Shown: positions 1 through 64,000 of the stretch, piece by piece | How the letters are laid out: every line of letters starts with the position of its first letter | Position numbering within the stretch: the first letter of the stretch is position 1 | Origin: Acidimicrobiia bacterium | GTDB lineage: Bacteria; Actinomycetota; Acidimicrobiia; Spongiisociales; JAHEDJ01 | Length of the DNA: 64,000 bases | Assembly (NCBI GenBank): GCA_035471805.1 | Contig: DATIPS010000058.1 | Location: 1,533 to 65,532, forward strand | Direction: 5' to 3' | Notes under the pieces: model-generated | Databases searched by the model: none | The model's input: the letters and a program-made list of their open reading frames with translations, nothing else | What the model was told of the DNA's origin: nothing | Made by a program: the position numbers and the translations under genes

Positions 1-1018
1 GCTCCTGCAGATGGCCGGGAGCCTTGCAAGTTCAGGCAGAAAGGTGTTGGTCGCGACTGCCGAGGAGTCCGAGGATCAGGTGGGGTTGCGGGCCCATCGC
101 CTGGATGTGAGCGACGATGATGTCTTCCTGCTCGCAGAGGAGGATGTCGATACCGTCATTGCGGCAACCGAAGAGCTGCGCCCCGATGTACTGATCGTCG
201 ATTCGATTCAGGCTGTGAGTGTCGCCGAGGTGGGGAGCGGAGCGGGCTCGGTGGCTCAGGTTCGGGAATGCGGCGCTCGTCTCACGAGGTTCGCCAAGAC
301 GCAGGAAGTAGCGGTGGTATTGGTCGGCCATGTCACCAAGGACGGCGGGATAGCCGGGCCCAAGCTGCTCGAACACATGGTTGACGTTGTGTTGTACCTC
401 GAGGGGGAGTCCGACCGGGGTTTGCGGACACTGCGCAGCCTCAAGAACCGATTCGGCGCCACCCATGTAGTTGGGCTCTTCGAAATGGCCACCGGCGGCC
501 TCATCGAGGTTGCCGACCCTTCCGCAGTCTTCCTGGCAGGATGGCGCCATTCGGTGGCGGGATCCGTGGTGGTGCCTGCAGTCCAGGGTCGACGGCCGGT
601 GCTGGTCGAAGTCCAGGCTCTCGTCGCCCCCACGAGGCTCGTCCAGCCGCGCCGCAGCACCCGCGGTTTGGAAGCAGCCCGCCTCCACCAGCTGCTCGCG
701 GTCCTGGCCCGGCATGGGGGTATCCCATTCGACGATCGCGAGGTCTACGTCGGCCTCGTGGGCGGCCTGCGCGTGGTCGAGCCGGCAATCGACGTGCCGG
801 TTGCCCTGGCGCTGGTCTCTTCGCTGCTCGATAGGCCGCTCGGCAAGCTGGCCGCCTGGGGTGAGGTAGGCCTCACCGGAGAGATCAGAGCGGTGCCTCA
901 TGAATCCCGTCGCCGGGAGGAAGCCCAGCGGTTGGGGGTGGAGCGAATAGTCGCTCCTTCCGACGTTGCCTCATTGCCGGAAGCGCTCGAGTGGGCGGCC
1001 CTGACTCCCGGCAGTTGA
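1..1018 (+). CDS. radA: DNA repair protein RadA/Sms, C-terminal part (5' end outside window)
   Basis: ORF 11..1018 translation matches RadA RecA-like/Lon-like C-terminal region (VGHVTKDG, LKNRFG motifs); frame open to window start; followed by disA as in Firmicutes/Actinobacteria. Confidence 0.85.
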   Translation, partial: LLQMAGSLASSGRKVLVATAEESEDQVGLRAHRLDVSDDDVFLLAEEDVDTVIAATEELRPDVLIVDSIQAVSVAEVGSGAGSVAQVRECGARLTRFAKTQEVAVVLVGHVTKDGGIAGPKLLEHMVDVVLYLEGESDRGLRTLRSLKNRFGATHVVGLFEMATGGLIEVADPSAVFLAGWRHSVAGSVVVPAVQGRRPVLVEVQALVAPTRLVQPRRSTRGLEAARLHQLLAVLARHGGIPFDDREVYVGLVGGLRVVEPAIDVPVALALVSSLLDRPLGKLAAWGEVGLTGEIRAVPHESRRREEAQRLGVERIVAPSDVASLPEALEWAALTPGS

Positions 1019-1086
1019 TCGCCGGACTGCTGCGGGTCGACCGTTACCTGCCGCCCCCCCGGCACGTGTAGTACCCTCTGCAGGAA

Positions 1087-2154
1087 ATGTCTGGTCCCGT
1101 CACTCTTCACCAAGTTCTCGAACGCTTGGCACCGGGAACTCCGCTGAGGCAGGCCGTCGAGCGCACCATCCAGCAGCGAAACGGTGCACTCGTCATCCTG
1201 GGTTTCGATGCGAGCGTCGAGGGACTCTGTAGCGGCGGTTTCGAACTCGCCAACTCGGCGTTCACCCCGGCCAAGCTTGCCGAACTGGCGAAGATGGATG
1301 GGGCAATCGTGATGAACAATGCCGGCGATCAGATACTCCGCGCCAACGTGCACCTCTTGCCGGATCCAAAATACGGTACGGATGAGACCGGCGCCCGCCA
1401 TCGGACTGCCGAACGGACCGCCCAGCACACGGGCAAGCCGGTTCTCAGCGTGAGCGAGGATCGTCGTACGGCCACCCTGTTCATCGACGGAACCAAGCAT
1501 GAACTCCTCAGTCCGACTCTTGTGGCCGCCAGTGTCAATCAATCTCTGCAGACTCTCGATCGGTTCCGGAGGCGCCTGGACGACGCAGAAGAGATACTCA
1601 CTCGCTCGGAGATGGCGGATCTCGTCACGTTTCGCACGGTTCTGGCGGTGCTGCAGCGATCTGAGCTGGTGCGGAGGATCGGCCAGGAGATCAAACAGGA
1701 CGCGGTCGGCCTTGGCGAGGAGGGAAGTCTTATCGCCCTCCAGATCGCCGATCTGATTCATGGGGTCGATGAGCTTCGAGAACTCATTCTCGCCGACTAT
1801 GTTCGCCCCAATCGTCGTAGTCGGGTTCTGGGAGCGCTCAGCGACCTCGAAGCTATTCCGACGGTGGATCTGACCAGCGCCGAGGCCGTGGCCCAGGCGC
1901 TCGGCCTGGACCAGCCGGACAACGAGGCGAATGCACGCGGCCTACGGCTCCTGTCACAAGTTCCCAGGCTCCCCGATACTGTCCGCACGGCTCTGGTCAG
2001 GCACTTCCGCAATCTTCAGGGATTGCTCTCTGCTTCGGCGGCCGATCTCGAGCGAGTGGAAGGTGTTGGGGCTGCGCGAGCCGAACAGATCCGGCAGTTC
2101 TTCGATCGGATGCAGGACCGAACACAGATGTGGCAGTCGACCTTCCCCGACTGA
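1087..2154 (+). CDS. disA: DNA integrity scanning protein DisA (diadenylate cyclase)
   Basis: 355 aa; DAC domain plus C-terminal HhH; conserved radA-disA adjacency. Confidence 0.85.
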   Translation: MSGPVTLHQVLERLAPGTPLRQAVERTIQQRNGALVILGFDASVEGLCSGGFELANSAFTPAKLAELAKMDGAIVMNNAGDQILRANVHLLPDPKYGTDETGARHRTAERTAQHTGKPVLSVSEDRRTATLFIDGTKHELLSPTLVAASVNQSLQTLDRFRRRLDDAEEILTRSEMADLVTFRTVLAVLQRSELVRRIGQEIKQDAVGLGEEGSLIALQIADLIHGVDELRELILADYVRPNRRSRVLGALSDLEAIPTVDLTSAEAVAQALGLDQPDNEANARGLRLLSQVPRLPDTVRTALVRHFRNLQGLLSASAADLERVEGVGAARAEQIRQFFDRMQDRTQMWQSTFPD

Positions 2155-2204
2155 CGGGCTGCGGCCGACGCGAGGTACACTGGCTCGCCCCAACGAGAGT
2201 GTCC

Positions 2205-3044
2205 ATGGCAACAAAGAAGACCCCTGCAACTGAAAAGCCTGCCGCCGCTGCCTCGAAGAAGGCGGCCGTTGCCAAGTCCGCAACCAAGACTGCGGCTGCC
2301 AAGAAATCTACAGCCGGGAAGCCGGCGGCGAAGAAGCCCGCGGCGGCCGCCAAACCCGCTGCTTCAAAGAAGACCACCGCCGCCAAGAAGCCCGCCGCCA
2401 AGAAGCCCGCGGCGGCCGCCAAGCCCGCTGCTTCCAAGAAGCCCGCCGCCAAGAAGACGGCGTCCGCCCCAACTCCCGCGGCCAAGCAGGCGGCCGTTGC
2501 TGAAGCTGCGGGCAAGACTGCTGCACCGCGGCGCAGGAAGAAGGCGTCGCCGTTCAGCGTCGGCGACAAGGTAGTCCATCCGCATCACGGAGCTGCCGTG
2601 ATCACCAAGAAGACCAAGCTTGAAGTTGCCGGAGAGAAGCGCGACTATTTCGTCCTGGCGATCGCCACCGACCAGCTCACCGTCTCCGTCCCCATCGACA
2701 ATATCGAGGAGACCATTCGGCCGGTCATCTCCAAAGCTGCCGCCAAGCGAGTCTTTCAGCTCTTCAAGGACGACCCGCAGGAGGCCGGAAGTAACTGGTC
2801 GCGTTGGTACAAGGTCCTGAACGAGAAGATGACGAGTGGCGACATTTACCAGGTTGCCGAAGTCGTCAGGGACCTGACGTTCGCCCAGCAGACGAAAGGC
2901 ATCTCGCCCGCACTCAAGCGCATGCTGAGCAAGGCCCGGCTCACCCTCACGAGCGAGCTCCAGTTCGCGCTGGCCATCGACGAAGAAGAGGCAACCAAGA
3001 GGCTCGACAGGGCGCTTCCCAAAGTAGAGATCGAAGAAAGTTAG
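2205..3044 (+). CDS. carD: CarD-family RNAP-binding transcription regulator with ~110-aa N-terminal Lys/Ala/Pro-rich histone-H1-like tail
   Basis: C-terminal ~165 aa match CarD (FSVGDKVVHPHHGAAVI... RNAP-interacting domain). No start codon between the KAP tail and the CarD core, so the tail is fused. Start chosen at ATG 2205 (MATKKTPATEK); in-frame ATG at 2130 lies inside disA. Confidence 0.8.
   Translation: MATKKTPATEKPAAAASKKAAVAKSATKTAAAKKSTAGKPAAKKPAAAAKPAASKKTTAAKKPAAKKPAAAAKPAASKKPAAKKTASAPTPAAKQAAVAEAAGKTAAPRRRKKASPFSVGDKVVHPHHGAAVITKKTKLEVAGEKRDYFVLAIATDQLTVSVPIDNIEETIRPVISKAAAKRVFQLFKDDPQEAGSNWSRWYKVLNEKMTSGDIYQVAEVVRDLTFAQQTKGISPALKRMLSKARLTLTSELQFALAIDEEEATKRLDRALPKVEIEES
2331..2468 (+). 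repeat. 69-nt tandem direct repeat (2 units, ~95% identical) inside carD 5' region encoding AAKKPAAKKPAAAAKPAASKK units
   Basis: aagaagcccgcggcggccgccaa(a/g)cccgctgcttc(a/c)aagaag at 2331 and again at 2400; coding, not CRISPR. Confidence 0.6.
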
Positions 3045-3055
3045 GGAGGGCCGCT

Positions 3056-4120
3056 GTGGTCGTTGAGGCCGTTCGCCTGCTGATCACGTTGGTCTTGACC
3101 GCCGTCGGTTTCCAGCTCGGAGATGCCCTTTCCGACCGTTATCCGGAAGCTTTTGGGTTGTCGGATACGGCGTCCGTGGTCGGTGCAGTCCTGGGGGCCG
3201 GAGTCGGCTATGTAGGCGGCGGGATATTCGGCCGCGCCTTTCGAGTCCGCCTCGAGGTAGCGCCGGAGCGATTGGTGGCACGGGTTTCCGGACCGAGCCT
3301 CTTTGCGGGGGCATTCGGGGTGGTAGCCGGCTTGCTCGTGGGGATTGTCATCTCGATTCCCGTCGTCCTGCTTCTTCCCCCGGCGATCGGCTGGCCGCTG
3401 GCGGCTCTCGCCGTACTGCTGCTCATCCTGATAGCCGTCCGGGTCTTCATGGCGCGAGCCGAGGATCTGCTCGCGGTAGCGGGTCTGCGCAGCCGGGGGC
3501 CTCTGCGGGCCGTCACTCTCGAGGAGGATGAGCGGGCACATCTGATCGACTCTTCGGCGGCCATCGACGGCCGCCTGCTGGCGCTCGTCCAAACCGGCCT
3601 GGTGGAAGGCCGATTGTGGGTCCCGGCTTTCGTCGTCGACGAGCTGCAGGGTCTCGCCGATGCCGGTGACGCCGGTCTGCGGCGACGCGGGCGTCGGGGA
3701 CTCGAGGCACTCGAAGCGCTGCACAGCGCTACGCCCGAGTTCATGGTTCTCGAAGAGACCGTGCCCGAGTTCGACGAGGTCGACGCCAAACTGCTCCAAC
3801 TCGCTTCCAGGGCCGGCGCCCGCCTGGTCACAACGGACTACAACCTTTCGAAGGCGGCGGAACTGCGCGGCATAGTCGTTCTCAATCCGAGCGTTGTGGG
3901 GGAGAAGCTGAAGCCGATCGTCAGCACCGGGGAGACTCTCACCGTGACCATCTCCAAGCCCGGCAAGGGAGCCGGGCAAGGTATCGCCTATCTGGACGAC
4001 GGGACGATGGTGGTTGTGGAGGAGGCAGGCAGCCTGGTAGGCCATGACATCGAGGTGGTGGTGACCAGTACTACGAGGACGGCAGTGGGCCGGATGTTGT
4101 TTGCCCGCCCCGCTTCATGA
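3056..4120 (+). CDS. PIN/TRAM domain membrane protein (YacL-like)
   Basis: GTG start 6 nt after GGGAGG RBS; N-terminal TM helices, PIN-like middle, C-terminal TRAM (GETLTVTISKPGKGAGQGIAYLDDGTMVVVE); same position as yacL between disA and ispD in Bacillus. Confidence 0.75.
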   Translation: MVVEAVRLLITLVLTAVGFQLGDALSDRYPEAFGLSDTASVVGAVLGAGVGYVGGGIFGRAFRVRLEVAPERLVARVSGPSLFAGAFGVVAGLLVGIVISIPVVLLLPPAIGWPLAALAVLLLILIAVRVFMARAEDLLAVAGLRSRGPLRAVTLEEDERAHLIDSSAAIDGRLLALVQTGLVEGRLWVPAFVVDELQGLADAGDAGLRRRGRRGLEALEALHSATPEFMVLEETVPEFDEVDAKLLQLASRAGARLVTTDYNLSKAAELRGIVVLNPSVVGEKLKPIVSTGETLTVTISKPGKGAGQGIAYLDDGTMVVVEEAGSLVGHDIEVVVTSTTRTAVGRMLFARPAS

Positions 4121-4722
4121 GCATCTCAGGAATCGTCGTTGCCGCAGGTTCAGGGCGTCGGTTCGGCGCCATGAAGCAACATGTGGAACTCGACGGTGTG
4201 CCGGTGTGGCAGTGGGCGCGAAGGGCACTGATCGAGGGCGGTGTCGATGAAGTCGTCGTCGTCGGTCCGGTCGAGGGCGGCATTCCCGGTGGCTTGCGCC
4301 GGCGCGACTCGGTGGCGGCCGGTCTCGGCGAGATTTCCGATCAGGCGACTTTCGTTCTCGTGCATGATGCGGCGCGGCCGCTGGCGAGCCCCGACTTGGT
4401 AGATCGAGTCATCAAACGTCTGCAGGAAGGGGATGTCGACGGAGTTGTTCCGGTTGTTCCAGTCCGGGACACACTGAAAGAAGTCTCCGGGCAAGACATC
4501 GTCCGCACCGTCGACCGTTTGAACCTGGTCACCGCACAGACACCCCAGGGTTTCCGCGTCTCGACGCTCGCCCGAGCACACGCATCGATCACTGCAGATG
4601 CCAGCGACGACGCGTCGATGGTCGAAGCCGCAGGGGGCACCGTGGCCTGGGTTGCCGGCGATCCGGGTAATTTGAAACTGACATTTCCAGAGGACCTGAA
4701 GGTTCTGGAGGCCCTGTTGTGA
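4117..4722 (+). CDS. ispD: 2-C-methyl-D-erythritol 4-phosphate cytidylyltransferase
   Basis: IVVAAGSGRRFG... motif; ATGA overlap with upstream gene. Confidence 0.85.
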   Translation: MSISGIVVAAGSGRRFGAMKQHVELDGVPVWQWARRALIEGGVDEVVVVGPVEGGIPGGLRRRDSVAAGLGEISDQATFVLVHDAARPLASPDLVDRVIKRLQEGDVDGVVPVVPVRDTLKEVSGQDIVRTVDRLNLVTAQTPQGFRVSTLARAHASITADASDDASMVEAAGGTVAWVAGDPGNLKLTFPEDLKVLEALL

Positions 4723-5198
4723 GCAGTGTCGGCTGGGGCTACGACGTTCATGCGTTTGGTGGGCTCGGACCGCTGGTACTGGCCGGAGTGATCATCGATC
4801 CGGATCGAGGATTGGCCGGGACATCCGATGCGGACGTCGTGGCGCACGCCGTTTGTGATGCGCTTCTCGGTGCGGCCGCATTGGGTGATCTGGGGCAGCT
4901 CTTCCCGTCATCCGACCCCCGGTGGCTGGGGGCAGATTCGATGGCCTTGCTGGGCGATGTGGTCGGCCGCTTTGTCGGCGCCGGGTTCGCCGTCTTGCAT
5001 CTCGATGTGTCCGTGGTTGCGGAGCGGGTTCGAATCGCGCCGTATCGGACTGCCATGCGAGAGCGTCTGGCCGCCGCTTTGGAAGTCGGAATCGACAGGG
5101 TCTCTGTCAAAGCGACAACCACAGACGGCCTCGGTTTCGTGGGCCGCGATGAGGGACTTGCCGCAGTGGCGGTGGTGACCGCCTCGGGACCCGCCTAG
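4719..5198 (+). CDS. ispF: 2-C-methyl-D-erythritol 2,4-cyclodiphosphate synthase
   Basis: GWGYDVHAF... SDADVV.HA..DALLGA motifs; GTGA overlap with ispD. Confidence 0.85.
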   Translation: MSSVGWGYDVHAFGGLGPLVLAGVIIDPDRGLAGTSDADVVAHAVCDALLGAAALGDLGQLFPSSDPRWLGADSMALLGDVVGRFVGAGFAVLHLDVSVVAERVRIAPYRTAMRERLAAALEVGIDRVSVKATTTDGLGFVGRDEGLAAVAVVTASGPA

Positions 5199-5211
5199 CA
5201 TCCGGTCCCGC

Positions 5212-6612
5212 ATGCAGTTCTTCAACACACTCGGACGGACCATGGAGACGTTCGTTCCTCGCGATCCGGGCAAGGTTTCGATGTATGTGTGCGGTCCCAC
5301 AGTGCAATCCGAGCCCCACCTTGGCCATGGGCGGGCGGCTGTGGCGTTCGATGTGATTCGCCGCTATTTGAGGTGGCGGGGGTTCGAGGTGACTCATGTC
5401 CAGAATGTCACCGACATCGAAGACAAGATCATCGCCGCGGCAAACGAACGCGGGGTGCCGGTAGCCGACCTCGCCGCGGAGATGACCGCGCGCTTTGATG
5501 CCGCGTATCGCAGCCTCGGGGTCGAACGACCCGACATAGAGCCCCGGGCAACAGAGCATATAGACCAGATGCTCGACCTGATCTCAACTCTCGTCGAGCG
5601 TGGCCTGGCGTATTCCGCCGGCGCCGACGTCTACTTCGCAGTCCGATCCCTGCCCGGGTACGGGAAGCTCTCCGGAAGAAACCTGGACGACCTTCTGGCG
5701 GGTGCACGTGTCGCAGTGGGTGAGGACAAGCGAGACCCTCTCGACTTCGCATTGTGGAAGGGAGCGAAAGAGGGGGAACCCCGGTGGGATTCTCCTTGGG
5801 GTCCGGGTCGACCCGGCTGGCACATCGAGTGCTCGGCGATGGCGGCCGAGTATCTGGGCGACGGCTTCGACATCCACGGTGGGGGAGTGGACCTGATATT
5901 CCCGCATCACGAGAACGAGATCGCTCAATCTGAGGGTGCAGGGGCAGCCTCTTTCGCCCGCTACTGGTTGCACAACGAGATGCTGAACCTCGGTGGAGAG
6001 AAGATGGCCAAGTCCACCGGCCACGTCATCGACCTCGCCACGGCCATCAGTCTGTTCGGGGGGCCAACGGTCCGGCTTTTCTACCTGCGCGCTCACTATC
6101 GGTCTCCGCTCGAGTACTCGGAGCAACTGCTGAAGGACGCCGGAGCTTCGCTGGAGCGGTTGCAGGCTTTCCACCGTCGTTCTGTCGTCAGTGAGTCTCC
6201 GGCGGACCCGCAGCTGATGGGGCGGTTCACCGCGGCGATGGACGATGACTTCAACACCCCGGACGCGCTCGCCGTCGTCTTCGAGGCGGTGAAAGAGGGG
6301 AACCGCCGGCTCGACGAGGACCTCGATGCCGGTCCGGCGATCACGGCGTTTTCCTCGATGATCGCCGTCCTCGGCCTGGATCTGACGGGCACGGTTGGTG
6401 ATGATCTGGGCGGGCCGCTCGGGGCGATCGCCGACCGATTCGGTGTCAAAGGCTCCTCGACCGACGAGATCATCGCCGGTCTGCTGGCATTGCGAGCACG
6501 GGCGAGGGATGAGCGGGACTGGGCGACCTCGGACGGCATTCGCGACGATCTGGCCGATATCGGAGTGATTGTGGAGGACGGGGTCGATGGTGCCCGCTGG
6601 CATCGGGGATAG
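5212..6612 (+). CDS. cysS: cysteine--tRNA ligase
   Basis: HLGHGR (HIGH-type) and KMAKSTG (KMSKS) class I motifs; 466 aa. Confidence 0.9.
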
Positions 6613-7309
6613 CGTCGAAGGAGTTCATGCGGTGCGGGCGGCGCTGGCAGCGGGCCGTGTCGACAAACTGCTGGTCGATCGGCGCCGGCGAGACGACGTC
6701 GACGGCATGGTCGGTACGTCCGCAGTCCCCGTCGAGTTTGTCGACGATATCCGAGCCCACGCGCGGACCGAGGTTCCGCAAGGATTCGTCGCCCGATGTC
6801 GTCCAATCGCAACGGTCTCGCTGGAGGAGGCGATAGGGCTTGCCGATCCGCCGGCTCTGATGGTGCTCGATCACGTGGAGGATCCGCACAATCTCGGGGC
6901 GGTGGCGCGTTCGGCGGGCGCCGCCGGAATACCCGCCCTCGTCGTCGGTGGTCGGAGATCGGCACCCATAGGGGCGGTGGCATTCAAGGCGGCCGCCGGT
7001 GCGCTGGAGCATGTGCGCGTGTGCATCGTCAACTCGATCCCGGACGGAGTGGCGAGATTGAAGAAGGAGGGCGTATGGACCGTCGGGCTGGCCGCGCACG
7101 CGGCGGACAGCCTCTTCGGACTGCCGCTCCTCACCGAACCGGTCGCCATCGTCGCCGGCGCCGAGGGCAAGGGATTGAGCCGGCTCGTGGAACAGCGGGT
7201 CGACGTGCGGGCCTCTATTCCGATGAGCTCCGGTGTCGAAAGCCTCAACGTCTCGGTGGCGGCTGCGCTGGCGATGTTCGAGATCGGCAGAGCGCGCGGA
7301 AGCCTATGA
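6587..7309 (+). CDS. rlmB: TrmH/SpoU-family rRNA 2'-O-methyltransferase (RlmB-like)
   Basis: GVHAVRAAL N-terminus, DHVEDPHNLGAVARSA SpoU motif; start choice 6569/6587 uncertain; follows cysS as in mycobacteria. Confidence 0.75.
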   Translation: MVPAGIGDSVEGVHAVRAALAAGRVDKLLVDRRRRDDVDGMVGTSAVPVEFVDDIRAHARTEVPQGFVARCRPIATVSLEEAIGLADPPALMVLDHVEDPHNLGAVARSAGAAGIPALVVGGRRSAPIGAVAFKAAAGALEHVRVCIVNSIPDGVARLKKEGVWTVGLAAHAADSLFGLPLLTEPVAIVAGAEGKGLSRLVEQRVDVRASIPMSSGVESLNVSVAAALAMFEIGRARGSL

Positions 7310-7411
7310 CGGTATGCGGGTCTGTTTCGGCAGGCCCGTGTCAGTCCGAACACGCGCCTTCTTGAACCAGGAGCGCATGACCCCCACGACTCACTGGTCG
7401 CGCGACCCGAT

Positions 7412-7433
7412 CATGCCGCCGAATCCGGCATGG
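7412..7433. terminator. short GC hairpin between convergent rlmB and sensor-domain gene
   Basis: catgccg-ccgaatc-cggcatg inverted repeat; no U-tract. Confidence 0.25.
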
Positions 7434-7440
7434 TCTGCGG

Positions 7441-8049
7441 TCATTGATGGCTGGGGCCCAGCATCGCCCTGGCGAACTCGCCCCACACTCGTGCCATCCC
7501 GTTGATCGCATGGATCAGCACAAACCCGACCAGAACGGCCAACACTGCCAGCACGATCGCCTCACCCAACGTGTCGATGATCCACACTTCGTCGATCCAT
7601 CCACGACCGTCCAGGAACCAGGATCGCTCGTAGAAGAACGGCGCGGTGACCAGGGCGAATACCGATGCGGTAACGGTGATCATTACAAAGGAAACGATTC
7701 CGAAGACAAACTCGGTGAAGAGGTAGAAGACCCGCTTCCATGTCTCCGAACTCGTCACCAGGGCTTTGACCTTGGGCCACAATCCGCCTTCGACCTCAAG
7801 TCGATGGGCGGCCGGTGTCTCCTGTCCGAGAAGGAGATTGGTGGTGGTCCGTTCGAACTCCCCCATGCCGTAGGCGGCCGCCAGCACCCCAACCAGGATC
7901 GGTATTCCCAGCAAGGTGATGGACAATCCGAAACCGAGCGACAGTCCGGTAACTAGAAATACGAAATAGAAGATGCCGAGCGGGAAGGTCAACAGAAGGT
8001 ATCCGAAGTTTCTCCACGTCTGCGGTTTGGCTACTACATCAAAGAACAC
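7441..8049 (-). CDS. membrane protein with putative sensor domain (pfam13796-like)
   Basis: GTG start preceded by AGGAGG; two TM hairpins WRNFGYLLLTFPLGIFYFVFLV...; upstream 300 codons of the ORF look non-coding (Arg/Pro-rich). Confidence 0.55.
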   Translation of the reverse strand: MFFDVVAKPQTWRNFGYLLLTFPLGIFYFVFLVTGLSLGFGLSITLLGIPILVGVLAAAYGMGEFERTTTNLLLGQETPAAHRLEVEGGLWPKVKALVTSSETWKRVFYLFTEFVFGIVSFVMITVTASVFALVTAPFFYERSWFLDGRGWIDEVWIIDTLGEAIVLAVLAVLVGFVLIHAINGMARVWGEFARAMLGPSHQ

Positions 8050-8290
8050 AGCAAACCTCCTGGCGATCACCCTACGCCGAATACGAACCGCCTGATACGG
8101 GCATGAGGAGACCGGCCGGCAGGAAGCCGCACGTGGCTCGAGGGCCCTACGGCCCTGGTGGCCGCACCATTTACCCTGATATCGTGAAGGAGATCGGCTC
8201 GCCCGGCCCGGCCGATTCATCGGCCGCGGTAAGAGGTGACCGACTTCGGGAACGGGTTCCGGGGCGTATCTAGGTGAGGCGGAGCCGACC

Positions 8291-8992
8291 GTGTGCTTTT
8301 CACCTGAGGCGGATCTCATCGCCGGAGTTGTCATCACCGCCATCGGTGTTGACACGCTCCGCAGCGTCGAGCATCCGGCCGAGCGACCGCTGGCTTCGCT
8401 GCCTTTGATCTTCGGAACTCATCAACTGATTGAATCCCTCGTCTGGTGGGGTGTAGACGGCTGTGTCGGAGAAAGTGTCTCGCAGTGGTCCACCTGGCTC
8501 TATCTGGCCCTTGCGTTCGGCTTGCTTCCCTGGTTCGTTCCATGGGCGGTGCAGCGCATCGAGCCGCGGCCGCGGAGAAGGTCCCTGATGGCGCAACTGG
8601 CGGTGCTCGGAGCTTTCGTCAGCCTCCTCTTGATGTGGGCCATCATCGTCGGGCCGGTCGAAGTCGCCGATGCCGGATACCACCTCGATTACTCGGTATC
8701 CGTCCCCTACGGTGGCTACGTCGTAGCCTTGTATGTGGCCGCCACGTGTGGATCGCTTCTCCTTTCCTCCGACCGGTATTTGGCGATATACGGAGCCGGC
8801 AACCTGCTGGCGGTGAGTGCTCTGTCGGTATTGCTCTTCACGGGAGTCATATCACTCTGGTGTGTGTGGGCTGCGATCACCAGCGCAGCCATCGCGGTGC
8901 ACTTGCGACGGGCCGACTCACAGCGAAACCGGTTTCGAGCGGTCGGGATGAGCGGAGGCGGAAAAGCCTCGCCAAACCGACCCGTCGTCTAG
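8291..8992 (+). CDS. hypothetical polytopic membrane protein
   Basis: 233 aa, ~6 predicted TM helices, GTG start. Confidence 0.5.
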   Translation: MCFSPEADLIAGVVITAIGVDTLRSVEHPAERPLASLPLIFGTHQLIESLVWWGVDGCVGESVSQWSTWLYLALAFGLLPWFVPWAVQRIEPRPRRRSLMAQLAVLGAFVSLLLMWAIIVGPVEVADAGYHLDYSVSVPYGGYVVALYVAATCGSLLLSSDRYLAIYGAGNLLAVSALSVLLFTGVISLWCVWAAITSAAIAVHLRRADSQRNRFRAVGMSGGGKASPNRPVV

Positions 8993-9381
8993 CCGGCGGG
9001 AGCCAGCTTGGCGGGTCGCGGCCGAGGGTGCTCGCAGAGTTCGTAGTAGTTCCCGTCGGGTGCCCTGAAGTAGAACCAGCCGTGCCCATCCCTTCCCCGC
9101 TCGATGCTGGTGAGGCCATCGGCTCCGGCCTTCTCCAGTTCGCGATGGGCGGACTCGATATCGTCCACCCACAGCCCGGCAACCGGCCCTTGGTCGAGCT
9201 GGTCGTGCTCAACCGAATCGGGGCCGAAGAGTTCCAGACGGTCTCCGTTCTCCGCGACGAGTTGCGTGAATCCCGGAACATTCAAAGCGACCCGCAAGCC
9301 CAGGTGTTCGGCAAAGAAGTCGGACGTCGCCTGCCGGTCTTTGGTGGCCGAACCGACCCAGATGATTCCCTTGACCCGCAC
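8989..9381 (-). CDS. VOC/glyoxalase-bleomycin resistance family protein
   Basis: 130 aa, beta-alpha-beta-beta-beta pattern typical of VOC fold. Confidence 0.6.
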   Translation of the reverse strand: MRVKGIIWVGSATKDRQATSDFFAEHLGLRVALNVPGFTQLVAENGDRLELFGPDSVEHDQLDQGPVAGLWVDDIESAHRELEKAGADGLTSIERGRDGHGWFYFRAPDGNYYELCEHPRPRPAKLAPAG

Positions 9382-9442
9382 ATTCCCTCCTCAGATATCG
9401 GAAGCCTACAAGCGGTCGAGCAACTAGATTCGAACTCGGGAG

Positions 9443-10507
9443 GTGCCGATGCCGATCGCAACACCGCAAGACCTGCGAGAGCACATAGAACTCGCCGTAA
9501 AGGTGGAGTTGGCGACTATTCCGCCCTACCTGTTCGCCATGTACTCCATTGAGGATCGAAACTCCGAACCGGCGCTCTTGATCAGGAGCATCGTGGCCGA
9601 GGAAATGCTTCACGCGGCGCTTGCCGGCAACCTGTTGCTGGCGGTCGGGGGCCGCCCCCGGTTCGAAACGACCGCTTTGATGACGACCTACCCGGGACTC
9701 CTGCCTCACCACGTTCCGCCACTCGAGCTTCGCCTCGAGCCCATGTCGCAGACACTCGTCCGCAACGTGTTCATGAAGATCGAACAACCCGAAGAACACG
9801 GAGCCCCCGCCGAACCTGACGCATTTGAGAGCCTTGGCCAGTTCTATCACGCACTCGAGCTCAGCATCGGCGATCTCTCCGAACGCTTCGACTTGTTTGG
9901 CGATCCCCAGGCGAGCAGCCAACTTTCCGACCCGACGTTCTATGCTCCGATCGCCTACGACGCCGACGACAGCGGCGGTCTCATGCTCGTGGACGGCCCC
10001 GAATCCGCCCGGGCCGCCATCGAGGTGATAGTGCATCAAGGTGAGGGGTTGAGTACCGCTCGCTGGGCCGATCCTGCCCATCAGGAACTCACCCACTACG
10101 CCAAGTTGTTGCAGATCGCCTCCGGCGTGAGTCCGCTCGGCAACGTACTGGCGGTGAGATCCGACCCGCGCACCGTCGAGTTGCCGAAGGCCCTGCAGCC
10201 CGTGTCCGAGCTCTTCAACGCCAGTTATCGCTACCTCTTCTTCGTGCTCTCCGAACTTTTCGGGCCCCTCGAGGACAAGGGCAGGACGGTAGATCGCATG
10301 TATCGACTCATGGTGGACGTCATGTCTGAACTCGCATACTTCCTGGTGCGACAACCGATCGGCGGGGGAGAGTTCGCCGGACCCACTTTTGAGATCTTCG
10401 AGTTCGGCTCAGACGATCGGAAGGGTGAGCTGGCGGGTCTTGCCGGACGGGCCGTCGAGCTCCATCCCGATCTCGCCCACATCGCTGAGGCAATCGAAGT
10501 CCTCTAG
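9443..10507 (+). CDS. ferritin-like domain protein (pfam12902-like)
   Basis: 354 aa; N-terminal ELATIPPYLFAMYSI...EEMLHAALAGNLL resembles ferritin-like diiron 4-helix bundle family. Confidence 0.6.
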   Translation: MPMPIATPQDLREHIELAVKVELATIPPYLFAMYSIEDRNSEPALLIRSIVAEEMLHAALAGNLLLAVGGRPRFETTALMTTYPGLLPHHVPPLELRLEPMSQTLVRNVFMKIEQPEEHGAPAEPDAFESLGQFYHALELSIGDLSERFDLFGDPQASSQLSDPTFYAPIAYDADDSGGLMLVDGPESARAAIEVIVHQGEGLSTARWADPAHQELTHYAKLLQIASGVSPLGNVLAVRSDPRTVELPKALQPVSELFNASYRYLFFVLSELFGPLEDKGRTVDRMYRLMVDVMSELAYFLVRQPIGGGEFAGPTFEIFEFGSDDRKGELAGLAGRAVELHPDLAHIAEAIEVL

Positions 10508-11179
10508 ACGGCAGTTTCAAACGTATCCTCTTCGTGGTGTCGGGGATCGCACAAAGTGCGTTATCGCCTCAGGTCGACGCGGACGGTTCAACCGGCGACC
10601 AGTAGCAAGCAAGGCAGAGGTCGTCGAGAGCATCGGGCGGATCGTGAACCGGATCACGGCAGCCCGAGCCCCTGTGACCGAGATCAGAACCGCCGAACCG
10701 AGCAGCAAGCCTGCCACGGCGCGCCACAGAGGTTCTGCTTCCTTCCAGCGTCGCCACCAGGACGATTGCGAACAGCCCCCTGCATCGTGAAAGCTTCTGC
10801 AATCCACTCCAAGGCAGGGAGGCGGCGAATGCCGGGTTCGATCGGGGCGAATCCGACAATCACCTCACGGGTCGGGATGGCATGGCCAACCCCAATGGGC
10901 GACGAGCACCGAAGCCATGACCACATGTTGCCGCATTCGCCGGACGGCGATACATCATTGTTCTTCCGGGTCGACACCGACCGTATCGCGAGTTTGCGGT
11001 GCCCGCCGTGGCCGCGTCCAGGGCCGAGCCGTGGTGGGCTGTCCGGTCGAGACGGAGGGGACACGAACCGCGAAAACCTCCGCCTCGTCGGCCGCAGAAG
11101 GGTCTGCCCGGCATTCCCACTTCGGTGCCGCTGCAAACCCTCCCATCCGTTCCCCCCGGTGGAACCGTACAAGTTGCAC

Positions 11180-13126
11180 ATGCTCACCACCTATCCCAAT
11201 GAAGTTGCAGGAACAACGGCCACCCTGGCTCCGTTGTCCGGTGATGCCGGAGTGCTGGAAGGTTTGCGGGCGCTTCCACACATCGTCGAACTCGCCCGGC
11301 AGCATGCTTTCCCCGATGAGATCGCCGGCACGCTCGTGGATGTTGCCGAGGGCCACGCCGACGACCCTCTGGCCGCCTACGTGGCGCTTCAAGCTGCGTC
11401 CCGGGTCCCTTCGAGCATCGTGGACAAGGCATTGTCGCGCTTCATCAGGAGCGATCATCCCGGATTGCGAGAGCATTCCGCGTGGGCATTGAGCCGCCGT
11501 CGTCCCATGTCGTCTGCAGTCCCCTATCTCGTCGACATGGCTGCTGCCGGTGGATTCGGCCGGATGATGGCCGAGTTGGCCTTGGAGAACTGGCTTCATC
11601 TCGATCCTTCCCTACCGCTGCCGCCTTCCGTACACGGCACGCCGCTCGACGCTCGCCTGCGGTGGTTGGCTTCGACACCTGCGTCACCGCGTCCGGGCGC
11701 CCGGAGGTCGGGGGGATTACGGATCGCGCAAGTCCTAATGCAGGGAAGGGTCGACGGCCGCCTCACCTCGGCCGGGTCGGGAGACGGAGGAGGTTTGGCC
11801 ACCTTGCAGGTAGGCCTCACCGGCGCGCTGGCCGATCATGATGCGGTGGCCGACACCTACCTCATCACCCGGCGACTGCCCGCCGCCGAGGGTGTCTTCC
11901 ATCTGGAGAGGGAACACATCGGACGGCGTGGGACACTCGCCCGGCTCGAGTTCGGACCGCCCCGATATCTCTCGACGTCCGAGATGTGGGCCTGGCGGGC
12001 GGACATCGAGCGCTCCATTCGCCGTCTATTGATCTCGGAAGGCCCCTTTGACGCCTTGCACCTCCGTTTCGCCGATGCCGGCACCTTCGCTGCGGCCCGT
12101 GCCGGCCGGGCTCTGGGTATCCCCGTATTCTTCACCCTCGCCCCCGATCCCCACTCGGTCATTGCCGCCGACGAGGCCTCAGGCCGGCTGAACCGGGCCG
12201 GCTTCGCGGCCGCCGATCTGGAGCATCATTACGTGTTCAGGACCTGGTTGATCGAATGGATGCTCGAGCATGCAAGGCGACTGGCCCTGATCCCACGACC
12301 CGATCACACCAGACAACTCCTGGATCTGGTCGGTGTCGACATCACGGCCGATCCCGGCCGATTTCAGTCGATAGCAGAAGGAGTCGACTTCGGAGTGGCC
12401 GAGCGCGCCGCGCGGCAGGTGAAGACGGCTCAGGACGGAGTTTCGCGACAGGGAATACTTTCGCACCTCGAGGACGCCATCGGTCGACTTCCTGAAGGTA
12501 GGCGCGGACTGCCGCTCATCGTCACAGCCGGGCGGCTCCATCGGGTCAAGGGGATTGATCGGCTGGTGCAGGCCTGGTTGACCGATTCGGCTATCCAGGA
12601 ATCGTTCAATCTGGCCGTCGTCGGCGGCAACCTGGTCGAACCCAGCTCTGAAGAACGGCTGATCCTGGATGCGGTGGAGGCGCTGCTCGGCGACCGCCCG
12701 GCCGAGGACGTAGGTCTGTTGATGCTCGGTAATCGAACGCACGAGGAGGTGGCCATCCTGCTGGCCGCCTCCTCTGCCGGAATGCCGGGACTCGTTGGGC
12801 CGAATGGGATCTATGCCTGTGCGAGCGACAAGGAGGAATTCGGACTGGCCATCCTGGAGGCTCTGGCAGCAGGTCTACCCGTGGTCGTTCCCAGGGTGGG
12901 CGGTCCTGCGACCTACGTTGATCACGGCTTCACCGGACACCTGACCGACACCCGTTCCGTTCCGGATTTGCAGCAAGCGCTGCACTGGGCTTGTGAGACC
13001 CGGTTCTCTGAGATTCGGGCCGACGCCGGCCGCCGGCTCGTGAAGACGGGCTACAGCATCGCCGCTATGGCTGATGAGCTGGTCGACTTCTATCAGGCCG
13101 ATGATCTGGAGGAGGCCGCCGGGTGA
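11180..13126 (+). CDS. GT4-family glycosyltransferase with ~230-aa N-terminal helical extension
   Basis: C-terminal GT-B with EX7E motif (EEFGLAILEALAAGLPVV); first ATG after a 670-bp Arg/Pro-rich in-frame stretch judged non-coding. Confidence 0.75.
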   Translation: MLTTYPNEVAGTTATLAPLSGDAGVLEGLRALPHIVELARQHAFPDEIAGTLVDVAEGHADDPLAAYVALQAASRVPSSIVDKALSRFIRSDHPGLREHSAWALSRRRPMSSAVPYLVDMAAAGGFGRMMAELALENWLHLDPSLPLPPSVHGTPLDARLRWLASTPASPRPGARRSGGLRIAQVLMQGRVDGRLTSAGSGDGGGLATLQVGLTGALADHDAVADTYLITRRLPAAEGVFHLEREHIGRRGTLARLEFGPPRYLSTSEMWAWRADIERSIRRLLISEGPFDALHLRFADAGTFAAARAGRALGIPVFFTLAPDPHSVIAADEASGRLNRAGFAAADLEHHYVFRTWLIEWMLEHARRLALIPRPDHTRQLLDLVGVDITADPGRFQSIAEGVDFGVAERAARQVKTAQDGVSRQGILSHLEDAIGRLPEGRRGLPLIVTAGRLHRVKGIDRLVQAWLTDSAIQESFNLAVVGGNLVEPSSEERLILDAVEALLGDRPAEDVGLLMLGNRTHEEVAILLAASSAGMPGLVGPNGIYACASDKEEFGLAILEALAAGLPVVVPRVGGPATYVDHGFTGHLTDTRSVPDLQQALHWACETRFSEIRADAGRRLVKTGYSIAAMADELVDFYQADDLEEAAG

Positions 13127-14439
13127 ACGTGGCGCTGATTATCAGCCCAGACTACGCCTCCCACTACTTTCCTCTTTCCACCGTTGGGAGAGCGCTTGCC
13201 GAGCGCGGATACCAGGTGACGGTCGCGACCGGTCCTGCTCTGGAAAGGAGTGTGTGGAGGGACGGATTCGCATACCGCCGGCTGGTGCTTGGTCCGGGGA
13301 GCAATCCCGGTCTCATCAGAGAAGACGGCCAGCCTCCGGGTGAAGACGAGAATCTGGCGGCCTTCTTCGAGGCAAGCCGGCGGGGTATGGTCCCGACGCT
13401 CCTATACCAGGCCCGTCGGCGGCTTCACGACTTGCTGTGGCAACCTGATCAGGTGATGTCCCGCCTCGGCGGGCTGCTGGGCCGCCTGCAACCTTCCGTG
13501 GTTATTTGCGACCAGCTCTCGTATAGCGCCACCGCCGCCCTGCGAGCCCTGCAACAGCCTTATGTGGGGTTTCTTCCCGGTCACCCTTCTGCGGTCGCAC
13601 TCGATGTTGCATACGGGTATCCACCCAGTCATCCGGGCCGGCTCACCGCCGCGGATTGGGACCTCGCCGAGCTTCACGAGGTCTGCCGCAGTGTTGCCGA
13701 GCAGTTCACCGCCCGGTTCAACGAGGCCGTGGCGCGACACAACCCGAACGTGAGCGGCGTCGAGGATGCGTTCGCCGCAACGTCGGGAATGCTGACCCTC
13801 GTGAACTACCCGGGTGTGCTGGGCCGGTCCTACCGGTTGCCGGCTGATTGTCGCTTCATCGGCTCGGCCGTTCGACCGGTCGAGCTGCCCGCACGGCTGC
13901 GAGAAGTGGTTACGTCTCGGGCAAGGCCACGGGTCTATGCATCTCTCGGGAGCTTCTTCTCGACGCGTCGCGACATACTGCAGAAGCTGGTGGATTCGTT
14001 CCGTCGCCTCCCGGTTGACCTGATACTCGCCACAGGAGTAACCCCGCCGGGTGAGCTGGGCTCGCTCCCCGAGTCGTGGGTCGTCGAACCGTACCTCCCT
14101 CAACCAGCTCTGCTACCTCATTGCGACCTGGTGGTCACCCACGGCGGGAACAACACCGTGACCGAAGCCCTAACGGCCGGAAAGCCCCTGCTGGTTGGAC
14201 CGCTCTCCACAGATCAGTTTGCCGGAGCCGCCGACATCGAGCGGGCCGGCCTGGGCCTGGCGTTCGACCCCAATCATGATGACCCGGGTTCCATCGCCGA
14301 CCTCGCCGAACGGGTGCTGGGAGGTTCGGCAGTCGATGAGTCGAGGCGCCTCGGCAAAGAACTGCGGGCGAATCCAGGCCCGGAATTGGCAGCAGATCTA
14401 ATAACACGACGAGGTACGGTCACAGCGAGAACCGCCTGA
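13123..14439 (+). CDS. GT1-family UDP-glycosyltransferase (MGT-like)
   Basis: HGGNNTVTEAL...GKPLLVGPLSTDQ signature; 4-bp overlap with GT4 gene. Confidence 0.75.
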   Translation: MNVALIISPDYASHYFPLSTVGRALAERGYQVTVATGPALERSVWRDGFAYRRLVLGPGSNPGLIREDGQPPGEDENLAAFFEASRRGMVPTLLYQARRRLHDLLWQPDQVMSRLGGLLGRLQPSVVICDQLSYSATAALRALQQPYVGFLPGHPSAVALDVAYGYPPSHPGRLTAADWDLAELHEVCRSVAEQFTARFNEAVARHNPNVSGVEDAFAATSGMLTLVNYPGVLGRSYRLPADCRFIGSAVRPVELPARLREVVTSRARPRVYASLGSFFSTRRDILQKLVDSFRRLPVDLILATGVTPPGELGSLPESWVVEPYLPQPALLPHCDLVVTHGGNNTVTEALTAGKPLLVGPLSTDQFAGAADIERAGLGLAFDPNHDDPGSIADLAERVLGGSAVDESRRLGKELRANPGPELAADLITRRGTVTARTA

Positions 14440-14510
14440 GCAGGGCTTCCGGGGGAGCCGGGGAGCGGAGTCGAATCTGCCAGAAACCCCCGCTGACCTG
14501 GGGCTTCTTC

Positions 14511-14560
14511 CGGAGCCGGGTACCGGAATCTAACCGATGGCCACTTCTCAGAGTGGCGGT
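14511..14560 (-). repeat. degenerate copy of tRNA-Thr 3' half (T-arm + acceptor) plus ~18 nt of its 3' flank
   Basis: ~85% identity to 15758..15812; no 5' half, CGG instead of CCA. Confidence 0.55.
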
Positions 14561-14852
14561 CTACTTGGCTGACCTGGGCAAATGCTCAAGAAGGAGGTCT
14601 GCCCTGGGATTTCACTCCTCATCCTTTCGCGGCGTTTCTCGCTGTATTCCGTACTCTCACAGACCCCACACGGACCCGCCGACGGATTCCGGGCAACTAT
14701 CTCCTGGACGCCCGCGGACCGTCGCCGGCGTTTGTGGCCGTCGCAACACTCCCGTGCCCCTTGCCGTCGCCGAAGCATCCGTGGCGATTTCCGGCCCTTC
14801 CTTCTCCTGGTTCTCAGGATCAATCGAGATCATCAGGCAGGAATGCCGGGCG

Positions 14853-15344
14853 CTAGCCGGTTCGGAGCTCTAGGTATTCACAGATTGGTTCGAGAAACTC
14901 GTTCCGAATCGAGCTACACGCCTCACGGGCGACACCAAACATCAGGGCCACTCCTGCCAAAGCTCCGACCATCCAGAGCAGAGCAACACTCAGCTTCCAG
15001 TACGGGTTGGACGACCAATGTTCAATCACCGCAATGTCAGGCTTCTCAGGATTCACACGAACCGGGACGGAAGAACCTTCGGGCAGTTCCCACCAGGCGT
15101 GTGGCACTTGAAACTCGCCACTGTGATACCCAGAACCCGACCGCCATCGAACCGTCAGAAAGAAATCAGACGGCGCATCACCTTTGGGAGCGCTTTCGAA
15201 CCGGCGGTCCAGGATCTCGGCCGCTTCAACCACACCGGACATCCGCAACCGAACAGCCCGTACCGCCTTCCTGACCGCCCCAAACGACATCCGAACACCG
15301 CCCGCAAAGAACCCAAGGCCCACCACAAACACCACAATGTCCAT
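14853..15344 (-). CDS. hypothetical membrane protein (DUF3592-like, two TM)
   Basis: Lies inside the tRNA-repeat-bracketed segment. Confidence 0.45.
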   Translation of the reverse strand: MDIVVFVVGLGFFAGGVRMSFGAVRKAVRAVRLRMSGVVEAAEILDRRFESAPKGDAPSDFFLTVRWRSGSGYHSGEFQVPHAWWELPEGSSVPVRVNPEKPDIAVIEHWSSNPYWKLSVALLWMVGALAGVALMFGVAREACSSIRNEFLEPICEYLELRTG

Positions 15345-15429
15345 ATCGACCAACCATAGGGCACCGCCAACCGTCGAGAAAGCTTCACACCACCGGCCCA
15401 TGGAACGTCATGCCGGTAGGAGCGATGAC

Positions 15430-15735
15430 ATGAAGCGAAGAAACGGTCGTGGAGGGGAGCAGAGCAAGGGGTGGAGCTCCGACCAGAACTCGGCATCCTT
15501 CAGAGACATCACGGCTATCGAGAAAGACCCCTTGGCAGCCAAGAACAGTTGGGTCGACCGCCACCGCGACCTGATTCGATCCCTAGAAGCGGCCGGGCAC
15601 TCGCTGACCTTCTCGGTTCATCCGGATCGGTCGGCGACAAAAGGAGCAGATCGTGACGCTGCGGACCGTCTCGACGATGCTTGGACTGGATCTGTGACGG
15701 ACCCACGACCAACTTGCGGGCACTTCTATACCTGA
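15430..15735 (+). CDS. hypothetical small protein (weak)
   Basis: 101-aa ORF inside mini-island; moderate GC3 only. Confidence 0.2.
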   Translation: MKRRNGRGGEQSKGWSSDQNSASFRDITAIEKDPLAAKNSWVDRHRDLIRSLEAAGHSLTFSVHPDRSATKGADRDAADRLDDAWTGSVTDPRPTCGHFYT

Positions 15736-15774
15736 CATCGCAGCAGAAAACCCACACTGACCTGGGGCTTCCTG

Positions 15775-15850
15775 TGGAGCCGGGTATCGGAATCGAACCG
15801 ATGACCACTTCTTTACAAGAGAAGAGCTCTACCGACTGAGCTAACCCGGC
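15775..15850 (-). tRNA. tRNA-Thr (anticodon UGU), CCA encoded
   Basis: 76-nt cloverleaf folded by hand: acceptor GCCGGGU/ACCCGGC, anticodon loop CUUGUAA, T-loop GGTTCGATTCC. Confidence 0.85.
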
Positions 15851-15913
15851 GATGGCGGACAGAATAGCGTCGTTCGGCGAGGAGCCGATATTGGGCGAAA
15901 TACCCCGGTTCTC

Positions 15914-16192
15914 ATGGCTCCTTCGATAGCCTCATCGTCATACGTGGCCCTTTCTCAACGCGACCAATCGGTCCTCGACTTCGAACGCTCCTGGTGGTTG
16001 ATACCGGGGCCGAAAGACCGCGCCATCGGTAAGCACCTGGGAATGAGTGCGACGCAGTACTACCGCACCCTGAAGCGCCTGGCAGACGATCCCGCTGCGG
16101 TGCAGTACGATCCACTGACGGTTCGACGACTCCGGCGGTCGGCCACTAGGAAGAATGTGCGGGTATTGGCCGCGGAAGGAGAAGACCTCTAG
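15914..16192 (+). CDS. DUF3263 family small protein
   Basis: LSQRDQSVLDFERSWW...KHLGMSATQYYRTL conserved actinobacterial motif. Confidence 0.6.
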   Translation: MAPSIASSSYVALSQRDQSVLDFERSWWLIPGPKDRAIGKHLGMSATQYYRTLKRLADDPAAVQYDPLTVRRLRRSATRKNVRVLAAEGEDL

Positions 16193-16774
16193 ATGGGCAG
16201 GCATGCTTCGCCCGGGTACGGTCGATTCACGCGAGAGCTCACCTCGTTCGCGGTGAGGCTGTTCCTTGTCGCCGTCGTCTTCTTCGGGGCGATCTGGGTC
16301 CTGGTCACCGTCGTTCCAGACTGGCTGGGCAACGGTGGCGACGAAGACACTGCGCTGGCGACGGATCAGACCACGTCGACGACTGAGGAGTCGGTTTCTT
16401 CGGTGCTCGACTCCGTCCTCACTCCCCCGACCGTCGGCACACCTACCACCACCTCGACGGCTCCGGAGACGACGACGACGGTGCCTCCGGAGCGTTTGCC
16501 GGCCGACGTCGTCGTTCTTGTGCTCAACTCGACGAACAGAAGTGGACTGGCGGCTTCCGCGACCGCAGTGCTGGCGGATCTCGGCTATCAGACACTCGAA
16601 CCCGGCAACGCGACCCCGGTTTTGAGCGATTCAGAGATTCACTACTCATCGGGGTTTGCGCTGGAGGCTTTCACAGTGGCGGCACAGTTCCCCGATGCTG
16701 TGGTGGCGCCGGACCCGGAGACAGATCCAGCCGCCGACATCGTGGTCATCCTCGGGACGAGCTACGTTCCGTGA
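16193..16774 (+). CDS. LytR C-terminal (LytR_C) domain membrane-anchored protein
   Basis: N-terminal TM, Thr/Pro-rich linker, VVVLVLNSTNRSGLAASA LytR_C motif. Confidence 0.65.
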   Translation: MGRHASPGYGRFTRELTSFAVRLFLVAVVFFGAIWVLVTVVPDWLGNGGDEDTALATDQTTSTTEESVSSVLDSVLTPPTVGTPTTTSTAPETTTTVPPERLPADVVVLVLNSTNRSGLAASATAVLADLGYQTLEPGNATPVLSDSEIHYSSGFALEAFTVAAQFPDAVVAPDPETDPAADIVVILGTSYVP

Positions 16775-17646
16775 CCGGGCTGACGGGCAGACGGTTCTCG
16801 AGCGTCTGGCCGATCTGGGCCTGGACCATGGTCGCGTTCGGATTCGTGGTGACGGGGATCGGTGTATTCGGTGGGGTGTTCGCCCGATCGTTGGTGCTCG
16901 ACCTCATCTCTTTCTGGCCGGGTCTGATCCTGGTGATGCTGGTGGCGGCGGCTCTGTATCCATTTCATCGAGGGGAGTGGACCCGACTGGCGGCGGTCGT
17001 GCCGCTTCTCATCCTGACGTGGCTCGGATCGACGATCGCCCTGCATTTGGCCGAATGGAGCGTGCTTCCCTCGGCGGCTGCCGACTTCGCCGGTCCTTCG
17101 GCCACCGGTATTGAGGAGGCAAGCCTGACCATCGTCACCGGCGGTGATTTGGCAATCGACTTCTCGGGAGCGGCTTCTTTGTATGCAGTGAAGTCGGTGC
17201 GGCGCGGCGGTTCGACTCCTGCAGCACGGAGTTTCGAGCGGGTCGACGGCGGGTCTGCGCAAGTGGTGATCGATCAGCGCACCCCGGACACCTGGTTTCT
17301 CACGAGCGGGTGGCGTGTGGAACTGAACGACGCCGCATCCTGGAATATCGTCCTGGATGCCGCCTCCATCGAAGCCGACCTGAGCGGAGGCAGCTTGTCG
17401 TCCCTACGATTGGCGGGAACGGGTGACGTCCTCCTCTCGGAACCGTCGGGGGACGTGCAGGTCTTCGTTGACGGCCGGTTCGGGCTGAGTCTCCCGTCGG
17501 GGGTAGCGATGGTGGTGACCGGGGATGACGTTTCGGTGCCCGCCGGTTGGACCGGTGCCGGTGGCGAATGGCAGTCGCCCGGATCCGGCGAGGGATACGT
17601 CGTCACGGTAACGAGTGGAGCCTCCTTGGTGGTCAAAGACGCATGA
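16771..17646 (+). CDS. hypothetical membrane protein (4 TM + beta-rich C-terminal domain)
   Basis: 291 aa; overlaps neighbours by 4 bp. Confidence 0.5.
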   Translation: MTGLTGRRFSSVWPIWAWTMVAFGFVVTGIGVFGGVFARSLVLDLISFWPGLILVMLVAAALYPFHRGEWTRLAAVVPLLILTWLGSTIALHLAEWSVLPSAAADFAGPSATGIEEASLTIVTGGDLAIDFSGAASLYAVKSVRRGGSTPAARSFERVDGGSAQVVIDQRTPDTWFLTSGWRVELNDAASWNIVLDAASIEADLSGGSLSSLRLAGTGDVLLSEPSGDVQVFVDGRFGLSLPSGVAMVVTGDDVSVPAGWTGAGGEWQSPGSGEGYVVTVTSGASLVVKDA

Positions 17647-18884
17647 CGATACCGACGCCCTATGAGCGCATCCGCAAGGTGGGAGTCACGATCTGGACGG
17701 CCATTGGGGGATTCGCCCTTCTTGGTCTCGTCACGTGGATTCTCATCCAGATGCATGTCATCTGGTCTCCGGTTGTCTTTGCGGTGGCCATCGTGTACGT
17801 GCTCAATCCGCTGGTCAGTCGCCTCGAATCTCGCCACATCCACCGGTTGCTCGGGTCCTGTATGTCCTACCTGCTGCTCATCTCGGTCTTGACCGCCATA
17901 GGTTTCCTGGTGGTACCGATAATCCGGACACAGGCGATAGCACTCGCCGAGGAAATGCCGGTGATCATCGATCGAATCTCGGAAGCTGCGCAGAACCTGG
18001 GCGACCGTTTCGACGTCACCATCGAGATGCCGGGATTCGACGCAGTCAGCGACTGGTTCTCACAGACTGAGAACCAACAGCGCTTGACCGACGTGGCGTC
18101 CGGTGTATTCGATGTTGCGGCGACCGTCGTAGAAGCGGTCCTTCTGTTCCTGCTCGCTCCGGTGCTGGCCTTCTACATGCTCGTAGATGCACCGGCAACG
18201 CGGCGAGTCGCCCGAAGTCTGGTGCCGGAGGACATGCGTGATGAGGTCATGCATGTATCCGGTCTTGTCGGCAGGGCTCTCGGAGGCTTCGTTCGCGGCC
18301 AGTTGCTCGTAGCGCTGATCGTAGGAGTGCTGACGAGCTTGGCTCTGTGGATAATCGGCCTGCCCTTGTGGTTGATCATCGGAGCGATCACCGGCCTCCT
18401 CAACCTCGTTCCCTTCGTCGGTCCTACTTCCGGCGGGGTCCTCGCCGTGGCGGTATCGCTGGTTCTCGGCGACTGGCGCATGGCCCTCTGGGCTGCGGTG
18501 GCAATGATCATCGTGCAGCAGATCGACAACCATCTGATCAGTCCGATAATCCTCCGCGCGACGGTCAAGCTGCATCCGGTGATCATCATCCTGGCTCTGC
18601 TGGTCGGAGGGTCACTCGCCGGGTTGCTCGGTGTGCTGGTAGCCGTCCCGACGGCTGCGATCGCCAAGATCATCGTTGCGCACATCTGGCGCACGCGCGT
18701 CCTCGGCCAGTCGTGGGATGAGGCAACGCAGGCGGTCCTCTTGGAGTACGATCCTCCGTCGGCCGAGAACCTCCTGAGTCGATTCCAACTGATCCGCGAC
18801 CTGCAGGTGTCGAAGGGCGACGTCTCGCACCAGCCCCACGGCGTGCCGGATGACTCGAGGGACGATCTCGAATCTGACGACTGA
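17643..18884 (+). CDS. AI-2E family transporter (PerM-like)
   Basis: 8 TM topology and conserved LNLVPFVGP motif region. Confidence 0.75.
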   Translation: MTIPTPYERIRKVGVTIWTAIGGFALLGLVTWILIQMHVIWSPVVFAVAIVYVLNPLVSRLESRHIHRLLGSCMSYLLLISVLTAIGFLVVPIIRTQAIALAEEMPVIIDRISEAAQNLGDRFDVTIEMPGFDAVSDWFSQTENQQRLTDVASGVFDVAATVVEAVLLFLLAPVLAFYMLVDAPATRRVARSLVPEDMRDEVMHVSGLVGRALGGFVRGQLLVALIVGVLTSLALWIIGLPLWLIIGAITGLLNLVPFVGPTSGGVLAVAVSLVLGDWRMALWAAVAMIIVQQIDNHLISPIILRATVKLHPVIIILALLVGGSLAGLLGVLVAVPTAAIAKIIVAHIWRTRVLGQSWDEATQAVLLEYDPPSAENLLSRFQLIRDLQVSKGDVSHQPHGVPDDSRDDLESDD

Positions 18885-18993
18885 TCGACAAGGGCCGGCC
18901 GCCCGGGACTCCTGCCCCGAGAATCGTCGGCCGGAGAGCAGCCCCTTTCGACCTTCGGCGAAGCCCTTGGCCGGCGATCCACCCGAGACCGTG

Positions 18994-19716
18994 TTACTCC
19001 ATTTCGCCGAGATAGGCGGCCGACAGTTTGGGATGCTGCAGGAGATTGGCAGCGGTATCTTCGAGGACGATCGACCCGGTCTGGAGAACGTATCCGCGGT
19101 TTGCGATCGAGAGAGCCATATGTGCGTTCTGTTCGACCACGAAGATCGTTGTTCCTTGCAGGTTGATCTCCTGGATGGTCGCGAAGACCTGCTCCACGAG
19201 AATAGGGGCCAGCCCCATCGACGGTTCGTCCAGCAGGAGCACTTTGGGTCGGGCGGTCAGCGCCCGACCTATCGCCAGCATCTGCTGCTCGCCACCGGAG
19301 AGCGTCCCCGCCCGCTGGCGAATTCGCTCCTTGAGCCGCGGGAATAGAGAGAAGACCCTCTCGATGTCTTCCTGAACCGCGGCCTTGTCGTCGCGCAGAT
19401 TGGCGCCGATCTCGAGGTTCTCCTTCACCGACATCTTGCCGAACAAACGGCGATTCTCCGGGACCATCGTCAAGCCACGGCTCACGATTTCGGGGGTGGT
19501 CAAACCCTCGATTCGCTCACCGTCGAACACGATCTCACCGGCGTTCGCCCTCGTCATTCCAAGGATGGTTCGAAGTGTGGTTGATTTGCCGGCGGCGTTG
19601 GAACCAAGCAGGCAGACGATCTCGCCCTCTTGCACATCGATGGAGATGTCGTCCAGCGCCCGGACGGGCCCGTACGAAGCGCTGACATGGCGGAGGCTCA
19701 GGATTGCTTCGCTCAT
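18994..19716 (-). CDS. livF: branched-chain amino acid ABC transporter ATP-binding protein
   Basis: Walker A GSNAAGKST, signature LSGGEQQ. Confidence 0.85.
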   Translation of the reverse strand: MSEAILSLRHVSASYGPVRALDDISIDVQEGEIVCLLGSNAAGKSTTLRTILGMTRANAGEIVFDGERIEGLTTPEIVSRGLTMVPENRRLFGKMSVKENLEIGANLRDDKAAVQEDIERVFSLFPRLKERIRQRAGTLSGGEQQMLAIGRALTARPKVLLLDEPSMGLAPILVEQVFATIQEINLQGTTIFVVEQNAHMALSIANRGYVLQTGSIVLEDTAANLLQHPKLSAAYLGEME

Positions 19717-20501
19717 TGCTGATCTTCCGATCCGGCCTTGCCGAGGTAGGCGGCGATGACCTGAGGGTCGGCTGCGACTTCGTCGTAGCTGCCTTCGGCG
19801 ATCTTCTTCCCGTAGTCGAGAGCGACGACCCGATCAGACACTCCCTTGATGACGGGCATGTCGTGCTCGATGAGAACGATCGCATAGCCCTTCTCGTCCC
19901 TGAGCCGGCCGATCAACTCGATCAACCCTTCCTTTTCAGCCGGGTTCATCCCGGCAGCCGGTTCGTCGAGGAGGAGGAGTTGCGGTTCGGTAGCCATCGC
20001 CCGTGCGATCTCGAGGCGCCGGCGGTCGGCGTAGGCGAGTTCGGAGGCGAGAGAGTTGATGCGCGGAGTCAATCGCTCGCCGAAGAAGGAAAGAGACTCG
20101 ATGGCCGATGCGTGAACCTTCTGTTCCTCGGCCACCGTGTGGCGGGTGTTGAACAGCGCTCCATAGATTCCGGCCTTGGTTCGCGTGTGTTGGCCGACCA
20201 TCGCATTCTCGAGAACGGTCATTGCCGCAAAGAGTCGTACCGATTGGAACGTTCGAGAGATGCCGACCCTGGTGATCTGGTTTGGCTTGAGTCCGACGAG
20301 ATTGTGCCCATCGAAGTTGATCTTGCCTGCATCCGGCGAATAGAAGCCGGTGACGATGTTGAACAGCGTCGTCTTTCCGGCTCCGTTCGGCCCGATTACT
20401 CCGACGATCTCGCCGGGATCGGCGAAGAAGTCGACGCTGTCGACCGCCTGCACGCCCCCAAATCGCTTTGAAACACCCTCGAGTTCGAGGAGGTGGCTCA
20501 T
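19713..20501 (-). CDS. livG: branched-chain amino acid ABC transporter ATP-binding protein
   Basis: Walker A GPNGAGKTT; LivG C-terminal extension. Confidence 0.85.
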   Translation of the reverse strand: MSHLLELEGVSKRFGGVQAVDSVDFFADPGEIVGVIGPNGAGKTTLFNIVTGFYSPDAGKINFDGHNLVGLKPNQITRVGISRTFQSVRLFAAMTVLENAMVGQHTRTKAGIYGALFNTRHTVAEEQKVHASAIESLSFFGERLTPRINSLASELAYADRRRLEIARAMATEPQLLLLDEPAAGMNPAEKEGLIELIGRLRDEKGYAIVLIEHDMPVIKGVSDRVVALDYGKKIAEGSYDEVAADPQVIAAYLGKAGSEDQQ

Positions 20502-22195
20502 GATGACCCCCCTTCGGCGACCTCCACGGCCGCGCGTTCTTCCCCTTCGTGAAGCTCGCGCTGGCGGCGCTTGTTCGGCAACAGGCCCTCCGGCCGGAAG
20601 ATCATGATTGCGATGAGGATGGCACCGTAGATCAATAGGCGGAACTCACCGAACTCACGGAGCAGTTCGGGCAAGCCGACAAGGGCGGCGGCACCGACGA
20701 TGACGCCCGGAATCGACCCGATCCCGCCGAGAATGATCACTGCAAGCACGTTGATCGACACCTGGAGCCCGAAGCTGTTGGGGAAGATCGAGCCGATCTT
20801 GGCGGCGAAGAAGACTCCACCCAGACTTCCGACACCCGCACCCATGGCAAAAGCGAGGAGTTTGTAGCGGACCACGCTGATTCCCATCGCCTCGGCAACG
20901 TCTTCGTCCTCGCGCATGGCTGCCCAGGCACGCCCGACACGTGAATCGACGAGCCGGTAGGAGATGTATGCCGCAATGAGGCCGAAAGCGAGGATCAGAT
21001 AGTAGATGTGTTGCGGGTTCCTCAGATCGAACGAAGCAGGCGGTGCCGCCGGGACTCTGGTCAAACCCTGAGCTCCACCGAGGTACGGAGCCAGCCAGTC
21101 TGATAGAACCAGCGTGCGAATGATTTCGCCGAAACCGAGCGTCACGATCGCCAGGTAGTCGCCGCGCAACCGGAGAACGGGGGCGCCGATGGCCGCGCCG
21201 ATCACCACGGCGATGATGACAACGAACGGCAGCGCAACCCAGAGATTCGTCAGGCCGGCCTCAGCGAACTGTTGTCCTTCCTCGGTCACCAGGAACGAGG
21301 CAGGCGACGTGAAGATTGCCGCCGCGTATGCGCCGACCGCGAAGAACGCAACGTAGCCGAGGTCGAGCAGTCCCGCATAGCCGACGACGATGTTGAGGCC
21401 CAGGCCGAGCAACACGTAGAGGCCGACGGTTCCGAGCACGTCACTGACAAACGGGCCGACTATCCAGGGAAGAGCGACCAGAGCCACGATGGATACCGTC
21501 AACGATGCACGACTCCACGTGCGACGGGTTCCCTCCGGCATGTGGTCGGCAGCCTCCCGGCGGGTCTCGGCACGGCTCATCCACCACCAGCGAAGGCCGA
21601 ACGCAAGGGCGAGGACGATGATTGTCCCGGCGATTGTGAGGCCACCGAGTTCATAGAGCCAGCCGGTCGGAATCTGCAGGTTGCCGAGCGTAACTCGCAG
21701 GATGGGTTCGCCGAGGCTCATGAGCAGTGTGATGCCGATGGCGAAAACCACTGCCGACCGGAGATGGCTTTCGAGCCCGACTAGGACACCGGCAACGGCT
21801 CCCACCGCCGTCGACGCTACGACCATCATGATCGCACCGGAGACCGGATTGAGGCCAAACTCGAGGGTCTCCAGCAACCCGGGAGTGATGCTGACGAACA
21901 TGCCGCGCACGTCGAGCCCGGCGTTGATCAACCCTTCAAACCCCAGGGTCACGATTGCGACGAACGCGCCGGAAACGAAGCCGACGGCGATGCCGGTCGC
22001 AAAGGGTGAATCGCTCTTGCGAGCGGAGGTGTAAGAGGTGATCGCAAAGGCAACGAGCATCAGGACCACACCGAGCCCGACCAACCCCGTGATGACGTTG
22101 CGGTCCTGGAAGCGTTCGACCATGCCGATCGCGGACAGGTAGATGACGACGATGCCGCCGATCAGACCCGGCTTCAATGCGGATCGCAGCTTCAT
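20498..22195 (-). CDS. livM: branched-chain amino acid ABC transporter permease with ~220-aa N-terminal extra membrane domain
   Basis: C-terminal 330 aa match LivM core; N-terminal extension resembles DUF3382-type. Confidence 0.8.
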   Translation of the reverse strand: MKLRSALKPGLIGGIVVIYLSAIGMVERFQDRNVITGLVGLGVVLMLVAFAITSYTSARKSDSPFATGIAVGFVSGAFVAIVTLGFEGLINAGLDVRGMFVSITPGLLETLEFGLNPVSGAIMMVVASTAVGAVAGVLVGLESHLRSAVVFAIGITLLMSLGEPILRVTLGNLQIPTGWLYELGGLTIAGTIIVLALAFGLRWWWMSRAETRREAADHMPEGTRRTWSRASLTVSIVALVALPWIVGPFVSDVLGTVGLYVLLGLGLNIVVGYAGLLDLGYVAFFAVGAYAAAIFTSPASFLVTEEGQQFAEAGLTNLWVALPFVVIIAVVIGAAIGAPVLRLRGDYLAIVTLGFGEIIRTLVLSDWLAPYLGGAQGLTRVPAAPPASFDLRNPQHIYYLILAFGLIAAYISYRLVDSRVGRAWAAMREDEDVAEAMGISVVRYKLLAFAMGAGVGSLGGVFFAAKIGSIFPNSFGLQVSINVLAVIILGGIGSIPGVIVGAAALVGLPELLREFGEFRLLIYGAILIAIMIFRPEGLLPNKRRQRELHEGEERAAVEVAEGGSS

Positions 22196-23289
22196 GCGCG
22201 CTTCTCCTCAGATGCTCCGAGGAATCCGCCGGGCAGGAAGATCAATACGAGTACGAGGATTCCGAAGGCGATGACCGGCTGGAGTTGGTTCGGTGAGGGG
22301 ACCTCGGCGCCGGTGAGGAAGAGGTTCGGTCCCACCGCCTCGAGGATCCCGAGGATGAGGCCGCCCATGGCCGCTCCGGTGATGCTGCCGATACCGCCCA
22401 GCACCGCGGCCGTGAAAGCCTTGATACCGGGCAGGAATCCCATAGTGAAGATGACTTGATTGAAGAGGAAGACGTAGAGGATGCCCGCCGCCCCGGCCAG
22501 TGCACCTCCGATCGCGAAGGTGGCAACGATGGTCCGGTCGACGTTGATGCCCATCAGGGAGGCAATCTCGCGGTCCTCGCCGACTGCGCGCATCGACCTC
22601 CCGGTCCGGGTTCGGGCCACGAACAGGTAGAGCAGGACCCAGAGGAGCAGAGCGGCAACGATGACTATGCCTTGCGTCTTGAGCATCTGGATGCCAAAGA
22701 CCGTCCATTTGCCTTGGAGGACTTCAATAGTGGGGTAGGCGCGTACGTTGGCCCCGTAGAAGCCGCGAAACGTGTACTGGAGAAAGAACGAGGCGCCGAT
22801 GGCTGTGATCAGCGGCACGAGGCGAGGTGCACCTCGGAGGGGTCTGTAGGCGAGGCGCTCGAGAAGCACGGCGATGAAGACCGATACGGACATCGAGACC
22901 AGCAGCAAGATGGCTATCGACAGAAGGGGGTTGGAGTTCAGAAAGCCGTTGCCCGCAAAAGCCACTGCGACGAAATAGGCGGTGTACACGCCGGCCATGA
23001 AAACCTCGCCGTGCGCGAAGTTGATCATGAAGAGGATGCCGTATACGAGGGTGTACCCGATGGCGATCAGGGCATATACGCTGCCTCGGGCTAGGCCGTT
23101 GATGAAAAGCGACTGCCAGTCTTCTGCAGTGAAGACCTCGGTTCGGAGGGTGGCGGTGCTTCCGGCCACCACACCGTAGATGATCGACACACTCAGAATG
23201 ATCAGGATTATCCGACGCATCGGGATGCGTTCGAATCGAAGTCTGCGGCTCGACTGTTCGGCGGGTGCGGGAGCGCTCATGGGTGTCAC
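22192..23289 (-). CDS. livH: branched-chain amino acid ABC transporter permease
   Basis: NGLARGSVYALIAIGYTLVYGIL motif; start uncertain (23289 or 23220). Confidence 0.8.
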   Translation of the reverse strand: MTPMSAPAPAEQSSRRLRFERIPMRRIILIILSVSIIYGVVAGSTATLRTEVFTAEDWQSLFINGLARGSVYALIAIGYTLVYGILFMINFAHGEVFMAGVYTAYFVAVAFAGNGFLNSNPLLSIAILLLVSMSVSVFIAVLLERLAYRPLRGAPRLVPLITAIGASFFLQYTFRGFYGANVRAYPTIEVLQGKWTVFGIQMLKTQGIVIVAALLLWVLLYLFVARTRTGRSMRAVGEDREIASLMGINVDRTIVATFAIGGALAGAAGILYVFLFNQVIFTMGFLPGIKAFTAAVLGGIGSITGAAMGGLILGILEAVGPNLFLTGAEVPSPNQLQPVIAFGILVLVLIFLPGGFLGASEEKRA

Positions 23290-23339
23290 GGTGTGAGGAG
23301 GGGGGAAGCTGAAGCGCTTCCCCCCTCGGTCACATCTTC

Positions 23340-24668
23340 TCAGCTATCGAGGCTCGCGACTTCGCTGTAAACCGGGTTGGCGGTGTCGTAGTTCCCGCCA
23401 ATGACCTGGTACACGGCGATGGTGGCCGTCGACTGGCAGTCACCGAGGTCGTTGCAGTTCAACGTACCGGTGATGCCCTGGACGCCGGAGGTGGCGAACA
23501 GTGCGTCCTTCAGAGCCGTCCTCGGGATGTACAGCGTCCCATCCTCGTCGATCGCTACCTCTTTGATGGCGTCGAAGAGCATGTTGGCTGCATCGTAGGA
23601 ATGGGCGTGGAAGGCCGCAGCCGGCTCACCGCCCCACAACTCCAGATAGGAGGTCTTGAACTCGCCCTCGTAGAAGTCCTGGTCGCCGGTGAAGGCAGAC
23701 AGGTCCGGTCCCGACAGGTAGACGCCTTCAACGGCCTCGCCTGCCGCCGCAACGTAGTCGGCCGACAGCATGCCGTCGGAACCGATCAGGATCGTGTCGG
23801 CCAGGCCGTCTGTCTGACGTGCCTGCTGTGTGATCAGGCCACCTTCAGCGGCAAAGATCGGGAAGTAGAGCACGTCGGGGCTGTCTGCGCCGATCGAGGT
23901 GAGCACCGAGGTGAAGTCGGTCTCCTGGACCTGGATGGCTTCACGGACGGTGATAGTGCCGCCGAGCGACTCAAACGTGTCCGCAAACACGGCCTGGAGT
24001 CCGTCGGCGTAGGGGCTGCCGTCATGAATCGTGGCGGCCGTGCGCGCCCCAAGCTCGTTGTAGGCGAACTTGGCGACTGCTGCGCCTTGCAGCTTGTCGT
24101 TGTGGGCGGTACGCAGATAGAAGGCCTGATGCTCCTCGGGCGTAGTCAGCGCCGGACCGGTGTTGGACGGCGAGATGATGGCGATTCCCTTGTCGCTGAG
24201 GATCGTGTCGGCTACACCGAGCGCGGCGCTCGAGCAGCTCGTCCCGATGACCCCGACGGTACTGGGGTCGGCGGCAAGGGCCTGAGCACCTGCCTGGCCA
24301 CCTTCAGCCGAGCAGCCATCATCCTGATGGTTGAAGGCGATCGGATGTCCGAGTAGCTCGCCGTTGACCCCGTCGAACGTTCCGTCGAGGTGGTCGGCGG
24401 CCATCACGACGCCGTTCTGGCTGTCCTGGCCGAGGCTGGCGTTCGGGCCGGAAATGACGAGCAAGGTTCCGATTGTGATCGCTTCGCCGTCTCCGACCTC
24501 CACACAGCCGAATGGGTCGGCATCGCAAGCTGCTGCGGCTCCACCGTCGCCACCATCTCCGGTGTCGGCAACGGTCGTATCCGTGCTGTCACCGCCGCAA
24601 GCGGCGACGATGAGCGCGAAGACCATTAGCAGCAGAACGAGCTTCCCGAAGGATGAGTAGTTCCGCAT
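23340..24668 (-). CDS. branched-chain amino acid ABC transporter substrate-binding lipoprotein
   Basis: GGAGGA RBS then MRNYSS...LIVAAC lipobox; type I PBP fold. Confidence 0.8.
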   Translation of the reverse strand: MRNYSSFGKLVLLLMVFALIVAACGGDSTDTTVADTGDGGDGGAAAACDADPFGCVEVGDGEAITIGTLLVISGPNASLGQDSQNGVVMAADHLDGTFDGVNGELLGHPIAFNHQDDGCSAEGGQAGAQALAADPSTVGVIGTSCSSAALGVADTILSDKGIAIISPSNTGPALTTPEEHQAFYLRTAHNDKLQGAAVAKFAYNELGARTAATIHDGSPYADGLQAVFADTFESLGGTITVREAIQVQETDFTSVLTSIGADSPDVLYFPIFAAEGGLITQQARQTDGLADTILIGSDGMLSADYVAAAGEAVEGVYLSGPDLSAFTGDQDFYEGEFKTSYLELWGGEPAAAFHAHSYDAANMLFDAIKEVAIDEDGTLYIPRTALKDALFATSGVQGITGTLNCNDLGDCQSTATIAVYQVIGGNYDTANPVYSEVASLDS

Positions 24669-24843
24669 TGAGTTTCCTCCTTGAGTACCGCAGGGCGGTA
24701 CCGCTTTTCCCTTTGAACCTGCCGAAGGCAGGATGTGGAGCGGAAGTTTAGGCACGTTGCGGGCAAGGTGGCGGAGGGATCGGCCAATCAGTGGCTTTTC
24801 TTGGGCTTGCTGTACTCTGCCTCGACCGACCGAAGGAGTGTCG

Positions 24844-25554
24844 ATGACCGAGGAGATAGCCGCTGTGGACGCCTACCGGCGTTCGGTTGATGCCGTCGTC
24901 TTGGGTGTTGATGAGGCAGGCGTCATTCTCGATCGCACCGTGTTCTACCCGCGCGGCGGCGGGCAACCGGGTGACACCGGAATCCTGCGGGCGGGCGGAG
25001 CCGAGATACGGGTAATCGACACTTTCAAACAAGGCGGAGAGCTCCGGCATCGGATCGAGGGAGGGAACCTCGCGGCGGGTTTGAGCGTTGAGGCGGTGAT
25101 CGACTGGGAACGGCGGCACACTCTGATGAGAACCCACACGGCGCTGCACGCGCTGTCGGCCGTCATCTGGAGGGACTTCGGTGCCAAGGTGACGGGCGGC
25201 AACATGGAGCCGGGGTCGGCCCGAATGGATTTCGAGCTCGACTCGATATCGACCGACTTCGGCCGCGAAGTCGAGCGTGTCCTGAATGAGGAACTCGCCA
25301 GGGATCTACCGGTTTTCGTTCACTTCCTTGCCAGAGAGGAAGCGCTGGCCGACCCGGATCTCATCCGTACCAAGGTGAACCTGCTGCCTGAGTTCCTCGA
25401 TCCCATTCGAGTGATCGAGATCCAGGGCCTCGACAAGCAGGCCGACGGCGGGACTCATGTTCGATCGACCGCCGAGGTCGGCCGAGTCGCAGTGACCGGG
25501 ACGGAGAGCAAGGGCAAGGCAAACAAGCGGATCCGGATCGAACTGGCAGGCTGA
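24844..25554 (+). CDS. AlaX-type alanyl-tRNA editing (Ser/Gly-tRNA(Ala) deacylase) protein
   Basis: THTALHAL (HxxxH) and GGTHV motifs of the AlaRS second additional domain. Confidence 0.7.
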   Translation: MTEEIAAVDAYRRSVDAVVLGVDEAGVILDRTVFYPRGGGQPGDTGILRAGGAEIRVIDTFKQGGELRHRIEGGNLAAGLSVEAVIDWERRHTLMRTHTALHALSAVIWRDFGAKVTGGNMEPGSARMDFELDSISTDFGREVERVLNEELARDLPVFVHFLAREEALADPDLIRTKVNLLPEFLDPIRVIEIQGLDKQADGGTHVRSTAEVGRVAVTGTESKGKANKRIRIELAG

Positions 25555-26523
25555 ATGCTCGACTTCGTTCTCGGTCTCTACTTCGCAGGTTTGTTCGTTC
25601 GAGGGTGGCTTCGTGGCTTTGTCAAGGAAGCTCTCGACCTGGCCGGGTTGCTCGTCGGCCTGGCCCTTGCGTTTCGATTGAGTGGACCGGCGGGCTCCGC
25701 CGTTGAGGCAGTAACCGGGGTGAGCGACCCGACCGCACCGCTGCTGGGGGGCGTAATCATCTTTCTGGTGGTCGGTATCGGTGTCACCGTTGCCGCCCAC
25801 TTCCTGAACAAGGTGGCCAGGTTGCCGGGTCTCAACCTGAGCAACCGGGTGCTCGGCGGGGTGATCGCTCTGAGCTGGGCGCTGTTTCTCGCAACACTCA
25901 TCTTGTCGCTGGTTCGGGTGCTGCCCCTTTCGGAGTCCATGCAGGACTCCATAGAGGAGTCGCGCGTTGCCTCGACTCTCACCGACCCGGGGTTCGTGAC
26001 GCACCAGGCGTTCTCCGCCATCTCAGGCGACGACATCATCTCGAATCTCTTGAGCCTTCAGGAGGTCCTCGGGGAGAGATCGGTCATCCTGGATGAAGAT
26101 GACCGGATCGAGTTCGCAGCGGTGCCGGTGGACGAACTGGAGGAGGCACCGGATGCCGCACAGGAGATTTTCGAAATGTTGAACATTGCCAGAATCGAGG
26201 ACGGCCGAGCTCCGCTGGCCTTTTCCGAGGGCCTCACCGCCGTTGCCCTCGGCCATGCCCGGGCCATGTATGCCCAGGGCTACTTCTCTCATGTGTCTCC
26301 TGCGACCGGGAGCGTCGCCGACCGGGTCGATGCAGCCCAGATCCCCTACAGAATCGTCGGAGAGAATCTCGCCCTGGCCGTGACACCTTCTCAGGTACAC
26401 GACGGATTGATGGACAGCCCCGGCCATCAGGAGAACATCCTCCGACCGGAGTTCCGCCGGGTCGGGATCGCGGCGATCAAGGGGCCATTGGGGTATATGG
26501 TCGTTCAGGTCTTCAGCGGGTAG
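25555..26523 (+). CDS. CvpA-family membrane domain fused to CAP/SCP (YkwD-like) domain
   Basis: N-terminal 4 TM CvpA-like; C-terminal HARAMYAQGYFSHVSP...GENL CAP motifs. Confidence 0.65.
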   Translation: MLDFVLGLYFAGLFVRGWLRGFVKEALDLAGLLVGLALAFRLSGPAGSAVEAVTGVSDPTAPLLGGVIIFLVVGIGVTVAAHFLNKVARLPGLNLSNRVLGGVIALSWALFLATLILSLVRVLPLSESMQDSIEESRVASTLTDPGFVTHQAFSAISGDDIISNLLSLQEVLGERSVILDEDDRIEFAAVPVDELEEAPDAAQEIFEMLNIARIEDGRAPLAFSEGLTAVALGHARAMYAQGYFSHVSPATGSVADRVDAAQIPYRIVGENLALAVTPSQVHDGLMDSPGHQENILRPEFRRVGIAAIKGPLGYMVVQVFSG

Positions 26524-26586
26524 CGCTTTTGCGTCGCCTGCAGCCGCCCTCCGTTAGCCGTAACCCTGATTCGCTACGCTCTTCCC

Positions 26587-27345
26587 ATGCCCCTCTCTGA
26601 TGTCGCGCAAGCTCTCTTCGATGAGTTCACTTCGGTGTTCAGACCAACGATGGAGGAACGGCTCGGAGCCGGCGGGTTCGCGCTCTCACCGGAAGTCGAC
26701 CTGGCCATCGACACCGGCGAGCAATGGCTGCGCGGCCGGTTGGCCGAACTGCTCGAGCAACCGTTTGCGAAGCAGCAGCGGAGTCCGCTCGAACTCTTCC
26801 AGGCTGCGGCCCGCTTTCCGACCGAGGCGTTGAGTGCGGCAGGAGAGACGCCGGTCGTCAGAGATCGCGCCGCAGCTGCCGCGTTGCCGGGGGACTTGTA
26901 CGGACTGGCACCTGCCTCATCGCAGGAACTGACATCCGAAGCCTGGCGGGCTCATCTCGCCTGGGGCGCCGGCAAAGCTCAGGAAATGGCGCACCGGGTG
27001 CTGCGCCCGCTGGCCGGTGTGTACAGCCGGAACCTGATGGACCGTTCGAAGATCGAGTTGGAACTGCGCGCAGCCGGGTTCGACATCTTCCTACTCCGGA
27101 ACCTCGATCTGGTCCGTAGAGCAATGACGGGCAAGAGGCCGTCCGTCGCTTTCGTCGACCTCGAGAGCCCGGACGTCGACGAGGTGGTGCTCGTGCTCTC
27201 CGGTGCAGGCGTCCGGGTCGTCGCATACGGCCCCCACGTGGACGACCTGGGTCTCCAACGGGTCCTCAGCCTCGGTGCCGCCGATGCCGTCACACGGGCG
27301 CGGTTCTTCGGACGGTTGCACGAGTACCTACCCCAGATCGTCTGA
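26587..27345 (+). CDS. hypothetical protein
   Basis: 252 aa, no recognisable motif. Confidence 0.45.
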   Translation: MPLSDVAQALFDEFTSVFRPTMEERLGAGGFALSPEVDLAIDTGEQWLRGRLAELLEQPFAKQQRSPLELFQAAARFPTEALSAAGETPVVRDRAAAAALPGDLYGLAPASSQELTSEAWRAHLAWGAGKAQEMAHRVLRPLAGVYSRNLMDRSKIELELRAAGFDIFLLRNLDLVRRAMTGKRPSVAFVDLESPDVDEVVLVLSGAGVRVVAYGPHVDDLGLQRVLSLGAADAVTRARFFGRLHEYLPQIV

Positions 27346-28239
27346 CGGGGCCGGTAGGCGAACCGACCCTTTCCACGTTACGAGTGCGATGCCGCTGAGA
27401 ATCAGCGCCACGCCGACCCCTTGCGTCGGAGAGATCGCTTCACCGAGAAGAGTTGTGCCCCAGACGAGTCCGAGCACCGGTTGCAGGAGAATGAGGAAGG
27501 ATCCGGCGAGCGCAGGCAGGAGAGGAAGAGTCGACCCGATGAGCAGCCAGCCGGCTACCTGCACCGTCAACGCCATGAGCACCAGCCAGCCGTGTGACGG
27601 CCAGGCGGGAACGAGGTCGAATCCGGAGTCGAACAGGCCGAGCACGAGAGCCCCGGCCGCGGCTCCGTAGGTTGCGTCGAGCAGTGGTCCGGCAGGCGGC
27701 GCCGGGGCTGTGTTCGCCGATCTGAACATCAGGATGAAACCGGCGTAGGCCATTGCCGCGCCCACTCCGAGAACGACGCCGAGGCCGGGCTCCGCCCCGT
27801 AGGTGTCGATCCTGCCAAAACCCGACAGGAAAGCTGCGCCGGTCAGCACCGTGGGAAGGGCGATGAACGCCGCCCGGCTCGGTCGATCTCGATACACGAG
27901 AAAGGCTGCAAATGCCACGAACAGCACCTGGAGATTCGCCAGAACCAGGCCGAGCGCCGCACCGATCGCATCGATCGCGGCGTGAAAGAGCATCAGGTCG
28001 ACCGACAACATGAGGCCGGCTCCGATGGCCATCGCTCTCTCCCTCGTGGAACGGCGGTCTCGAGAACGAGCGGGGCGCCAAATCAGCAAGAGCATGGGAA
28101 TCGCGTAGAGAGCTCTGAAGAAGGTCACCGTGTTCGGCGACGCCTCGGACAACTTAACGAGAGTGGATGAGAAGGAGATGAATGCGACACCGACCGCGCC
28201 GCGCAGGTAGATGCTCGTCGGGGTTCTGTCGGGCGGCAC
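27328..28239 (-). CDS. DMT/EamA-family transporter
   Basis: 10 TM, duplicated EamA halves. Confidence 0.7.
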   Translation of the reverse strand: MPPDRTPTSIYLRGAVGVAFISFSSTLVKLSEASPNTVTFFRALYAIPMLLLIWRPARSRDRRSTRERAMAIGAGLMLSVDLMLFHAAIDAIGAALGLVLANLQVLFVAFAAFLVYRDRPSRAAFIALPTVLTGAAFLSGFGRIDTYGAEPGLGVVLGVGAAMAYAGFILMFRSANTAPAPPAGPLLDATYGAAAGALVLGLFDSGFDLVPAWPSHGWLVLMALTVQVAGWLLIGSTLPLLPALAGSFLILLQPVLGLVWGTTLLGEAISPTQGVGVALILSGIALVTWKGSVRLPAPSDDLG

Positions 28240-28240
28240 G

Positions 28241-29650
28241 TCAGATGGCGGCCGTCAGAGCATCGAGAGAAGCCTGGATGGCTTCGCCGAAGTAGCGAAG
28301 GTCGGGGACGAGATCCCGATCGGCGTTCAATCCCCAAGTCAGTGTGCCGTCGTAGCTGAACTGAGCCATCCCGAGGCCGTGCTGCGCCCAGAGAGGTACC
28401 AGAGGGACCTGGAGCATCATCCGGGAACCGAGGAGGAACAGCGGAAACTGTGGTCCGGGAACGTTGGTGATCGTCATGTTGAAAGGCCTGATCGTTCCGG
28501 CTGCCAGCCTTGCCCCCATCGAGACGAGCGTGCTCGGTGCTCCGGCACTGAGTTGCACGAGCGTCGAGGCTCCGAGTGCCTGGTCGCTCTCCTTGAGTGC
28601 CTTGGTCTCCTGCTGGACCCGCCTCAGACGTTCGCGCGGATCCGGTTCGTCGAGGGGTAGGGACATGAGCCACATCGCCACCTGGTTGCCGAGCTGACCG
28701 CGCTGATCGGCAGAGCGAACGCTGACCGGTGCCATGATGCGGTAGTCGAGGTCATCAACGGGGAAGTCCCTGCATTCGATCAGGAACTGTCGGATGGCGC
28801 CGGCCGCGACGGCCAGTACGGTGTCGTTGACGGTTCCGCCGAGAGCGTTCTTGATCGCCTTGAGCTGAGCCAGGTCGGTCACCTGCCAGTCGACTCGCCG
28901 GTTCGGGCTCATCTGCCGGTTGAGTGGTGTTTCCGAAGCCGAGCTGAGCCAACCTGAACTCAAGGATTGTGTCATCGCCCGCAAGCGCCTCCCCGCTTCT
29001 CCGGTGAGCCGCTGTGCGTCCCTTGTGAACCGTCCGAGGTCCTTGACGAGGTCGATCGAAGCCCGGAGGCGTCTCCCCGCCTCACCGGCAACCAGTTCGG
29101 CACCGGAGGGAACGGGACGCGGCACCCACCGGGGCGCCTCCTCGATGTCGTCGGAAGGTATGACGTTGAACATCACCGCCATGAGGTCCACACCGGCGAT
29201 GCCGTCGATCATGCAGTGGTGGACTTTGGCTACGACGGCCAGCCGGTCGCCTTCGAGTCCCTCGATTATCGACAGCTCCCACAGCGGTTTGGCCCTGTCG
29301 AGGTTGCGAGAGGCCATGTGCCCTACCAGCTCCTGCAGTTGCTGGTCGGTGCCGGGTTTCGGCACGCTGGAGTGCCGAACGTGGAAAGACAGATCGAACT
29401 CTGGGTCGTCTACCCAAACCGGGTGTCGTTCGAATGGAACCCATGCGAGCTTCTGCCGATACCTGGGTACGTACTGCAACTTCGATCCAACGAAGGCACG
29501 GATCCGATCGAGGTCGATTCCACCGTCGGCCCGGCGCAGGGGGCCGGCCTCGAATATCCCTATTGCCGCAACATGCATGTGGAGATCTGGTGTCTCGAGA
29601 GCCAGAAACGATGTATCCAACGCTGAGAGTCGTTCGTAGCCGGCGGCCAT
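28241..29650 (-). CDS. wax ester synthase/diacylglycerol acyltransferase (WS/DGAT)
   Basis: HHxxxDG active-site motif (HHCMIDG), ~470 aa. Confidence 0.8.
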   Translation of the reverse strand: MAAGYERLSALDTSFLALETPDLHMHVAAIGIFEAGPLRRADGGIDLDRIRAFVGSKLQYVPRYRQKLAWVPFERHPVWVDDPEFDLSFHVRHSSVPKPGTDQQLQELVGHMASRNLDRAKPLWELSIIEGLEGDRLAVVAKVHHCMIDGIAGVDLMAVMFNVIPSDDIEEAPRWVPRPVPSGAELVAGEAGRRLRASIDLVKDLGRFTRDAQRLTGEAGRRLRAMTQSLSSGWLSSASETPLNRQMSPNRRVDWQVTDLAQLKAIKNALGGTVNDTVLAVAAGAIRQFLIECRDFPVDDLDYRIMAPVSVRSADQRGQLGNQVAMWLMSLPLDEPDPRERLRRVQQETKALKESDQALGASTLVQLSAGAPSTLVSMGARLAAGTIRPFNMTITNVPGPQFPLFLLGSRMMLQVPLVPLWAQHGLGMAQFSYDGTLTWGLNADRDLVPDLRYFGEAIQASLDALTAAI

Positions 29651-29667
29651 TGAGGGGGTCCTTTCGG

Positions 29668-29740
29668 CGCCCGCGGCAGGAATCGAACCTGCGACCTACT
29701 GCTTAGGAGGCAGTTGCTCTATCCCCTGAGCTACGCGGGC
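29668..29740 (-). tRNA. tRNA-Arg (anticodon CCU), CCA not encoded
   Basis: 73-nt cloverleaf: acceptor GCCCGCG/CGCGGGC, anticodon loop CUCCUAA, GGTTCGATTCC T-loop. Confidence 0.85.
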
Positions 29741-29838
29741 GGTTGACTGCAAGCGTACTAGGAGGGCCCGCAGTTGACAGCCGTTGCTCTGACGGGTCGG
29801 GTATTCGAAGCGGACGGATGCCTCGATCGAGGTTCCCG

Positions 29839-32409
29839 TCAGCCGGTGCGCAGTTGCCTGACAGAGTACGAGTATTCCGGCGGCTCGATTATCTGCCGCG
29901 TCGCCATCTCGACGGCGTCGTCGATCGTCACGGCGGGGGACAGATAGAACCCCTGGACGTGTCTGCATCCGAGCTCTCTCAGCCGCGTGAGCTGCTGGCG
30001 GGTCTCCACGCCCTCGACGATCGAGCCTATTCCCAGGGAGTTTCCGATGGTCAAGACGGTACGGACCAGTGAGGTCTCCCCTTGTCCGAGTTTCTCCACG
30101 AATGAACGGTCGATCTTGACGATGTCCAGCGGCAGCCGGTCGAGATAGCTCAACGAGGAGTACCCCGTCCCGAAGTCGTCGATGGCAAGATGGATTCCCA
30201 GCGACTTCAACTGCTCCAACTTCTGCACCGCCGTGTGCATCACCAGGTTCTCGGTGATCTCAAGAGTCAGGTGATCGGCCGCCAGGCCGCTGTCGGCCAG
30301 CGCCGAGCGGACATCGTCGACGATGTCCCGCTCGCTGAGTTGCTTGGGAGAGATGTTGACGGCTACTCCGACGGCACAGCCCGGGTTGGCGACCAGCCAT
30401 TTCCGCGCGTCATCACACGCTCTCGCCAGGGCCCACCGGCCGAGGTGGACGATGAGTCCCGAATCCTCGGCGTAGGGTATGAAATCGGTTGGTTGGATGG
30501 TTCCCAATGTCGGGTGGTGCCATCGCATGAGCGCCTCGAAACGGCTGATGGTTCCCGAGGTGATGTCGACTATTGGCTGGTAATACATCTCCAACTGGTT
30601 CAGCTGGAGGGCGGTCTGCAGCGATGTACGCAGCTCGAGGGTCTTCTTCACCTCGTCGTGCATTGTGTCTACATACTGCCTGTAGGTTCCTTTGCCCTGG
30701 TGCTTGGCTGCGTACATCGCCGCGTCCGCGTTGCTGAGCAGCTCTCTCGGGTCTCCATCGGGGACCGAGAGAGCGATGCCGATGCTCGCCCGGGCCAGCA
30801 TCTGGTGGCCGTCGATGAGGAAGGGCAGTTCCAGGGAGTCGATCATGCGGGAGGCGAGTCCTGCGGGAGCGGCGGTGTCTCGTGTTGAAGGGATGAGGAT
30901 GGCGAACTCGTCACCTCCGATGCGGGCGACCGTGTCATTGCTGCGGCACTCGGCTTGAAGTCGCTCCGCAACGCCGATCAGCAACTGGTCACCTGCGGCG
31001 TGGCCGAAGCTGTCGTTGACGGTCTTGAAATCGTCGAGGTCGAGGAACATGACGGCGGCAGAAGCACCTTCTTCCAGGTTGCTCAACGCGTCGCTCACGC
31101 GGGCGGTGAAGTTTGCCCGATTGGCGAGACCGGTCAACGAGTCATGGAGCGCCTGGTGCCTCAGCTCCTCTTTCAGGATGGTCAAGCTTGCGAGGGAGTC
31201 GACGAGTTTGCCGTTTTCGAGGGAGACGGCGACCTGCCTGGCGAAGGTCTCGAGGAGTTTGATGTCGCTGGGTTTGTACGAGCTCACGTCGTCGAGCTTG
31301 TTTGCGACGAGAAGGATGCCGCCGACCGCCTCATCCACGAACAGCGGTGTGGCGATGCCTTCCCGAATGGACGGGCAGTCGCCCAGCCGCGTGAACTCCT
31401 CGTCGTCTCTGTCGAACAACCTGCTGGCGCGTGTCGATGCAATCTCATGCCAGACAGGGCGTTCGTGATCCAGGGGAATCAACTTCATCTGGAGTTCGCC
31501 GTCGGCCGGACCGACCCGGGTCCGGTATCCGGCCTCATGGGATTCGTCGACGAACAGTGTTATCTCCGCGAACTCCGCCGCAAACATCGCACGTGCCCGG
31601 TCTACCGCCACGAGCATCGCCTGCTCGATTTCGGGCGTCTGGTGCAGCACCCTGGTCGCGTCGTAGAGGGCCTCCAGGCGTGTGCGCTGCTCGCGCTGGC
31701 TCATATAGGCCCGGTAGGAAAGGAAGAGAATCGCCGGCGGGATCATTGCCAGGAAAGCCATCCCCGGTGCCAGTTGGGTCATGGTGACCGCGATCAGCGC
31801 CAGGCTCGAACTCATAAGTGTGGCAAGTGTGCTCAGGCCGATGACCTCGCCGATCCCGGGCCTGCGGAAAGATCCGGAAACCAGGAAGATGGCCAGGTTG
31901 ACGAGGAACATTGCCGTCGTGAGGGCGGCCAGCGCCGCAATGAGCGCTCCTGCCCATCCGGCGATTCCCAGAGGCTGCCCGAGCCGCGCAATGCTCCGGA
32001 ACACCACGATCGCTATTCCGAACACAAGTGTGAACTGGGAAACGTTGAAGAGGAGTTTCAACAGGGGTTGACGGCGGTGGAGGCTCAACACGAGCGTCGA
32101 GCCGATCGCAACAGAAAGCATCATGTGGGCAGGCGCGAAGAAGAAGAGGCCGAAGATCATTGGGATCTCGCTCATCGAGAAGGAGTGAGCGTCGCGTCTC
32201 CCGCGAAAATGGACGACGGTGATCTCGCTCAGGTATACGGCCGGGATCAGAACCCACCACGGCACACCGAGTTCCTCCCCCAGGGAGTCCCAGTCGGAGA
32301 CGATCATGGCGATCAGCAGGGCGGCAGCCGCGATGACGGCCGTCAGGAAGAGGACGCGCGTCGACCCGGACCTTCGAGGCGCTTTGGTGCGGGTTGTTGG
32401 TGCTTTCAC
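29839..32409 (-). CDS. membrane-anchored GAF-GGDEF-EAL c-di-GMP turnover protein
   Basis: 8-10 TM N-terminus, GAF, GGDEF (RIGGDEF), EAL (EALMRW...DDFGTGYSS). Confidence 0.85.
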   Translation of the reverse strand: MKAPTTRTKAPRRSGSTRVLFLTAVIAAAALLIAMIVSDWDSLGEELGVPWWVLIPAVYLSEITVVHFRGRRDAHSFSMSEIPMIFGLFFFAPAHMMLSVAIGSTLVLSLHRRQPLLKLLFNVSQFTLVFGIAIVVFRSIARLGQPLGIAGWAGALIAALAALTTAMFLVNLAIFLVSGSFRRPGIGEVIGLSTLATLMSSSLALIAVTMTQLAPGMAFLAMIPPAILFLSYRAYMSQREQRTRLEALYDATRVLHQTPEIEQAMLVAVDRARAMFAAEFAEITLFVDESHEAGYRTRVGPADGELQMKLIPLDHERPVWHEIASTRASRLFDRDDEEFTRLGDCPSIREGIATPLFVDEAVGGILLVANKLDDVSSYKPSDIKLLETFARQVAVSLENGKLVDSLASLTILKEELRHQALHDSLTGLANRANFTARVSDALSNLEEGASAAVMFLDLDDFKTVNDSFGHAAGDQLLIGVAERLQAECRSNDTVARIGGDEFAILIPSTRDTAAPAGLASRMIDSLELPFLIDGHQMLARASIGIALSVPDGDPRELLSNADAAMYAAKHQGKGTYRQYVDTMHDEVKKTLELRTSLQTALQLNQLEMYYQPIVDITSGTISRFEALMRWHHPTLGTIQPTDFIPYAEDSGLIVHLGRWALARACDDARKWLVANPGCAVGVAVNISPKQLSERDIVDDVRSALADSGLAADHLTLEITENLVMHTAVQKLEQLKSLGIHLAIDDFGTGYSSLSYLDRLPLDIVKIDRSFVEKLGQGETSLVRTVLTIGNSLGIGSIVEGVETRQQLTRLRELGCRHVQGFYLSPAVTIDDAVEMATRQIIEPPEYSYSVRQLRTG

Positions 32410-32563
32410 TGCGACCGCTTTCTATCGATCGAGCCGGAGCTTGCCCGATGCGACTTCTATCGGCGCTTGAACACGGGAACTTGCGATCTGTTTGACGGGC
32501 TCTCCAAGTGACTAGTGCCTTCCGGGTGCCGGAGCGGGCCGTCACGGCGGCTACGCTGAACCC

Positions 32564-33628
32564 ATGGCACCTGAAGAAGAACGCATCGCCCTCTTCCTGG
32601 ACTATGAGAACCTGGCGATCGGAGCTCGAGACCACCTCGGGGTCACCTTCGACTTGAAGCCGATTGCCGACGCTCTGGCCGAACGCGGCAGAGTGATCGT
32701 GCGGAAGGCCTACGGCGATTGGTCGATGTTCGACGAGGATCGCCGGATGCTCACTCGGAACCATGTGGAACTGATCGAGATCTCCCAGCGGATGGGTGCG
32801 TCTCGCAAGAACGCGGCCGACATCAAAATGGCAGTCGATGCGCTCGAACTGGCTTTCGAGCGAGACTACCTCTCGACGTTCGTCATCGGCACGGGGGACA
32901 GCGATTTCACCCCGCTGGTCCACAAGCTTCGAGAGTTGAACCGGAAGGTGATCGGGGTCGGAATCAAGGACTCGACGAGTGCGTTGCTTCCGCCCGCCTG
33001 CGACGAGTTTCTGTTCTATGAACGACTCGAAGGAGTCGAGGTGCCCGCCGGTACCCGGTCGGGGGCCCAGCGGCCTCATCGCCGGACGAGTGATCAACAG
33101 GAAGAGCCGAAAGTCGAAGTCGAGGTAAAGGGCCTCGACGACCTCGACAAGCTGGTGACCCAGACACTTTCGGGCCTTCAGCGTTCCGCGCCGGGCGCCG
33201 TACTTGCCTCCTCCCTCAAGCGGGCATTGATCCGGAAGGATCCGACCTTCAGCGAGGCCGACTTCGGCTTCCGGGCTTTTGGAGAACTCCTGAGGCATAT
33301 GGAGAAGCGGAAGGTCGTCGCCCTGAGCGAAGGGAGCGCAAAGGGCGATCCGGTCGTTGATTTCCGCTCAGGTGACAGCGGTGAAGACGAGGCTTTCTCG
33401 CTCCTGTTGTCGGTTGTGGCGGGTCTGGAGACGGCAGACGGCCCACCTGCTCTATCCGGCCTGAAGAACCAGTTGCGCAAACAGAATTCGAAGTTCACCG
33501 AGAAGCGCTATGGATTCGGGGGGTTCCTGCAGTTCTGCAAGGCAGCGCAGGCCCGTGGACTCATCGAACTCGAGTGGAACGAAGCTGCAGACGACTACCT
33601 GGTCAGGGTCGCGCTGCCCGATCGGTAA
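32564..33628 (+). CDS. NYN-domain (LabA-like) protein with two C-terminal OST-HTH/LOTUS domains
   Basis: N-terminal NYN nuclease fold (LFLDYENL...GDSDF); two repeats of the LOTUS pattern. Confidence 0.7.
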   Translation: MAPEEERIALFLDYENLAIGARDHLGVTFDLKPIADALAERGRVIVRKAYGDWSMFDEDRRMLTRNHVELIEISQRMGASRKNAADIKMAVDALELAFERDYLSTFVIGTGDSDFTPLVHKLRELNRKVIGVGIKDSTSALLPPACDEFLFYERLEGVEVPAGTRSGAQRPHRRTSDQQEEPKVEVEVKGLDDLDKLVTQTLSGLQRSAPGAVLASSLKRALIRKDPTFSEADFGFRAFGELLRHMEKRKVVALSEGSAKGDPVVDFRSGDSGEDEAFSLLLSVVAGLETADGPPALSGLKNQLRKQNSKFTEKRYGFGGFLQFCKAAQARGLIELEWNEAADDYLVRVALPDR

Positions 33629-33705
33629 CTGCCAACGGCCGGACAGCGGGTCCCGGCCGGGGCTTAGACTTAGGGATCTTCGCCTCGAAGCCTCAGGAGG
33701 TCATT

Positions 33706-35100
33706 GTGGAACAACGCCGTCGCAGCTGGGCAGAGCCCTACAAGATCAAGATGGTTGAACCCATCAAGATGACCACCCGGGAGCATCGCGAGAAGGCAAT
33801 CGCCGAGGCCGGATACAACAGCTTCCTGCTCCGCTCCGAGGATGTCTACATAGATCTACTCACGGACTCCGGCACCTCGGCGATGTCCGATTATCAGTGG
33901 GCCGGTCTGATGCTCGGCGATGAGGCCTACGCCGGTTCCAAGAGCTTCTACCACCTGGTCGATGCCGTGCAAGAGGTGTACGGCTATCCCGAGTTGATCC
34001 CGACGCATCAGGGCCGTGGCGCCGAGCACATTCTGAGCCAGCTGATGATCAAGCCGGGCGATTACGTGCCGGGCAACATGTATTTCACTACAACTCGTTT
34101 CCACCAGGAGCACGCCGGCGGGATCTTCGTCGATGTGATAATCGATGAGGCCCATATGCCTTCGGTCGAGCACCCGTTCAAGGGCAACGTCGATCTGGGC
34201 AAACTCCAGAGCTTGATCGACGAGGTGGGAGCGGACCGGATCCCCTATATATCGGTTGAGACGAACGTCAACATGGCCGGCGGCCAGCCGCTGTCCATGG
34301 CGAATCTCAGAGCGACTCACGAACTGTGCAAGAGAAACGGCATCCCGGTGATGCTTGACGCCACCCGTGCGGTTGAGAACGCCTACTTCATCCAGCAGCG
34401 TGAGGGCGGTTATGAGGACAAGTCGGTCAAAGAGATCATGCTCGAGATCTGTTCCTATTCGGACGGCGCAACCGTGTCGTCCAAGAAGGACAACCTCGTC
34501 AACATCGGAGGGTTCCTGGCAGTGCGCGACCCGGATCTGGCCACTCGAGCCCGTGCGATGCTCGTCCAGTTCGAAGGTCTGCACACCTACGGGGGAATGG
34601 CGGGCCGTGACATGGAAGCGCTTGCCCGCGGTATCTACGAGATGGTTGAAACCGATGATCATGCAAGGGCTCGAGTAGGTCAGGTCGAATACCTCGGGAA
34701 CGCGTTGCTGAAGGCAGGTATCCCTATAGTGATGCCGGTCGGCGGCCACGGGATCTTCATGGACGCCGCTGCGATCCTGCCGCACCTTGCGCAGGACCAG
34801 TTTCCTGCTCAAGCATTGACGGCGGCGCTGTACGTCGACTCGGGTGTACGCGGGATGGAGCGTGGAGTTGTCTCCGCCGGGCGGGATCCGAATACCGGCG
34901 ACCATCGCTACCCGAAGCTCGAACTCGTGCGGATGGCCATTCCCCGCCGGGTCTACACGCAGGCTCATATGGACGTCACCGCCGAGTCGGTCATCGAGGT
35001 CTACGAGAACAGAGAAAACGTCGGCGGTCTGAAGTTCACCTACGAACCGCCGGAACTCCGTTTCTTCCAAGCCCGCTTCGAAAAAGTAGCGAGTCGCTAG
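33706..35100 (+). CDS. tryptophanase / tyrosine phenol-lyase (PLP beta-eliminating lyase)
   Basis: GTG start after AGGAGG; N-terminus EPYKIKMVEPIKMTTRE parallels TnaA EPFRIRVIEPVKRTTRA; PLP-lysine region SSKKDNLVNIGGFLAV. Confidence 0.8.
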   Translation: MEQRRRSWAEPYKIKMVEPIKMTTREHREKAIAEAGYNSFLLRSEDVYIDLLTDSGTSAMSDYQWAGLMLGDEAYAGSKSFYHLVDAVQEVYGYPELIPTHQGRGAEHILSQLMIKPGDYVPGNMYFTTTRFHQEHAGGIFVDVIIDEAHMPSVEHPFKGNVDLGKLQSLIDEVGADRIPYISVETNVNMAGGQPLSMANLRATHELCKRNGIPVMLDATRAVENAYFIQQREGGYEDKSVKEIMLEICSYSDGATVSSKKDNLVNIGGFLAVRDPDLATRARAMLVQFEGLHTYGGMAGRDMEALARGIYEMVETDDHARARVGQVEYLGNALLKAGIPIVMPVGGHGIFMDAAAILPHLAQDQFPAQALTAALYVDSGVRGMERGVVSAGRDPNTGDHRYPKLELVRMAIPRRVYTQAHMDVTAESVIEVYENRENVGGLKFTYEPPELRFFQARFEKVASR

Positions 35101-35136
35101 AAGCGAGTCTCGGGCAAGCTAGAACTCGCGACCCTT

Positions 35137-36492
35137 CTACGGCCAGATGCCTCTTTCCATCAGCGTCTTGACGCACCGTCCCACCGCGACGACATAGGCG
35201 GCGGTGCGAATGGTGGGGGCTTCGAGGGGAGGTTCATCTGGATGATCGACGGCCCACTCTGCTCGATAGTGGTCTATCGCATCGACCAGAGCGGCCCTGG
35301 AGGTGACCACGACGTTGGTCGCTCGATACATCTTCTTCTTGAGCTTCTCCTGGACCTCGTGTTCTTCCCATTGCTGATTCTGGAGGTTTTGCACCCACTC
35401 GTAGTAGCTGACCACGACGCCGCCGGCGTTCGCCAGGATGTCCGGGAGGACGATGATGCCGTTGTCGTGAAGGATCACATCGGCTTCAGGGGTCGTCGGG
35501 CCGTTGGCGGCCTCGACCACCAATCTCGCTTTGACGCGACCGGCATTGCTCTCGACGATCTGATTCTCCATCGCGGCCGGTATCAGGATGTCGCACGGAA
35601 CTTCCAGGACTTCTCTGGGTGCGAGTGCGTTGGAGCCCGGGAAACCGACGACCGATCCTGTTGCCTCCTTGTGATCGGCGACCCTCTTGACGTCGAGTCC
35701 CCCCGGGTCGAAGATCCCGCCCCGAGAGTCGCTGACTGCCACGATTCGGGCGCCGGCGTCGTCGTAGAGCTCGGCAGCCCATCGGCCTGCGTTCCCGAAA
35801 CCCTGTACGGCGACATCGGCCCCCTTGAGCGAAGTCAAACCGGGGAGACCGCCCAGTTCCAGGAAGTGCTCGGTCACATACAGACAGCCCATCGCGGTGG
35901 CACTCTCGCGCCCGAGCGATCCCCCGAGGTCCACGGGCTTGCCTGTGACCACCGGAAAGCAGTTCTCGCCCGGGTGCATCATCGAATATGTGTCGAACAC
36001 CCAAGCCATCGTTTGCTGGTCCGTGTACAGGTCCGGGGCGGGAATGTCCGTATGAGGTCCGATGTTGTCGCCCAGGGCTGAGATGTACCTGCGCGTGACC
36101 CGTGCTTTCTCGCCCTCCGAAAGCAGCCGGGCGTCGCAGGCCACCCCTCCTTTCGCCCCACCGAACGGCACATCGACCAGGGCGCATTTCCACGTCATCC
36201 ACGCCGCCAGGGCACGGACTTCCTCTTCGTTGACCGACGGATGAAACCGGAATCCTCCCTTGCCGGGTCCGCGGGCGTTTGAGTGCAGAACGCGGTAGCC
36301 GCGGAACATCTCCACACATCCGTCATCCATGCGCACCGGCAGGGAGACCCGGACCACTTGTTCAGGTTCGAACAGCCACTCGCGCATGCCAGTGCATTCC
36401 TTGAACTGATCGAGGAATGGAACGGCCTGGTTGAACTGGTGGTTGGCCACCCGGAGCGGATTCAACTCTCCTTCGGTGATCACCGCAGTCAT
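35137..36492 (-). CDS. gdhA: NAD(P)-specific glutamate dehydrogenase
   Basis: GGAKGG catalytic-lysine motif; Rossmann GFGNAG; start at internal ATG 36492. Confidence 0.8.
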   Translation of the reverse strand: MTAVITEGELNPLRVANHQFNQAVPFLDQFKECTGMREWLFEPEQVVRVSLPVRMDDGCVEMFRGYRVLHSNARGPGKGGFRFHPSVNEEEVRALAAWMTWKCALVDVPFGGAKGGVACDARLLSEGEKARVTRRYISALGDNIGPHTDIPAPDLYTDQQTMAWVFDTYSMMHPGENCFPVVTGKPVDLGGSLGRESATAMGCLYVTEHFLELGGLPGLTSLKGADVAVQGFGNAGRWAAELYDDAGARIVAVSDSRGGIFDPGGLDVKRVADHKEATGSVVGFPGSNALAPREVLEVPCDILIPAAMENQIVESNAGRVKARLVVEAANGPTTPEADVILHDNGIIVLPDILANAGGVVVSYYEWVQNLQNQQWEEHEVQEKLKKKMYRATNVVVTSRAALVDAIDHYRAEWAVDHPDEPPLEAPTIRTAAYVVAVGRCVKTLMERGIWP

Positions 36493-36616
36493 CCTTTCCG
36501 GAACGGACGCCGCCGACGGGTCCCCATTCGTCTCATCGTCCTCCCGGTCGTCTCGCCTCCCAAGGGGCCAAACGACCTTGGACTCGAGACACCCGGCCCT
36601 CAGCCATACTGGGGCG

Positions 36617-37030
36617 ATGCAGAAGATCGCCACAGCAATTCATGACGAAGGCATTGCCTTCAACGTTCGAACCCGCTCCGGTCATGACATTCGAGTCGAG
36701 GGCACGGCTGCCGAGGTGCAGTCGGGGCCGGGGCCGATGGAGTTACTTCTTGTCGGTCTGGCTACTTGCAGCAGTACGAATGTCGTAGAGATGCTGACGA
36801 AGATGCGACAGCCGTTCACGTCTCTCGAGATAGACGTCTCGGGCGAGAGAGCTCCGGATCCTCCACGGATTTGGACCGACATCGCCCTGCACTACCGGAT
36901 AAAGGGCAACGTCGACCCGCGCCGGTTGGAGCGGGCGATCTGGCTGAGCGACAACAAGATCTGCTCGGTATACGCCATGCTGTCTGCCGTTGCCAGCATC
37001 CAGAGCACCTATGAGATAGCCGCCGGATGA
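36617..37030 (+). CDS. OsmC/Ohr-family peroxiredoxin-like protein
   Basis: 137 aa; OsmC fold signature. Confidence 0.65.
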   Translation: MQKIATAIHDEGIAFNVRTRSGHDIRVEGTAAEVQSGPGPMELLLVGLATCSSTNVVEMLTKMRQPFTSLEIDVSGERAPDPPRIWTDIALHYRIKGNVDPRRLERAIWLSDNKICSVYAMLSAVASIQSTYEIAAG

Positions 37031-37037
37031 TTTCCGC

Positions 37038-37922
37038 TCAGGTCGAGACGTAGGTCACCCGTTCCCGGCCGATGCGGTCCCAGAGGGCGACGCCGGTCAC
37101 GGCCGCCCACACCGGCGAGAGTCCCACGATTCCCGCCTCGCCCGCCATGGCGAAGGCAAGCAGACCGGTGCCCAGCGCGCCCACCCGGGCGCTCCGGAGG
37201 CGCCGCACCTCCAGGAGGGTGTCTGTGTGATCGGCGCGGCTGGAGGGTTGGTAATTCCGGAGGCTGAGCCCTGCAGAGAGGCCGACTGCGAGGACCGCGA
37301 TCGATCCCAGAGCCGGGACCGGCCAGCTCCCGGGAAGGCCGGTCGCTGCGGCGCCTGCGGTCGCCGATGCGGCAATGAGGAAGGCACCGGCTAGCTGGAA
37401 CCTCGGCGCAGGCTCGGGCAGCCGGTGGTCTCTGGCTACGGCGAACGCCATTGCCACGCCGCTTGCCCAACCGGTTGTTGAAGTCCCGCCGACGTAGGCG
37501 ACTCCGATCAGGGCAAGCACGTCGAATGCGGTGGGAGGCAGGCCCGTTGATCGGTGGAGTATCCGAGCGGTGACGAGAGCGAGGGCCACCGGGAGCAGGA
37601 GCGCCTTTCCCAATAGGGCGATCGTGGCTCCGGCGAGTACGCCGCTCAGTGCCGCGGCGTCCGGGCGATCCGGGTCGAGCTCCCGGGCCACGGCCCAGCC
37701 GAGGAAAGATCCTATGCCGGCGTTGAATGCGTACCCGAGCGAGTTGTCGAGGTTGACCGCGAGCGCCAGTGCCCCCGACGCGATGGAGATCAGAAGCGCC
37801 TTTCTATGCGAAGGCAGACGAGGATCGATGATTCGCGCAAGCGCGGTCAGGCGACGCGCGGTCCGACCTGAGTCTTCGGCGGGTTGCGGACCGGCGAGGT
37901 TGTGTTCCATTTCATCGTTCAT
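37038..37922 (-). CDS. hypothetical polytopic membrane protein
   Basis: 294 aa, Ala/Gly-rich TM helices. Confidence 0.5.
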   Translation of the reverse strand: MNDEMEHNLAGPQPAEDSGRTARRLTALARIIDPRLPSHRKALLISIASGALALAVNLDNSLGYAFNAGIGSFLGWAVARELDPDRPDAAALSGVLAGATIALLGKALLLPVALALVTARILHRSTGLPPTAFDVLALIGVAYVGGTSTTGWASGVAMAFAVARDHRLPEPAPRFQLAGAFLIAASATAGAAATGLPGSWPVPALGSIAVLAVGLSAGLSLRNYQPSSRADHTDTLLEVRRLRSARVGALGTGLLAFAMAGEAGIVGLSPVWAAVTGVALWDRIGRERVTYVST

Positions 37923-37946
37923 ACGTCACCGAACCTTTGCCGGATG

Positions 37947-38216
37947 TCATCGCGGCGGGATGCGCCGTCGGGGAGTCCTCACAGGGAGCACGACCACCAG
38001 TTCGTCGTGGCGACCCGGGATGGGTTCACGGCCGACGTCTCTTCGGGCGGTGTCATGATCCCACTTCCCGTACATTTCCCAGCACGATTCGGAGCAGAAC
38101 TCCGATGCCTCGTCACGCCTGCCTCCGTCCCACAGGCAGCGCGTATAGGAGGCCCGCAGCCAGGGCGGGTCCCACACGGGGTGATATGCCCGATCGGGGA
38201 AACTCGCTTCGGTCAT
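37947..38216 (-). CDS. hypothetical small Trp/Cys-rich protein (weak)
   Basis: 89-aa ORF 25 nt upstream of membrane gene; GC3 ~75%. Confidence 0.25.
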   Translation of the reverse strand: MTEASFPDRAYHPVWDPPWLRASYTRCLWDGGRRDEASEFCSESCWEMYGKWDHDTARRDVGREPIPGRHDELVVVLPVRTPRRRIPPR

Positions 38217-38276
38217 CAGATACCAGTCTGCCCCAACAGTAGGAGAATCCCTAGCGCTCTCCCCGAATGGAAGGAA

Positions 38277-38738
38277 TCAGCCAGTCCGCAGGAGCTCTGC
38301 TTCGAGATGAAACTGGTACGGCCGGCCGACGGCCTCCATGTCGAGGCGATAGCGCAGTGCATTGCCCGTCATCTCGAGTCTCCTGCCAACGGTCACGATC
38401 TGCTTGGCGGTCGGAGTGAGCAGGACTCCTGTGCTCTTGAGGTCGATTGTCGAACCGCGGAGACTTCCGACGTGGACTTCGGCGATGCCGCTCGGCTGGG
38501 CAATCACGAGTTCGACCCCGTCGCCCATTCGGAAGTAGCCGGCTTCGGAATGGAGCGGAGCCCCGTCCGGCCGTCGCCAGGTTCGCTGGTGATAGAACAG
38601 GAACGGTTTGCCCGTATGGTCGATGCTGATCTCCTCGTCGTACTCGAAGGGAGCGATCGTCGGGTACTCGCCGCGTCCCCTCCCGCTCCAGGCCCCCACC
38701 AGGAATGCAAGTGGTTGAATGTCAGGATGCATGTCCAT
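38277..38738 (-). CDS. nitrobindin / DUF1794 (THAP4-like heme-binding beta-barrel) family protein
   Basis: LAFLVGAWSGRGRGEYPTI N-terminal signature. Confidence 0.65.
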   Translation of the reverse strand: MDMHPDIQPLAFLVGAWSGRGRGEYPTIAPFEYDEEISIDHTGKPFLFYHQRTWRRPDGAPLHSEAGYFRMGDGVELVIAQPSGIAEVHVGSLRGSTIDLKSTGVLLTPTAKQIVTVGRRLEMTGNALRYRLDMEAVGRPYQFHLEAELLRTG

Positions 38739-38836
38739 CGTTGTGCCTGCTATCTCGGGATTGGAGCACTGAGACTAGGGCATTGGCGACGCCCAATCGG
38801 CCGGGCTTCAGTGCCGTCTCGCCTACCCTGTCCTCG

Positions 38837-40909
38837 ATGTTCGACCGGATAACGCAAGCCTTCAGCGCCTCCCGTCGCGCGGCCGGTGAAACGGGCGATA
38901 CCGCCTGGACGCTGGCGCTCGCCGCTCTCGTGGGTGTCGGTGTCGGCGGTGCCGCGGTGCTGCTGATCGCCGCCATCGAGGTTGTCGCCGACGTCTTCTC
39001 CGAAGCGGGGGAAATGTCGGGCATTGGTGACTGGATGGTCTTCATTTCACTTCCCCTCGGATTCCTCGGTGCCTGGTGGGTTGCGAAGCACTTCGCTCCG
39101 GAGGTCGAGGGTGACGGCGTACCCGAGGCAGCCGAGGGCCTGGCCCTGCACGGTGGATACCTGGGGAGTCGATCGGTGCCGTTCAAGATCATCGCAACTG
39201 CTCTGACCCTCGGAGGGGGAGGATCGGCGGGCCGGGAAGGACCCGTCGTGCAGATCGGAGCCGCCGTCGGATCTTTCGTGTCACGAAAGGCCCGTCTCGG
39301 TGAGGATCAGATCAGGAGCATGGTGGCTGCCGGAGCAGGTGCTGCCATCGGAGCGAGTTTCAATGCTCCGATCGCCGGGATGTTGTTCGCCATGGAGGTC
39401 ATTCTTCGCAGCTTCGCCGCCCGACATCTCAGCTCGGTCGTCGTCGCGTCCGTTGCCGCCGCCGTGACGACCGAGGGTTTGTCCAACACTTTCGGCTTGG
39501 ATGAGGTGCTGCTGGTGGCATTCCCCTTCGGGATGGAAGACTCCCGGGAACTCCTCCTGTATCTGCTGCTCGGTCTGGTCGTAGTTGTGGCGGCCTGGGC
39601 ATTCCTGCGGTCGCTCGACGTCATGGAGGGGCTGGCGGCTCGTCTGCCGGGACCGGCATGGATTCGGCCGGCGCTGTTCGGACTCGCGGTGGCCATGATC
39701 GGTTTCTTCGAGCCGCGGGTGCTGGGAACCGGCCAGGAGTTCACTCGCCAGACGCTTCAGCTGGTCTCGGAGGCCGACGACGTGTGGTGGGCGCTGCTGT
39801 TGCTTGTCTTGCTGAAGCTGGTTGCCACCTCGGTCACTCTCTCGTCGCGCGCCTCCGGTGGCGCCTTCATGCCGTCGTTGTTCCTTGGTGCAGCACTGGG
39901 GGCAGCGTTCGGGGAGTTCCTGGCCCCGTACTGGACGATCTCCGTGCTGGCGCCCGGCGCTTTCGCCATCGTCGGAATGGCCGCCATGTTCGCAGCAGTT
40001 GCCCGTGCCCCCTTGACGGCCATCCTGATCGTCTACGAGATAATCGGTCGCGACTATGCGCTGATTCTCCCCTTGATGCTCGCCGCGGCCATCGCGACGG
40101 CACTCACGGAACTCATCCATCCCGAGAGCGTCTACACGATGCCGCTCAAGCGTCGCGGCATAGTGCTGACCAGCGTCGGGGAGGTCGATCTGCTCGACAC
40201 GATTGCCGTCGGCGAGGTTATGTCCACCAGCGCTGCCTTCGCGGAGCCGGCAATGACGTTGCGCGAGGTGCAGCAGCTGTTGGATCGCAACCGGCATCAT
40301 GGAGTGGCAGTGCTCGATGAAGGTCGTCTCGTCGGCTTGATCACCGTCAGCGACATCATGCGGGCCGGAGGGGCACGTGACGACCTCACCGTCTCACAGG
40401 CGATGACTGCCCGGCCCGTAACCGTTCAGCCGTCGACACCGGTGTCCGCCGCGCTCGAGCGCATGGCTGCACTGGGAATCGGCCGTATGCCGGTAGTGGC
40501 CGACGACGATCCCGGACGTCTCGTCGGAATGTTCCGCCGTGAGGACGCGGTGCGGTCGTATCACTATGCGCTGGCTGCCAATACCGGGCGCCGGCTCGAT
40601 CGTCAACGCATGGCAACCCGAACCGACCCCGGCACCAAGTTCTTCGATTTCCGTGTTCCGCCCGGCTCGTTCGCAGACGGGCGCCCGCTCCGTGAGATCG
40701 CCTGGCCGGAGGGGTGCACCATTGTCTCGGTTCGGCGCCACACAGAAGTCACCGTTCCGACCGGAGACACGCAGCTACACGCCGGAGACGTGGTGACGGC
40801 TTTCGGTACGACCCGCGGGCAAAATCGGATGATCGAGCGGCTGAACGCCACGGGCGATGAGCCGACGGCGGAAATCCAGCTGGAGGACCGCATCGAAGAC
40901 GAGCAGTGA
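38837..40909 (+). CDS. ClC-family chloride channel with C-terminal CBS pair and TrkA-C domain
   Basis: GSAGREGP and GxFxP-type selectivity motifs; two CBS; C-terminal RCK_C. Confidence 0.8.
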   Translation: MFDRITQAFSASRRAAGETGDTAWTLALAALVGVGVGGAAVLLIAAIEVVADVFSEAGEMSGIGDWMVFISLPLGFLGAWWVAKHFAPEVEGDGVPEAAEGLALHGGYLGSRSVPFKIIATALTLGGGGSAGREGPVVQIGAAVGSFVSRKARLGEDQIRSMVAAGAGAAIGASFNAPIAGMLFAMEVILRSFAARHLSSVVVASVAAAVTTEGLSNTFGLDEVLLVAFPFGMEDSRELLLYLLLGLVVVVAAWAFLRSLDVMEGLAARLPGPAWIRPALFGLAVAMIGFFEPRVLGTGQEFTRQTLQLVSEADDVWWALLLLVLLKLVATSVTLSSRASGGAFMPSLFLGAALGAAFGEFLAPYWTISVLAPGAFAIVGMAAMFAAVARAPLTAILIVYEIIGRDYALILPLMLAAAIATALTELIHPESVYTMPLKRRGIVLTSVGEVDLLDTIAVGEVMSTSAAFAEPAMTLREVQQLLDRNRHHGVAVLDEGRLVGLITVSDIMRAGGARDDLTVSQAMTARPVTVQPSTPVSAALERMAALGIGRMPVVADDDPGRLVGMFRREDAVRSYHYALAANTGRRLDRQRMATRTDPGTKFFDFRVPPGSFADGRPLREIAWPEGCTIVSVRRHTEVTVPTGDTQLHAGDVVTAFGTTRGQNRMIERLNATGDEPTAEIQLEDRIEDEQ

Positions 40910-40952
40910 GCCTGTGCGACCTGCGACTCGCGACTCTTGACTCGCGACCCTT

Positions 40953-41432
40953 CTAGAGATACACCCCGGGGTAGTCTTCTTTTTCCTCCGTTGCCGGCAG
41001 GGCCGGCGGTTTCTGCATCTGCTGGAGTTGCGCCCGCGTGGCCAGCTGCTGGCTGAACAGCGACGCCTGAATGCCGTGGAACAAGCCCTCGAGCCAGCCG
41101 ATCAGCTGTGCCTGGGCGATGCGTAGCTCAGACTCGCTGGGGGTGTCGTTGGTGATGGGAACGAAGATGTCGTTGAACTCCTCGCGTAGATCCTCCGACA
41201 AGACGCCCTCGAGTTCGGCCAATGTGCGCTTGTGGACGTCCAGTAAGCGACGCCTACCTGCTTCATCGATGGGCGCCTGGCGCACTTCGTCGAGCATCGC
41301 CCTCGTCATCGAGGCAAGCCTGATCAGTTTCGTCGGGTGGGTGACGAAGCTCTCTTCGCCGTCGGGCACTGCCGATTCGGGGGTCTCGACGACCTCGGGA
41401 TGAAGCGGTTCCTCGTGTTCGGTGGGCATCAT
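40953..41432 (-). CDS. bacterial proteasome activator Bpa/PafE-like (DUF2587) protein
   Basis: ~160 aa helical protein ending in hydrophobic-Tyr-X (…GVYL) like the GQYL tail of mycobacterial Bpa. Confidence 0.5.
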   Translation of the reverse strand: MMPTEHEEPLHPEVVETPESAVPDGEESFVTHPTKLIRLASMTRAMLDEVRQAPIDEAGRRRLLDVHKRTLAELEGVLSEDLREEFNDIFVPITNDTPSESELRIAQAQLIGWLEGLFHGIQASLFSQQLATRAQLQQMQKPPALPATEEKEDYPGVYL

Positions 41433-41543
41433 TCTCCTTGGATGCTGCTGCTTCGAAGCTTAGAGCCGTTCACGAACTTGGCGGTTGCCGGCCGGAGGAG
41501 CAGGTTGAACGAGGGTCGGCGCCGGTCCTTCCAGGCCCGGCCG

Positions 41544-42716
41544 TCACCTGGTCAGGATCGCTCGCAATCTCCAGGCACCCACGGCGAAGAAGATTGCTGC
41601 GTAGCCGAGCAGGATCAGGAGGAATCCGGCGATGTCGCCGAATCCGCCCCCGTATCCCACCAACTCCTCGAAGGACTCCAACGCCCACGCGTGCGGAGTT
41701 ATGTGAGCCACTCGCCAGACCGTGTCCGAGAGGAGTTCGAAGGCTGCGAGCGGAAACATGGCTCCGCCCAGCGCGGCCAGTCCAAGGCCGATCATCGTCG
41801 CAAGGCCGCCTGCCTGCTGGTCGTTGGACACGACCGCACCCAGCAACATCGCAGCCCCGCTCGAAACCAGGGCGAAGACGGCGAGAACGACCAGCGCCAG
41901 CAACGGGTCTCCCCAATCGACTCCGAATATGAGCCACGTGCCGACGAAAACGACGATTCCCTGCACGAGTGCGATCGCCAGTCGGCTGAGTCCTTCGCCG
42001 AAGATGACGGTTCTTGCCGTAGTCGGTGTCGAGATCATGCGGCGGGTGACTCCGAGCCGCCTCGATTGGACCAGAGCGGCCGCTCCCTGGAGTGTGGTGA
42101 GGAAGATGAACAGAACGAGCATCGTTTGGGCGTAGATATCGAACTGTCCCAGCCCGGCGAGTGCGAATGGTTCACCGGCGGTTGAGGCTACGACTTCAAC
42201 GGGAGGGATGGCCGTCTGCACCTCGGTTGCGACGGTGAGAGCTTCGTTGAACGAACCGGCGCCTTGCAGTTCTGCGAAGCGGGCCGTTCGGAGGATCGTC
42301 GACTGCTGGTTGACTACCGAAGCTATTGCCGTGTTGATGCCCTGAAGCTCCTCGCTCTGGGTGCGGGTGACGTAGCGGACTTGCACATCACCGCCCGACT
42401 GAAGGGTCGCCGCGTATCCGTCGGGAAGTATCAAAGCGGCCTCGATTTGTCCCCGTTCCACGGCCCGGACGGCAGTCTCCTCAGAATCGAACTCCTTGAC
42501 GATCATGCCCTCGATGTCTTCGAGCCCACCGAGAAGCTGGGTCGAGAGGGCGTCCTCGGCCTCTGCGTGAAACCCCAGCCGCGGGGTGGAGGCCCCTCCT
42601 TGCATGGAGCCGAGTAGCAGTACCAGCAAGATCGGAAACAGGAAGACGGAGAAGATGTTGGAGCGATCGCGGAAGAACCTCCGCAGGCTGGTTCCGGCAA
42701 TCGCCAGGGCCTTCAT
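41544..42716 (-). CDS. ABC-2 family transporter permease
   Basis: N-terminal TM, large extracytoplasmic loop, 5 C-terminal TM. Confidence 0.7.
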   Translation of the reverse strand: MKALAIAGTSLRRFFRDRSNIFSVFLFPILLVLLLGSMQGGASTPRLGFHAEAEDALSTQLLGGLEDIEGMIVKEFDSEETAVRAVERGQIEAALILPDGYAATLQSGGDVQVRYVTRTQSEELQGINTAIASVVNQQSTILRTARFAELQGAGSFNEALTVATEVQTAIPPVEVVASTAGEPFALAGLGQFDIYAQTMLVLFIFLTTLQGAAALVQSRRLGVTRRMISTPTTARTVIFGEGLSRLAIALVQGIVVFVGTWLIFGVDWGDPLLALVVLAVFALVSSGAAMLLGAVVSNDQQAGGLATMIGLGLAALGGAMFPLAAFELLSDTVWRVAHITPHAWALESFEELVGYGGGFGDIAGFLLILLGYAAIFFAVGAWRLRAILTR

Positions 42717-43912
42717 GGTCGCATCCCCCTTCTGAGGCCTGCCATTCCGATCGAACCCGTCACCAATCCGAATGCCAGCATCACAACCACCGGCAGGAAT
42801 ACGACTCCGAGTTCACCGGAGCTCAAGTCCGCCAGACCCTGCATGAACCAGGCATGGGGCGAGACGAACCGGAGGCCGGCGATCAACCCCCCAGCCTGCG
42901 CAACGTCGAAGAAGGTGCCACCGAGGAACCCCAGGATGACGCCCGCCATCGACGCCATGGAGGCGGCTTGCTCGGCTGTTCGTGAATAGGAACTGACGAG
43001 AGAGACGATTCCCATGGCGGATATCACCGCAGCCAGCACCAGCAGGGTCACTCCCAACGGGTTTCCCCAATCGGCCTCGAGGATGAGAGTGGTGGTCAAC
43101 ATCAGTACCGCAATGCTCACTATTCCAACGAGGAAGGCACCGGTCGCCTTGCCGGCGATGATTGAACGCTTCGAGATAGGCGCGGCCAGGAGCCTCGCCA
43201 GCGTTCCGTTGTGACGTTCCTCGAGCAGGCTGGTGATGCCGAACTGTACGGTGAAGAAAACGAAGAAGATGGCCATCCCGGCTGCGTAGAAAGTAACTTG
43301 ATCCAGTTGCTTGGTGTCGGCAGAGACATCGGCCAGCGTGGCGGGATAGGGCGTACTCAGGACGGCGAGCCCGGTGGAGAAACGATCCACCTCCTCTTGG
43401 AGCAAGCTCTCGACGGTTGCCACAGCCACCCGCACCGAAGTGATTTCGGCGGCGTATCCCTGCGCAAGAGAGACGGCGATCCCGGCATTCGACTCGGCAG
43501 ATTGGTTTCCGATCACCTGGAGTGCCACTTCCCGCTCGGATTGAACGTCGGAGCCGAACTCCGGGGGGATGACGAAGAGGGCATCGGCGCTCGTGCCCTC
43601 CTGCTCGGCGAAGGGGTTGGCATCCTTGTCGACGAGTGCCATCCCTTCGTCGACGGTCGCCAGTTGAAGTACCTCGACGCCCGGCGCCTTGCGAAGGACG
43701 TCGTCGACGAACAACCTGCTCACCTCGCTCTGATCCAGGTCCACCACGGCATAGGTGGCGCTGAACTCGTAGTTCTTGAGAGGGTTGAGAGCGAACCCGA
43801 AGATCAGTGCCATGGCCAGGGGCGCCACGATTCCCACTATGTATGCCGAACGGTCGCGCAACCGTTCTCTGAGGTCTTTGGCGGCGATGGTCCACGCGGT
43901 GCCCATGATCAC
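42713..43912 (-). CDS. ABC-2 family transporter permease
   Basis: Paralogous architecture to the downstream permease. Confidence 0.7.
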   Translation of the reverse strand: MIMGTAWTIAAKDLRERLRDRSAYIVGIVAPLAMALIFGFALNPLKNYEFSATYAVVDLDQSEVSRLFVDDVLRKAPGVEVLQLATVDEGMALVDKDANPFAEQEGTSADALFVIPPEFGSDVQSEREVALQVIGNQSAESNAGIAVSLAQGYAAEITSVRVAVATVESLLQEEVDRFSTGLAVLSTPYPATLADVSADTKQLDQVTFYAAGMAIFFVFFTVQFGITSLLEERHNGTLARLLAAPISKRSIIAGKATGAFLVGIVSIAVLMLTTTLILEADWGNPLGVTLLVLAAVISAMGIVSLVSSYSRTAEQAASMASMAGVILGFLGGTFFDVAQAGGLIAGLRFVSPHAWFMQGLADLSSGELGVVFLPVVVMLAFGLVTGSIGMAGLRRGMRP

Positions 43913-44871
43913 TCCCTCAACGCGCGCCCGGTTAGGTGCAGGAACACCGCCTCGAGGTTGGCGGTGTCGACATCCACCCCTCCAACGGAAACCCCCGTCG
44001 CTGAAGCCACCGACAGGATCTCCGGCAACTTGTCGTGGGCGTTCCCAACCAGCAGGTCGATTCCCTGGGCGGTCACGGCAGCATCTTCGATGCCGGGCAA
44101 CTCCACGAGGGCGGCGGATCCGGCGGCGAGGTTTCCGGTGGCGACGAGGCGGACACGGTCTCGCTGACCGACGAGCTGCACGAGGTCGCGTTGAGTTCCT
44201 TCAGCTTTGATCGTGCCGTGGTCGATGATCCCGATGCGATCGCAGAGCCGTTCTGCTTCCTCCATGTAGTGGGTGGTGTAGAGGACCGCCATTCCCTCCT
44301 CGCCGAGTCGTTCGACGCTCTCGAGAATGGCATTGCGGCTCTGCGGATCTACGCCCACCGTGGGCTCGTCGAGTATCAAGAGAGTTGGATGGTGAAGGAG
44401 GCCGATTCCGATGTTGAGCCGCCGCTTCATACCGCCCGAGTACTCGTCTGCCCGGTCGTCGGCCCGGTCGCGCAGTTCGATGATGTCGAGCACTTCGTCC
44501 ACCCGCCGGTCGAGTTCCGCACCCCGCAGGCCGTAGAGCTTGCCGAAGAAGCGAAGATTCTCACGGGCATCGAGGTCCGGGTAGATGGCGAGATCCTGAG
44601 GTACCAGTCCTACGTGACGTTTGGCGGCAGTGGCCTCCGGATCCATCACCTCTCCGGCGACGAGCACCCGGCCGCCGTCACGTTCGAGCAACCCTGCGAT
44701 GATCGAGATGGTGGTCGTCTTGCCGGCTCCGTTCGGCCCCAGCAGTCCGTACGTCTCCCCGGCTGCGATGTGGAAGCCGACACCGTCCACGGCAGTCAGA
44801 TCACCGAAAGACTTCCGGATGTCCGAGCAATCGAGCACGATCCCGTCGGATGGTCCCGACCCCATTTCCAC
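43909..44871 (-). CDS. ABC transporter ATP-binding protein
   Basis: Walker A GPNGAGKTT, LSGGMKRR signature. Confidence 0.85.
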   Translation of the reverse strand: MEMGSGPSDGIVLDCSDIRKSFGDLTAVDGVGFHIAAGETYGLLGPNGAGKTTTISIIAGLLERDGGRVLVAGEVMDPEATAAKRHVGLVPQDLAIYPDLDARENLRFFGKLYGLRGAELDRRVDEVLDIIELRDRADDRADEYSGGMKRRLNIGIGLLHHPTLLILDEPTVGVDPQSRNAILESVERLGEEGMAVLYTTHYMEEAERLCDRIGIIDHGTIKAEGTQRDLVQLVGQRDRVRLVATGNLAAGSAALVELPGIEDAAVTAQGIDLLVGNAHDKLPEILSVASATGVSVGGVDVDTANLEAVFLHLTGRALRE

Positions 44872-45022
44872 CTCCGTTTCTGTTGAGGACAGGTTGGGTC
44901 CGCATGAAGAGATGTCTTAGGGTCTTTCGGCCCATTCACGTACGGCGGTCAGAAGGCTCCGAGTAGCGCGCAGGGCTTCGACCGGCGCGCAGGCCGAACT
45001 GACGGCATGCCGCCTCCCGCCC

Positions 45023-45955
45023 CTACCGTCTGCAGAGCTCGGCGAGGGCGCGTTCGAGATGCCAATCGACGCCGGCCGCGAGCTGCAGGTAGGTGCGCCG
45101 GATACCGGAGTGCTCCATTCTCTCGATCCACTCGCGATGCTGGTCCCAGGATCCGACCTGTATGCCGTCCGTTTGGCGATAGCGGGCGAGCAACTCTTCG
45201 GGATCGGCTTTGGTTCGCCGTGCCAGCCCGGCCGCCGCTTCGAGGAGTTCGGCATCGGAGTCCCCGCCCAGCATCGGCATGCAGGTCGAGATGAGGATCG
45301 CATCCGGATCACGGCCGGCCTCTTCGGCGGCCCGCCGCATCACCTCGATCCGCTCTGCGATGCCTTTCGGTTCGTGGTGGTACAGGTTGAACTCATCGGC
45401 GTACATACCTGCGAGAGTCGGAGTCTTCGCCGCGCCGGAGCCACCTATCAGGAGTCGCCTGCCTTCTCTGCGGGCCTTCGGATGTGAGTCGAATCCGGTG
45501 AAGCGGAAGAACTCGCCTTCGTGTCCACCCTGGGGGTTGTCGAAGTATTTGTGAACGTAGGCGAACGCGTCGGCGAGTTGGGCGAACCGAACCTTGCGAT
45601 CCGGGTAGTCGAGGCCGTGGTAGTGGTGCTCGTCGTCGTGCCATCCGGCACCGAGTCCGAGGGTGAATCTGCCCCCGGAGATCTCGTCGATTGTGATCGC
45701 CCCTTTGGCGTAGACCGCCGGATGACGAAAGGTGATCGGGCTGACCAGCATCACCAGTTCGAGGTCCCGGGTGTCGCGCGCCAGGGCGGCCGCCTGAAAC
45801 AGCGAGTCGTAGGCCGGGTTGCGGTAGTCCTGAGGTTTCGATCCGTACAGGTAATGATCGGCGAGGGCCAGGGCGACGGCTTTGGACTCTTCTGTGATGC
45901 GGGCGATGTTGGCTACGTGGGCGTAGTCGCCGACGACTTGAACTGCAATATCCAT
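45023..45955 (-). CDS. LLM-class (luciferase-like) flavin/F420-dependent oxidoreductase
   Basis: TIM-barrel LLM signature TLGLGAGW. Confidence 0.75.
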   Translation of the reverse strand: MDIAVQVVGDYAHVANIARITEESKAVALALADHYLYGSKPQDYRNPAYDSLFQAAALARDTRDLELVMLVSPITFRHPAVYAKGAITIDEISGGRFTLGLGAGWHDDEHHYHGLDYPDRKVRFAQLADAFAYVHKYFDNPQGGHEGEFFRFTGFDSHPKARREGRRLLIGGSGAAKTPTLAGMYADEFNLYHHEPKGIAERIEVMRRAAEEAGRDPDAILISTCMPMLGGDSDAELLEAAAGLARRTKADPEELLARYRQTDGIQVGSWDQHREWIERMEHSGIRRTYLQLAAGVDWHLERALAELCRR

Positions 45956-45992
45956 GGGAGCACGGTATCAGGCCGGGGGCGCAGGCCTCCCT

Positions 45993-46832
45993 CTACCACG
46001 TATCTTCATCCGAGATGTCGCGATAGGGACGCCAGCGGCTCAGTTTGGCTGCGGTCCGGCGAGCTCGGTTGGCGAGATCTCGCCAGAGCTGGGCACTTCC
46101 CTGTCTCGAAAGCGCCAGCTCGTCCCACCGCTGAGCGGAGGCACTGAAGGTGGCGTGGAGAGCCGGGAGAGCCCCCGGATATGCATCCCATCCCTCGGGG
46201 AGCCGGCGACCCTCGACCGGTTGGTCGAAGAGGTCGGTCAGGTACCCGTTCAAGAGCACGGTTCCCCCCCACACCGAGAGCATCATCGTTTCGAATGGGG
46301 CGTCGTCGAGTGGTCCGTATCCATCGAATCCGGGAACCACCAGGCCTTCGGTGCCGGAGAGGGCCGGGGCCGGACGGTGCAGGTCACCGAGGTCCAGCAG
46401 GATCCGCTTCGCCTCGTTGGCGGTGTCGGTCGATGCCGGGTAGTGCCTGCCGACGGCGTCCAACCAGGGGATTGCCCAATGAAGGATCCGGTCGCCCAGG
46501 AGGAATCGCCTGTCTTCGTGCGCCCGGGTCGCGATGTGTCCCCGGTCGCCGGCCCATGCCTCGCCCTCCGCGCGGGCCAGCGCTGCTCCGAAACGTGCAA
46601 GATCGGAGAGATCGCCACCTTTGATGTCGTAGTTCCAGGTCCTGGCGCGTCTCGACAGGTCTTCAGCCGGGTTGAACAAGCGGACTACCGCAGCTTCCGT
46701 AGGTGGAACGTCGATCAGGGCGGGCTTCTGCCGCCCGGTGTGCCAGGCACGGGCGACGCTCATCCATTGGGCGGCTTCGGCATTGGAGCGCGCCGCCGCA
46801 TCCAGAGAAGAAGATGTCGGTGAGGTGGTCAT
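45993..46832 (-). CDS. hypothetical protein
   Basis: 279 aa; immediately downstream of Mo-enzyme gene, possibly co-transcribed. Confidence 0.5.
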   Translation of the reverse strand: MTTSPTSSSLDAAARSNAEAAQWMSVARAWHTGRQKPALIDVPPTEAAVVRLFNPAEDLSRRARTWNYDIKGGDLSDLARFGAALARAEGEAWAGDRGHIATRAHEDRRFLLGDRILHWAIPWLDAVGRHYPASTDTANEAKRILLDLGDLHRPAPALSGTEGLVVPGFDGYGPLDDAPFETMMLSVWGGTVLLNGYLTDLFDQPVEGRRLPEGWDAYPGALPALHATFSASAQRWDELALSRQGSAQLWRDLANRARRTAAKLSRWRPYRDISDEDTW

Positions 46833-46954
46833 CCGTCCCTACGGTAACCCGGATTGTTCACTGTGCGTGGCATCTCATCGGTGCACGTGCAGTGGCCGAG
46901 GTGTTACCCCCGCCAGTGCGCCGATGTCGATTGCCGGCTCTGGTTGATGTCCCG

Positions 46955-49738
46955 TCAATGGGCCCTGTAAGCCTCCGGGCTTGGCTTCACCGGGCGATCC
47001 AGCCAGAGCGGTCGGCGGGTTCCATCGGGCCCCGGGCCCGGCTTCGTCTGCGCCAACCATTCCCTGTAGACCTCGAAACTCTTGGAAGTGTCCACAACCA
47101 CGTCACCGTACTGATCGCCCGGCTCGGCCTTCGTGATCCGCACCCGCTGGTGCCAGGCGTGCATGCCGGACACGGGATCGGGATGCGTCGGGAAGGTGAG
47201 ATTCTGGTGAACGCCCGCATCCTTCCACCAGATGCGCTCCGAGTCGGGATCGTCCGATTTGAAAGGTTCGATTCCTTTCTTCTGACGCATCATCCACGTG
47301 CTCGAACCGGTCTTCGTGATGTCCACCAGCGCCGATGACCACCGCTCGTTTCCGAAATCGTCCGAAAGGCGCCAACGACCGAGGTGGTGGCTCGCAGCCA
47401 CGACGCCCGGGCGTATGCCTTCCGTCCGCCAGGCACGAATCACGAAGTGGCCGTTGTCGGTGTTGACCCGCACCAGGTCACCGGTGTCAAGATCGAGCGC
47501 GTCGGCATCGACCGGGTTTATCCATAGAGGGTGGCCGTGGCTGATCTCATACAGGTACTTGGCGTTTCCGGATCTCGTGTGAATGAGCGTCGGCAAGCGA
47601 AAGATCGGCAGAAGGATCCTCTCGTTGCCGGCCATGTCCATTTCTCTCCAGTAGACGTGCGTCTTGAGATACGAGGGGATCGCCTGGTCTGGCCAGCCCC
47701 ATTCGTGCATCGTCTTCGACCACCACTCCAGTTTCTTGGACGGCGATTTGAATCCGGTGACTACATCCGAGTGGACCCGCACGCCCACCGGCTGGCCCTG
47801 TCTCCGGGCAATGCCGTTCATGCCGACGTCGTCGTAGGCGACCGGTCGCTCGTGGACCTCATAGATGTCCTTCTCCACCTCGACCGCGCCGTACTTGCGC
47901 ATGAACTCGAGCGGTGTGATCCCTTCAGCGGCCGCCTTGTCGGGGAGGCCGGGCACGGAGTTGTCGAACATCCACCCGTAGTATTCGTCGACCGAGATGG
48001 GCCGGTTCGGGTCGTTGGGCGACTGGAACCATTGCTTGATGCTCAGTTCGCCGTCCGGGTCGATCCGCCACGACAAGTCGATCCAGAACTCGGTCTCTTC
48101 CCAAACCTCACCCGGATTGGCCTCGTACGTGCGCTCGTATACCTTGCCGTCTCGTTCGCCGGCCACGCGCAGGACGGGTTGGCGGAAACCAAGCCACTGC
48201 CCGGCATGGGTTTCGTAGGAGTGCGTGTCGTGTCTCTCGGCACTCACACCCATCGGCAGGACGTAATCGGCGTACCAGGCCGTCTCCGACCAGGTGGGGG
48301 TGAGGGCGACGTGGAGGCCCACCATGTCCTCGTCTGTCAGCACTTCTATCCAGCTGAACCCATCGGGGTTGGTCCAAACGGGGTTGTATACGCGGGTGAA
48401 GTAGGTGTCGAGTTTCCCCCGACCTTCCTTGAGGAAGTAGGGGAGCAATATGCTCATCTCGTGGTGAGCCAGCGGATACTCGGGCGGCCACAGGAGCTCA
48501 TTCCACCGGTTGTGGGTGGGCGGCATGTTCCAGTGGGTCGGCTTGAACTTGTCCCAGGCGCTCGGCGAGGTGCCCCCCTTGGTGCCGACCGAGCCCGTGA
48601 GGACGTGCAGGAACCACAGGGTCCGGGAGACTTGCCAACCACCCAGATTGCCCGATCCTGCCGAACGCCAGGTGTGACTGGCGAACCGGTGTCCGGCCTC
48701 GGCGATCCCCCTGGCGACCTCCACGAGACGGTCGGCATCGACACCCGACTCCTCGGCGGCCCACTCAGGGGTGTAGGAGGCGTAGGTCTCCTTCAGCACT
48801 GCGATGAACTCGCTGAACGTGCAGGGTCGATCGGGGTAGACCTCGGTGAGGGTCTGCTCCCAGTTGACCCAACGCTCCACGAAGGAGCGATCGATGGCGT
48901 CCCATTCGAGGAGCAGCCGGGCGATGGCGAGCAACATTGCTGCCTCGGTTCCCGGATAGGGCGATAGCCAGATGTCCGACATGGAGGCGGTGTTTGACAG
49001 CCGCGGGTCGATGGTGGCGAGTTTCGCACCCGCCTGCTTGCCCTCCATGATCCGTTGTGCGTGAGGGTTGAAATAGTGGCCGGTTTCCAGGTGAGAGGAC
49101 AACAGCAGAATGAATCGGGCGTTGGCGAAGTCGGCGGAAGGGCGGTCGTGTCCCATCCACATGGCGTAACCAACCCGGGCACCGGACGAGCAGATATTGG
49201 TGTGCGAGTTGTGGCCGTCGACCCCCCAGGCCTTCAGAGTGCGATCCATGAAGCCGTCCTCGCCGGGACGGCCGACGTGATACATGATCTCGTCGTTGCG
49301 ATCCTCCTGGAGCGCCTTGCGCATCCGGCCCGCGATGTCGTCGAGTGCTTCGTCCCAGGAGACCCGCTCCCACTCGCCCGAACCGCGCGGACCCTTGCGC
49401 CGCATCGGGTACAAGATGCGTTCGGGGTCGTAGACCTGGTTGATCGTTGCCGGGCCCTTGGCGCAGTTGCGTCCGCGTGATCCCGGGTGTTCGGGGTTCC
49501 CTTCGAAGCGGCGAATCTCCCCCGTGTCCTTGTCGATCACGGCAAGTAGACCGCAGGCGGATTCGCAGTTGAAACAGGTGGTCGGCACCATACGCACGTT
49601 GTGCTTGACCTTCTCCGGCCAGGCCTGTGCGTCGTACTCCTCCCAATCGTCCCACCGGTCGGGTGGCGGGAAACTGGTGAGTTCGGTTCCCGGCAGCAAT
49701 CGGGGAATCTCGAGGTCCGGCTCTCGGTGTGCGGTCAT
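46955..49738 (-). CDS. molybdopterin-guanine-dinucleotide oxidoreductase catalytic subunit (PsrA/PhsA/SoeA-like), no twin-arginine signal
   Basis: 927 aa; N-terminal CFNCESACGLL [4Fe-4S] motif; MopB domains; no RRxF in first 40 aa. Confidence 0.85.
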   Translation of the reverse strand: MTAHREPDLEIPRLLPGTELTSFPPPDRWDDWEEYDAQAWPEKVKHNVRMVPTTCFNCESACGLLAVIDKDTGEIRRFEGNPEHPGSRGRNCAKGPATINQVYDPERILYPMRRKGPRGSGEWERVSWDEALDDIAGRMRKALQEDRNDEIMYHVGRPGEDGFMDRTLKAWGVDGHNSHTNICSSGARVGYAMWMGHDRPSADFANARFILLLSSHLETGHYFNPHAQRIMEGKQAGAKLATIDPRLSNTASMSDIWLSPYPGTEAAMLLAIARLLLEWDAIDRSFVERWVNWEQTLTEVYPDRPCTFSEFIAVLKETYASYTPEWAAEESGVDADRLVEVARGIAEAGHRFASHTWRSAGSGNLGGWQVSRTLWFLHVLTGSVGTKGGTSPSAWDKFKPTHWNMPPTHNRWNELLWPPEYPLAHHEMSILLPYFLKEGRGKLDTYFTRVYNPVWTNPDGFSWIEVLTDEDMVGLHVALTPTWSETAWYADYVLPMGVSAERHDTHSYETHAGQWLGFRQPVLRVAGERDGKVYERTYEANPGEVWEETEFWIDLSWRIDPDGELSIKQWFQSPNDPNRPISVDEYYGWMFDNSVPGLPDKAAAEGITPLEFMRKYGAVEVEKDIYEVHERPVAYDDVGMNGIARRQGQPVGVRVHSDVVTGFKSPSKKLEWWSKTMHEWGWPDQAIPSYLKTHVYWREMDMAGNERILLPIFRLPTLIHTRSGNAKYLYEISHGHPLWINPVDADALDLDTGDLVRVNTDNGHFVIRAWRTEGIRPGVVAASHHLGRWRLSDDFGNERWSSALVDITKTGSSTWMMRQKKGIEPFKSDDPDSERIWWKDAGVHQNLTFPTHPDPVSGMHAWHQRVRITKAEPGDQYGDVVVDTSKSFEVYREWLAQTKPGPGPDGTRRPLWLDRPVKPSPEAYRAH

Positions 49739-49750
49739 GCGATCCCTTTC

Positions 49751-51319
49751 CTACGAGAGCGGAACACTCTGCCCGGCTTTCACGAATGCGTCGTCGGCGA
49801 ACCAGATCCCCGCCGACGCGGCTAATCCTCCAACGGCTCCTATCCATGTGGCTCCTCCGGCGAGCATGATGGAGCCGAGAGCTATCGGAACGACCACGCC
49901 GATCAGCTGTCCACCGATCCACCATTCCCTGGCGAAGTGGCCGCGGGTCATGTGGTGCATGGCCGCCTCGATGTTCCTGGTCGGGTGAGGTGTAGTCAGT
50001 TCGGCCAGTGCAATCAATCCGAGAACCGAGCAACCGATCACGAGCGTCCATCCGAATGCTCGCTCGGCCGTTTCCCCGACATCGAAGAACAGCGAGGCGA
50101 TCAAGGCCACGCCGCCGCCTGCCGCGAAAGCTCCCGCAATCATGTGGTAGAGCAGCACCGGACTCTGCCACAGGTCACGTGCTTCGGCCTGGCCGAACAG
50201 GAAGGCGGTGTATCCGGCGGTGGCGATGCCCAGCGGCAGTCCGATCCATGCCATGATCTCGACCAGGCCGTCCAACTCGAACAATCCCGCCAGGAACCAC
50301 ACGGCCAGGACGGCCGCATAGGCGCTCAGAATGTAGGCGCCCCGCACCAGCCACGATCCCGGGTTGCCTTTGATGATCAGGTAGTGGAATCGATCGGGGC
50401 GTTTGAGGTCCCAGATCAGCAGCACGCCGGTCAGCGCCAGAAACAATCCGGCGACCAGCGGTGTCGTCCAACGCATCCAGTTGCTTGTGAGTGAGGCGCC
50501 GAACAGCATTGCCATCGCAACGGCGATCGCCAGCCCGGCCGCGATACCTTTCGTGAGGAAGTAGGCGGACACGCGCCATCCCCACGGTGCCGGGTGATCG
50601 GTGTTGTATACGACGCGCGGTGGAGCGGCAGCATGATCCGAGGCCGCCGAAGGAGTCTGCCGGCGGCCGTTGGAGCCGGGGGTCAGGTCGACTGCCATGA
50701 AAGACCCTTCCGATGCTGGTTCGCGCCAAATGCCGCCATCGTGGAGGCTCGTCGCCGCCAGGGGATCGATGCTGGCGCCGTCTGCCCCCAGGTAGAAGAG
50801 GTTGGGGCCGGTTCCCTGTTCGGGAGCGCGGACGGTGGTGACCCGCGTCCGCACCAACCCGGCGATCTCAGTTGTGGGATCGTCCAGGTCGCCGGCGACG
50901 ATGGCGTGTTCGGGACAGACGACGACGCAAGCCGGCTCGAGGCCCACCTCGACGCGGTGGACGCAGTAGTTGCACTTCTGAGCGGTGTGCTCGTTGGGGT
51001 CGATGTAGAGCGAGTCGTACGGGCAAGCCTGCATGCACGATTTGCACCCGATGCAGCGGCTGGTATCGAAGTCGACGATGCCGTCGGAGCGCTTGTTGAG
51101 CGCAGTGGTCGGGCAGATCGCCACGCACGGTGCGTCGGTGCAATGGTTGCACCGCATTACCGAGAAGAAACGCTTGGTTTCCGGCCAGGCGCCTTTCTCT
51201 ACGTACTTGACCCATGTGCGGTTGACCCCCAGCGGAACCCCGTGCTCGGTCTTACAGGCGACCGTGCATGCGTGGCAGCCAATGCATTTCGTCTGGTCGA
51301 TGACAAATCCGTACCTCAG
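49751..51319 (-). CDS. fused 4Fe-4S ferredoxin (PsrB/NrfC/SoeB-like) and NrfD/PsrC-like membrane anchor
   Basis: First-ATG ORF starts at 51157 (MRCNHC). In-frame upstream sequence encodes RYGFVIDQTKCIGCHACTVACK, the canonical first Cys cluster. True start is probably a non-ATG codon near 51319 (CTG after GGGAGGG); upstream TAG at 51338. Confidence 0.7.
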   Translation of the reverse strand: MRYGFVIDQTKCIGCHACTVACKTEHGVPLGVNRTWVKYVEKGAWPETKRFFSVMRCNHCTDAPCVAICPTTALNKRSDGIVDFDTSRCIGCKSCMQACPYDSLYIDPNEHTAQKCNYCVHRVEVGLEPACVVVCPEHAIVAGDLDDPTTEIAGLVRTRVTTVRAPEQGTGPNLFYLGADGASIDPLAATSLHDGGIWREPASEGSFMAVDLTPGSNGRRQTPSAASDHAAAPPRVVYNTDHPAPWGWRVSAYFLTKGIAAGLAIAVAMAMLFGASLTSNWMRWTTPLVAGLFLALTGVLLIWDLKRPDRFHYLIIKGNPGSWLVRGAYILSAYAAVLAVWFLAGLFELDGLVEIMAWIGLPLGIATAGYTAFLFGQAEARDLWQSPVLLYHMIAGAFAAGGGVALIASLFFDVGETAERAFGWTLVIGCSVLGLIALAELTTPHPTRNIEAAMHHMTRGHFAREWWIGGQLIGVVVPIALGSIMLAGGATWIGAVGGLAASAGIWFADDAFVKAGQSVPLS

Positions 51320-51375
51320 CTTGCCCTCCCAGGTTCGCTACAGAGCCCAATTCCCACCCGAGGTCTCGTCGGTTC

Positions 51376-51600
51376 CTACGCTTTCTCGACCACGAAGTGA
51401 TACTCGCTGTCCTGTTCGAACTGTTCCTTCAACGGGTTGCCCGTGTCCTTCGACCAGGCCGGGATGTCGCTGAGGGCGCCGCGGTCGGTTGCGACGAGTT
51501 CGATTGTCTGGCCGGCGGCGGCACCGCTGACGGCCTGACTGAGTTTGAGAACGGGCATCGGGCATTGAAGATTGCGAGCGTCGACGATGATGTCGGCCAT
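51376..51600 (-). CDS. tusA: TusA-family sulfurtransferase
   Basis: 74 aa, CPMP (CPxP) active-site motif at residues 13-16. Confidence 0.75.
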   Translation of the reverse strand: MADIIVDARNLQCPMPVLKLSQAVSGAAAGQTIELVATDRGALSDIPAWSKDTGNPLKEQFEQDSEYHFVVEKA

Positions 51601-51612
51601 GTGCTCTCCTTT

Positions 51613-52140
51613 CTAGATGAACAAGCTGATCGAAGCCTCTTTCATGAGGCTAATTGCGGAACCCGCCCCGACGGGTGCGGAGAGGCCGTCGATGAGATGC
51701 TCATCCTTGAGGCCCATCAAATCCATCGTCATCTGGCACGGCCAGAGGTTCACTCCGAGGCTGATCGCCATTTCGAGCAACTCCTGTACGGAAGCGACGT
51801 TGTGGTCTTCCGCCAGGCCGCGCATCATTGCCGGGCCCATGCCGGCGAAATGGAGCTTGGACAATCCGAGTTTGGACGGCGACGCGTTGTGAAACATCGA
51901 AAGCATCTTCTGGCGCCAGTCGTCGCCCGTCAGGCCGGCATCCTCCTTCTTGAGGATGCCGAGTCCCCAGAAGGTGAAGAAGACCGTGACATCCATGCCG
52001 TAGGCGGCACCGGTGGTGGCCAGGATGAGCACCGGCCAGGCCTTGTCCAGATCGCCCGAAGCGGCGATGATGACCATCTTCTCCTTCTCAGGAGTCGTCT
52101 TATCGGCGACAGGTTCGGTCTGATGAGCAGTATCGGTCAT
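51613..52140 (-). CDS. DsrE/DsrF-family sulfur-relay protein
   Basis: AGGAGG RBS then MTDTAHQ; DsrE-like Rossmann fold. Confidence 0.6.
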   Translation of the reverse strand: MTDTAHQTEPVADKTTPEKEKMVIIAASGDLDKAWPVLILATTGAAYGMDVTVFFTFWGLGILKKEDAGLTGDDWRQKMLSMFHNASPSKLGLSKLHFAGMGPAMMRGLAEDHNVASVQELLEMAISLGVNLWPCQMTMDLMGLKDEHLIDGLSAPVGAGSAISLMKEASISLFI

Positions 52141-52172
52141 CGTCCCTCCTTCTCGTGGGCTCGTCCCCCTGC

Positions 52173-52184
52173 GCGCATATGCGC
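52173..52184. promoter_or_regulatory. perfect 12-bp palindrome GCGCATATGCGC in divergent dsrE / arsR promoter region
   Basis: candidate operator for the adjacent ArsR-family regulator. Confidence 0.35.
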
Positions 52185-52283
52185 CTCGGCGAATCTTGGT
52201 ACGGCCGCTTGCGGGCGTCAACCGGTTCCCGGGGTTTTCTGAGCGAGCACGATGAGGTCGGACCGGTCGGCTATGTTCTTGAG

Positions 52284-52613
52284 ATGCAATCCGTCGCCGA
52301 CGAGCTAACCGCGCTGCACGCCAGGGTCTGCAAGGGCATAGCGGACCCCAAGCGCCTCCTCATCCTCAACGCCCTCCGTGGCGGTGAGCGCTCCGTGATG
52401 GAGCTGTGCGACGATCTGGGCTTGCCTCAGGCCAATGTATCGCAACATCTCGCGGTGCTTCGGGACCGCGGTCTGGTCTGCACCCGCAGAGATGCTCAAC
52501 GGGTGTTCTACTCGTTGACTTCGGTCAAGATCGTCGAAGCCATCGATCTCTTGCGCGAGGTGATGGCAGAGCAGGCAGGCTCGGGTAGCGAGTCGCGCGC
52601 AGCCGGCCGGTAG
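52284..52613 (+). CDS. ArsR/SmtB-family transcriptional regulator (possible BigR/SqrR/CstR-like sulfur sensor)
   Basis: wHTH LADPKRLLILNAL...ELC signature; Cys at positions 16, 42, 66 of the short form; start at ATG 52284. Confidence 0.75.
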   Translation: MQSVADELTALHARVCKGIADPKRLLILNALRGGERSVMELCDDLGLPQANVSQHLAVLRDRGLVCTRRDAQRVFYSLTSVKIVEAIDLLREVMAEQAGSGSESRAAGR

Positions 52614-52676
52614 CCGGAGTCCCGGCCTCCAGACGCTCAAGAACCCCTTGCCGCGCGTCTTGCCCTCCCATAAGAT

Positions 52677-52715
52677 ACATGCGCCGATATGCATGTCAGG
52701 CACCGAGATTGCCTG
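52677..52715. promoter_or_regulatory. two adjacent inverted repeats (ACATGC-n8-GCATGT; CAGGCA-n7-TGCCTG) directly upstream of the RBS of the rhodanese-MBL gene
   Basis: candidate operator / translational hairpin; overlaps GAGGAGGGA RBS region. Confidence 0.3.
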
Positions 52716-52730
52716 TGAGGAGGGAGACCA

Positions 52731-53858
52731 ATGCCCGGCTCGATTACCACCGACGATCTTGCCGCGCGGATCGAGGATCCCGAGAACGCCCCCTACATCC
52801 TCGACTTGCGTGCCGGGGACCAGTTCGAACGCTGGCGCATCGAGGGCAAACTGGCGCTCGACACGGTGAATGTGCCTTACTGGACGGCGCTTGGAGACAT
52901 CGAAGGCATCGCCGCCACGCTTCCCGACGATCGCGACGTGATAGCTATCTGCGCGCACGGAGGATCCTCGGGCATGGTGGTTGAGATGATGGACAAGCCG
53001 AACGTCAAGAACCTCGATGGTGGCATGGACCTGTGGGCTAACACGCTCATACCGCGAGTCCTTTTCGACGACGGCACTCACTTCGTGATCCAGCTGGATC
53101 GAATGGCAAAGGCGTGCCTGTCCTATGCCGTCGGTGCGCGCGGTCACAACATGGCCGTCATTGATCCGGCCGCCGACATCGACCGCTACCTGGCGCTGGC
53201 CGAGAGCTACGGGTCGAAACTGTCCGACATCTTCGATACCCATCTCCACGCCGACCACATATCGATCGGCGCTGCGATGGCCGAGCGCACCGGCGGCACC
53301 TACCGGATCGCGCCGGGCGATGCGGAGGACGCGGTCTTCGAGTACTCGCCTCTGGAGGACGGCCAGGTGTTCACGTTCGGCGAGCTTGAGATGATCGTAC
53401 GGTCGGTGGCGACGCCCGGGCATACTCCCGGATCGACATCACTCGAAGTGCACGGACGATTCCTGATGACGGGTGATGCCGTGTTCGTGACCGGCGTTGG
53501 ACGGCCGGATCTCGGCGGCGAGACCGAGCCCTGGGCCAGGGACCTGTTCAACACGATTCATGTCAAGTTGTCGCCGCTCGATCCGAACCTCGAGGTCTGC
53601 CCCGCGCACTACACGAGCCGCGCCGAATCGCGTGACGACGGGACCTTGCGCCGCAATCTCGGGGATCTGCTCGAGAATGATCCGGTGGTCTCGATTGCGG
53701 ACGAGTCGGAGTTCGTTGATTTCGTGGTGTCCCACCTCGGCGAGCCCCCGGCGATCTACAACGATATCCGAAAGGTGAACCTGGGCTTGCTCAGGCCCGA
53801 CGCAGAGAAGGCGAAGGAACTCGAAGTCGGCCGCAATGAGTGCGCCCTTTCCAAGTGA
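52731..53858 (+). CDS. rhodanese-MBL fold fusion protein (persulfide dioxygenase-like)
   Basis: N-terminal rhodanese with active-site Cys (ICAHGGSSG); C-terminal MBL fold with HLHADH (HxHxDH) motif. Confidence 0.8.
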   Translation: MPGSITTDDLAARIEDPENAPYILDLRAGDQFERWRIEGKLALDTVNVPYWTALGDIEGIAATLPDDRDVIAICAHGGSSGMVVEMMDKPNVKNLDGGMDLWANTLIPRVLFDDGTHFVIQLDRMAKACLSYAVGARGHNMAVIDPAADIDRYLALAESYGSKLSDIFDTHLHADHISIGAAMAERTGGTYRIAPGDAEDAVFEYSPLEDGQVFTFGELEMIVRSVATPGHTPGSTSLEVHGRFLMTGDAVFVTGVGRPDLGGETEPWARDLFNTIHVKLSPLDPNLEVCPAHYTSRAESRDDGTLRRNLGDLLENDPVVSIADESEFVDFVVSHLGEPPAIYNDIRKVNLGLLRPDAEKAKELEVGRNECALSK

Positions 53859-53896
53859 CGGGTGGCCGGCTCCGGAACCCGGGTAACCTCTCTGTC

Positions 53897-54244
53897 GTGA
53901 GCATTCCCCGGAGCCCGATTCTTCCGAACAACGGAAGCCGTGCGCGCGACCATCTCGCCAACGAGCGGACCTACCTCGCCTGGGTGAGGACTGCGCTCGG
54001 CATCATCGGTCTGGGTGTCCTCGTGGAGAAGCTCATTGAGTTGCAGGGCGTGGCGGCGGAAATCGCCGGGTTGAGCATGGTGGCCATGGGGGCTGCGGCG
54101 CTCGTTTACGCAACATTTCGCTACGAGCGAGTGCGGAGGCAGCTCGAAGAAGGGATGTTCCAGACCGCATCCACCGGCCCGATCGTGATCACTGCGCTGG
54201 GGCTGATCATGACGGTCGTCGCCGTCGTTTTCGTCCTGCTGTAG
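53897..54244 (+). CDS. DUF202 (YidH) family small membrane protein
   Basis: LANERTYLAWVRT signature followed by two TM helices. Confidence 0.6.
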   Translation: MSIPRSPILPNNGSRARDHLANERTYLAWVRTALGIIGLGVLVEKLIELQGVAAEIAGLSMVAMGAAALVYATFRYERVRRQLEEGMFQTASTGPIVITALGLIMTVVAVVFVLL

Positions 54245-54252
54245 GCGGAGAC

Positions 54253-55779
54253 TTGACGCCGCCGACAGGAAAGAGAGGCCGCCCGCGAACGGGGGACGTC
54301 ATCGCCGGGCTGAGTGTTGCCCTCATCCTCGTCCCGCAATCGCTGGCCTACGCCGAACTGGCCGGTTTGCCGCCCTTCGTTGGCCTGTACGCGGCTGCGC
54401 TGCCGCCCCTTGCCGCCGCCTTCCTCGCTTCATCCCCGTATCTCCAGACAGGGCCGGTGGCGATGACGGCCTTGCTGACCTTCGGAGCTCTGAGAGGGAT
54501 AGGGGCCGAGCCGGGCACCGCCGAGTACGTGGCGCTGGCCGCCTTGCTGGCGCTCATCGTTGGGGCGGTGCGGACCTTGATCGGGGTCGCCCGCGGCGGG
54601 TTTCTCGCCTACTTCATGTCGCAGCCCGTACTGATCGGGTTCACCTCTGCCGCGGCAATCCTCATTCTCTCCTCACAGTTCCCCACCGCGGTCGGCGTGT
54701 CGGCCCCGGCCTCCAGAATCCTCGGAAAGCTCTGGTGGACACTGACCCACTTCTCAGAATGGGATCCGGCGGCCGTCGTAATATCGCTGACGACCATCGG
54801 GCTGGTTGTAGGGGGGCGGAGGCTGCATCGGCTTTTCCCCGGCGTGTTGGTGGCAGTCATCGCAGGGATCCTCTACAGCACGATGTCCGGCTACGAAGGA
54901 TTCATCGTCGGAGACGTTCCGGCCGGCCTACCGCCCTTTTCGCTCGACCTGCCGTGGCATTCATTGCCGTCGCTGCTCGTCAGCGGTGTGGTCATTGCAC
55001 TCGTCGGGTTTGCCGAAGCGGCCGCCATCTCGCGCACGTTCGCCGCCCAGGATCGTCAGACCTGGAACCCGAGCAAGGAGTTCGTGAGCCAGGGCATCGC
55101 CAATCTCGCCTCCGGCATCTCGGGCGGCTTTCCGGTGGGCGGGTCGTTCTCCCGCTCGTCCGTGAATCGTCTGGCCGGTGGCAAGACCCGTTGGTCCGGT
55201 GCCGTCACCGGGATTGCGGTGCTGGCCTTCCTCCCGGTCGCCGGCGTGCTTTCTCCGCTACCCCAGGCAGTTCTCGCAGCCATCGTGATTTCTGCAGTCG
55301 CCCGCCTCATCCGGATCTCGCCTTTGTGGTCGATGTGGAGCTATTCGAAACCCCAGACCACGGTGCTGTGGACGACTTTCCTCCTGACTCTGATTCTCAG
55401 CCCTCGCATCGAGATCGCCGTGATTGTCGGGATCGGGCTCGGAATCCTCATTCACCTGTGGCGCGAGATCAAAATCGGCGTGCAAGCGAGCTACGACGGC
55501 GGGACGTTGCATCTGACACCGACCGGAGTCTTGTACTTCGGCTCTGCGCCGCAGCTGAATGAAGCGCTGCTGGCGTTGTTGACGAGCCATCCTGAGGCCA
55601 GAGCCATGGTATTCGATCTCGGCAATCTGGGTCGGATCGACTACACCGGCGCGCTCGTCCTCAAGAGCGTGGCGGACGAGGCAGTGGCTGCAGGACTCGA
55701 GATCTCATTCGAGAATGTTCCGCCGCAAACGAGGCGGATACTGGGCCGCGTGCTCGAGCAGAAGCTGCCGATTCCCTAG
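54253..55779 (+). CDS. SulP-family anion permease with C-terminal STAS domain
   Basis: TTG start; GLSVALILVPQSLAYA SulP N-terminal motif; C-terminal STAS. Confidence 0.8.
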   Translation: MTPPTGKRGRPRTGDVIAGLSVALILVPQSLAYAELAGLPPFVGLYAAALPPLAAAFLASSPYLQTGPVAMTALLTFGALRGIGAEPGTAEYVALAALLALIVGAVRTLIGVARGGFLAYFMSQPVLIGFTSAAAILILSSQFPTAVGVSAPASRILGKLWWTLTHFSEWDPAAVVISLTTIGLVVGGRRLHRLFPGVLVAVIAGILYSTMSGYEGFIVGDVPAGLPPFSLDLPWHSLPSLLVSGVVIALVGFAEAAAISRTFAAQDRQTWNPSKEFVSQGIANLASGISGGFPVGGSFSRSSVNRLAGGKTRWSGAVTGIAVLAFLPVAGVLSPLPQAVLAAIVISAVARLIRISPLWSMWSYSKPQTTVLWTTFLLTLILSPRIEIAVIVGIGLGILIHLWREIKIGVQASYDGGTLHLTPTGVLYFGSAPQLNEALLALLTSHPEARAMVFDLGNLGRIDYTGALVLKSVADEAVAAGLEISFENVPPQTRRILGRVLEQKLPIP

Positions 55780-55946
55780 CCGGGTCGAAGAACGCGAAAT
55801 CCAACCCCTCGACAACCCCGGCGAGTTGGTCGTACGATGAGGATCCGATCGGGATACGTAGGCGGCTGACGGGCCGATACAGAAGGGCTCTCACTGCCGG
55901 ACCACGGCGATGGGTGAGTGGGCACCAGGCGGTGTTCACGAAAGGG

Positions 55947-55980
55947 AAGCCCCGGGATGTTGCAACATCGCGGGGCTTCT
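55947..55980. terminator. strong GC-rich hairpin between convergent sulP and mpaB-like genes
   Basis: gaagccccgg-gatgttg-c-aacatc-gcggggcttc, ~16 bp stem with one mismatch. Confidence 0.4.
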
Positions 55981-56029
55981 CCGTGTGCGGACTCCCGTCT
56001 GTCGGGCGTTCGATCTCCCGCTGGCTGGC

Positions 56030-56965
56030 TCAACCGGCGGTCGGCGGGCTGATCGGCGGCGGCTGGCGGAAGAGTCCCGCCGGCACGGGCGATTCTGTTC
56101 TTATCAGAGCGAGGTTCCAGGAGGGAGAAGAGCCGAGCGCCCACCTGAGCACGCCGACGGTGCGGCGGCCGACCCAAACCGATCCCGGAACCCGCCGGAC
56201 GCCGAGTATCAGCCGCAACCGGGCCGGGACCGTTGCGACCGCCGCGTTGAAGAGGAGCTTGTAGCCGATTCGTTGTGACCTCGACAGCGGGGGGTCGCGA
56301 AGGAATCCGATGACCTCCTGCATGCCGGTGGACGAATCCAGATCCGGATGCTCGGAGACCCATGCCGACAGTGCGGCGGATTCGCCCGGCAGGGGATCAG
56401 CACTAAGCATCGATCCGACCATTGTCTGTTCGCTCACGAACAGGTCTGCCTCTTCGGACGTCAACCGGTCGCGTCCGAACACCTGGTAGGCGGTCATGAA
56501 TGATTCGGTGAGCGCATTGTGTACCCATGCTGCGAACTCGGGGGTGGCGGCCGTGTAACTCCGGCCCCTCGAGGACTTGCCGCGTACCGGGCGGTGCGCC
56601 CTTCGCACGACGTCAACGGCCTGCTCCACCTCGGGCATCGCGCCGTAGCAAGTAGCGGTCACATACGCCGACGTTCGGGAGAGTCTTCCGAGAGGATCGG
56701 ACCGGTAGGCGGAGTGGTCGGCCACCCCCGCCACCACCTCCGGATGCGCCGCCTGGATGAGCAACGCCCGAATCCCGCCGACGAATGCTGCAACGTCGCC
56801 GACCACCCGCCATGTCACCGAATCCGGACCGAATAGCCCGGGATCACCTCTGTAGTCCAGTGTCGAAGCCAGCGGGTAGCCGGCGTGGCTGAATGGATCG
56901 GTGACACCGGCCGTCAAGCGGCTGCGGATGTATTCAGCCGGTCGGGCAATGGTCGGGAGGGGCAT
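56030..56965 (-). CDS. MpaB-family (DUF2236) oxygenase-like protein
   Basis: ~310 aa; start at internal Met (MPLPTIARP); overlapping ORF 55776..56363 judged spurious. Confidence 0.55.
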   Translation of the reverse strand: MPLPTIARPAEYIRSRLTAGVTDPFSHAGYPLASTLDYRGDPGLFGPDSVTWRVVGDVAAFVGGIRALLIQAAHPEVVAGVADHSAYRSDPLGRLSRTSAYVTATCYGAMPEVEQAVDVVRRAHRPVRGKSSRGRSYTAATPEFAAWVHNALTESFMTAYQVFGRDRLTSEEADLFVSEQTMVGSMLSADPLPGESAALSAWVSEHPDLDSSTGMQEVIGFLRDPPLSRSQRIGYKLLFNAAVATVPARLRLILGVRRVPGSVWVGRRTVGVLRWALGSSPSWNLALIRTESPVPAGLFRQPPPISPPTAG

Positions 56966-57301
56966 GCCGAAAGTCTTCCACGCTCGCGCCGCAATCGGGA
57001 ATTCTCGAGCTGTTCCCCGGCCCAATCCATAGCCCCGGCGCCGGAAGCGAAGATCTCGATGGGTCTCTTCGTTTCCGTTGAGGGGATTGGCTTGGCCCTT
57101 GTCAGGCTGGTACCCGACCCGACAATGAGAGGTGCTGCGGGCTCTGATGATTCCACCGACGACGCGCCCAACGCCTCGCGGGCCGTCCGATCGGCATACC
57201 CGACGGGTCGGTGAGCCGGGTGCGCGGAGCGGTTTGCTCGATCCTGTAGGTCATCTCATGGCCGCCGCCACTCCGGAGCTCACTCGGCGGTGCGCAGTTT
57301 C

Positions 57302-60300
57302 TCAACTCGCATCGATGTTTGATGGTTGTCGGGACGAGGGGGGAAGGTGTGGCCCGGCCGGCCGCTGAGGAATCAGCCCCGCATCGAGAATCAGCTCTTG
57401 CAGCTCGGGCTCGAGGCGCGAGATCTCGAGTTCGAGTTCTACCCATGCGCCGCCGGCTCCCTGCCGGTCGCCGGCCCTGGCAACATCGTTCAGATCTCCG
57501 GCGGCTGCGGACACTGCGGTGGCCCCCAGCAGGCTGGAGCTGCCCTTCAGGCGGTGGGCAGCCTTGGCGACTGCACTCAAGTCTCCTTGGTCGATCCCGG
57601 TCTTGATGGCCCCGACCAGCTCCGGGAGCTCAACCATGAAGAGATCAGCCATTTCCGCGAGAACGTCGAGCATCCCCTCGACTCTGCCGAGGGCGTCCTG
57701 GCGGTCGAATACCCTTGGCCGGCCGGCTTGATCGGCGAAGCCGGACCGATCGGTGCGCGTCGGGTTGCCGGGCACCATCTGCTCGAGGGTGGCGAACAGC
57801 TCTTCCGCTCGGAAAGGCTTGGAGAGGAAGCCGTCCATACCGGCTTTCAGACATCTGTCTCGATCGGAATCCATCGCGTGAGCGGTGAGAGCGATGATGG
57901 GAATGTGGGTCTCGTCGTTCTCGTTGTCGCGAATGACCCGGGCCGCTTCGAGGCCGTCCATCCCCGGCATTTGGATATCCATCAGGACGGCGTCGAAGTT
58001 GCCCTCTGCGACCGACCGTACTGCCTCGTAGCCGTTCTCGACTGCGACCGCGACGTGCCCGCGTTTTTCGAGGAGCCTCAACGCAAGTCGCCGATTCGTG
58101 GGGCTGTCGTCGGCCACGAGGACCCGCATCCGTGTGCGCCGTTCCCGGATCCAATGGCGGGTAACCAGCTGATCGGGTCGGGACGGTCTGCTGAGAACCC
58201 TGACCATCTCGAGGAGCTCGGAGGCGTCATAGGGTCGAGCGAGGTATCCGGCCACACCGATCGATCTGTATTCGGCAGCTTCGCCGCGCCGGCCCGAACT
58301 CGGGCAGGCAATGATCGGGATGCCTGAGAACTCTCCGAGTCGCAATACCCGCGACGAAACCTCGAAAGTGGTTCGCTCGGTGTCGACGATGATGACGTTG
58401 GGTCGCCTGTTCAGCTGCTCGACCTCGAGCATCACGCTGACCGCAGTGGAGAGATCGGTCGCCCCGACCGACGCGACGTTGCCCTGTCGGAGCATCTCGA
58501 CGATGTTCCGCTGGGTGGCCGGCGAGTCCGTGATGAGGAGCGTCTGTATCTTCCCGGACGCAACCGGGCCGAGGGATTGGAGAAGAACGGCGGTGTCGTC
58601 GGCTACACCCAGAGTCGCTGTGAAGTGAAAGGTGCTGCCGGCTCCGAGGGCGCTCTCGACCCAGATTCTGCCGCCCATCTTCTCGACGAGTTCCGCGGTG
58701 ATCGTGAGCCCGAGGCCCGTGCCGCCGAAGCGGCGGGTGGTAGATCCGTCGGCCTGGGCAAAGGCTTCGAATATCTGTTCCTGCTTGTCTTCGGGTATCC
58801 CGACGCCGGTATCGGCTACCAAGACGTGCAGGTCGATGTCCGTGTCGGTGACTCTTTCCCCCTTGACGCTGACGAGAACACGACCGACATTGGTGAACTT
58901 GACCGAGTTACCGACCAGATTGAAGAGAATCTGGCGAAGTCGCCCGGGGTCACCGACGACCGCGTCCGGGAGCTGCGGGTCGAGTTCGTAGTCGAGTGAC
59001 AGTCCCTTTTCTGCCGCTCTCACTGCGATGGTCCGTATGGTGTCGCCGACCGTCTCGGTGAGACTGAACGGTATCTCCTCCAGCTCGAGCCGCCCTGCTT
59101 CGATCTTGGAGATGTCGAGAAGATCGTTGACGAGCGTTAGAAGGCCGTCTACAGACAGTTTCACCGTCCCCAGGTACTCACGCTGCTCGGCCGTGAGATT
59201 CGTGGAGAGGGTCAGTTCGGTCATTCCGAGAATGGCGTTCATAGGGGTGCGGATCTCATGACTGACGTTGGCCAGGAACTGCGACTTGGCGTCTGTGGCT
59301 CGCTCGGCCGTCTCCTTCGCTTCCCGCAGAGCAGTTTCCGCAGTCCGCCGCTTCTGTTCGGTTCGGATCGCGTCGGCGAGGCCTGCGACCGTGGCTACGA
59401 ACGGCTCCAGGTCCTCGGCGATTCGCGAGGTGTACCCGCCGGGACGGTTGGCGACGGCGAAGGCACCGGAAACCGATCCGTCCAGCCCGAAAGGTACGAC
59501 CATTACCGAATCGAGTGCGGAAGCATCGCCTGGGAACAGGGGGAGATCCTCAGCGTTCGGTCTGTCGGCTATCACGACTTCCCGGGTCCCGAGGGCCAGC
59601 CCGATCAGTCCTCCCGGCGCAGCCTGTTGGGTCTGCCCGGCCGGGTTCCAGCCTTCGCCCTGGGTGGCCTGGAGTTGCATCTGGCCGGCCTCGTCCATTT
59701 CGACGATTACCCCCCATGGGCTGGCGGTCAGGGTGAGCAGGTCGTCGAGGAGTGGCCCGAACTGGTGCAGGCGGTTGCCGTTGTCCTGGATGAACCGTCG
59801 CTGGGCTCTCGCCACGTGATCCAGCAGGGCGTTCTTCGCTGCCAGGTCGCGTTGGGCTCTCTTGAGCCGGGACACGTCGACGATCGAAAGCACGACGCGG
59901 CTCAGGTCCGGGTTGCCGTTGGTATGGAACGGCACCTCCCAGTGCATCACACAGTCGATGGGGTTCCCCCGGAGGGTTGATCCGGAGAAGTCGATGTAGA
60001 AACTCGATCGCTTCTCCCAAATGGCCAGGATCTGTTCGGTGAAGGCCAGATAGGTGCCGGCATCGATGGTTGTCGGGTTGATCGGTCCGATCAGATCGGC
60101 GCGACTGCCGGCCTCGACGAGGTCGACCGCCGCGTCGTTGACGTCGGTCACCTTTATGGCGGCGATGGCAGCCTCGAGGACCTCAGGATGGTCCCCGAGA
60201 TACGAGCGGAGGTCCTCGACACCGTCCCGGCGGAGGCGGTCGAGGATGGCTGCAGTGTCGAGATAGTTCTCCTGCCAGATCGAGGTCGGTGCGCTGTCGA

Positions 60301-60892
60301 ACAGAGAGCGGTAGCTGAGCTCGCTGGTTCTCACCGCGTTGGAGATCCTGTGGAGGGCGCCGGCGATGATCACGAAGACCGCGACCTGGAGAGCCATCGT
60401 GAAGAGGTGGGCTTCCCGGTCCCCGGCAAAGATCCCGGCGCCCCGGTCGGCCGCCCACACCAGCTGCAGCGCCCAGATCGTACCCAGGTAGGCGAGGTAC
60501 CATTTCTGGTGCTTCTTGGGTAGGAACAGCAGTCCAACCGCGCCGATCGCCGCTACTCCAACCAGCAGTGGGCTCCAACGCTCTGCCGGTTGGACCGGCA
60601 ACTGGAGCGCGGCCAGTGTGGCGACCACCAGAACCAGTTGCGGGGCGTTGATACTGCCGCGGTTGATCTGGAGAAAAGCAAAACCCGCGGTGACGATCGA
60701 CAGCGCCCCGAGGAAGCCGACACCCGCGTCTCTCGACAGGGTGGCGGCGATGATCAGCGGCACTCCGAGCGCGACTCCACCCCAACTGAGGCCGCGCACC
60801 ACCGTTCGCTCGATGGCGGATGCCGTGTCGTCGACGGCGTCGCGCGCCGCGGAGATATCTGTCCCGGCGCGTAGTCCCTGTAGCTCGACCAT
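57302..60892 (-). CDS. hybrid sensor histidine kinase: membrane domain-PAS-GAF-HisKA-HATPase-REC(degenerate)-REC-HPt
   Basis: 1196 aa; H-box [12 protein letters not shown]-boxes; canonical REC ([12 protein letters not shown]...[14 protein letters not shown]); HPt HRLKGSS. Confidence 0.85.
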
Positions 60893-61292
60893 GGCTAGAT
60901 ATTCGGCAGGTCGAGTAGCACCCTTGATTGCTTTCCCCGGGTCGGGGCATGCCGACCTCGAGGCGAAGGTGACGGTCCCGCGTTGTGGATGAAACAGGGC
61001 CCACGCCCTCGGCGCGGCTCGCCCGGTTTGTGTTCTTCCGTGTGTTCAGCCTCAGCGTCCGTCCGCCTTCGACCTGCCGGTGGGTTACGGCGTGGACGGG
61101 CTCCCGATCGTGAAATCTCCGAATAGGCGCGAATATGTCTTCCGCAGGATCGCCGTTCGGCTATGGTGGCGTCTCGATGAGCCACAAGCCGTTCGTTGAG
61201 AAGCCGCCCGAGGGGGCGGCCTTTTTTCTGCCCGGGACACGGTGCGCTGCCGCACCCGGCGCGGATCAGCGGCGAATCGAAGGAGATACGAC

Positions 61293-62270
61293 ATGACCAC
61301 GCTGCGTACCACCGAGCACCTTCCTTTCGGCGAGAAGAGGGATCCGCGATTCTTCGGAAGGGACATCCTCTCGGTCTCGCAGTTCGATCGCTCGGATCTG
61401 GACACCATCTTCGCGGTCGCCCATGAGATGCGCGGGATGGTCGAGCGCATCGGTTCATTCGACCTGCTCAAGGGCAAGGTCCTGACCAACCTTTTCTACG
61501 AGCCTTCGACCAGGACGTCTTCGTCGTTTGTGGCGGCGATCGAGCGTCTCGGGGGCAGCGTGATTCAGATCAACAACGTCACGTATTCGTCGGTCTCGAA
61601 GGGCGAATCCTTGCCGGACACCGTCAGGACTCTGGAGTCCTATTCGGACGCGATCGTTATCCGTCACCCTGAAAAGGGTTCTGCGGCCGAAGCTGCCGCA
61701 GCCGCCTCCAAGCCCGTGATCAACGCCGGCGACGGCCCGGGCGAGCATCCAACTCAGGCGCTGTTGGATGCGTTCACGATCCTGGCGGAGATGGGGACTC
61801 TCGACGGGCTCACCGTGACAATGCTCGGAGATCTCAAGTACGGGCGCACTGTTCATTCGCTGGCCAAACTCTTGACCATGTTCGACGTGAAGCTCAACTA
61901 CGTTTCGCCCGAGATACTCAAGATGCCGGCCGACCTCGTAGCTGAGGTTGGGGCGGCGGGAATCGCGCAACTGGAGACCCCCGACCTCGACGCGGTCCTG
62001 CCGGACACCGACGTCCTCTACGTCACCCGTATCCAGAAAGAGCGTTTTGAGAGCGTGGACGAGTACGAGTTGGTGAAAGACTCGTACGTGATCACTGCGG
62101 AGACCATGAAGCACGCCAAGGAGCAGATGGCCGTGCTTCACCCGCTGCCCCGTGTCGGTGAGATCGCCATGGAGGTCGACGACGATCCCCGCGCTGCCTA
62201 CTTCCGGCAGATGGAGTACGGCATGTACGTCAGGATGGCCCTGCTGGCGCTGGTGCTCGGCCGGGCCTGA
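61293..62270 (+). CDS. pyrB: aspartate carbamoyltransferase catalytic subunit
   Basis: AAGGAG RBS; STRTS (carbamoyl-phosphate site), HPTQ and HPLPR motifs. Confidence 0.8.
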
Positions 62271-62313
62271 GCCTTGGGCGGTCGGGCGACCCGTCGGACG
62301 GGGTCGGCGAGGG

Positions 62314-63591
62314 TCAGCGGCTGAAGCGGTCGAGTATCCGGTAGCCGGCGGCCGCTGCCGGGAGGAACCACGGCCGAGATCGGTAGTACCACCGGTGGGG
62401 ATGTCCGATCTCGGCGAACGGGCTTCGGTCGATCTCACCGATCATCAGACGAGCGACCTCGTCGCCCAGGTAGGTGCCTAGTCCGAGTCCGTGGCCGCCG
62501 TATCCGAGCGTGTACCAGATTCCGTCGATGGTGCCGATGTGCGGCATCAGATCGAAAGTGGCGGCGAGGCGTCCGTTCCACACGTGGGTGATCGGCACGT
62601 CCTCCAGCTCGGGGAAGAACTCGACTATTCGACGGCCGAGATCCCGTCCGCTCTCCAGGAGGTCGAGGTCGGGGGACATGTTCCGGCGGCCGCCCATGAG
62701 AATCCTGTTGTCCGGTGTCCGCCGGAAGTAGTTCAGCAACCGGCGCGCCGTCCAGGCCATTCTGTTGCCGGGGATGAGGCGTTCGGCCAGTTCGGGCGGC
62801 AGCGGTTCGGTGACCGCGGAATAGCTGCCGATTGGTATCACTCCGCGTCGAAGGCCGGGCACCAGATGCCCGGTGTAGCCGTTGGTGGCCACCAGCACTT
62901 GCGGTGCAGCCAGCATGCCTCGCCCGGTGCGTACCGAGAACCGGCTGCCGGAGCGCTCGATCGACTCAACGGGTGCATGCGGAACGAGCGATGCACCGGC
63001 CTCCAGCAGCTGCTCGGCGAGTCCGAACGTGTACCGGGCGGGATGGACGCCTGCGCTGGTCGGCTCGGTCAGGGCCCCTGAGAACCGGTCGCTGCCGATC
63101 ACCGACCTCATCTCGTTTCCGGAGTGGAACATCAGGTCCAGTCCGGTCGCCTGCCGGTGCCAGGCCTGTTCCTCCCGCAGGAGTCCGACGTCTCGCTCGT
63201 TGTATCCGAGTTCGAGCGACCCCGACCGGGAGAAATCGCAATCGATTCCGGACGCCACCTCCTCGACGACATCGATAGCGCGCATCGACGCGTCCCACAA
63301 TTCCTGGGCGAGGGCGGGCGGATAGTTGGCGAACACCGATCTTGCGGAGGCCTTGAGCCCGTAGATGACCATGCCGCCGTTGACCGCACTCGCTCCGCCG
63401 GCCAGCTCGAGAGAATCCAGAACCACGACCGATTTGCCGGCCGCCCGGAAACGGCGCGCGGCCGCGAGCCCGGTGATTCCTGAGCCGACGATCGCTACGT
63501 CGCAGTCTGCCGGCAGGTTGGAACCTGCGGCGAGTTGATCGGAACGAGGCCGGTCTTCCGTCCAGAAGGAAACTGTGAGCGGCGGGCTCAT
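62314..63591 (-). CDS. FAD-dependent oxidoreductase (DAO family)
   Basis: VAIVGSGITGLAAA dinucleotide-binding motif; start at internal ATG 63591. Confidence 0.75.
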   Translation of the reverse strand: MSPPLTVSFWTEDRPRSDQLAAGSNLPADCDVAIVGSGITGLAAARRFRAAGKSVVVLDSLELAGGASAVNGGMVIYGLKASARSVFANYPPALAQELWDASMRAIDVVEEVASGIDCDFSRSGSLELGYNERDVGLLREEQAWHRQATGLDLMFHSGNEMRSVIGSDRFSGALTEPTSAGVHPARYTFGLAEQLLEAGASLVPHAPVESIERSGSRFSVRTGRGMLAAPQVLVATNGYTGHLVPGLRRGVIPIGSYSAVTEPLPPELAERLIPGNRMAWTARRLLNYFRRTPDNRILMGGRRNMSPDLDLLESGRDLGRRIVEFFPELEDVPITHVWNGRLAATFDLMPHIGTIDGIWYTLGYGGHGLGLGTYLGDEVARLMIGEIDRSPFAEIGHPHRWYYRSRPWFLPAAAAGYRILDRFSR

Positions 63592-64000
63592 CCCCTTCGC
63601 CGCTGCAATCGGATGTTGAGCAACATGATCGAAACGGTGATGAAGAAGATCGCCGCACCGAAGACGTTCACCTGCGCCGGGACGCCGACGCGTGCGGCAC
63701 CCCAGATGAACAGCGGGAAGGTGATCGTGTTGCCCGAGTTGAAGTTGGTGATGATGAAGTCGTCGAACGAAAGTGCGAACCCGAGCAGGAACGCCGCCAT
63801 CACGCCGGGCAGGATCATCGGCAGGGTTACCTTCCGGAAGGTCGTCCATTCATTCGCATAGAGATCCATGGCTGCTTCCTCGAGATGTCGATCGAATCCG
63901 GCGAGCCTTGCCTTGACGGTCACCACCACGTAGCTGATGTTGAACATGATGTGAGCGATGACGATCGTTGCGAATCCGCGGGCAACGCCCAGGACGAGGA
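63588..64000 (-). CDS. ABC transporter permease (PotB/PotC-like), C-terminal part; 5' end outside window
   Basis: EAA-loop region and C-terminal TM helices. Confidence 0.55.
   Translation of the reverse strand, partial: LVLGVARGFATIVIAHIMFNISYVVVTVKARLAGFDRHLEEAAMDLYANEWTTFRKVTLPMILPGVMAAFLLGFALSFDDFIITNFNSGNTITFPLFIWGAARVGVPAQVNVFGAAIFFITVSIMLLNIRLQRRRG

Follow-up and report, generated by a model that had tools for sequence, protein, structure and literature searches.

An ArsR-family regulator gene lies between two sets of sulfur genes in a 64-kb stretch of Acidimicrobiia DNA (the whole of this stretch, with a G+C content of 63%, is called the window below). The locus raises the question of which sequences this regulator recognises and which signal releases it from them. 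A preliminary description, made from the DNA letters, had proposed palindromic operators on both sides of a regulator with three cysteines, possibly a variant persulfide or metal sensor controlling both operons. Comparative sequence analysis establishes the predicted operators, the putative promoter positions, the regulon and the cysteine pattern described here.

Gene content and synteny of the locus

Comparisons with Pfam, NCBIfam and the PDB revealed two divergent sulfur operons, a leftward one with the order DsrE2-TusA-Fe-S/NrfD-molybdoenzyme and a rightward one with the order arsR-rhd-DUF202-SulP. Their genes are listed by position.

46955-49738, minus strand: Psr/Phs/Ttr-like molybdopterin oxidoreductase (Pfam and NCBIfam)
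49751-51157, minus strand: fused Fe-S/NrfD membrane subunit (Pfam and NCBIfam)
51376-51600, minus strand: TusA-like sulfur carrier (Pfam TusA, E = 4.4e-21)
51613-52140, minus strand: DsrE2-like sulfur carrier, encoded at the head of the leftward operon (Pfam DrsE_2, E = 2.5e-48)
52284-52613, plus strand: arsR, encoding a 109-aa ArsR/SmtB winged-helix repressor (Pfam HTH_5, 60.8 bits; NF033788, 83.3 bits)
52731-53858, plus strand: rhd, encoding a fusion of an N-terminal rhodanese with a metallo-beta-lactamase of the persulfide dioxygenase type (Pfam Rhodanese and Lactamase_B)
53840-54244, plus strand: DUF202 membrane protein, 3' of rhd in the rhd operon (Pfam)
54253-55779, plus strand: SulP/STAS anion transporter of the rhd operon (Pfam)

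The nearest PDB entry for the DsrE2-like protein is 3pnx, which is annotated as a putative DsrE sulfurtransferase. For rhd, the top PDB relatives are the dioxygenase-rhodanese fusions 3tp9 and BpPRF (5ve3), followed by ETHE1 (4chl) and 3r2u, and the nearest solved relatives of its metallo-beta-lactamase domain are persulfide dioxygenases. Pfam searches of the genes neighbouring arsR detected no ars genes, and an Rfam search of 51300-53000 matched no family.

The divergent spacer measures 143 bp, from the dsrE ATG at 52140 on the minus strand to the arsR ATG at 52284 on the plus strand. Alignment supported this arsR start, the Met aligned with it being the first residue in 115 of 121 homologs. 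The start of the dsrE-like gene is preceded by a GGAGG ribosome-binding site (RBS), and the RBS of rhd, GAGGAGGGA, is found at 52717-52725, ahead of the rhd ATG at 52731.

A pattern search through one genome per species of bacteria and archaea yielded at least 594 stretches encoding relatives of the ArsR protein. The best 80 loci of these, nearly all from metagenome-assembled genomes of Acidimicrobiia, served as the comparative set. The order PsrA-PsrBC-TusA-DsrE, followed in the opposite orientation by ArsR-Rhd/MBL-SulP, is kept in about 46 of the 80 loci. The Psr/Phs/Ttr-like enzyme and its Fe-S/NrfD subunit are retained together with tusA and dsrE in about 40 loci, and SulP is found 3' of rhd in many of the orthologous ones.

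Predicted operators and putative promoters on both sides of arsR

All three inverted repeats of the preliminary description are present, namely the 12-bp palindrome GCGCATATGCGC at 52173-52184, ACATGC-n8-GCATGT at 52677-52696 and CAGGCA-n7-TGCCTG at 52697-52715. The last two lie upstream of the rhd RBS, which follows CAGGCA-n7-TGCCTG. A count over the window gave 31 perfect 12-bp palindromes, 36 perfect 6-n8-6 repeats and 23 perfect 6-n7-6 repeats, with about 26 expected for each kind. All three types of repeat are individually near chance frequency, and it is conservation alone that tells signal from noise.

Alignment of related loci revealed a 20-bp inverted repeat, A[T/C]ATGCG-N6-CGCAT[A/G]T, which is conserved in both intergenic regions and has the core AT[G/T]C-N8-G[C/A]AT. 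The corresponding sites of the window, and the remaining repeat on the rhd side, are the following.

52177-52196, unstranded: O1, ATATGCGCCTCGGCGAATCT, a 7-6-7 inverted repeat (ATATGCG-N6-CGAATCT) with 12 of 14 consensus positions
52677-52696, unstranded: O2, ACATGCGCCGATATGCATGT, with 11 of 14 consensus positions; the ACATGC-n8-GCATGT repeat
52697-52715, plus strand: CAGGCA-n7-TGCCTG in the rhd 5' leader, lineage-specific and found in the same place only in locus L003

Of the candidate operators proposed around arsR, the 6-n8-6 element is thus conserved, in the form of a 7-6-7 repeat, whereas the 12-bp palindrome and CAGGCA-n7-TGCCTG are lineage-specific. The palindrome is perfectly symmetric and sits in the divergent promoter region, as a functional operator might. 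Among 81 loci, however, an exact copy occurs only in the two closest relatives (L001 and L002), and CAGGCA-n7-TGCCTG is conserved in L003 only. Both kinds of repeat are at chance frequency in the window, where GCGCATATGCGC is found once in its exact form and six times with up to two mismatches (3.5 expected), which again corresponds to chance. The palindrome consists of the left half-site of O1 and four lineage-specific bases, and 8 bp, its right part, are common to both elements. Most orthologs leave no space between O2 and the RBS for an element like CAGGCA-n7-TGCCTG, and the predicted folding of the 58-nt RNA from 52683 to 52740, which contains it, was no better than that of shuffled sequences (z = -0.49). 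We consider it highly improbable that these two repeats act as operators.

Almost every locus of the same synteny has an O1 equivalent 81-146 bp upstream of arsR; over the whole comparative set, 45 of 80 loci carry an operator site no more than 260 bp upstream of this gene, and 28 of 80 keep an O2 equivalent in the spacer between arsR and rhd. The 72 aligned sites are invariant at A3, T4, A17 and T18 and nearly so at C6 (71 sites) and G15 (70 sites); at position 5, 49 sites have G and 20 have T, and the central six bases are free. Spacing is fixed, with ATATGC-N8-GCATAT occurring 38 times near arsR and twice elsewhere. An unbiased count of 6-mers put ATATGC at the top, present in 34 of the 38 regulatory regions and in none of the 38 coding controls, followed by the RBS, CATAGT and TTGACA. 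No such operator was detected near about 25 close paralogs whose recognition helix is identical.

Within the 64-kb window, three sites match the 7-6-7 consensus at 11 or more of 14 positions, with about 0.9 expected, and two of them flank arsR. The third, at 34138, falls within a long ORF and was put down to chance. A repeat search of the window also paired the stretches of O1 and O2 (repeat family D5). The remainder of the 575 kb covered by the 80 loci contains just nine operator matches, five of which precede displaced genes of the regulon. These are rhd in L006 and L023, dsrE in L059, sulP in L016 and psrBC in L047, the last with the site 229 bp upstream. In L006 and L023, rhd is displaced by about 2.5 kb and the operator site has travelled with it.

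Conserved promoter-like elements accompany both operators and the arsR start.

52192-52221, minus strand: putative dsrE promoter, -35 TTGACG (52216-52221), 18-nt spacer, -10 AAGATT (52192-52197)
52648-52676, plus strand: putative rhd promoter, -35 TTGCCG (52648-52653), 17-nt spacer, -10 TAAGAT (52671-52676)
52272-52277, plus strand: -10-like TATGTT of arsR, 6 nt before the arsR ATG

In most orthologs the minus strand carries TTGAC(A/G) and, after about 18 nt, [A/T]AGAT[T/G], the latter hexamer coinciding with the first bases of the operator; TGTCAA was enriched in the 6-mer count (22 regulatory regions against 2 controls). Orthologs on the rhd side show TTGnnn, 17-18 nt and TAnnnT, which ends 0-4 nt before the operator. 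The counterpart of the arsR element in orthologs is a conserved GGCATAGT about 7-8 nt before the ATG, and ACTATG was likewise enriched (23 against 0). A strict scan with the E. coli promoter consensus called none of the dsrE, rhd and arsR promoters; together with the terminator scan it returned one unrelated promoter-like match on the minus strand and one weak hairpin. It is thus purely from their conservation that we infer these three promoters. No Shine-Dalgarno sequence was found upstream of the arsR ATG, and the arrangement suggests that the arsR mRNA is leaderless and has a promoter of its own that neither operator covers.

The position of AAGATT places O1 over the -10 and start region of the putative dsrE promoter on the minus strand. 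On the other side, O2 begins at 52677, immediately 3' of the -10 of the putative rhd promoter, which ends at 52676, and would therefore cover the rhd transcription start. On both sides, this placement predicts that the repressor acts by occlusion. Comparative evidence thus gives high confidence in the predicted operators and the regulon, and with a putative operator in each promoter region the ArsR protein very probably controls both operons, as the preliminary description had proposed.

Cysteines of the ArsR protein and the candidate signal

Scores of 60.8 bits against PF01022 (cut-off 22) and 83.3 bits against NF033788 (cut-off 55) place the protein in the ArsR/SmtB superfamily. Its AF2 model (pLDDT 83.5) shows an α1-α2-α3-α4-β1-β2-α5 topology with α1 formed by residues 4-16, and Foldseek matched NolR, HlyU, BigR and SqrR with a probability of 1.00. 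The closest solved relatives (NolR, HlyU, Rv0081, BigR, YgaV and SqrR) share 31-45% identical aa in the Foldseek alignments; among the top PDB matches, NolR gave E = 5.9e-15 and Rv0081 a TM-score of 0.73.

The protein contains Cys16, Cys42 and Cys66 and lacks a C-terminal Cys, exactly as first described. The AF2 model ends α1 with Cys16 and places Cys42 in the middle of α3 and Cys66 in β1. Alignments showed Cys16 in all of 121 close homologs and all of 46 same-synteny orthologs. Cys42 is present in 89 of the 121 homologs and 29 of the 46 orthologs and is elsewhere replaced by Val, Thr or Ala. Position 66 is a Cys in none of the 46 orthologs and, among the homologs compared, only in the window protein. 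To speak of three cysteines is therefore correct for this protein and misleading for its family, whose signature is one Cys, Cys16.

Two further observations bear on this residue. Position 16 of ArsR proteins normally belongs to the hydrophobic core, with Leu in NolR and HlyU, so that Cys16 could be structural and buried. Moreover, only one Cys is found in 17 of the 46 orthologs, whose operons and operators are the same, as against two Cys in all characterised persulfide sensors (PMC10509353); examples of single-Cys orthologs are the L004 and L005 proteins.

Could the protein nevertheless be a canonical BigR/SqrR sensor, with a polysulfide bridge formed between an α2 Cys and an α5 Cys of the same protomer? 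The fold is common to both, BigR, SqrR, HlyU and YgaV are among its nearest PDB relatives, the operator geometry is identical and the regulon similar. However, a HMMER alignment with Vibrio vulnificus HlyU placed Asn29 at the α2 Cys position and Ala95 at the α5 Cys position, with Leu in HlyU in place of Cys16, and a Cys was found at neither BigR/SqrR position in any of the 121 homologs or 46 orthologs. The BigR equivalog model NF040642 scored 63.3 bits, below its cut-off of 155. The absence of the α2/α5 Cys pair refutes a canonical dithiol sensor at the sequence level and leaves this reading next to no probability; the earlier judgement that this is not a textbook BigR/SqrR protein is borne out.

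The conservation of Cys16 extends well beyond the close homologs. Of the 150 top representatives of 50%-identity clusters (range of identity 38-76%), 132 retain Cys16 (88%, down to 38% identity), at a position where other ArsR proteins have Leu or Phe. A second Cys at position 87, at the N-terminal end of α5, occurs in 57 of these representatives and Cys42 in 15, and 50 have one Cys in total. As a signature of this clade, located where α1 ends, we propose (L/M)(H/Q)Ax(V/I/F)C(K/R/Q), which the window protein matches with LHARVCKG. Neither the window protein nor 10 distant clade members reached the cut-offs of the NCBIfam equivalogs BigR, CmtR, TsoR, SdpR, PagR and Rv2640c; against the BigR model the distant members scored 48-67 bits. 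Sulfur genes are included in seven of eight informative contexts of distant Cys16-bearing relatives; two further distant representatives lie on contigs too short for context. The neighbours are an SQR/FCSD-like flavoprotein; an SQR-like flavoprotein with DsrE; a rhodanese; a Psr/Phs-like operon with a rhodanese; a cysteine desulfurase with DsrE; a sulfite-oxidase-family enzyme; and a YgaP-like membrane domain. Judged by sequence and gene neighbourhood, Cys16 marks a wide, uncharacterised ArsR clade that is usually found beside sulfur genes.

A metal or metalloid sensor would require a different use of these residues, namely an α3N-like site for Zn, Cd, Cu or As built from His12, Cys16, Cys42, Asp43 and Asp44. 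His12 is nearly invariant in the subfamily, Cys42 stands at the α3 'ELC' position which we take to be the one used by ArsR, CadC and SmtB, and a few distant clade members have a C-terminal tail with a DPVC motif that is presumably YHS/TRASH-like. Against such a site, 17 of 46 orthologs lack Cys42, residues 43 and 44 are variable, and His12 is replaced by Gln or another residue in 63 of the 150 representatives. Helix α5 (KIVEAIDLLREVMAEQ) is devoid of His and thus of α5 His ligands, and helix α3 (ELCDD) has a single Cys and no CXC motif. The conserved neighbours are all sulfur-metabolism genes, with no metal transporter among them. A metal sensor is thus very unlikely, and of the initial suggestion of a variant persulfide or metal sensor the metal part finds no support, given the missing α5 His set, the missing α3 CXC motif and the sulfur regulon. 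An As(III)-sensing ArsR with three conserved Cys in a trigonal site was also considered and rejected: only Cys16 is conserved, Cys66 is unique to the window protein and no ars genes are nearby.

A further reading dispenses with cysteine chemistry. The protein would repress at O1 and O2 and be released by non-covalent binding of sulfite, thiosulfate or tetrathionate or by a partner protein, or would have no inducer, as proposed for NolR and Rv0081, and Cys16 would be structural. The use of position 16 as a hydrophobic core position in other ArsR proteins and the single Cys of one-third of the orthologs agree with this, as does the view that some ArsR proteins may have no inducer site at all (PMC10509353). 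On the other hand, Cys16 is kept in 88% of the representatives, though other ArsR proteins accept Leu, Phe or Tyr at this position, and a partner Cys recurs at two positions, at 87 in 57 of 150 representatives and at 42 in the Acidimicrobiia subfamily. Such a pattern would be expected if Cys16 were reactive and its resolving partner varied. We regard a mechanism without thiol chemistry or without inducer as unlikely, yet as a real possibility.

The best explanation of the whole, towards which we lean modestly, is a dimeric repressor at O1 and O2 that is released by sulfane sulfur acting on Cys16. As to repression, effector and thiol chemistry, we infer the following steps. A dimer of the ArsR/SmtB repressor would bind the two 20-bp operators and, from O1 on the -10 and start region of one promoter and O2 directly after the -10 of the other, would occlude RNA polymerase at both the dsrE and the rhd promoter. 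Derepression would follow once the invariant Cys16, with which α1 terminates, has been modified by sulfane sulfur, with persulfides, polysulfides or a persulfidated TusA/DsrE carrier as candidate donors. In the window protein Cys42 of α3 may serve as a resolving partner in a di- or polysulfide bridge, and in the one-third of orthologs without Cys42, Cys16 would act alone. A cross-link between Cys16 and Cys16' across the dimer seems unlikely, given the location of Cys16 at the distal end of α1 in this fold.

The regulon and the clade-wide gene neighbourhood give moderate confidence in a response to reactive sulfur species. That Cys16 is the sensing residue and Cys42 an optional resolving partner is our hypothesis from the conservation pattern and the analogy with 1-Cys and 2-Cys OhrR. 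More tentatively still, the large clade as a whole may sense reactive sulfur via a single α1 Cys, with a resolving Cys that is optional and variable in position: it would lie in α3 in Acidimicrobiia and at the N-terminal end of α5 in other members, and some would have none. Such a 1-Cys/2-Cys mechanism would be distinct from the α2/α5 dithiol; we hold this generalisation to be possible, if rather doubtful.

Comparison with known systems

The persulfide-sensing regulators characterised so far, of the ArsR, CsoR and FisR types, are all described as relying on dithiol chemistry, and those of the ArsR family have one α2/α5 pair in common (PMC10509353). In the BigR/SqrR-type sensors (SSN cluster 4), a conserved α2 Cys and a conserved α5 Cys form the intraprotomer polysulfide bridge (PMC10509353), and work on SoxR/sHdrR is in accord with this cysteine-pair picture of the ArsR family (PMC10451225). 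For comparison we used SqrR (Rhodobacter capsulatus), BigR (Xylella, Acinetobacter), SoxR/sHdrR (Hyphomicrobium), HlyU and YgaV from cluster 4. The present protein shares with this group the ArsR/SmtB winged-helix fold and, as predicted from its operators, the logic of repressing genes for sulfide or persulfide detoxification or oxidation, including a dioxygenase-rhodanese fusion and transporters. The 4-N8-4 operator geometry is also that of SqrR, whose box is ATTC-N8-GAAT (preprint 10.64898/2026.05.15.721447), although the half-site sequence differs, being AT[G/T]C-N8-G[C/A]AT here. In contrast to the group, which is proteobacterial, the host belongs to the Acidimicrobiia, the α2/α5 Cys pair is replaced by Asn29 and Ala95, and the conserved Cys is located in α1, with an optional partner in α3.

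Outside the ArsR family, a parallel in regulon content and a Gram-positive host is CstR of Staphylococcus aureus, a persulfide sensor of the CsoR family. Its regulon comprises cstA (a rhodanese-TusA-DsrE fusion), cstB (a dioxygenase-rhodanese fusion) and a sulfite/thiosulfate exporter, and is very similar to the one described here. CstR is, however, an all-helical CsoR tetramer of unrelated fold, and its dithiol forms between two protomers. The pattern of Cys16, Cys42 and Cys87 recalls OhrR, a MarR-family peroxide sensor that exists in 1-Cys and 2-Cys forms, with an invariant sensing Cys and a lineage-dependent resolving Cys. This likeness would be one of chemistry only, as fold, oxidant and regulon are all different. 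In sequence and fold, the solved ArsR structures that come closest are NolR and Rv0081, but NolR has Leu at position 16 and regulates nodulation genes, and Rv0081 regulates hypoxia genes; to our knowledge neither has a known thiol switch.

Set beside these systems, the ArsR protein could be the founding example of an α1-Cys class among sulfur-responsive ArsR repressors. Sulfur-responsive regulons could also be annotated in Acidimicrobiia and related, mostly uncultured lineages. Because the predicted operators, promoters and regulon and the natural 1-Cys and 2-Cys variants have been defined comparatively, the question of specificity, that is, how one Cys might tell sulfane sulfur from other oxidants, becomes directly testable. 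With the same operator geometry as the known sensors, a similar sulfur regulon and a different, often single Cys, the locus is a phylogenetically well-supported candidate counter-example to the α2/α5 dithiol rule.

Sequence elements around the predicted dsrE and arsR promoters

The -35 region of the predicted dsrE promoter sits within GTCAACCGGTTCC (window positions 52216-52229), which contains the 8-bp palindrome AACCGGTT, and a looser version of this element, TGTCAAnnnnTTC, recurs in the orthologs. We read the element as the -35 box of this promoter, but it might represent a second binding site.

Individual loci among the 80 best of at least 594 related stretches differ in the region upstream of arsR. 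The spacer between dsrE and arsR in one ortholog, locus L059, measures 718 bp (about 3020-3731) compared with the usual ~140 bp; it contains an ORF and carries short tandem GCTGA(C/T)T-type repeats on its flanks. Both operator copies still adjoin dsrE in this locus. Two further loci, L008 and L047, display ATATGCGC-AGATAC-GCGCATAT ~190 bp upstream of arsR; the DsrE/TusA pair that neighbours this subgroup is a more distant one. Between its ATATGC and GCATAT arms the element has 10 bp, not 8, and it may be an operator with altered spacing.

Cysteine positions and paralogs of the ArsR protein

Among the 150 best 50%-identity cluster representatives of the wider clade marked by Cys16 in α1, 57 proteins (within P0121-P0269) carry a second Cys at query position 87, located at the N-terminal end of α5, and 52 of them combine it with Cys16. 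In the Acidimicrobiia subfamily position 87 is occupied by Met, Ile or Val, and frequently Cys42 in α3 is found instead. Cys87 in the wider clade versus Cys42 in Acidimicrobiia suggests that one partner Cys was swapped for another during evolution of the clade.

Close ArsR paralogs with 63-76% identity and an identical recognition helix (PQANVSQHLAVLR) are encoded outside the sulfur locus in L012, L014, L015, L018, L024, L035 and about 20 more loci. No 7-6-7 operator was found within 300 bp of these paralogs. The neighbours checked were a MoxR AAA ATPase at L018, and a GltD/SudA-like Fe-S flavoprotein and a Rieske protein at L024.

Subunits encoded by the leftward operon

The Psr/Phs-like molybdopterin subunit (46955-49738, minus strand; N-terminus MTAHREPDLEIPRLLPG...) has no twin-arginine motif ahead of its Fe4S4 domain, and the enzyme may therefore be oriented to the cytoplasm. 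Such an orientation would suit a pairing with TusA and DsrE, which are both cytoplasmic carriers. The membrane subunit is encoded by a single ORF:

49751-51157, minus strand, Fe-S subunit fused to an NrfD-type membrane domain, 468 aa

A gap of ~220 bp (51158-51375) with no assigned ORF separates this gene from tusA, and orthologs keep a comparable gap of ~245 bp. The alignment of the fusion protein to TtrB-type proteins is limited to the C-terminal half of the latter.

Follow-up and report, generated by a model that had tools for sequence, protein, structure and literature searches.

Persulfide dioxygenases (PDOs) provide the main aerobic route for the clearance of toxic sulfane sulfur. To our knowledge, only the glutathione-dependent PDOs and CstB are understood. 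In CstB, Cys201 of a Cys-Gly loop is the real substrate (PMC12934615). Fusions with an N-terminal rhodanese were already named "Rho-PDO", and termed uncharacterised, in a 2026 paper, and strictly anaerobic Desulfobulbales are among the bacteria encoding them (PMC13047784). YrkH was described as a likely second PDO, and both elemental sulfur (PMC9918477) and an oil blend containing garlic (PMC13652750) induce its gene.

The gene analyzed here lies in a 64,000-nucleotide stretch (the window) of contig DATIPS010000058.1 from an Acidimicrobiia bacterium (assembly GCA_035471805.1). The features of the locus are collected in table 1. The ORF is intact, starts with ATG, and is preceded by GGAGG 8–12 nt 5' of the start. 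All close homologs have a length of about 375 amino acids; among the matches listed, 120 homologs show 65–90% identity, and nearly all of them carry both Pfam domains, Rhodanese (36.4 bits, cut-off 22.2) and Lactamase_B (residues 129–272, 33.6 bits, cut-off 22.7). This layout, an N-terminal rhodanese followed by a C-terminal metallo-β-lactamase (MBL) domain, is far beyond chance. Past residue 352, no further domain was found in the 375-residue protein, which does not follow the CstB order of PDO, pseudo-rhodanese, and C-terminal rhodanese.

Table 1. Features of the Rho-PDO locus, with positions in the window
Feature	Position	Strand	Basis or remark
Molybdopterin oxidoreductase catalytic subunit	46955..49738	-	Pfam Molybdop_Fe4S4, Molybdopterin, Molydop_binding
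Fused 4Fe-4S (PsrB/TtrB-like) and NrfD/PsrC-like membrane subunit	49751..51157	-	Pfam Fer4_11 and NrfD; NCBIfam TtrB, DsrO
TusA sulfur carrier	51376..51600	-	Pfam TusA, 75 bits; conserved neighbor
DsrE2-like sulfur carrier, 175 aa from internal ATG	51613..52140	-	Pfam DrsE_2, 164 bits
ArsR/SmtB-family regulator, 109 aa from ATG at 52284	52284..52613	+	Pfam HTH_5; NCBIfam metalloregulator, 82 bits
Candidate operator, palindrome-like ACATGCG...ATGCATGT	52660..52700		Upstream of Rho-PDO gene
Rho-PDO (YrkH-type) gene, probable	52731..53858	+	ORF and translation, 375 aa plus stop; Pfam Rhodanese and Lactamase_B
Rhodanese domain, residues 6–104	52746..53042	+	
Rhodanese active-site loop C74-AHGGSS	52950..52970	+	Cys74 in column of BpPRF catalytic Cys314
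PDO-type MBL domain with helical extension, residues 129–352	53115..53786	+	
Cys129 (G-C-L-S-Y), second-sphere position	53115..53117	+	Alignment column of CstB Gln13 and canonical PDO Thr (PMC12934615)
H171-L-H173-A-D175-H176 motif; His171, predicted Fe ligand	53241..53258	+	Aligned with CstB His56 and His58
His231 (TPGHT), predicted Fe ligand	53421..53423	+	TPGHT block common to CstB and canonical PDOs
Asp249 (TGD), predicted Fe ligand	53475..53477	+	(S/T)GD block common to CstB and canonical PDOs
Arg258 (GVGRPDL), PDO-signature arginine	53502..53504	+	GRPDL / GR(T)D block common to CstB, BpPRF, ETHE1
Long active-site loop P291-AHYTSRAESRDDGTLRRNLG with His293 and Glu299	53601..53663	+	
C-terminal tail KELEVGRNEC371ALSK, family motif ELExGxNxCA	53814..53855	+	
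DUF202 membrane protein, start uncertain (GTG 53840, 53855, or 53897)	53840..54244	+	Pfam DUF202, 73.7 bits
SulP-STAS anion transporter	54253..55779	+	Pfam Sulfate_transp and STAS; TIGR00815

The sequence-only reading that preceded this work had recognized an N-terminal rhodanese with its catalytic cysteine in a CAHGG loop, and the alignments bear this out. Cys74 opens the six-residue loop of a PF00581 rhodanese fold. In the alignment, it falls in precisely the column of the catalytic BpPRF Cys314, where the C314S mutant chain has a serine. Cys74 is kept in 111 of 113 sequences; here and below, this set comprises the query and 112 full-length matches, each standing for one cluster at 50% identity. 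The loop, CAHGGSS, contains no arginine. The same reading had considered the domain order to be the inverse of that of the known fusions. This holds for CstB and BpPRF, to which the order is opposite. It fails for Blh, which had been credited with a C-terminal rhodanese: Blh consists of a DUF442 domain (sulfurtransferase, residues 1–141) followed by ETHE1 (PMC5823870; NCBIfam Blh profile), and an enzyme combining an N-terminal sulfurtransferase with a PDO has therefore already been characterized.

The MBL domain has the alpha-beta/beta-alpha fold and is nearest to the solved PDOs. A phmmer search of the PDB returned 3tp9 (4e-19), BpPRF (2e-18), MxPDO (4e-15), and ETHE1 (3e-13), with GloB at 1e-4 to 1e-8. 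The family profile gave 4e-63 for 3tp9, 9e-56 for CstB, and values near 1e-24 for GloB, and PDOs make up all of the top 22 Foldseek matches. PDOs outrank GloB in these searches, and the best fit to glyoxalase II or to an RNA-processing MBL, named beforehand as one part of the outcome that would speak against a PDO, did not appear. The glyoxalase II profile (TIGR03413 / GloB) reaches 56.7 bits for a cut-off of 200.8, with GloB ranked under every PDO, and the score ranking led us to reject an RNA-processing enzyme as well. We also rejected Blh itself (NF040641, 24.3 bits for a cut-off of 625), the N-terminal domain belonging to PF00581 and not to DUF442.

The predicted iron ligands looked for on the basis of the first reading (H-x-H-x-D-H ... 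H ... D) are all present, in 112 or 113 of the 113 sequences. HLHADH (171–176), TPGHT, TGD, GVGRPDL, and PAH (His293) were all found and are 97–100% conserved. His171, kept in every sequence, aligns with CstB His56; together with His231 and Asp249 (112 of 113 each), which lie in shared blocks, it forms the 2-His-1-Asp facial triad expected of PDOs. The (S/T)GD block is expected to hold CstB Asp145. Arg258 is kept in 110 of 113 sequences. CstB Arg154 and BpPRF Arg142 correspond to each other (PMC12934615), and both are expected within the GRPDL / GR(T)D motif. The ETHE1 counterpart is presumably Arg163. All seven residues of a binuclear MBL site are also present. We take the TPGHT block with His231 to hold CstB His119 and ETHE1 His135 (numbering derived in part from PMC12934615).

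The description of this domain as "ETHE1-type" has to be revised, as the MBL core is nearest to that of CstB (type III), with a long loop of the CstB type and without H-D-Y. The active-site loop is one residue shorter than loop 192–213 of CstB and seven residues longer than that of BpPRF, and, after the last His, H-Y-T stands in place of the canonical H-D-Y. With regard to the glutathione contacts of canonical type I and II enzymes, the comparison covered Arg258 and this motif. A counterpart of CstB Cys201-Gly202 was sought in the loop (residues 291–311): there is no Cys, and the conserved Glu299 is found there instead. In the alignment, CstB Cys201 is an insertion beside the position of this conserved glutamate. 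Taken together, the sequence comparisons make the gene product probably a YrkH-type protein (Rho-PDO), that is, a single-domain rhodanese N-terminal to a CstB-like type III mononuclear non-haem-iron persulfide dioxygenase. Its likely function would be the carrier-fed oxidation of sulfane sulfur to sulfite.

A second group of conserved residues lies at the C-terminus, where Glu365, Gly367, Asn369, and Cys371 are kept in 104, 106, 105, and 105 of the 113 sequences, respectively. Cys74 and Cys371 occur together in 104 sequences and the trio Cys74, Cys129, and Cys371 in 92. Cys129 (101 of 113), adjoining the metal site, could be an alternative or additional carrier. As a family-specific mark, Cys129 was rejected, the same GC(A/L)SY motif (e.g., LGCASY) being frequent in CstB-type proteins. 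The tail is disordered in the initial model, for which the alignment was shallow. In a model from a diverse alignment, its pLDDT is 82–92, and a strand or bridge appears at residues 372–373 as well as at 256–257, adjoining Arg258. From these changes in pLDDT and DSSP between the models, we infer that the tail may dock near the active site.

The N-terminal rhodanese-PDO layout is genuine, yet it is that of a widespread and already noticed family, and the architecture is not the unusual one it was first taken for: it is spread over several phyla, corresponds to YrkH by synteny, and bears a published name. At E<=1e-30, the family comprises at least 215 clusters (50% identity), found in Actinomycetota, Bacillota, Terriglobia, Bacteroidota, haloarchaea, and Nitrososphaeria. 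Among the 149 representative matches listed, most cover nearly the whole query (about residues 3–374), and 112 are of full-length size. The family occurs mostly in lineages that are not known to use glutathione, which fits a dioxygenase independent of a small thiol. Residues 4–374 are matched at 37–41% identity at Bacillota loci. In Cytobacillus (L017), the gene order is Rhod, DsrE_2, TusA-Rhod, Rho-MBL, TusA, TauE, and DUF202, as in the yrkE-F-H-I-J cluster with TauE (PMC9918477); the Bacillota members therefore correspond to YrkH, with which the Acidimicrobiia protein shares the N-terminal rhodanese, the PDO-like MBL domain, the chain of about 375 residues, and a full-length match. Members from cable bacteria and Desulfobulbales have an HxQADY motif. 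The latter are strict anaerobes, which argues that at least some family members may do without O2. In a neighbor-joining tree of the MBL domain, the proteins with an N-terminal rhodanese and the CstB-type or stand-alone proteins form two separate clades, which fits the separate fusion events proposed from the sequence alone.

The neighborhood of the gene is conserved as well. TusA and DsrE2-like genes adjoin family members in four phyla, the DsrE2-like gene in Actinomycetota, Bacillota, Terriglobia, and Haladaptatus. The locus thus contains what is found around yrkH: DsrE-like (YrkE) and TusA (YrkI/YrkF) genes and an anion exporter. In Acidimicrobiia, the Rho-PDO gene is part of a conserved cluster with an ArsR gene, a DUF202 gene, a SulP gene, and a Psr/Soe-like molybdoenzyme devoid of a Tat signal. 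The fused Fe-S/NrfD subunit is conserved in nine of the loci compared (L001–L008 and L021), and the downstream SulP gene in four (L001, L003, L006, and L008). A DUF202 gene also lies 3' of the family gene in L003 and after TauE in Cytobacillus. No RR motif of a twin-arginine signal was found in the N-terminus of the molybdoenzyme, whose nearest solved relatives are PsrA (2vpw) and ArrA; its sequence permits a putative assignment as Psr/Soe-like only. The ArsR gene is conserved upstream of the Rho-PDO gene in relatives. Its product differs from BigR (NF040642, 62.5 bits for a cut-off of 155), and its homologs have only one invariant Cys in common. Elements related to the candidate operator, ATGCG..CGCAT(ATG), occupy the equivalent position in L001, L003, and L004, as judged by manual alignment only. 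Scans for promoters, terminators, and inverted repeats around the Rho-PDO gene gave nothing above background, and none of the ten flanking ORFs that were checked from 37 to 64 kb encodes an SQR.

We infer the following scheme for the donors, the relay through Cys371, what is formed, and the parts played by the molybdoenzyme, transporter, and regulator. Sulfane sulfur would be delivered as a persulfide on TusA or DsrE2-like carriers, or on a low-molecular-weight thiol, and accepted by Cys74 of the rhodanese. It would then be transferred to Cys371 on the ELExGxNxCA tail, which would dock on the GVGR258PDL loop and offer its persulfide to the Fe(II) bound by His171, His231, and Asp249, the tail standing in for the Cys201-Gly202 "glutathione mimic" loop of CstB. 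The outer sulfur would be oxidized by O2 and released as sulfite or, alternatively, a Cys-S-sulfonate would be resolved to thiosulfate. In the Acidimicrobiia cluster, the neighboring Psr/Soe-like molybdoenzyme, which would face the cytoplasm, might oxidize the sulfite, or DUF202 and SulP might export it, with expression possibly controlled by the adjacent ArsR-family repressor. We tentatively propose that the YrkH-type proteins may thus be "self-substrate" PDOs acting without a small thiol, with Cys371 on a swinging C-terminal arm, an imitation of glutathione's Cys-Gly, between the carrier-loaded Cys74 and the iron; in Acidimicrobiia, such an enzyme would be wired to the molybdoenzyme and the SulP exporter as a compact and energy-conserving module from sulfane sulfur to sulfite to sulfate.

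A doubtful alternative is a conventional PDO acting on persulfides of small thiols (mycothiol, cysteine, or CoA), whose rhodanese would only make or consume thiosulfate as in BpPRF or Blh and whose C-terminal Cys would serve the structure or, perhaps as a redox switch, regulation. The conservation of all metal ligands and of the signature Arg agrees with it, as does the finding that the fused sulfurtransferase and PDO of Blh are coupled via free GSSH and thiosulfate (PMC5823870), like the two activities of BpPRF (PMC9163753), and the type III PDOs tested work in Escherichia coli (PMC5702731). However, the nearest core is that of CstB, an enzyme that takes its own Cys as substrate and has an Fe site devoid of features for the binding of small thiols (PMC12934615), the H-D-Y motif is replaced and the loop is of the long CstB type, and the tail motif is no less conserved than the metal ligands.

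It is unlikely that the product is exclusively thiosulfate, formed as in CstB by transfer of a Cys-S-sulfonate from the iron site to persulfidated Cys74 with no sulfite released; this possibility is a variant of the scheme inferred above and not an exclusive alternative to it. The CstB-like core, the presence of both a mobile and a rhodanese Cys, and Cys129 in place of the canonical Thr, a residue with hydrogen bonds that reportedly promote the release of sulfite (PMC12934615), are in its favor. Yet electrostatic steering in CstB depends on Arg370 and Arg413, whereas CAHGGSS has no arginine, and the neighbors, a TauE sulfite exporter in Bacillota and the Psr/Soe-like enzyme here, point to sulfite. 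Finally, an O2-independent MBL hydrolase or lyase joined to a sulfurtransferase (glyoxalase-II-like cleavage of a thioester, or hydrolysis of an S-sulfonate or polysulfane) is improbable, even though source databases name the protein "glyoxylase-like hydrolase" or "MBL fold metallo-hydrolase", NCBIfam gives weak matches to GloB and SolJ, the binuclear site is complete, and strict anaerobes encode family members (PMC13047784).

By itself, a Rho-PDO gene is a modest lead and no surprise. The family is large and present in bacteria and archaea; sulfur stress induces it strongly in Bacillus, and cable-bacteria models have invoked it. What is added here is the missing Cys-Gly loop of CstB, the family-wide Cys371 tail, the TusA/DsrE2-like neighbors across phyla, and the conserved Acidimicrobiia cluster. 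These provide several handles: the conserved cysteine trio, with the C-terminal Cys modeled as docked in place of the CstB loop; the obligatory-looking partnership with TusA and DsrE2-type carriers; and, in Acidimicrobiia, the link to a cytoplasmic molybdoenzyme, by which the resulting sulfite could be used for energy conservation. If the self-substrate proposal is true, it would explain sulfane sulfur oxidation in glutathione-free lineages abundant in soils and in the ocean; if no handle holds, the gene simply joins the other annotated MBL-rhodanese genes of sulfur-stress operons.

Compared with known systems, the single-domain ETHE1 and type I PDOs (4chl, 4ysb, 2gcu, and 8zbd) share the fold, the His-His-Asp triad, HxHxDH, and the GxGRxD Arg, but they are glutathione-specific, have a short H-D-Y loop, and are only about 21–25% identical. 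Blh of Xylella and Agrobacterium (DUF442-ETHE1) likewise combines an N-terminal sulfurtransferase with a PDO and has an ArsR-family neighbor (BigR) and an anion exporter in its operon (PMC5823870). It differs by its DUF442 domain, of phosphatase-like fold and not a PF00581 rhodanese, and by its type II PDO. BpPRF of Burkholderia (Paraburkholderia) phytofirmans (5ve3) is also a PDO-rhodanese fusion, with the Fe ligands and the Arg kept and its catalytic Cys aligned with Cys74; in contrast, it carries the rhodanese at the C-terminus and belongs to the canonical enzymes for glutathione persulfide, having a short loop and H-D-Y.

Among solved structures, the MBL domain is most closely related to CstB of Staphylococcus aureus (3r2u) and 3tp9 of Alicyclobacillus, both type III PDO-rhodanese fusions. 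They have in common with the Acidimicrobiia protein the helical extension to the P..Y..I...N motif, the GRPDL Arg, the long active-site loop, and a fused rhodanese with a catalytic Cys. In CstB, a pseudo-rhodanese spacer, absent here, precedes the C-terminal rhodanese; the CstB loop contains Cys201-Gly202, whereas the Acidimicrobiia protein has a C-terminal Cys tail and no loop Cys; and Gln13 and THIHADF of CstB are replaced by Cys129 and THLHADH. YrkH of B. subtilis and B. licheniformis and the Rho-PDOs of Bacillota, Desulfobulbales, and cable bacteria show the same order of N-terminal rhodanese and PDO-like MBL domain in about 370–380 amino acids, the C-terminal Cys motif, and TusA and DsrE-like neighbors, the B. 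subtilis protein being equated with ours by synteny and domain description and not by direct sequence comparison. The cable-bacteria clade has HxQADY where the Acidimicrobiia protein has HxHxDH. Compared with the YrkH loci, the Acidimicrobiia cluster has an ArsR-type regulator instead of a CsoR/CstR-type one, SulP instead of TauE, and, in addition, a Psr/Soe-like molybdoenzyme.

The Rho-PDO gene is intact: it begins with ATG, 8–12 nt downstream of a GGAGG sequence, and its product carries a rhodanese (residues 6–104) and a Lactamase_B domain (residues 129–272), both above the Pfam gathering scores. The sequence-only reading had described an N-terminal rhodanese followed by a metallo-beta-lactamase (MBL) domain. 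This layout is borne out, and the motifs CAHGGSS, HLHADH, TPGHT, TGD, GVGRPDL, and PAH are all present in the translation. Many long overlapping alternative-frame ORFs occur on both strands between 47000 and 59000, such as a 372-aa ORF antisense to Rho-PDO (52305–53423, minus strand). Such ORFs arise from the high G+C content (63%) and are not genes; the GC3 of the real frames in this region is about 0.75–0.81.

Sulfur gene cluster with adjoining features, and motifs of the Rho-PDO protein (cluster genes assigned by Pfam and NCBIfam profile matches)
Feature	Position	Strand	Size
ORF without Pfam match	45993–46832	-	279 aa
Molybdopterin oxidoreductase	46955–49738	-	927 aa
Fused 4Fe-4S + NrfD subunit	49751–51157	-	468 aa
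TusA	51376–51600	-	
DsrE2-like protein	51613–52140	-	
ArsR-family regulator	52284–52613	+	
Palindrome-like element	52660–52700		
Rho-PDO	52731–53858	+	375 aa
DUF202	about 53840–54244	+	
SulP-STAS transporter	54253–55779	+	
MpaB/Lcp-type oxygenase-domain protein	56030–57025	-	
Hybrid sensor kinase	57302–60892	-	1,196 aa
Rhodanese motif CAHGGSS	Cys74		
HLHADH	residues 171–176		
TPGH231T, TGD249	His231, Asp249		
GVGR258PDL, PAH293	Arg258, His293		

A phmmer search of the PDB placed the Alicyclobacillus type III relative 3tp9 (4e-19), BpPRF (2e-18), MxPDO (4e-15), and ETHE1 (3e-13) before glyoxalase II (1e-8 or weaker). The family profile retrieved 3tp9 (4e-63), CstB (9e-56), BpPRF (3e-42), MxPDO (1e-39), and ETHE1 (2e-31), with glyoxalase II at about 1e-24. 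With Foldseek, persulfide dioxygenases (PDOs) occupied ranks 1–22 (E 1e-15 to 4e-12) and glyoxalase II appeared from 1e-9, and the NCBIfam GloB score was 56.7 bits for a cut-off of 200.8. Glyoxalase II and RNA-processing MBL identities are thus rejected, and the PDO-type assignment of the sequence-only reading holds. The predicted Fe ligands agree with it: His171 aligns with the CstB ligand His56, and the blocks TPGHT (His231) and TGD (Asp249) are those in which CstB has its other two ligands, His119 and Asp145. Arg258 falls in the GRPDL block of CstB Arg154 (BpPRF Arg142). These matched blocks, together with the PDO-first rankings, identify the core as a PDO-type MBL domain. The attribution to the ETHE1 type did not stand, the nearest branch by the same comparisons being that of CstB (type III). 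Like Rho-PDO, CstB and 3tp9 possess a helical extension up to P340..Y..I...N350 (Rho-PDO numbering) and GRPDL, and their active-site loop is long, a feature lacking in canonical PDOs, whereas BpPRF shows a 7-residue gap at this loop and has H-D-Y in place of H-Y-T.

We aligned the protein with 112 full-length homologs, each representing a 50%-identity cluster. Cys74 is kept in 111 of the 113 sequences, Cys129 (G-C-L-S-Y) in 101, and the tail motif E365-x-G367-x-N369-x-C371-A372 in 104–106, a conservation about equal to that of the metal ligands. The three cysteines occur together in 92 sequences, and Cys74 with Cys371 in 104; Cys129 is lost mainly in variants with a His176 to Tyr change. In CstB, Cys201-Gly202, on a mobile loop held by Arg154, mimics glutathione; the true substrate is the Cys201 persulfide, whose oxidized sulfur then passes to rhodanese Cys408 (preprint PMC12934615). 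The CstB loop is one residue longer than that of the Rho-PDO family, Cys201 being a one-residue insertion beside the conserved Glu299, and the family's active-site loop contains no cysteine. By analogy, the role of Cys201-Gly202 would most obviously fall to the conserved x-Cys371-Ala of the flexible C-terminus. AlphaFold2 confidence for the tail rose from 47–81 in the first model to 82–92 with a diverse alignment. In the latter model, DSSP assigned strands or bridges, none of them in the first model, at 372–373, 256–257 (directly before Arg258), and 251. These changes suggest that the C-terminal tail packs against the active-site loop, with a presumed strand-pairing partner.

Cys129 aligns with Gln13 of CstB, where canonical PDOs have Thr, and from this alignment should lie beside the metal site. 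The Thr belongs to a Thr-Asp-water network linked to product choice (PMC12934615). Cys129 is not specific to the Rho-PDO family, because LGC(A/L)SY is frequent in CstB-type proteins of Actinomycetota, Chloroflexota, and Thermodesulfobacteriota (comparison loci L057–L085, e.g., L066, L068, and L072). This Cys-for-Gln13/Thr variation is absent from the discussion in the CstB preprint (PMC12934615).

Other contigs from Acidimicrobiia and Actinomycetota show this cluster layout again, with enzyme identities of 40–68%, and family members in Bacillota, Terriglobia, and one haloarchaeon likewise have TusA and DsrE2-like genes at their side. The molybdopterin oxidoreductase, kept beside TusA and DsrE2 in related contigs, has no twin-arginine signal, and its nearest solved relatives are the polysulfide/thiosulfate reductase PsrA (2vpw) and ArrA. 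Presumably facing the cytoplasm, and encoded beside sulfur carriers, it would resemble the sulfite:quinone oxidoreductase SoeABC, and by this analogy may act as a cytoplasmic sulfite dehydrogenase of the SoeA kind. Its iron-sulfur and NrfD/PsrC-like membrane subunits share one ORF (455–545 aa in relatives), which starts at TtrB profile position 100; the initial cluster-binding portion found in a normal PsrB/TtrB therefore seems to be lacking, or the start was miscalled. The 279-aa ORF could encode an accessory or chaperone protein of this complex; an unannotated ORF of 246–266 aa also follows the molybdenum subunit in the related loci L001 and L004. DUF202 genes are recurrent 3' of Acidimicrobiia Rho-PDO genes (9213–9572 in locus L003) and one follows TauE in Cytobacillus (L017, 9340–9702), which suggests an unrecognized role in sulfite or sulfate handling. 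Of the ten flanking ORFs inspected, none proved to be an SQR gene. Beyond the sulfur cluster lie the oxygenase-domain and sensor kinase genes.

The regulator belongs to the ArsR/SmtB family (82 bits). It is not BigR, for which it scores 62.5 bits against a cut-off of 155. A single cysteine, Cys16 of LHAxxCK, is invariant among the regulators beside Rho-PDO genes, whereas BigR and SqrR use a pair; if persulfide is sensed, the mechanism must therefore differ. A palindrome-like ATGCG...CGCAT(ATG) element precedes the Rho-PDO gene in the window and, 5' of position 8001, in L001, L003, and L004, the L004 version being a perfect palindrome, CATATGCG-N8-CGCATATG. It is a candidate operator for the adjoining regulator.

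A word-indexed search returned 1,926 relatives; of the 120 listed, almost every one combines PF00581 with PF00753 in about 375 aa and is named, where a name is given, "MBL fold metallo-hydrolase [Acidimicrobiia]" or "glyoxylase-like hydrolase." Searched exhaustively, the 50%-identity representatives yielded 7,357 matches at E<=1e-3 and at least 215 at E<=1e-30; 112 of the 149 listed measure 340–420 aa, and most cover nearly the whole query. Scanning one genome per species, we found full-length members (about residues 4–374, 28–42% identity) in Actinomycetota, many Bacillota (Bacillus, Cytobacillus firmus, Peribacillus, Alkalihalobacterium), Terriglobia, Bacteroidota, Ignavibacteria, Trueperaceae, haloarchaea (Haladaptatus, Natrinema, Natrialba), and Nitrososphaeria. 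The Cytobacillus locus (Rhodanese, DsrE_2, TusA-Rhodanese, Rho-MBL, TusA, TauE, DUF202) is the yrkE-yrkF-yrkH-yrkI-yrkJ cluster described for Bacillus licheniformis, whose YrkH, "likely a second PDO," is induced by elemental sulfur (PMC9918477). B. subtilis YrkH, described as a rhodanese and metallo-beta-lactamase-like domain protein, shows one of the strongest gene inductions under a garlic-containing oil blend (PMC13652750) and is also up under Hg(II) (PMC12563154). In the literature searched, only a 2026 cable-bacteria paper names the architecture, a PDO-like MBL "fused to an N-terminal rhodanese," as Rho-PDO; it reports such fusions as known earlier and still uncharacterized, with HxQADY replacing HxHxDH in a Desulfobulbales clade (PMC13047784), a variant seen in 7 of our 113 sequences. 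The architecture is therefore known and widespread, though biochemically unstudied.

We consider it fairly probable that Rho-PDO is a YrkH-type rhodanese-coupled PDO. Sulfane sulfur would be delivered by TusA and DsrE2-type carriers or as small persulfides, then removed or oxidized by Rho-PDO, with sulfite as the product, which neighboring gene products would oxidize or export. A specific relay from Cys74 through Cys371 to Fe is a more doubtful proposal. The family is found mainly in lineages that use mycothiol, bacillithiol, or gamma-glutamylcysteine and are not known to use glutathione, which fits an enzyme with its own thiol. One remaining alternative is a conventional PDO that takes small-thiol persulfides as substrates and whose tail is regulatory; another is a CstB-like enzyme yielding thiosulfate only. 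An O2-independent hydrolase stays in contention for part of the family through its anaerobic Desulfobulbales members.

The sequence-only reading took known PDO-rhodanese fusions to carry the rhodanese C-terminally. This is correct for CstB and BpPRF but not for Blh, in which a DUF442 sulfurtransferase (residues 1–141) precedes ETHE1 (PMC5823870), an order with which the NCBIfam Blh profile agrees (HxHxDH region at positions 187–231 of 423). A characterized enzyme with the sulfurtransferase ahead of the PDO therefore already exists, although its first domain differs in fold from the Rho-PDO rhodanese. An independent fusion receives modest support. In a neighbor-joining tree of the MBL domain (228 columns, without bootstrap), 60 N-terminal-rhodanese proteins form one clade and 23 CstB-type or stand-alone type III proteins from genomes the other, and the N-terminal rhodanese scores better with single-domain rhodaneses (3iwh, 3foj, 3gk5) than with that of CstB. 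The Acidimicrobiia contig L003 also carries, about 3 kb from its N-terminal-rhodanese gene, a 451-aa CstB-type paralog (12492–13847, minus strand; Lactamase_B then Rhodanese), so both orders coexist in one genome. The original observation is thus confirmed and its interpretation upheld in part. The protein is an Acidimicrobiia addition to a known, uncharacterized kind of PDO fusion. What makes it interesting is not so much the reversed order, a frequent and previously reported arrangement, as three directly testable features: the conserved cysteine arm at the C-terminus, the partnership with the carriers, and, in Acidimicrobiia, the link to a molybdoenzyme.
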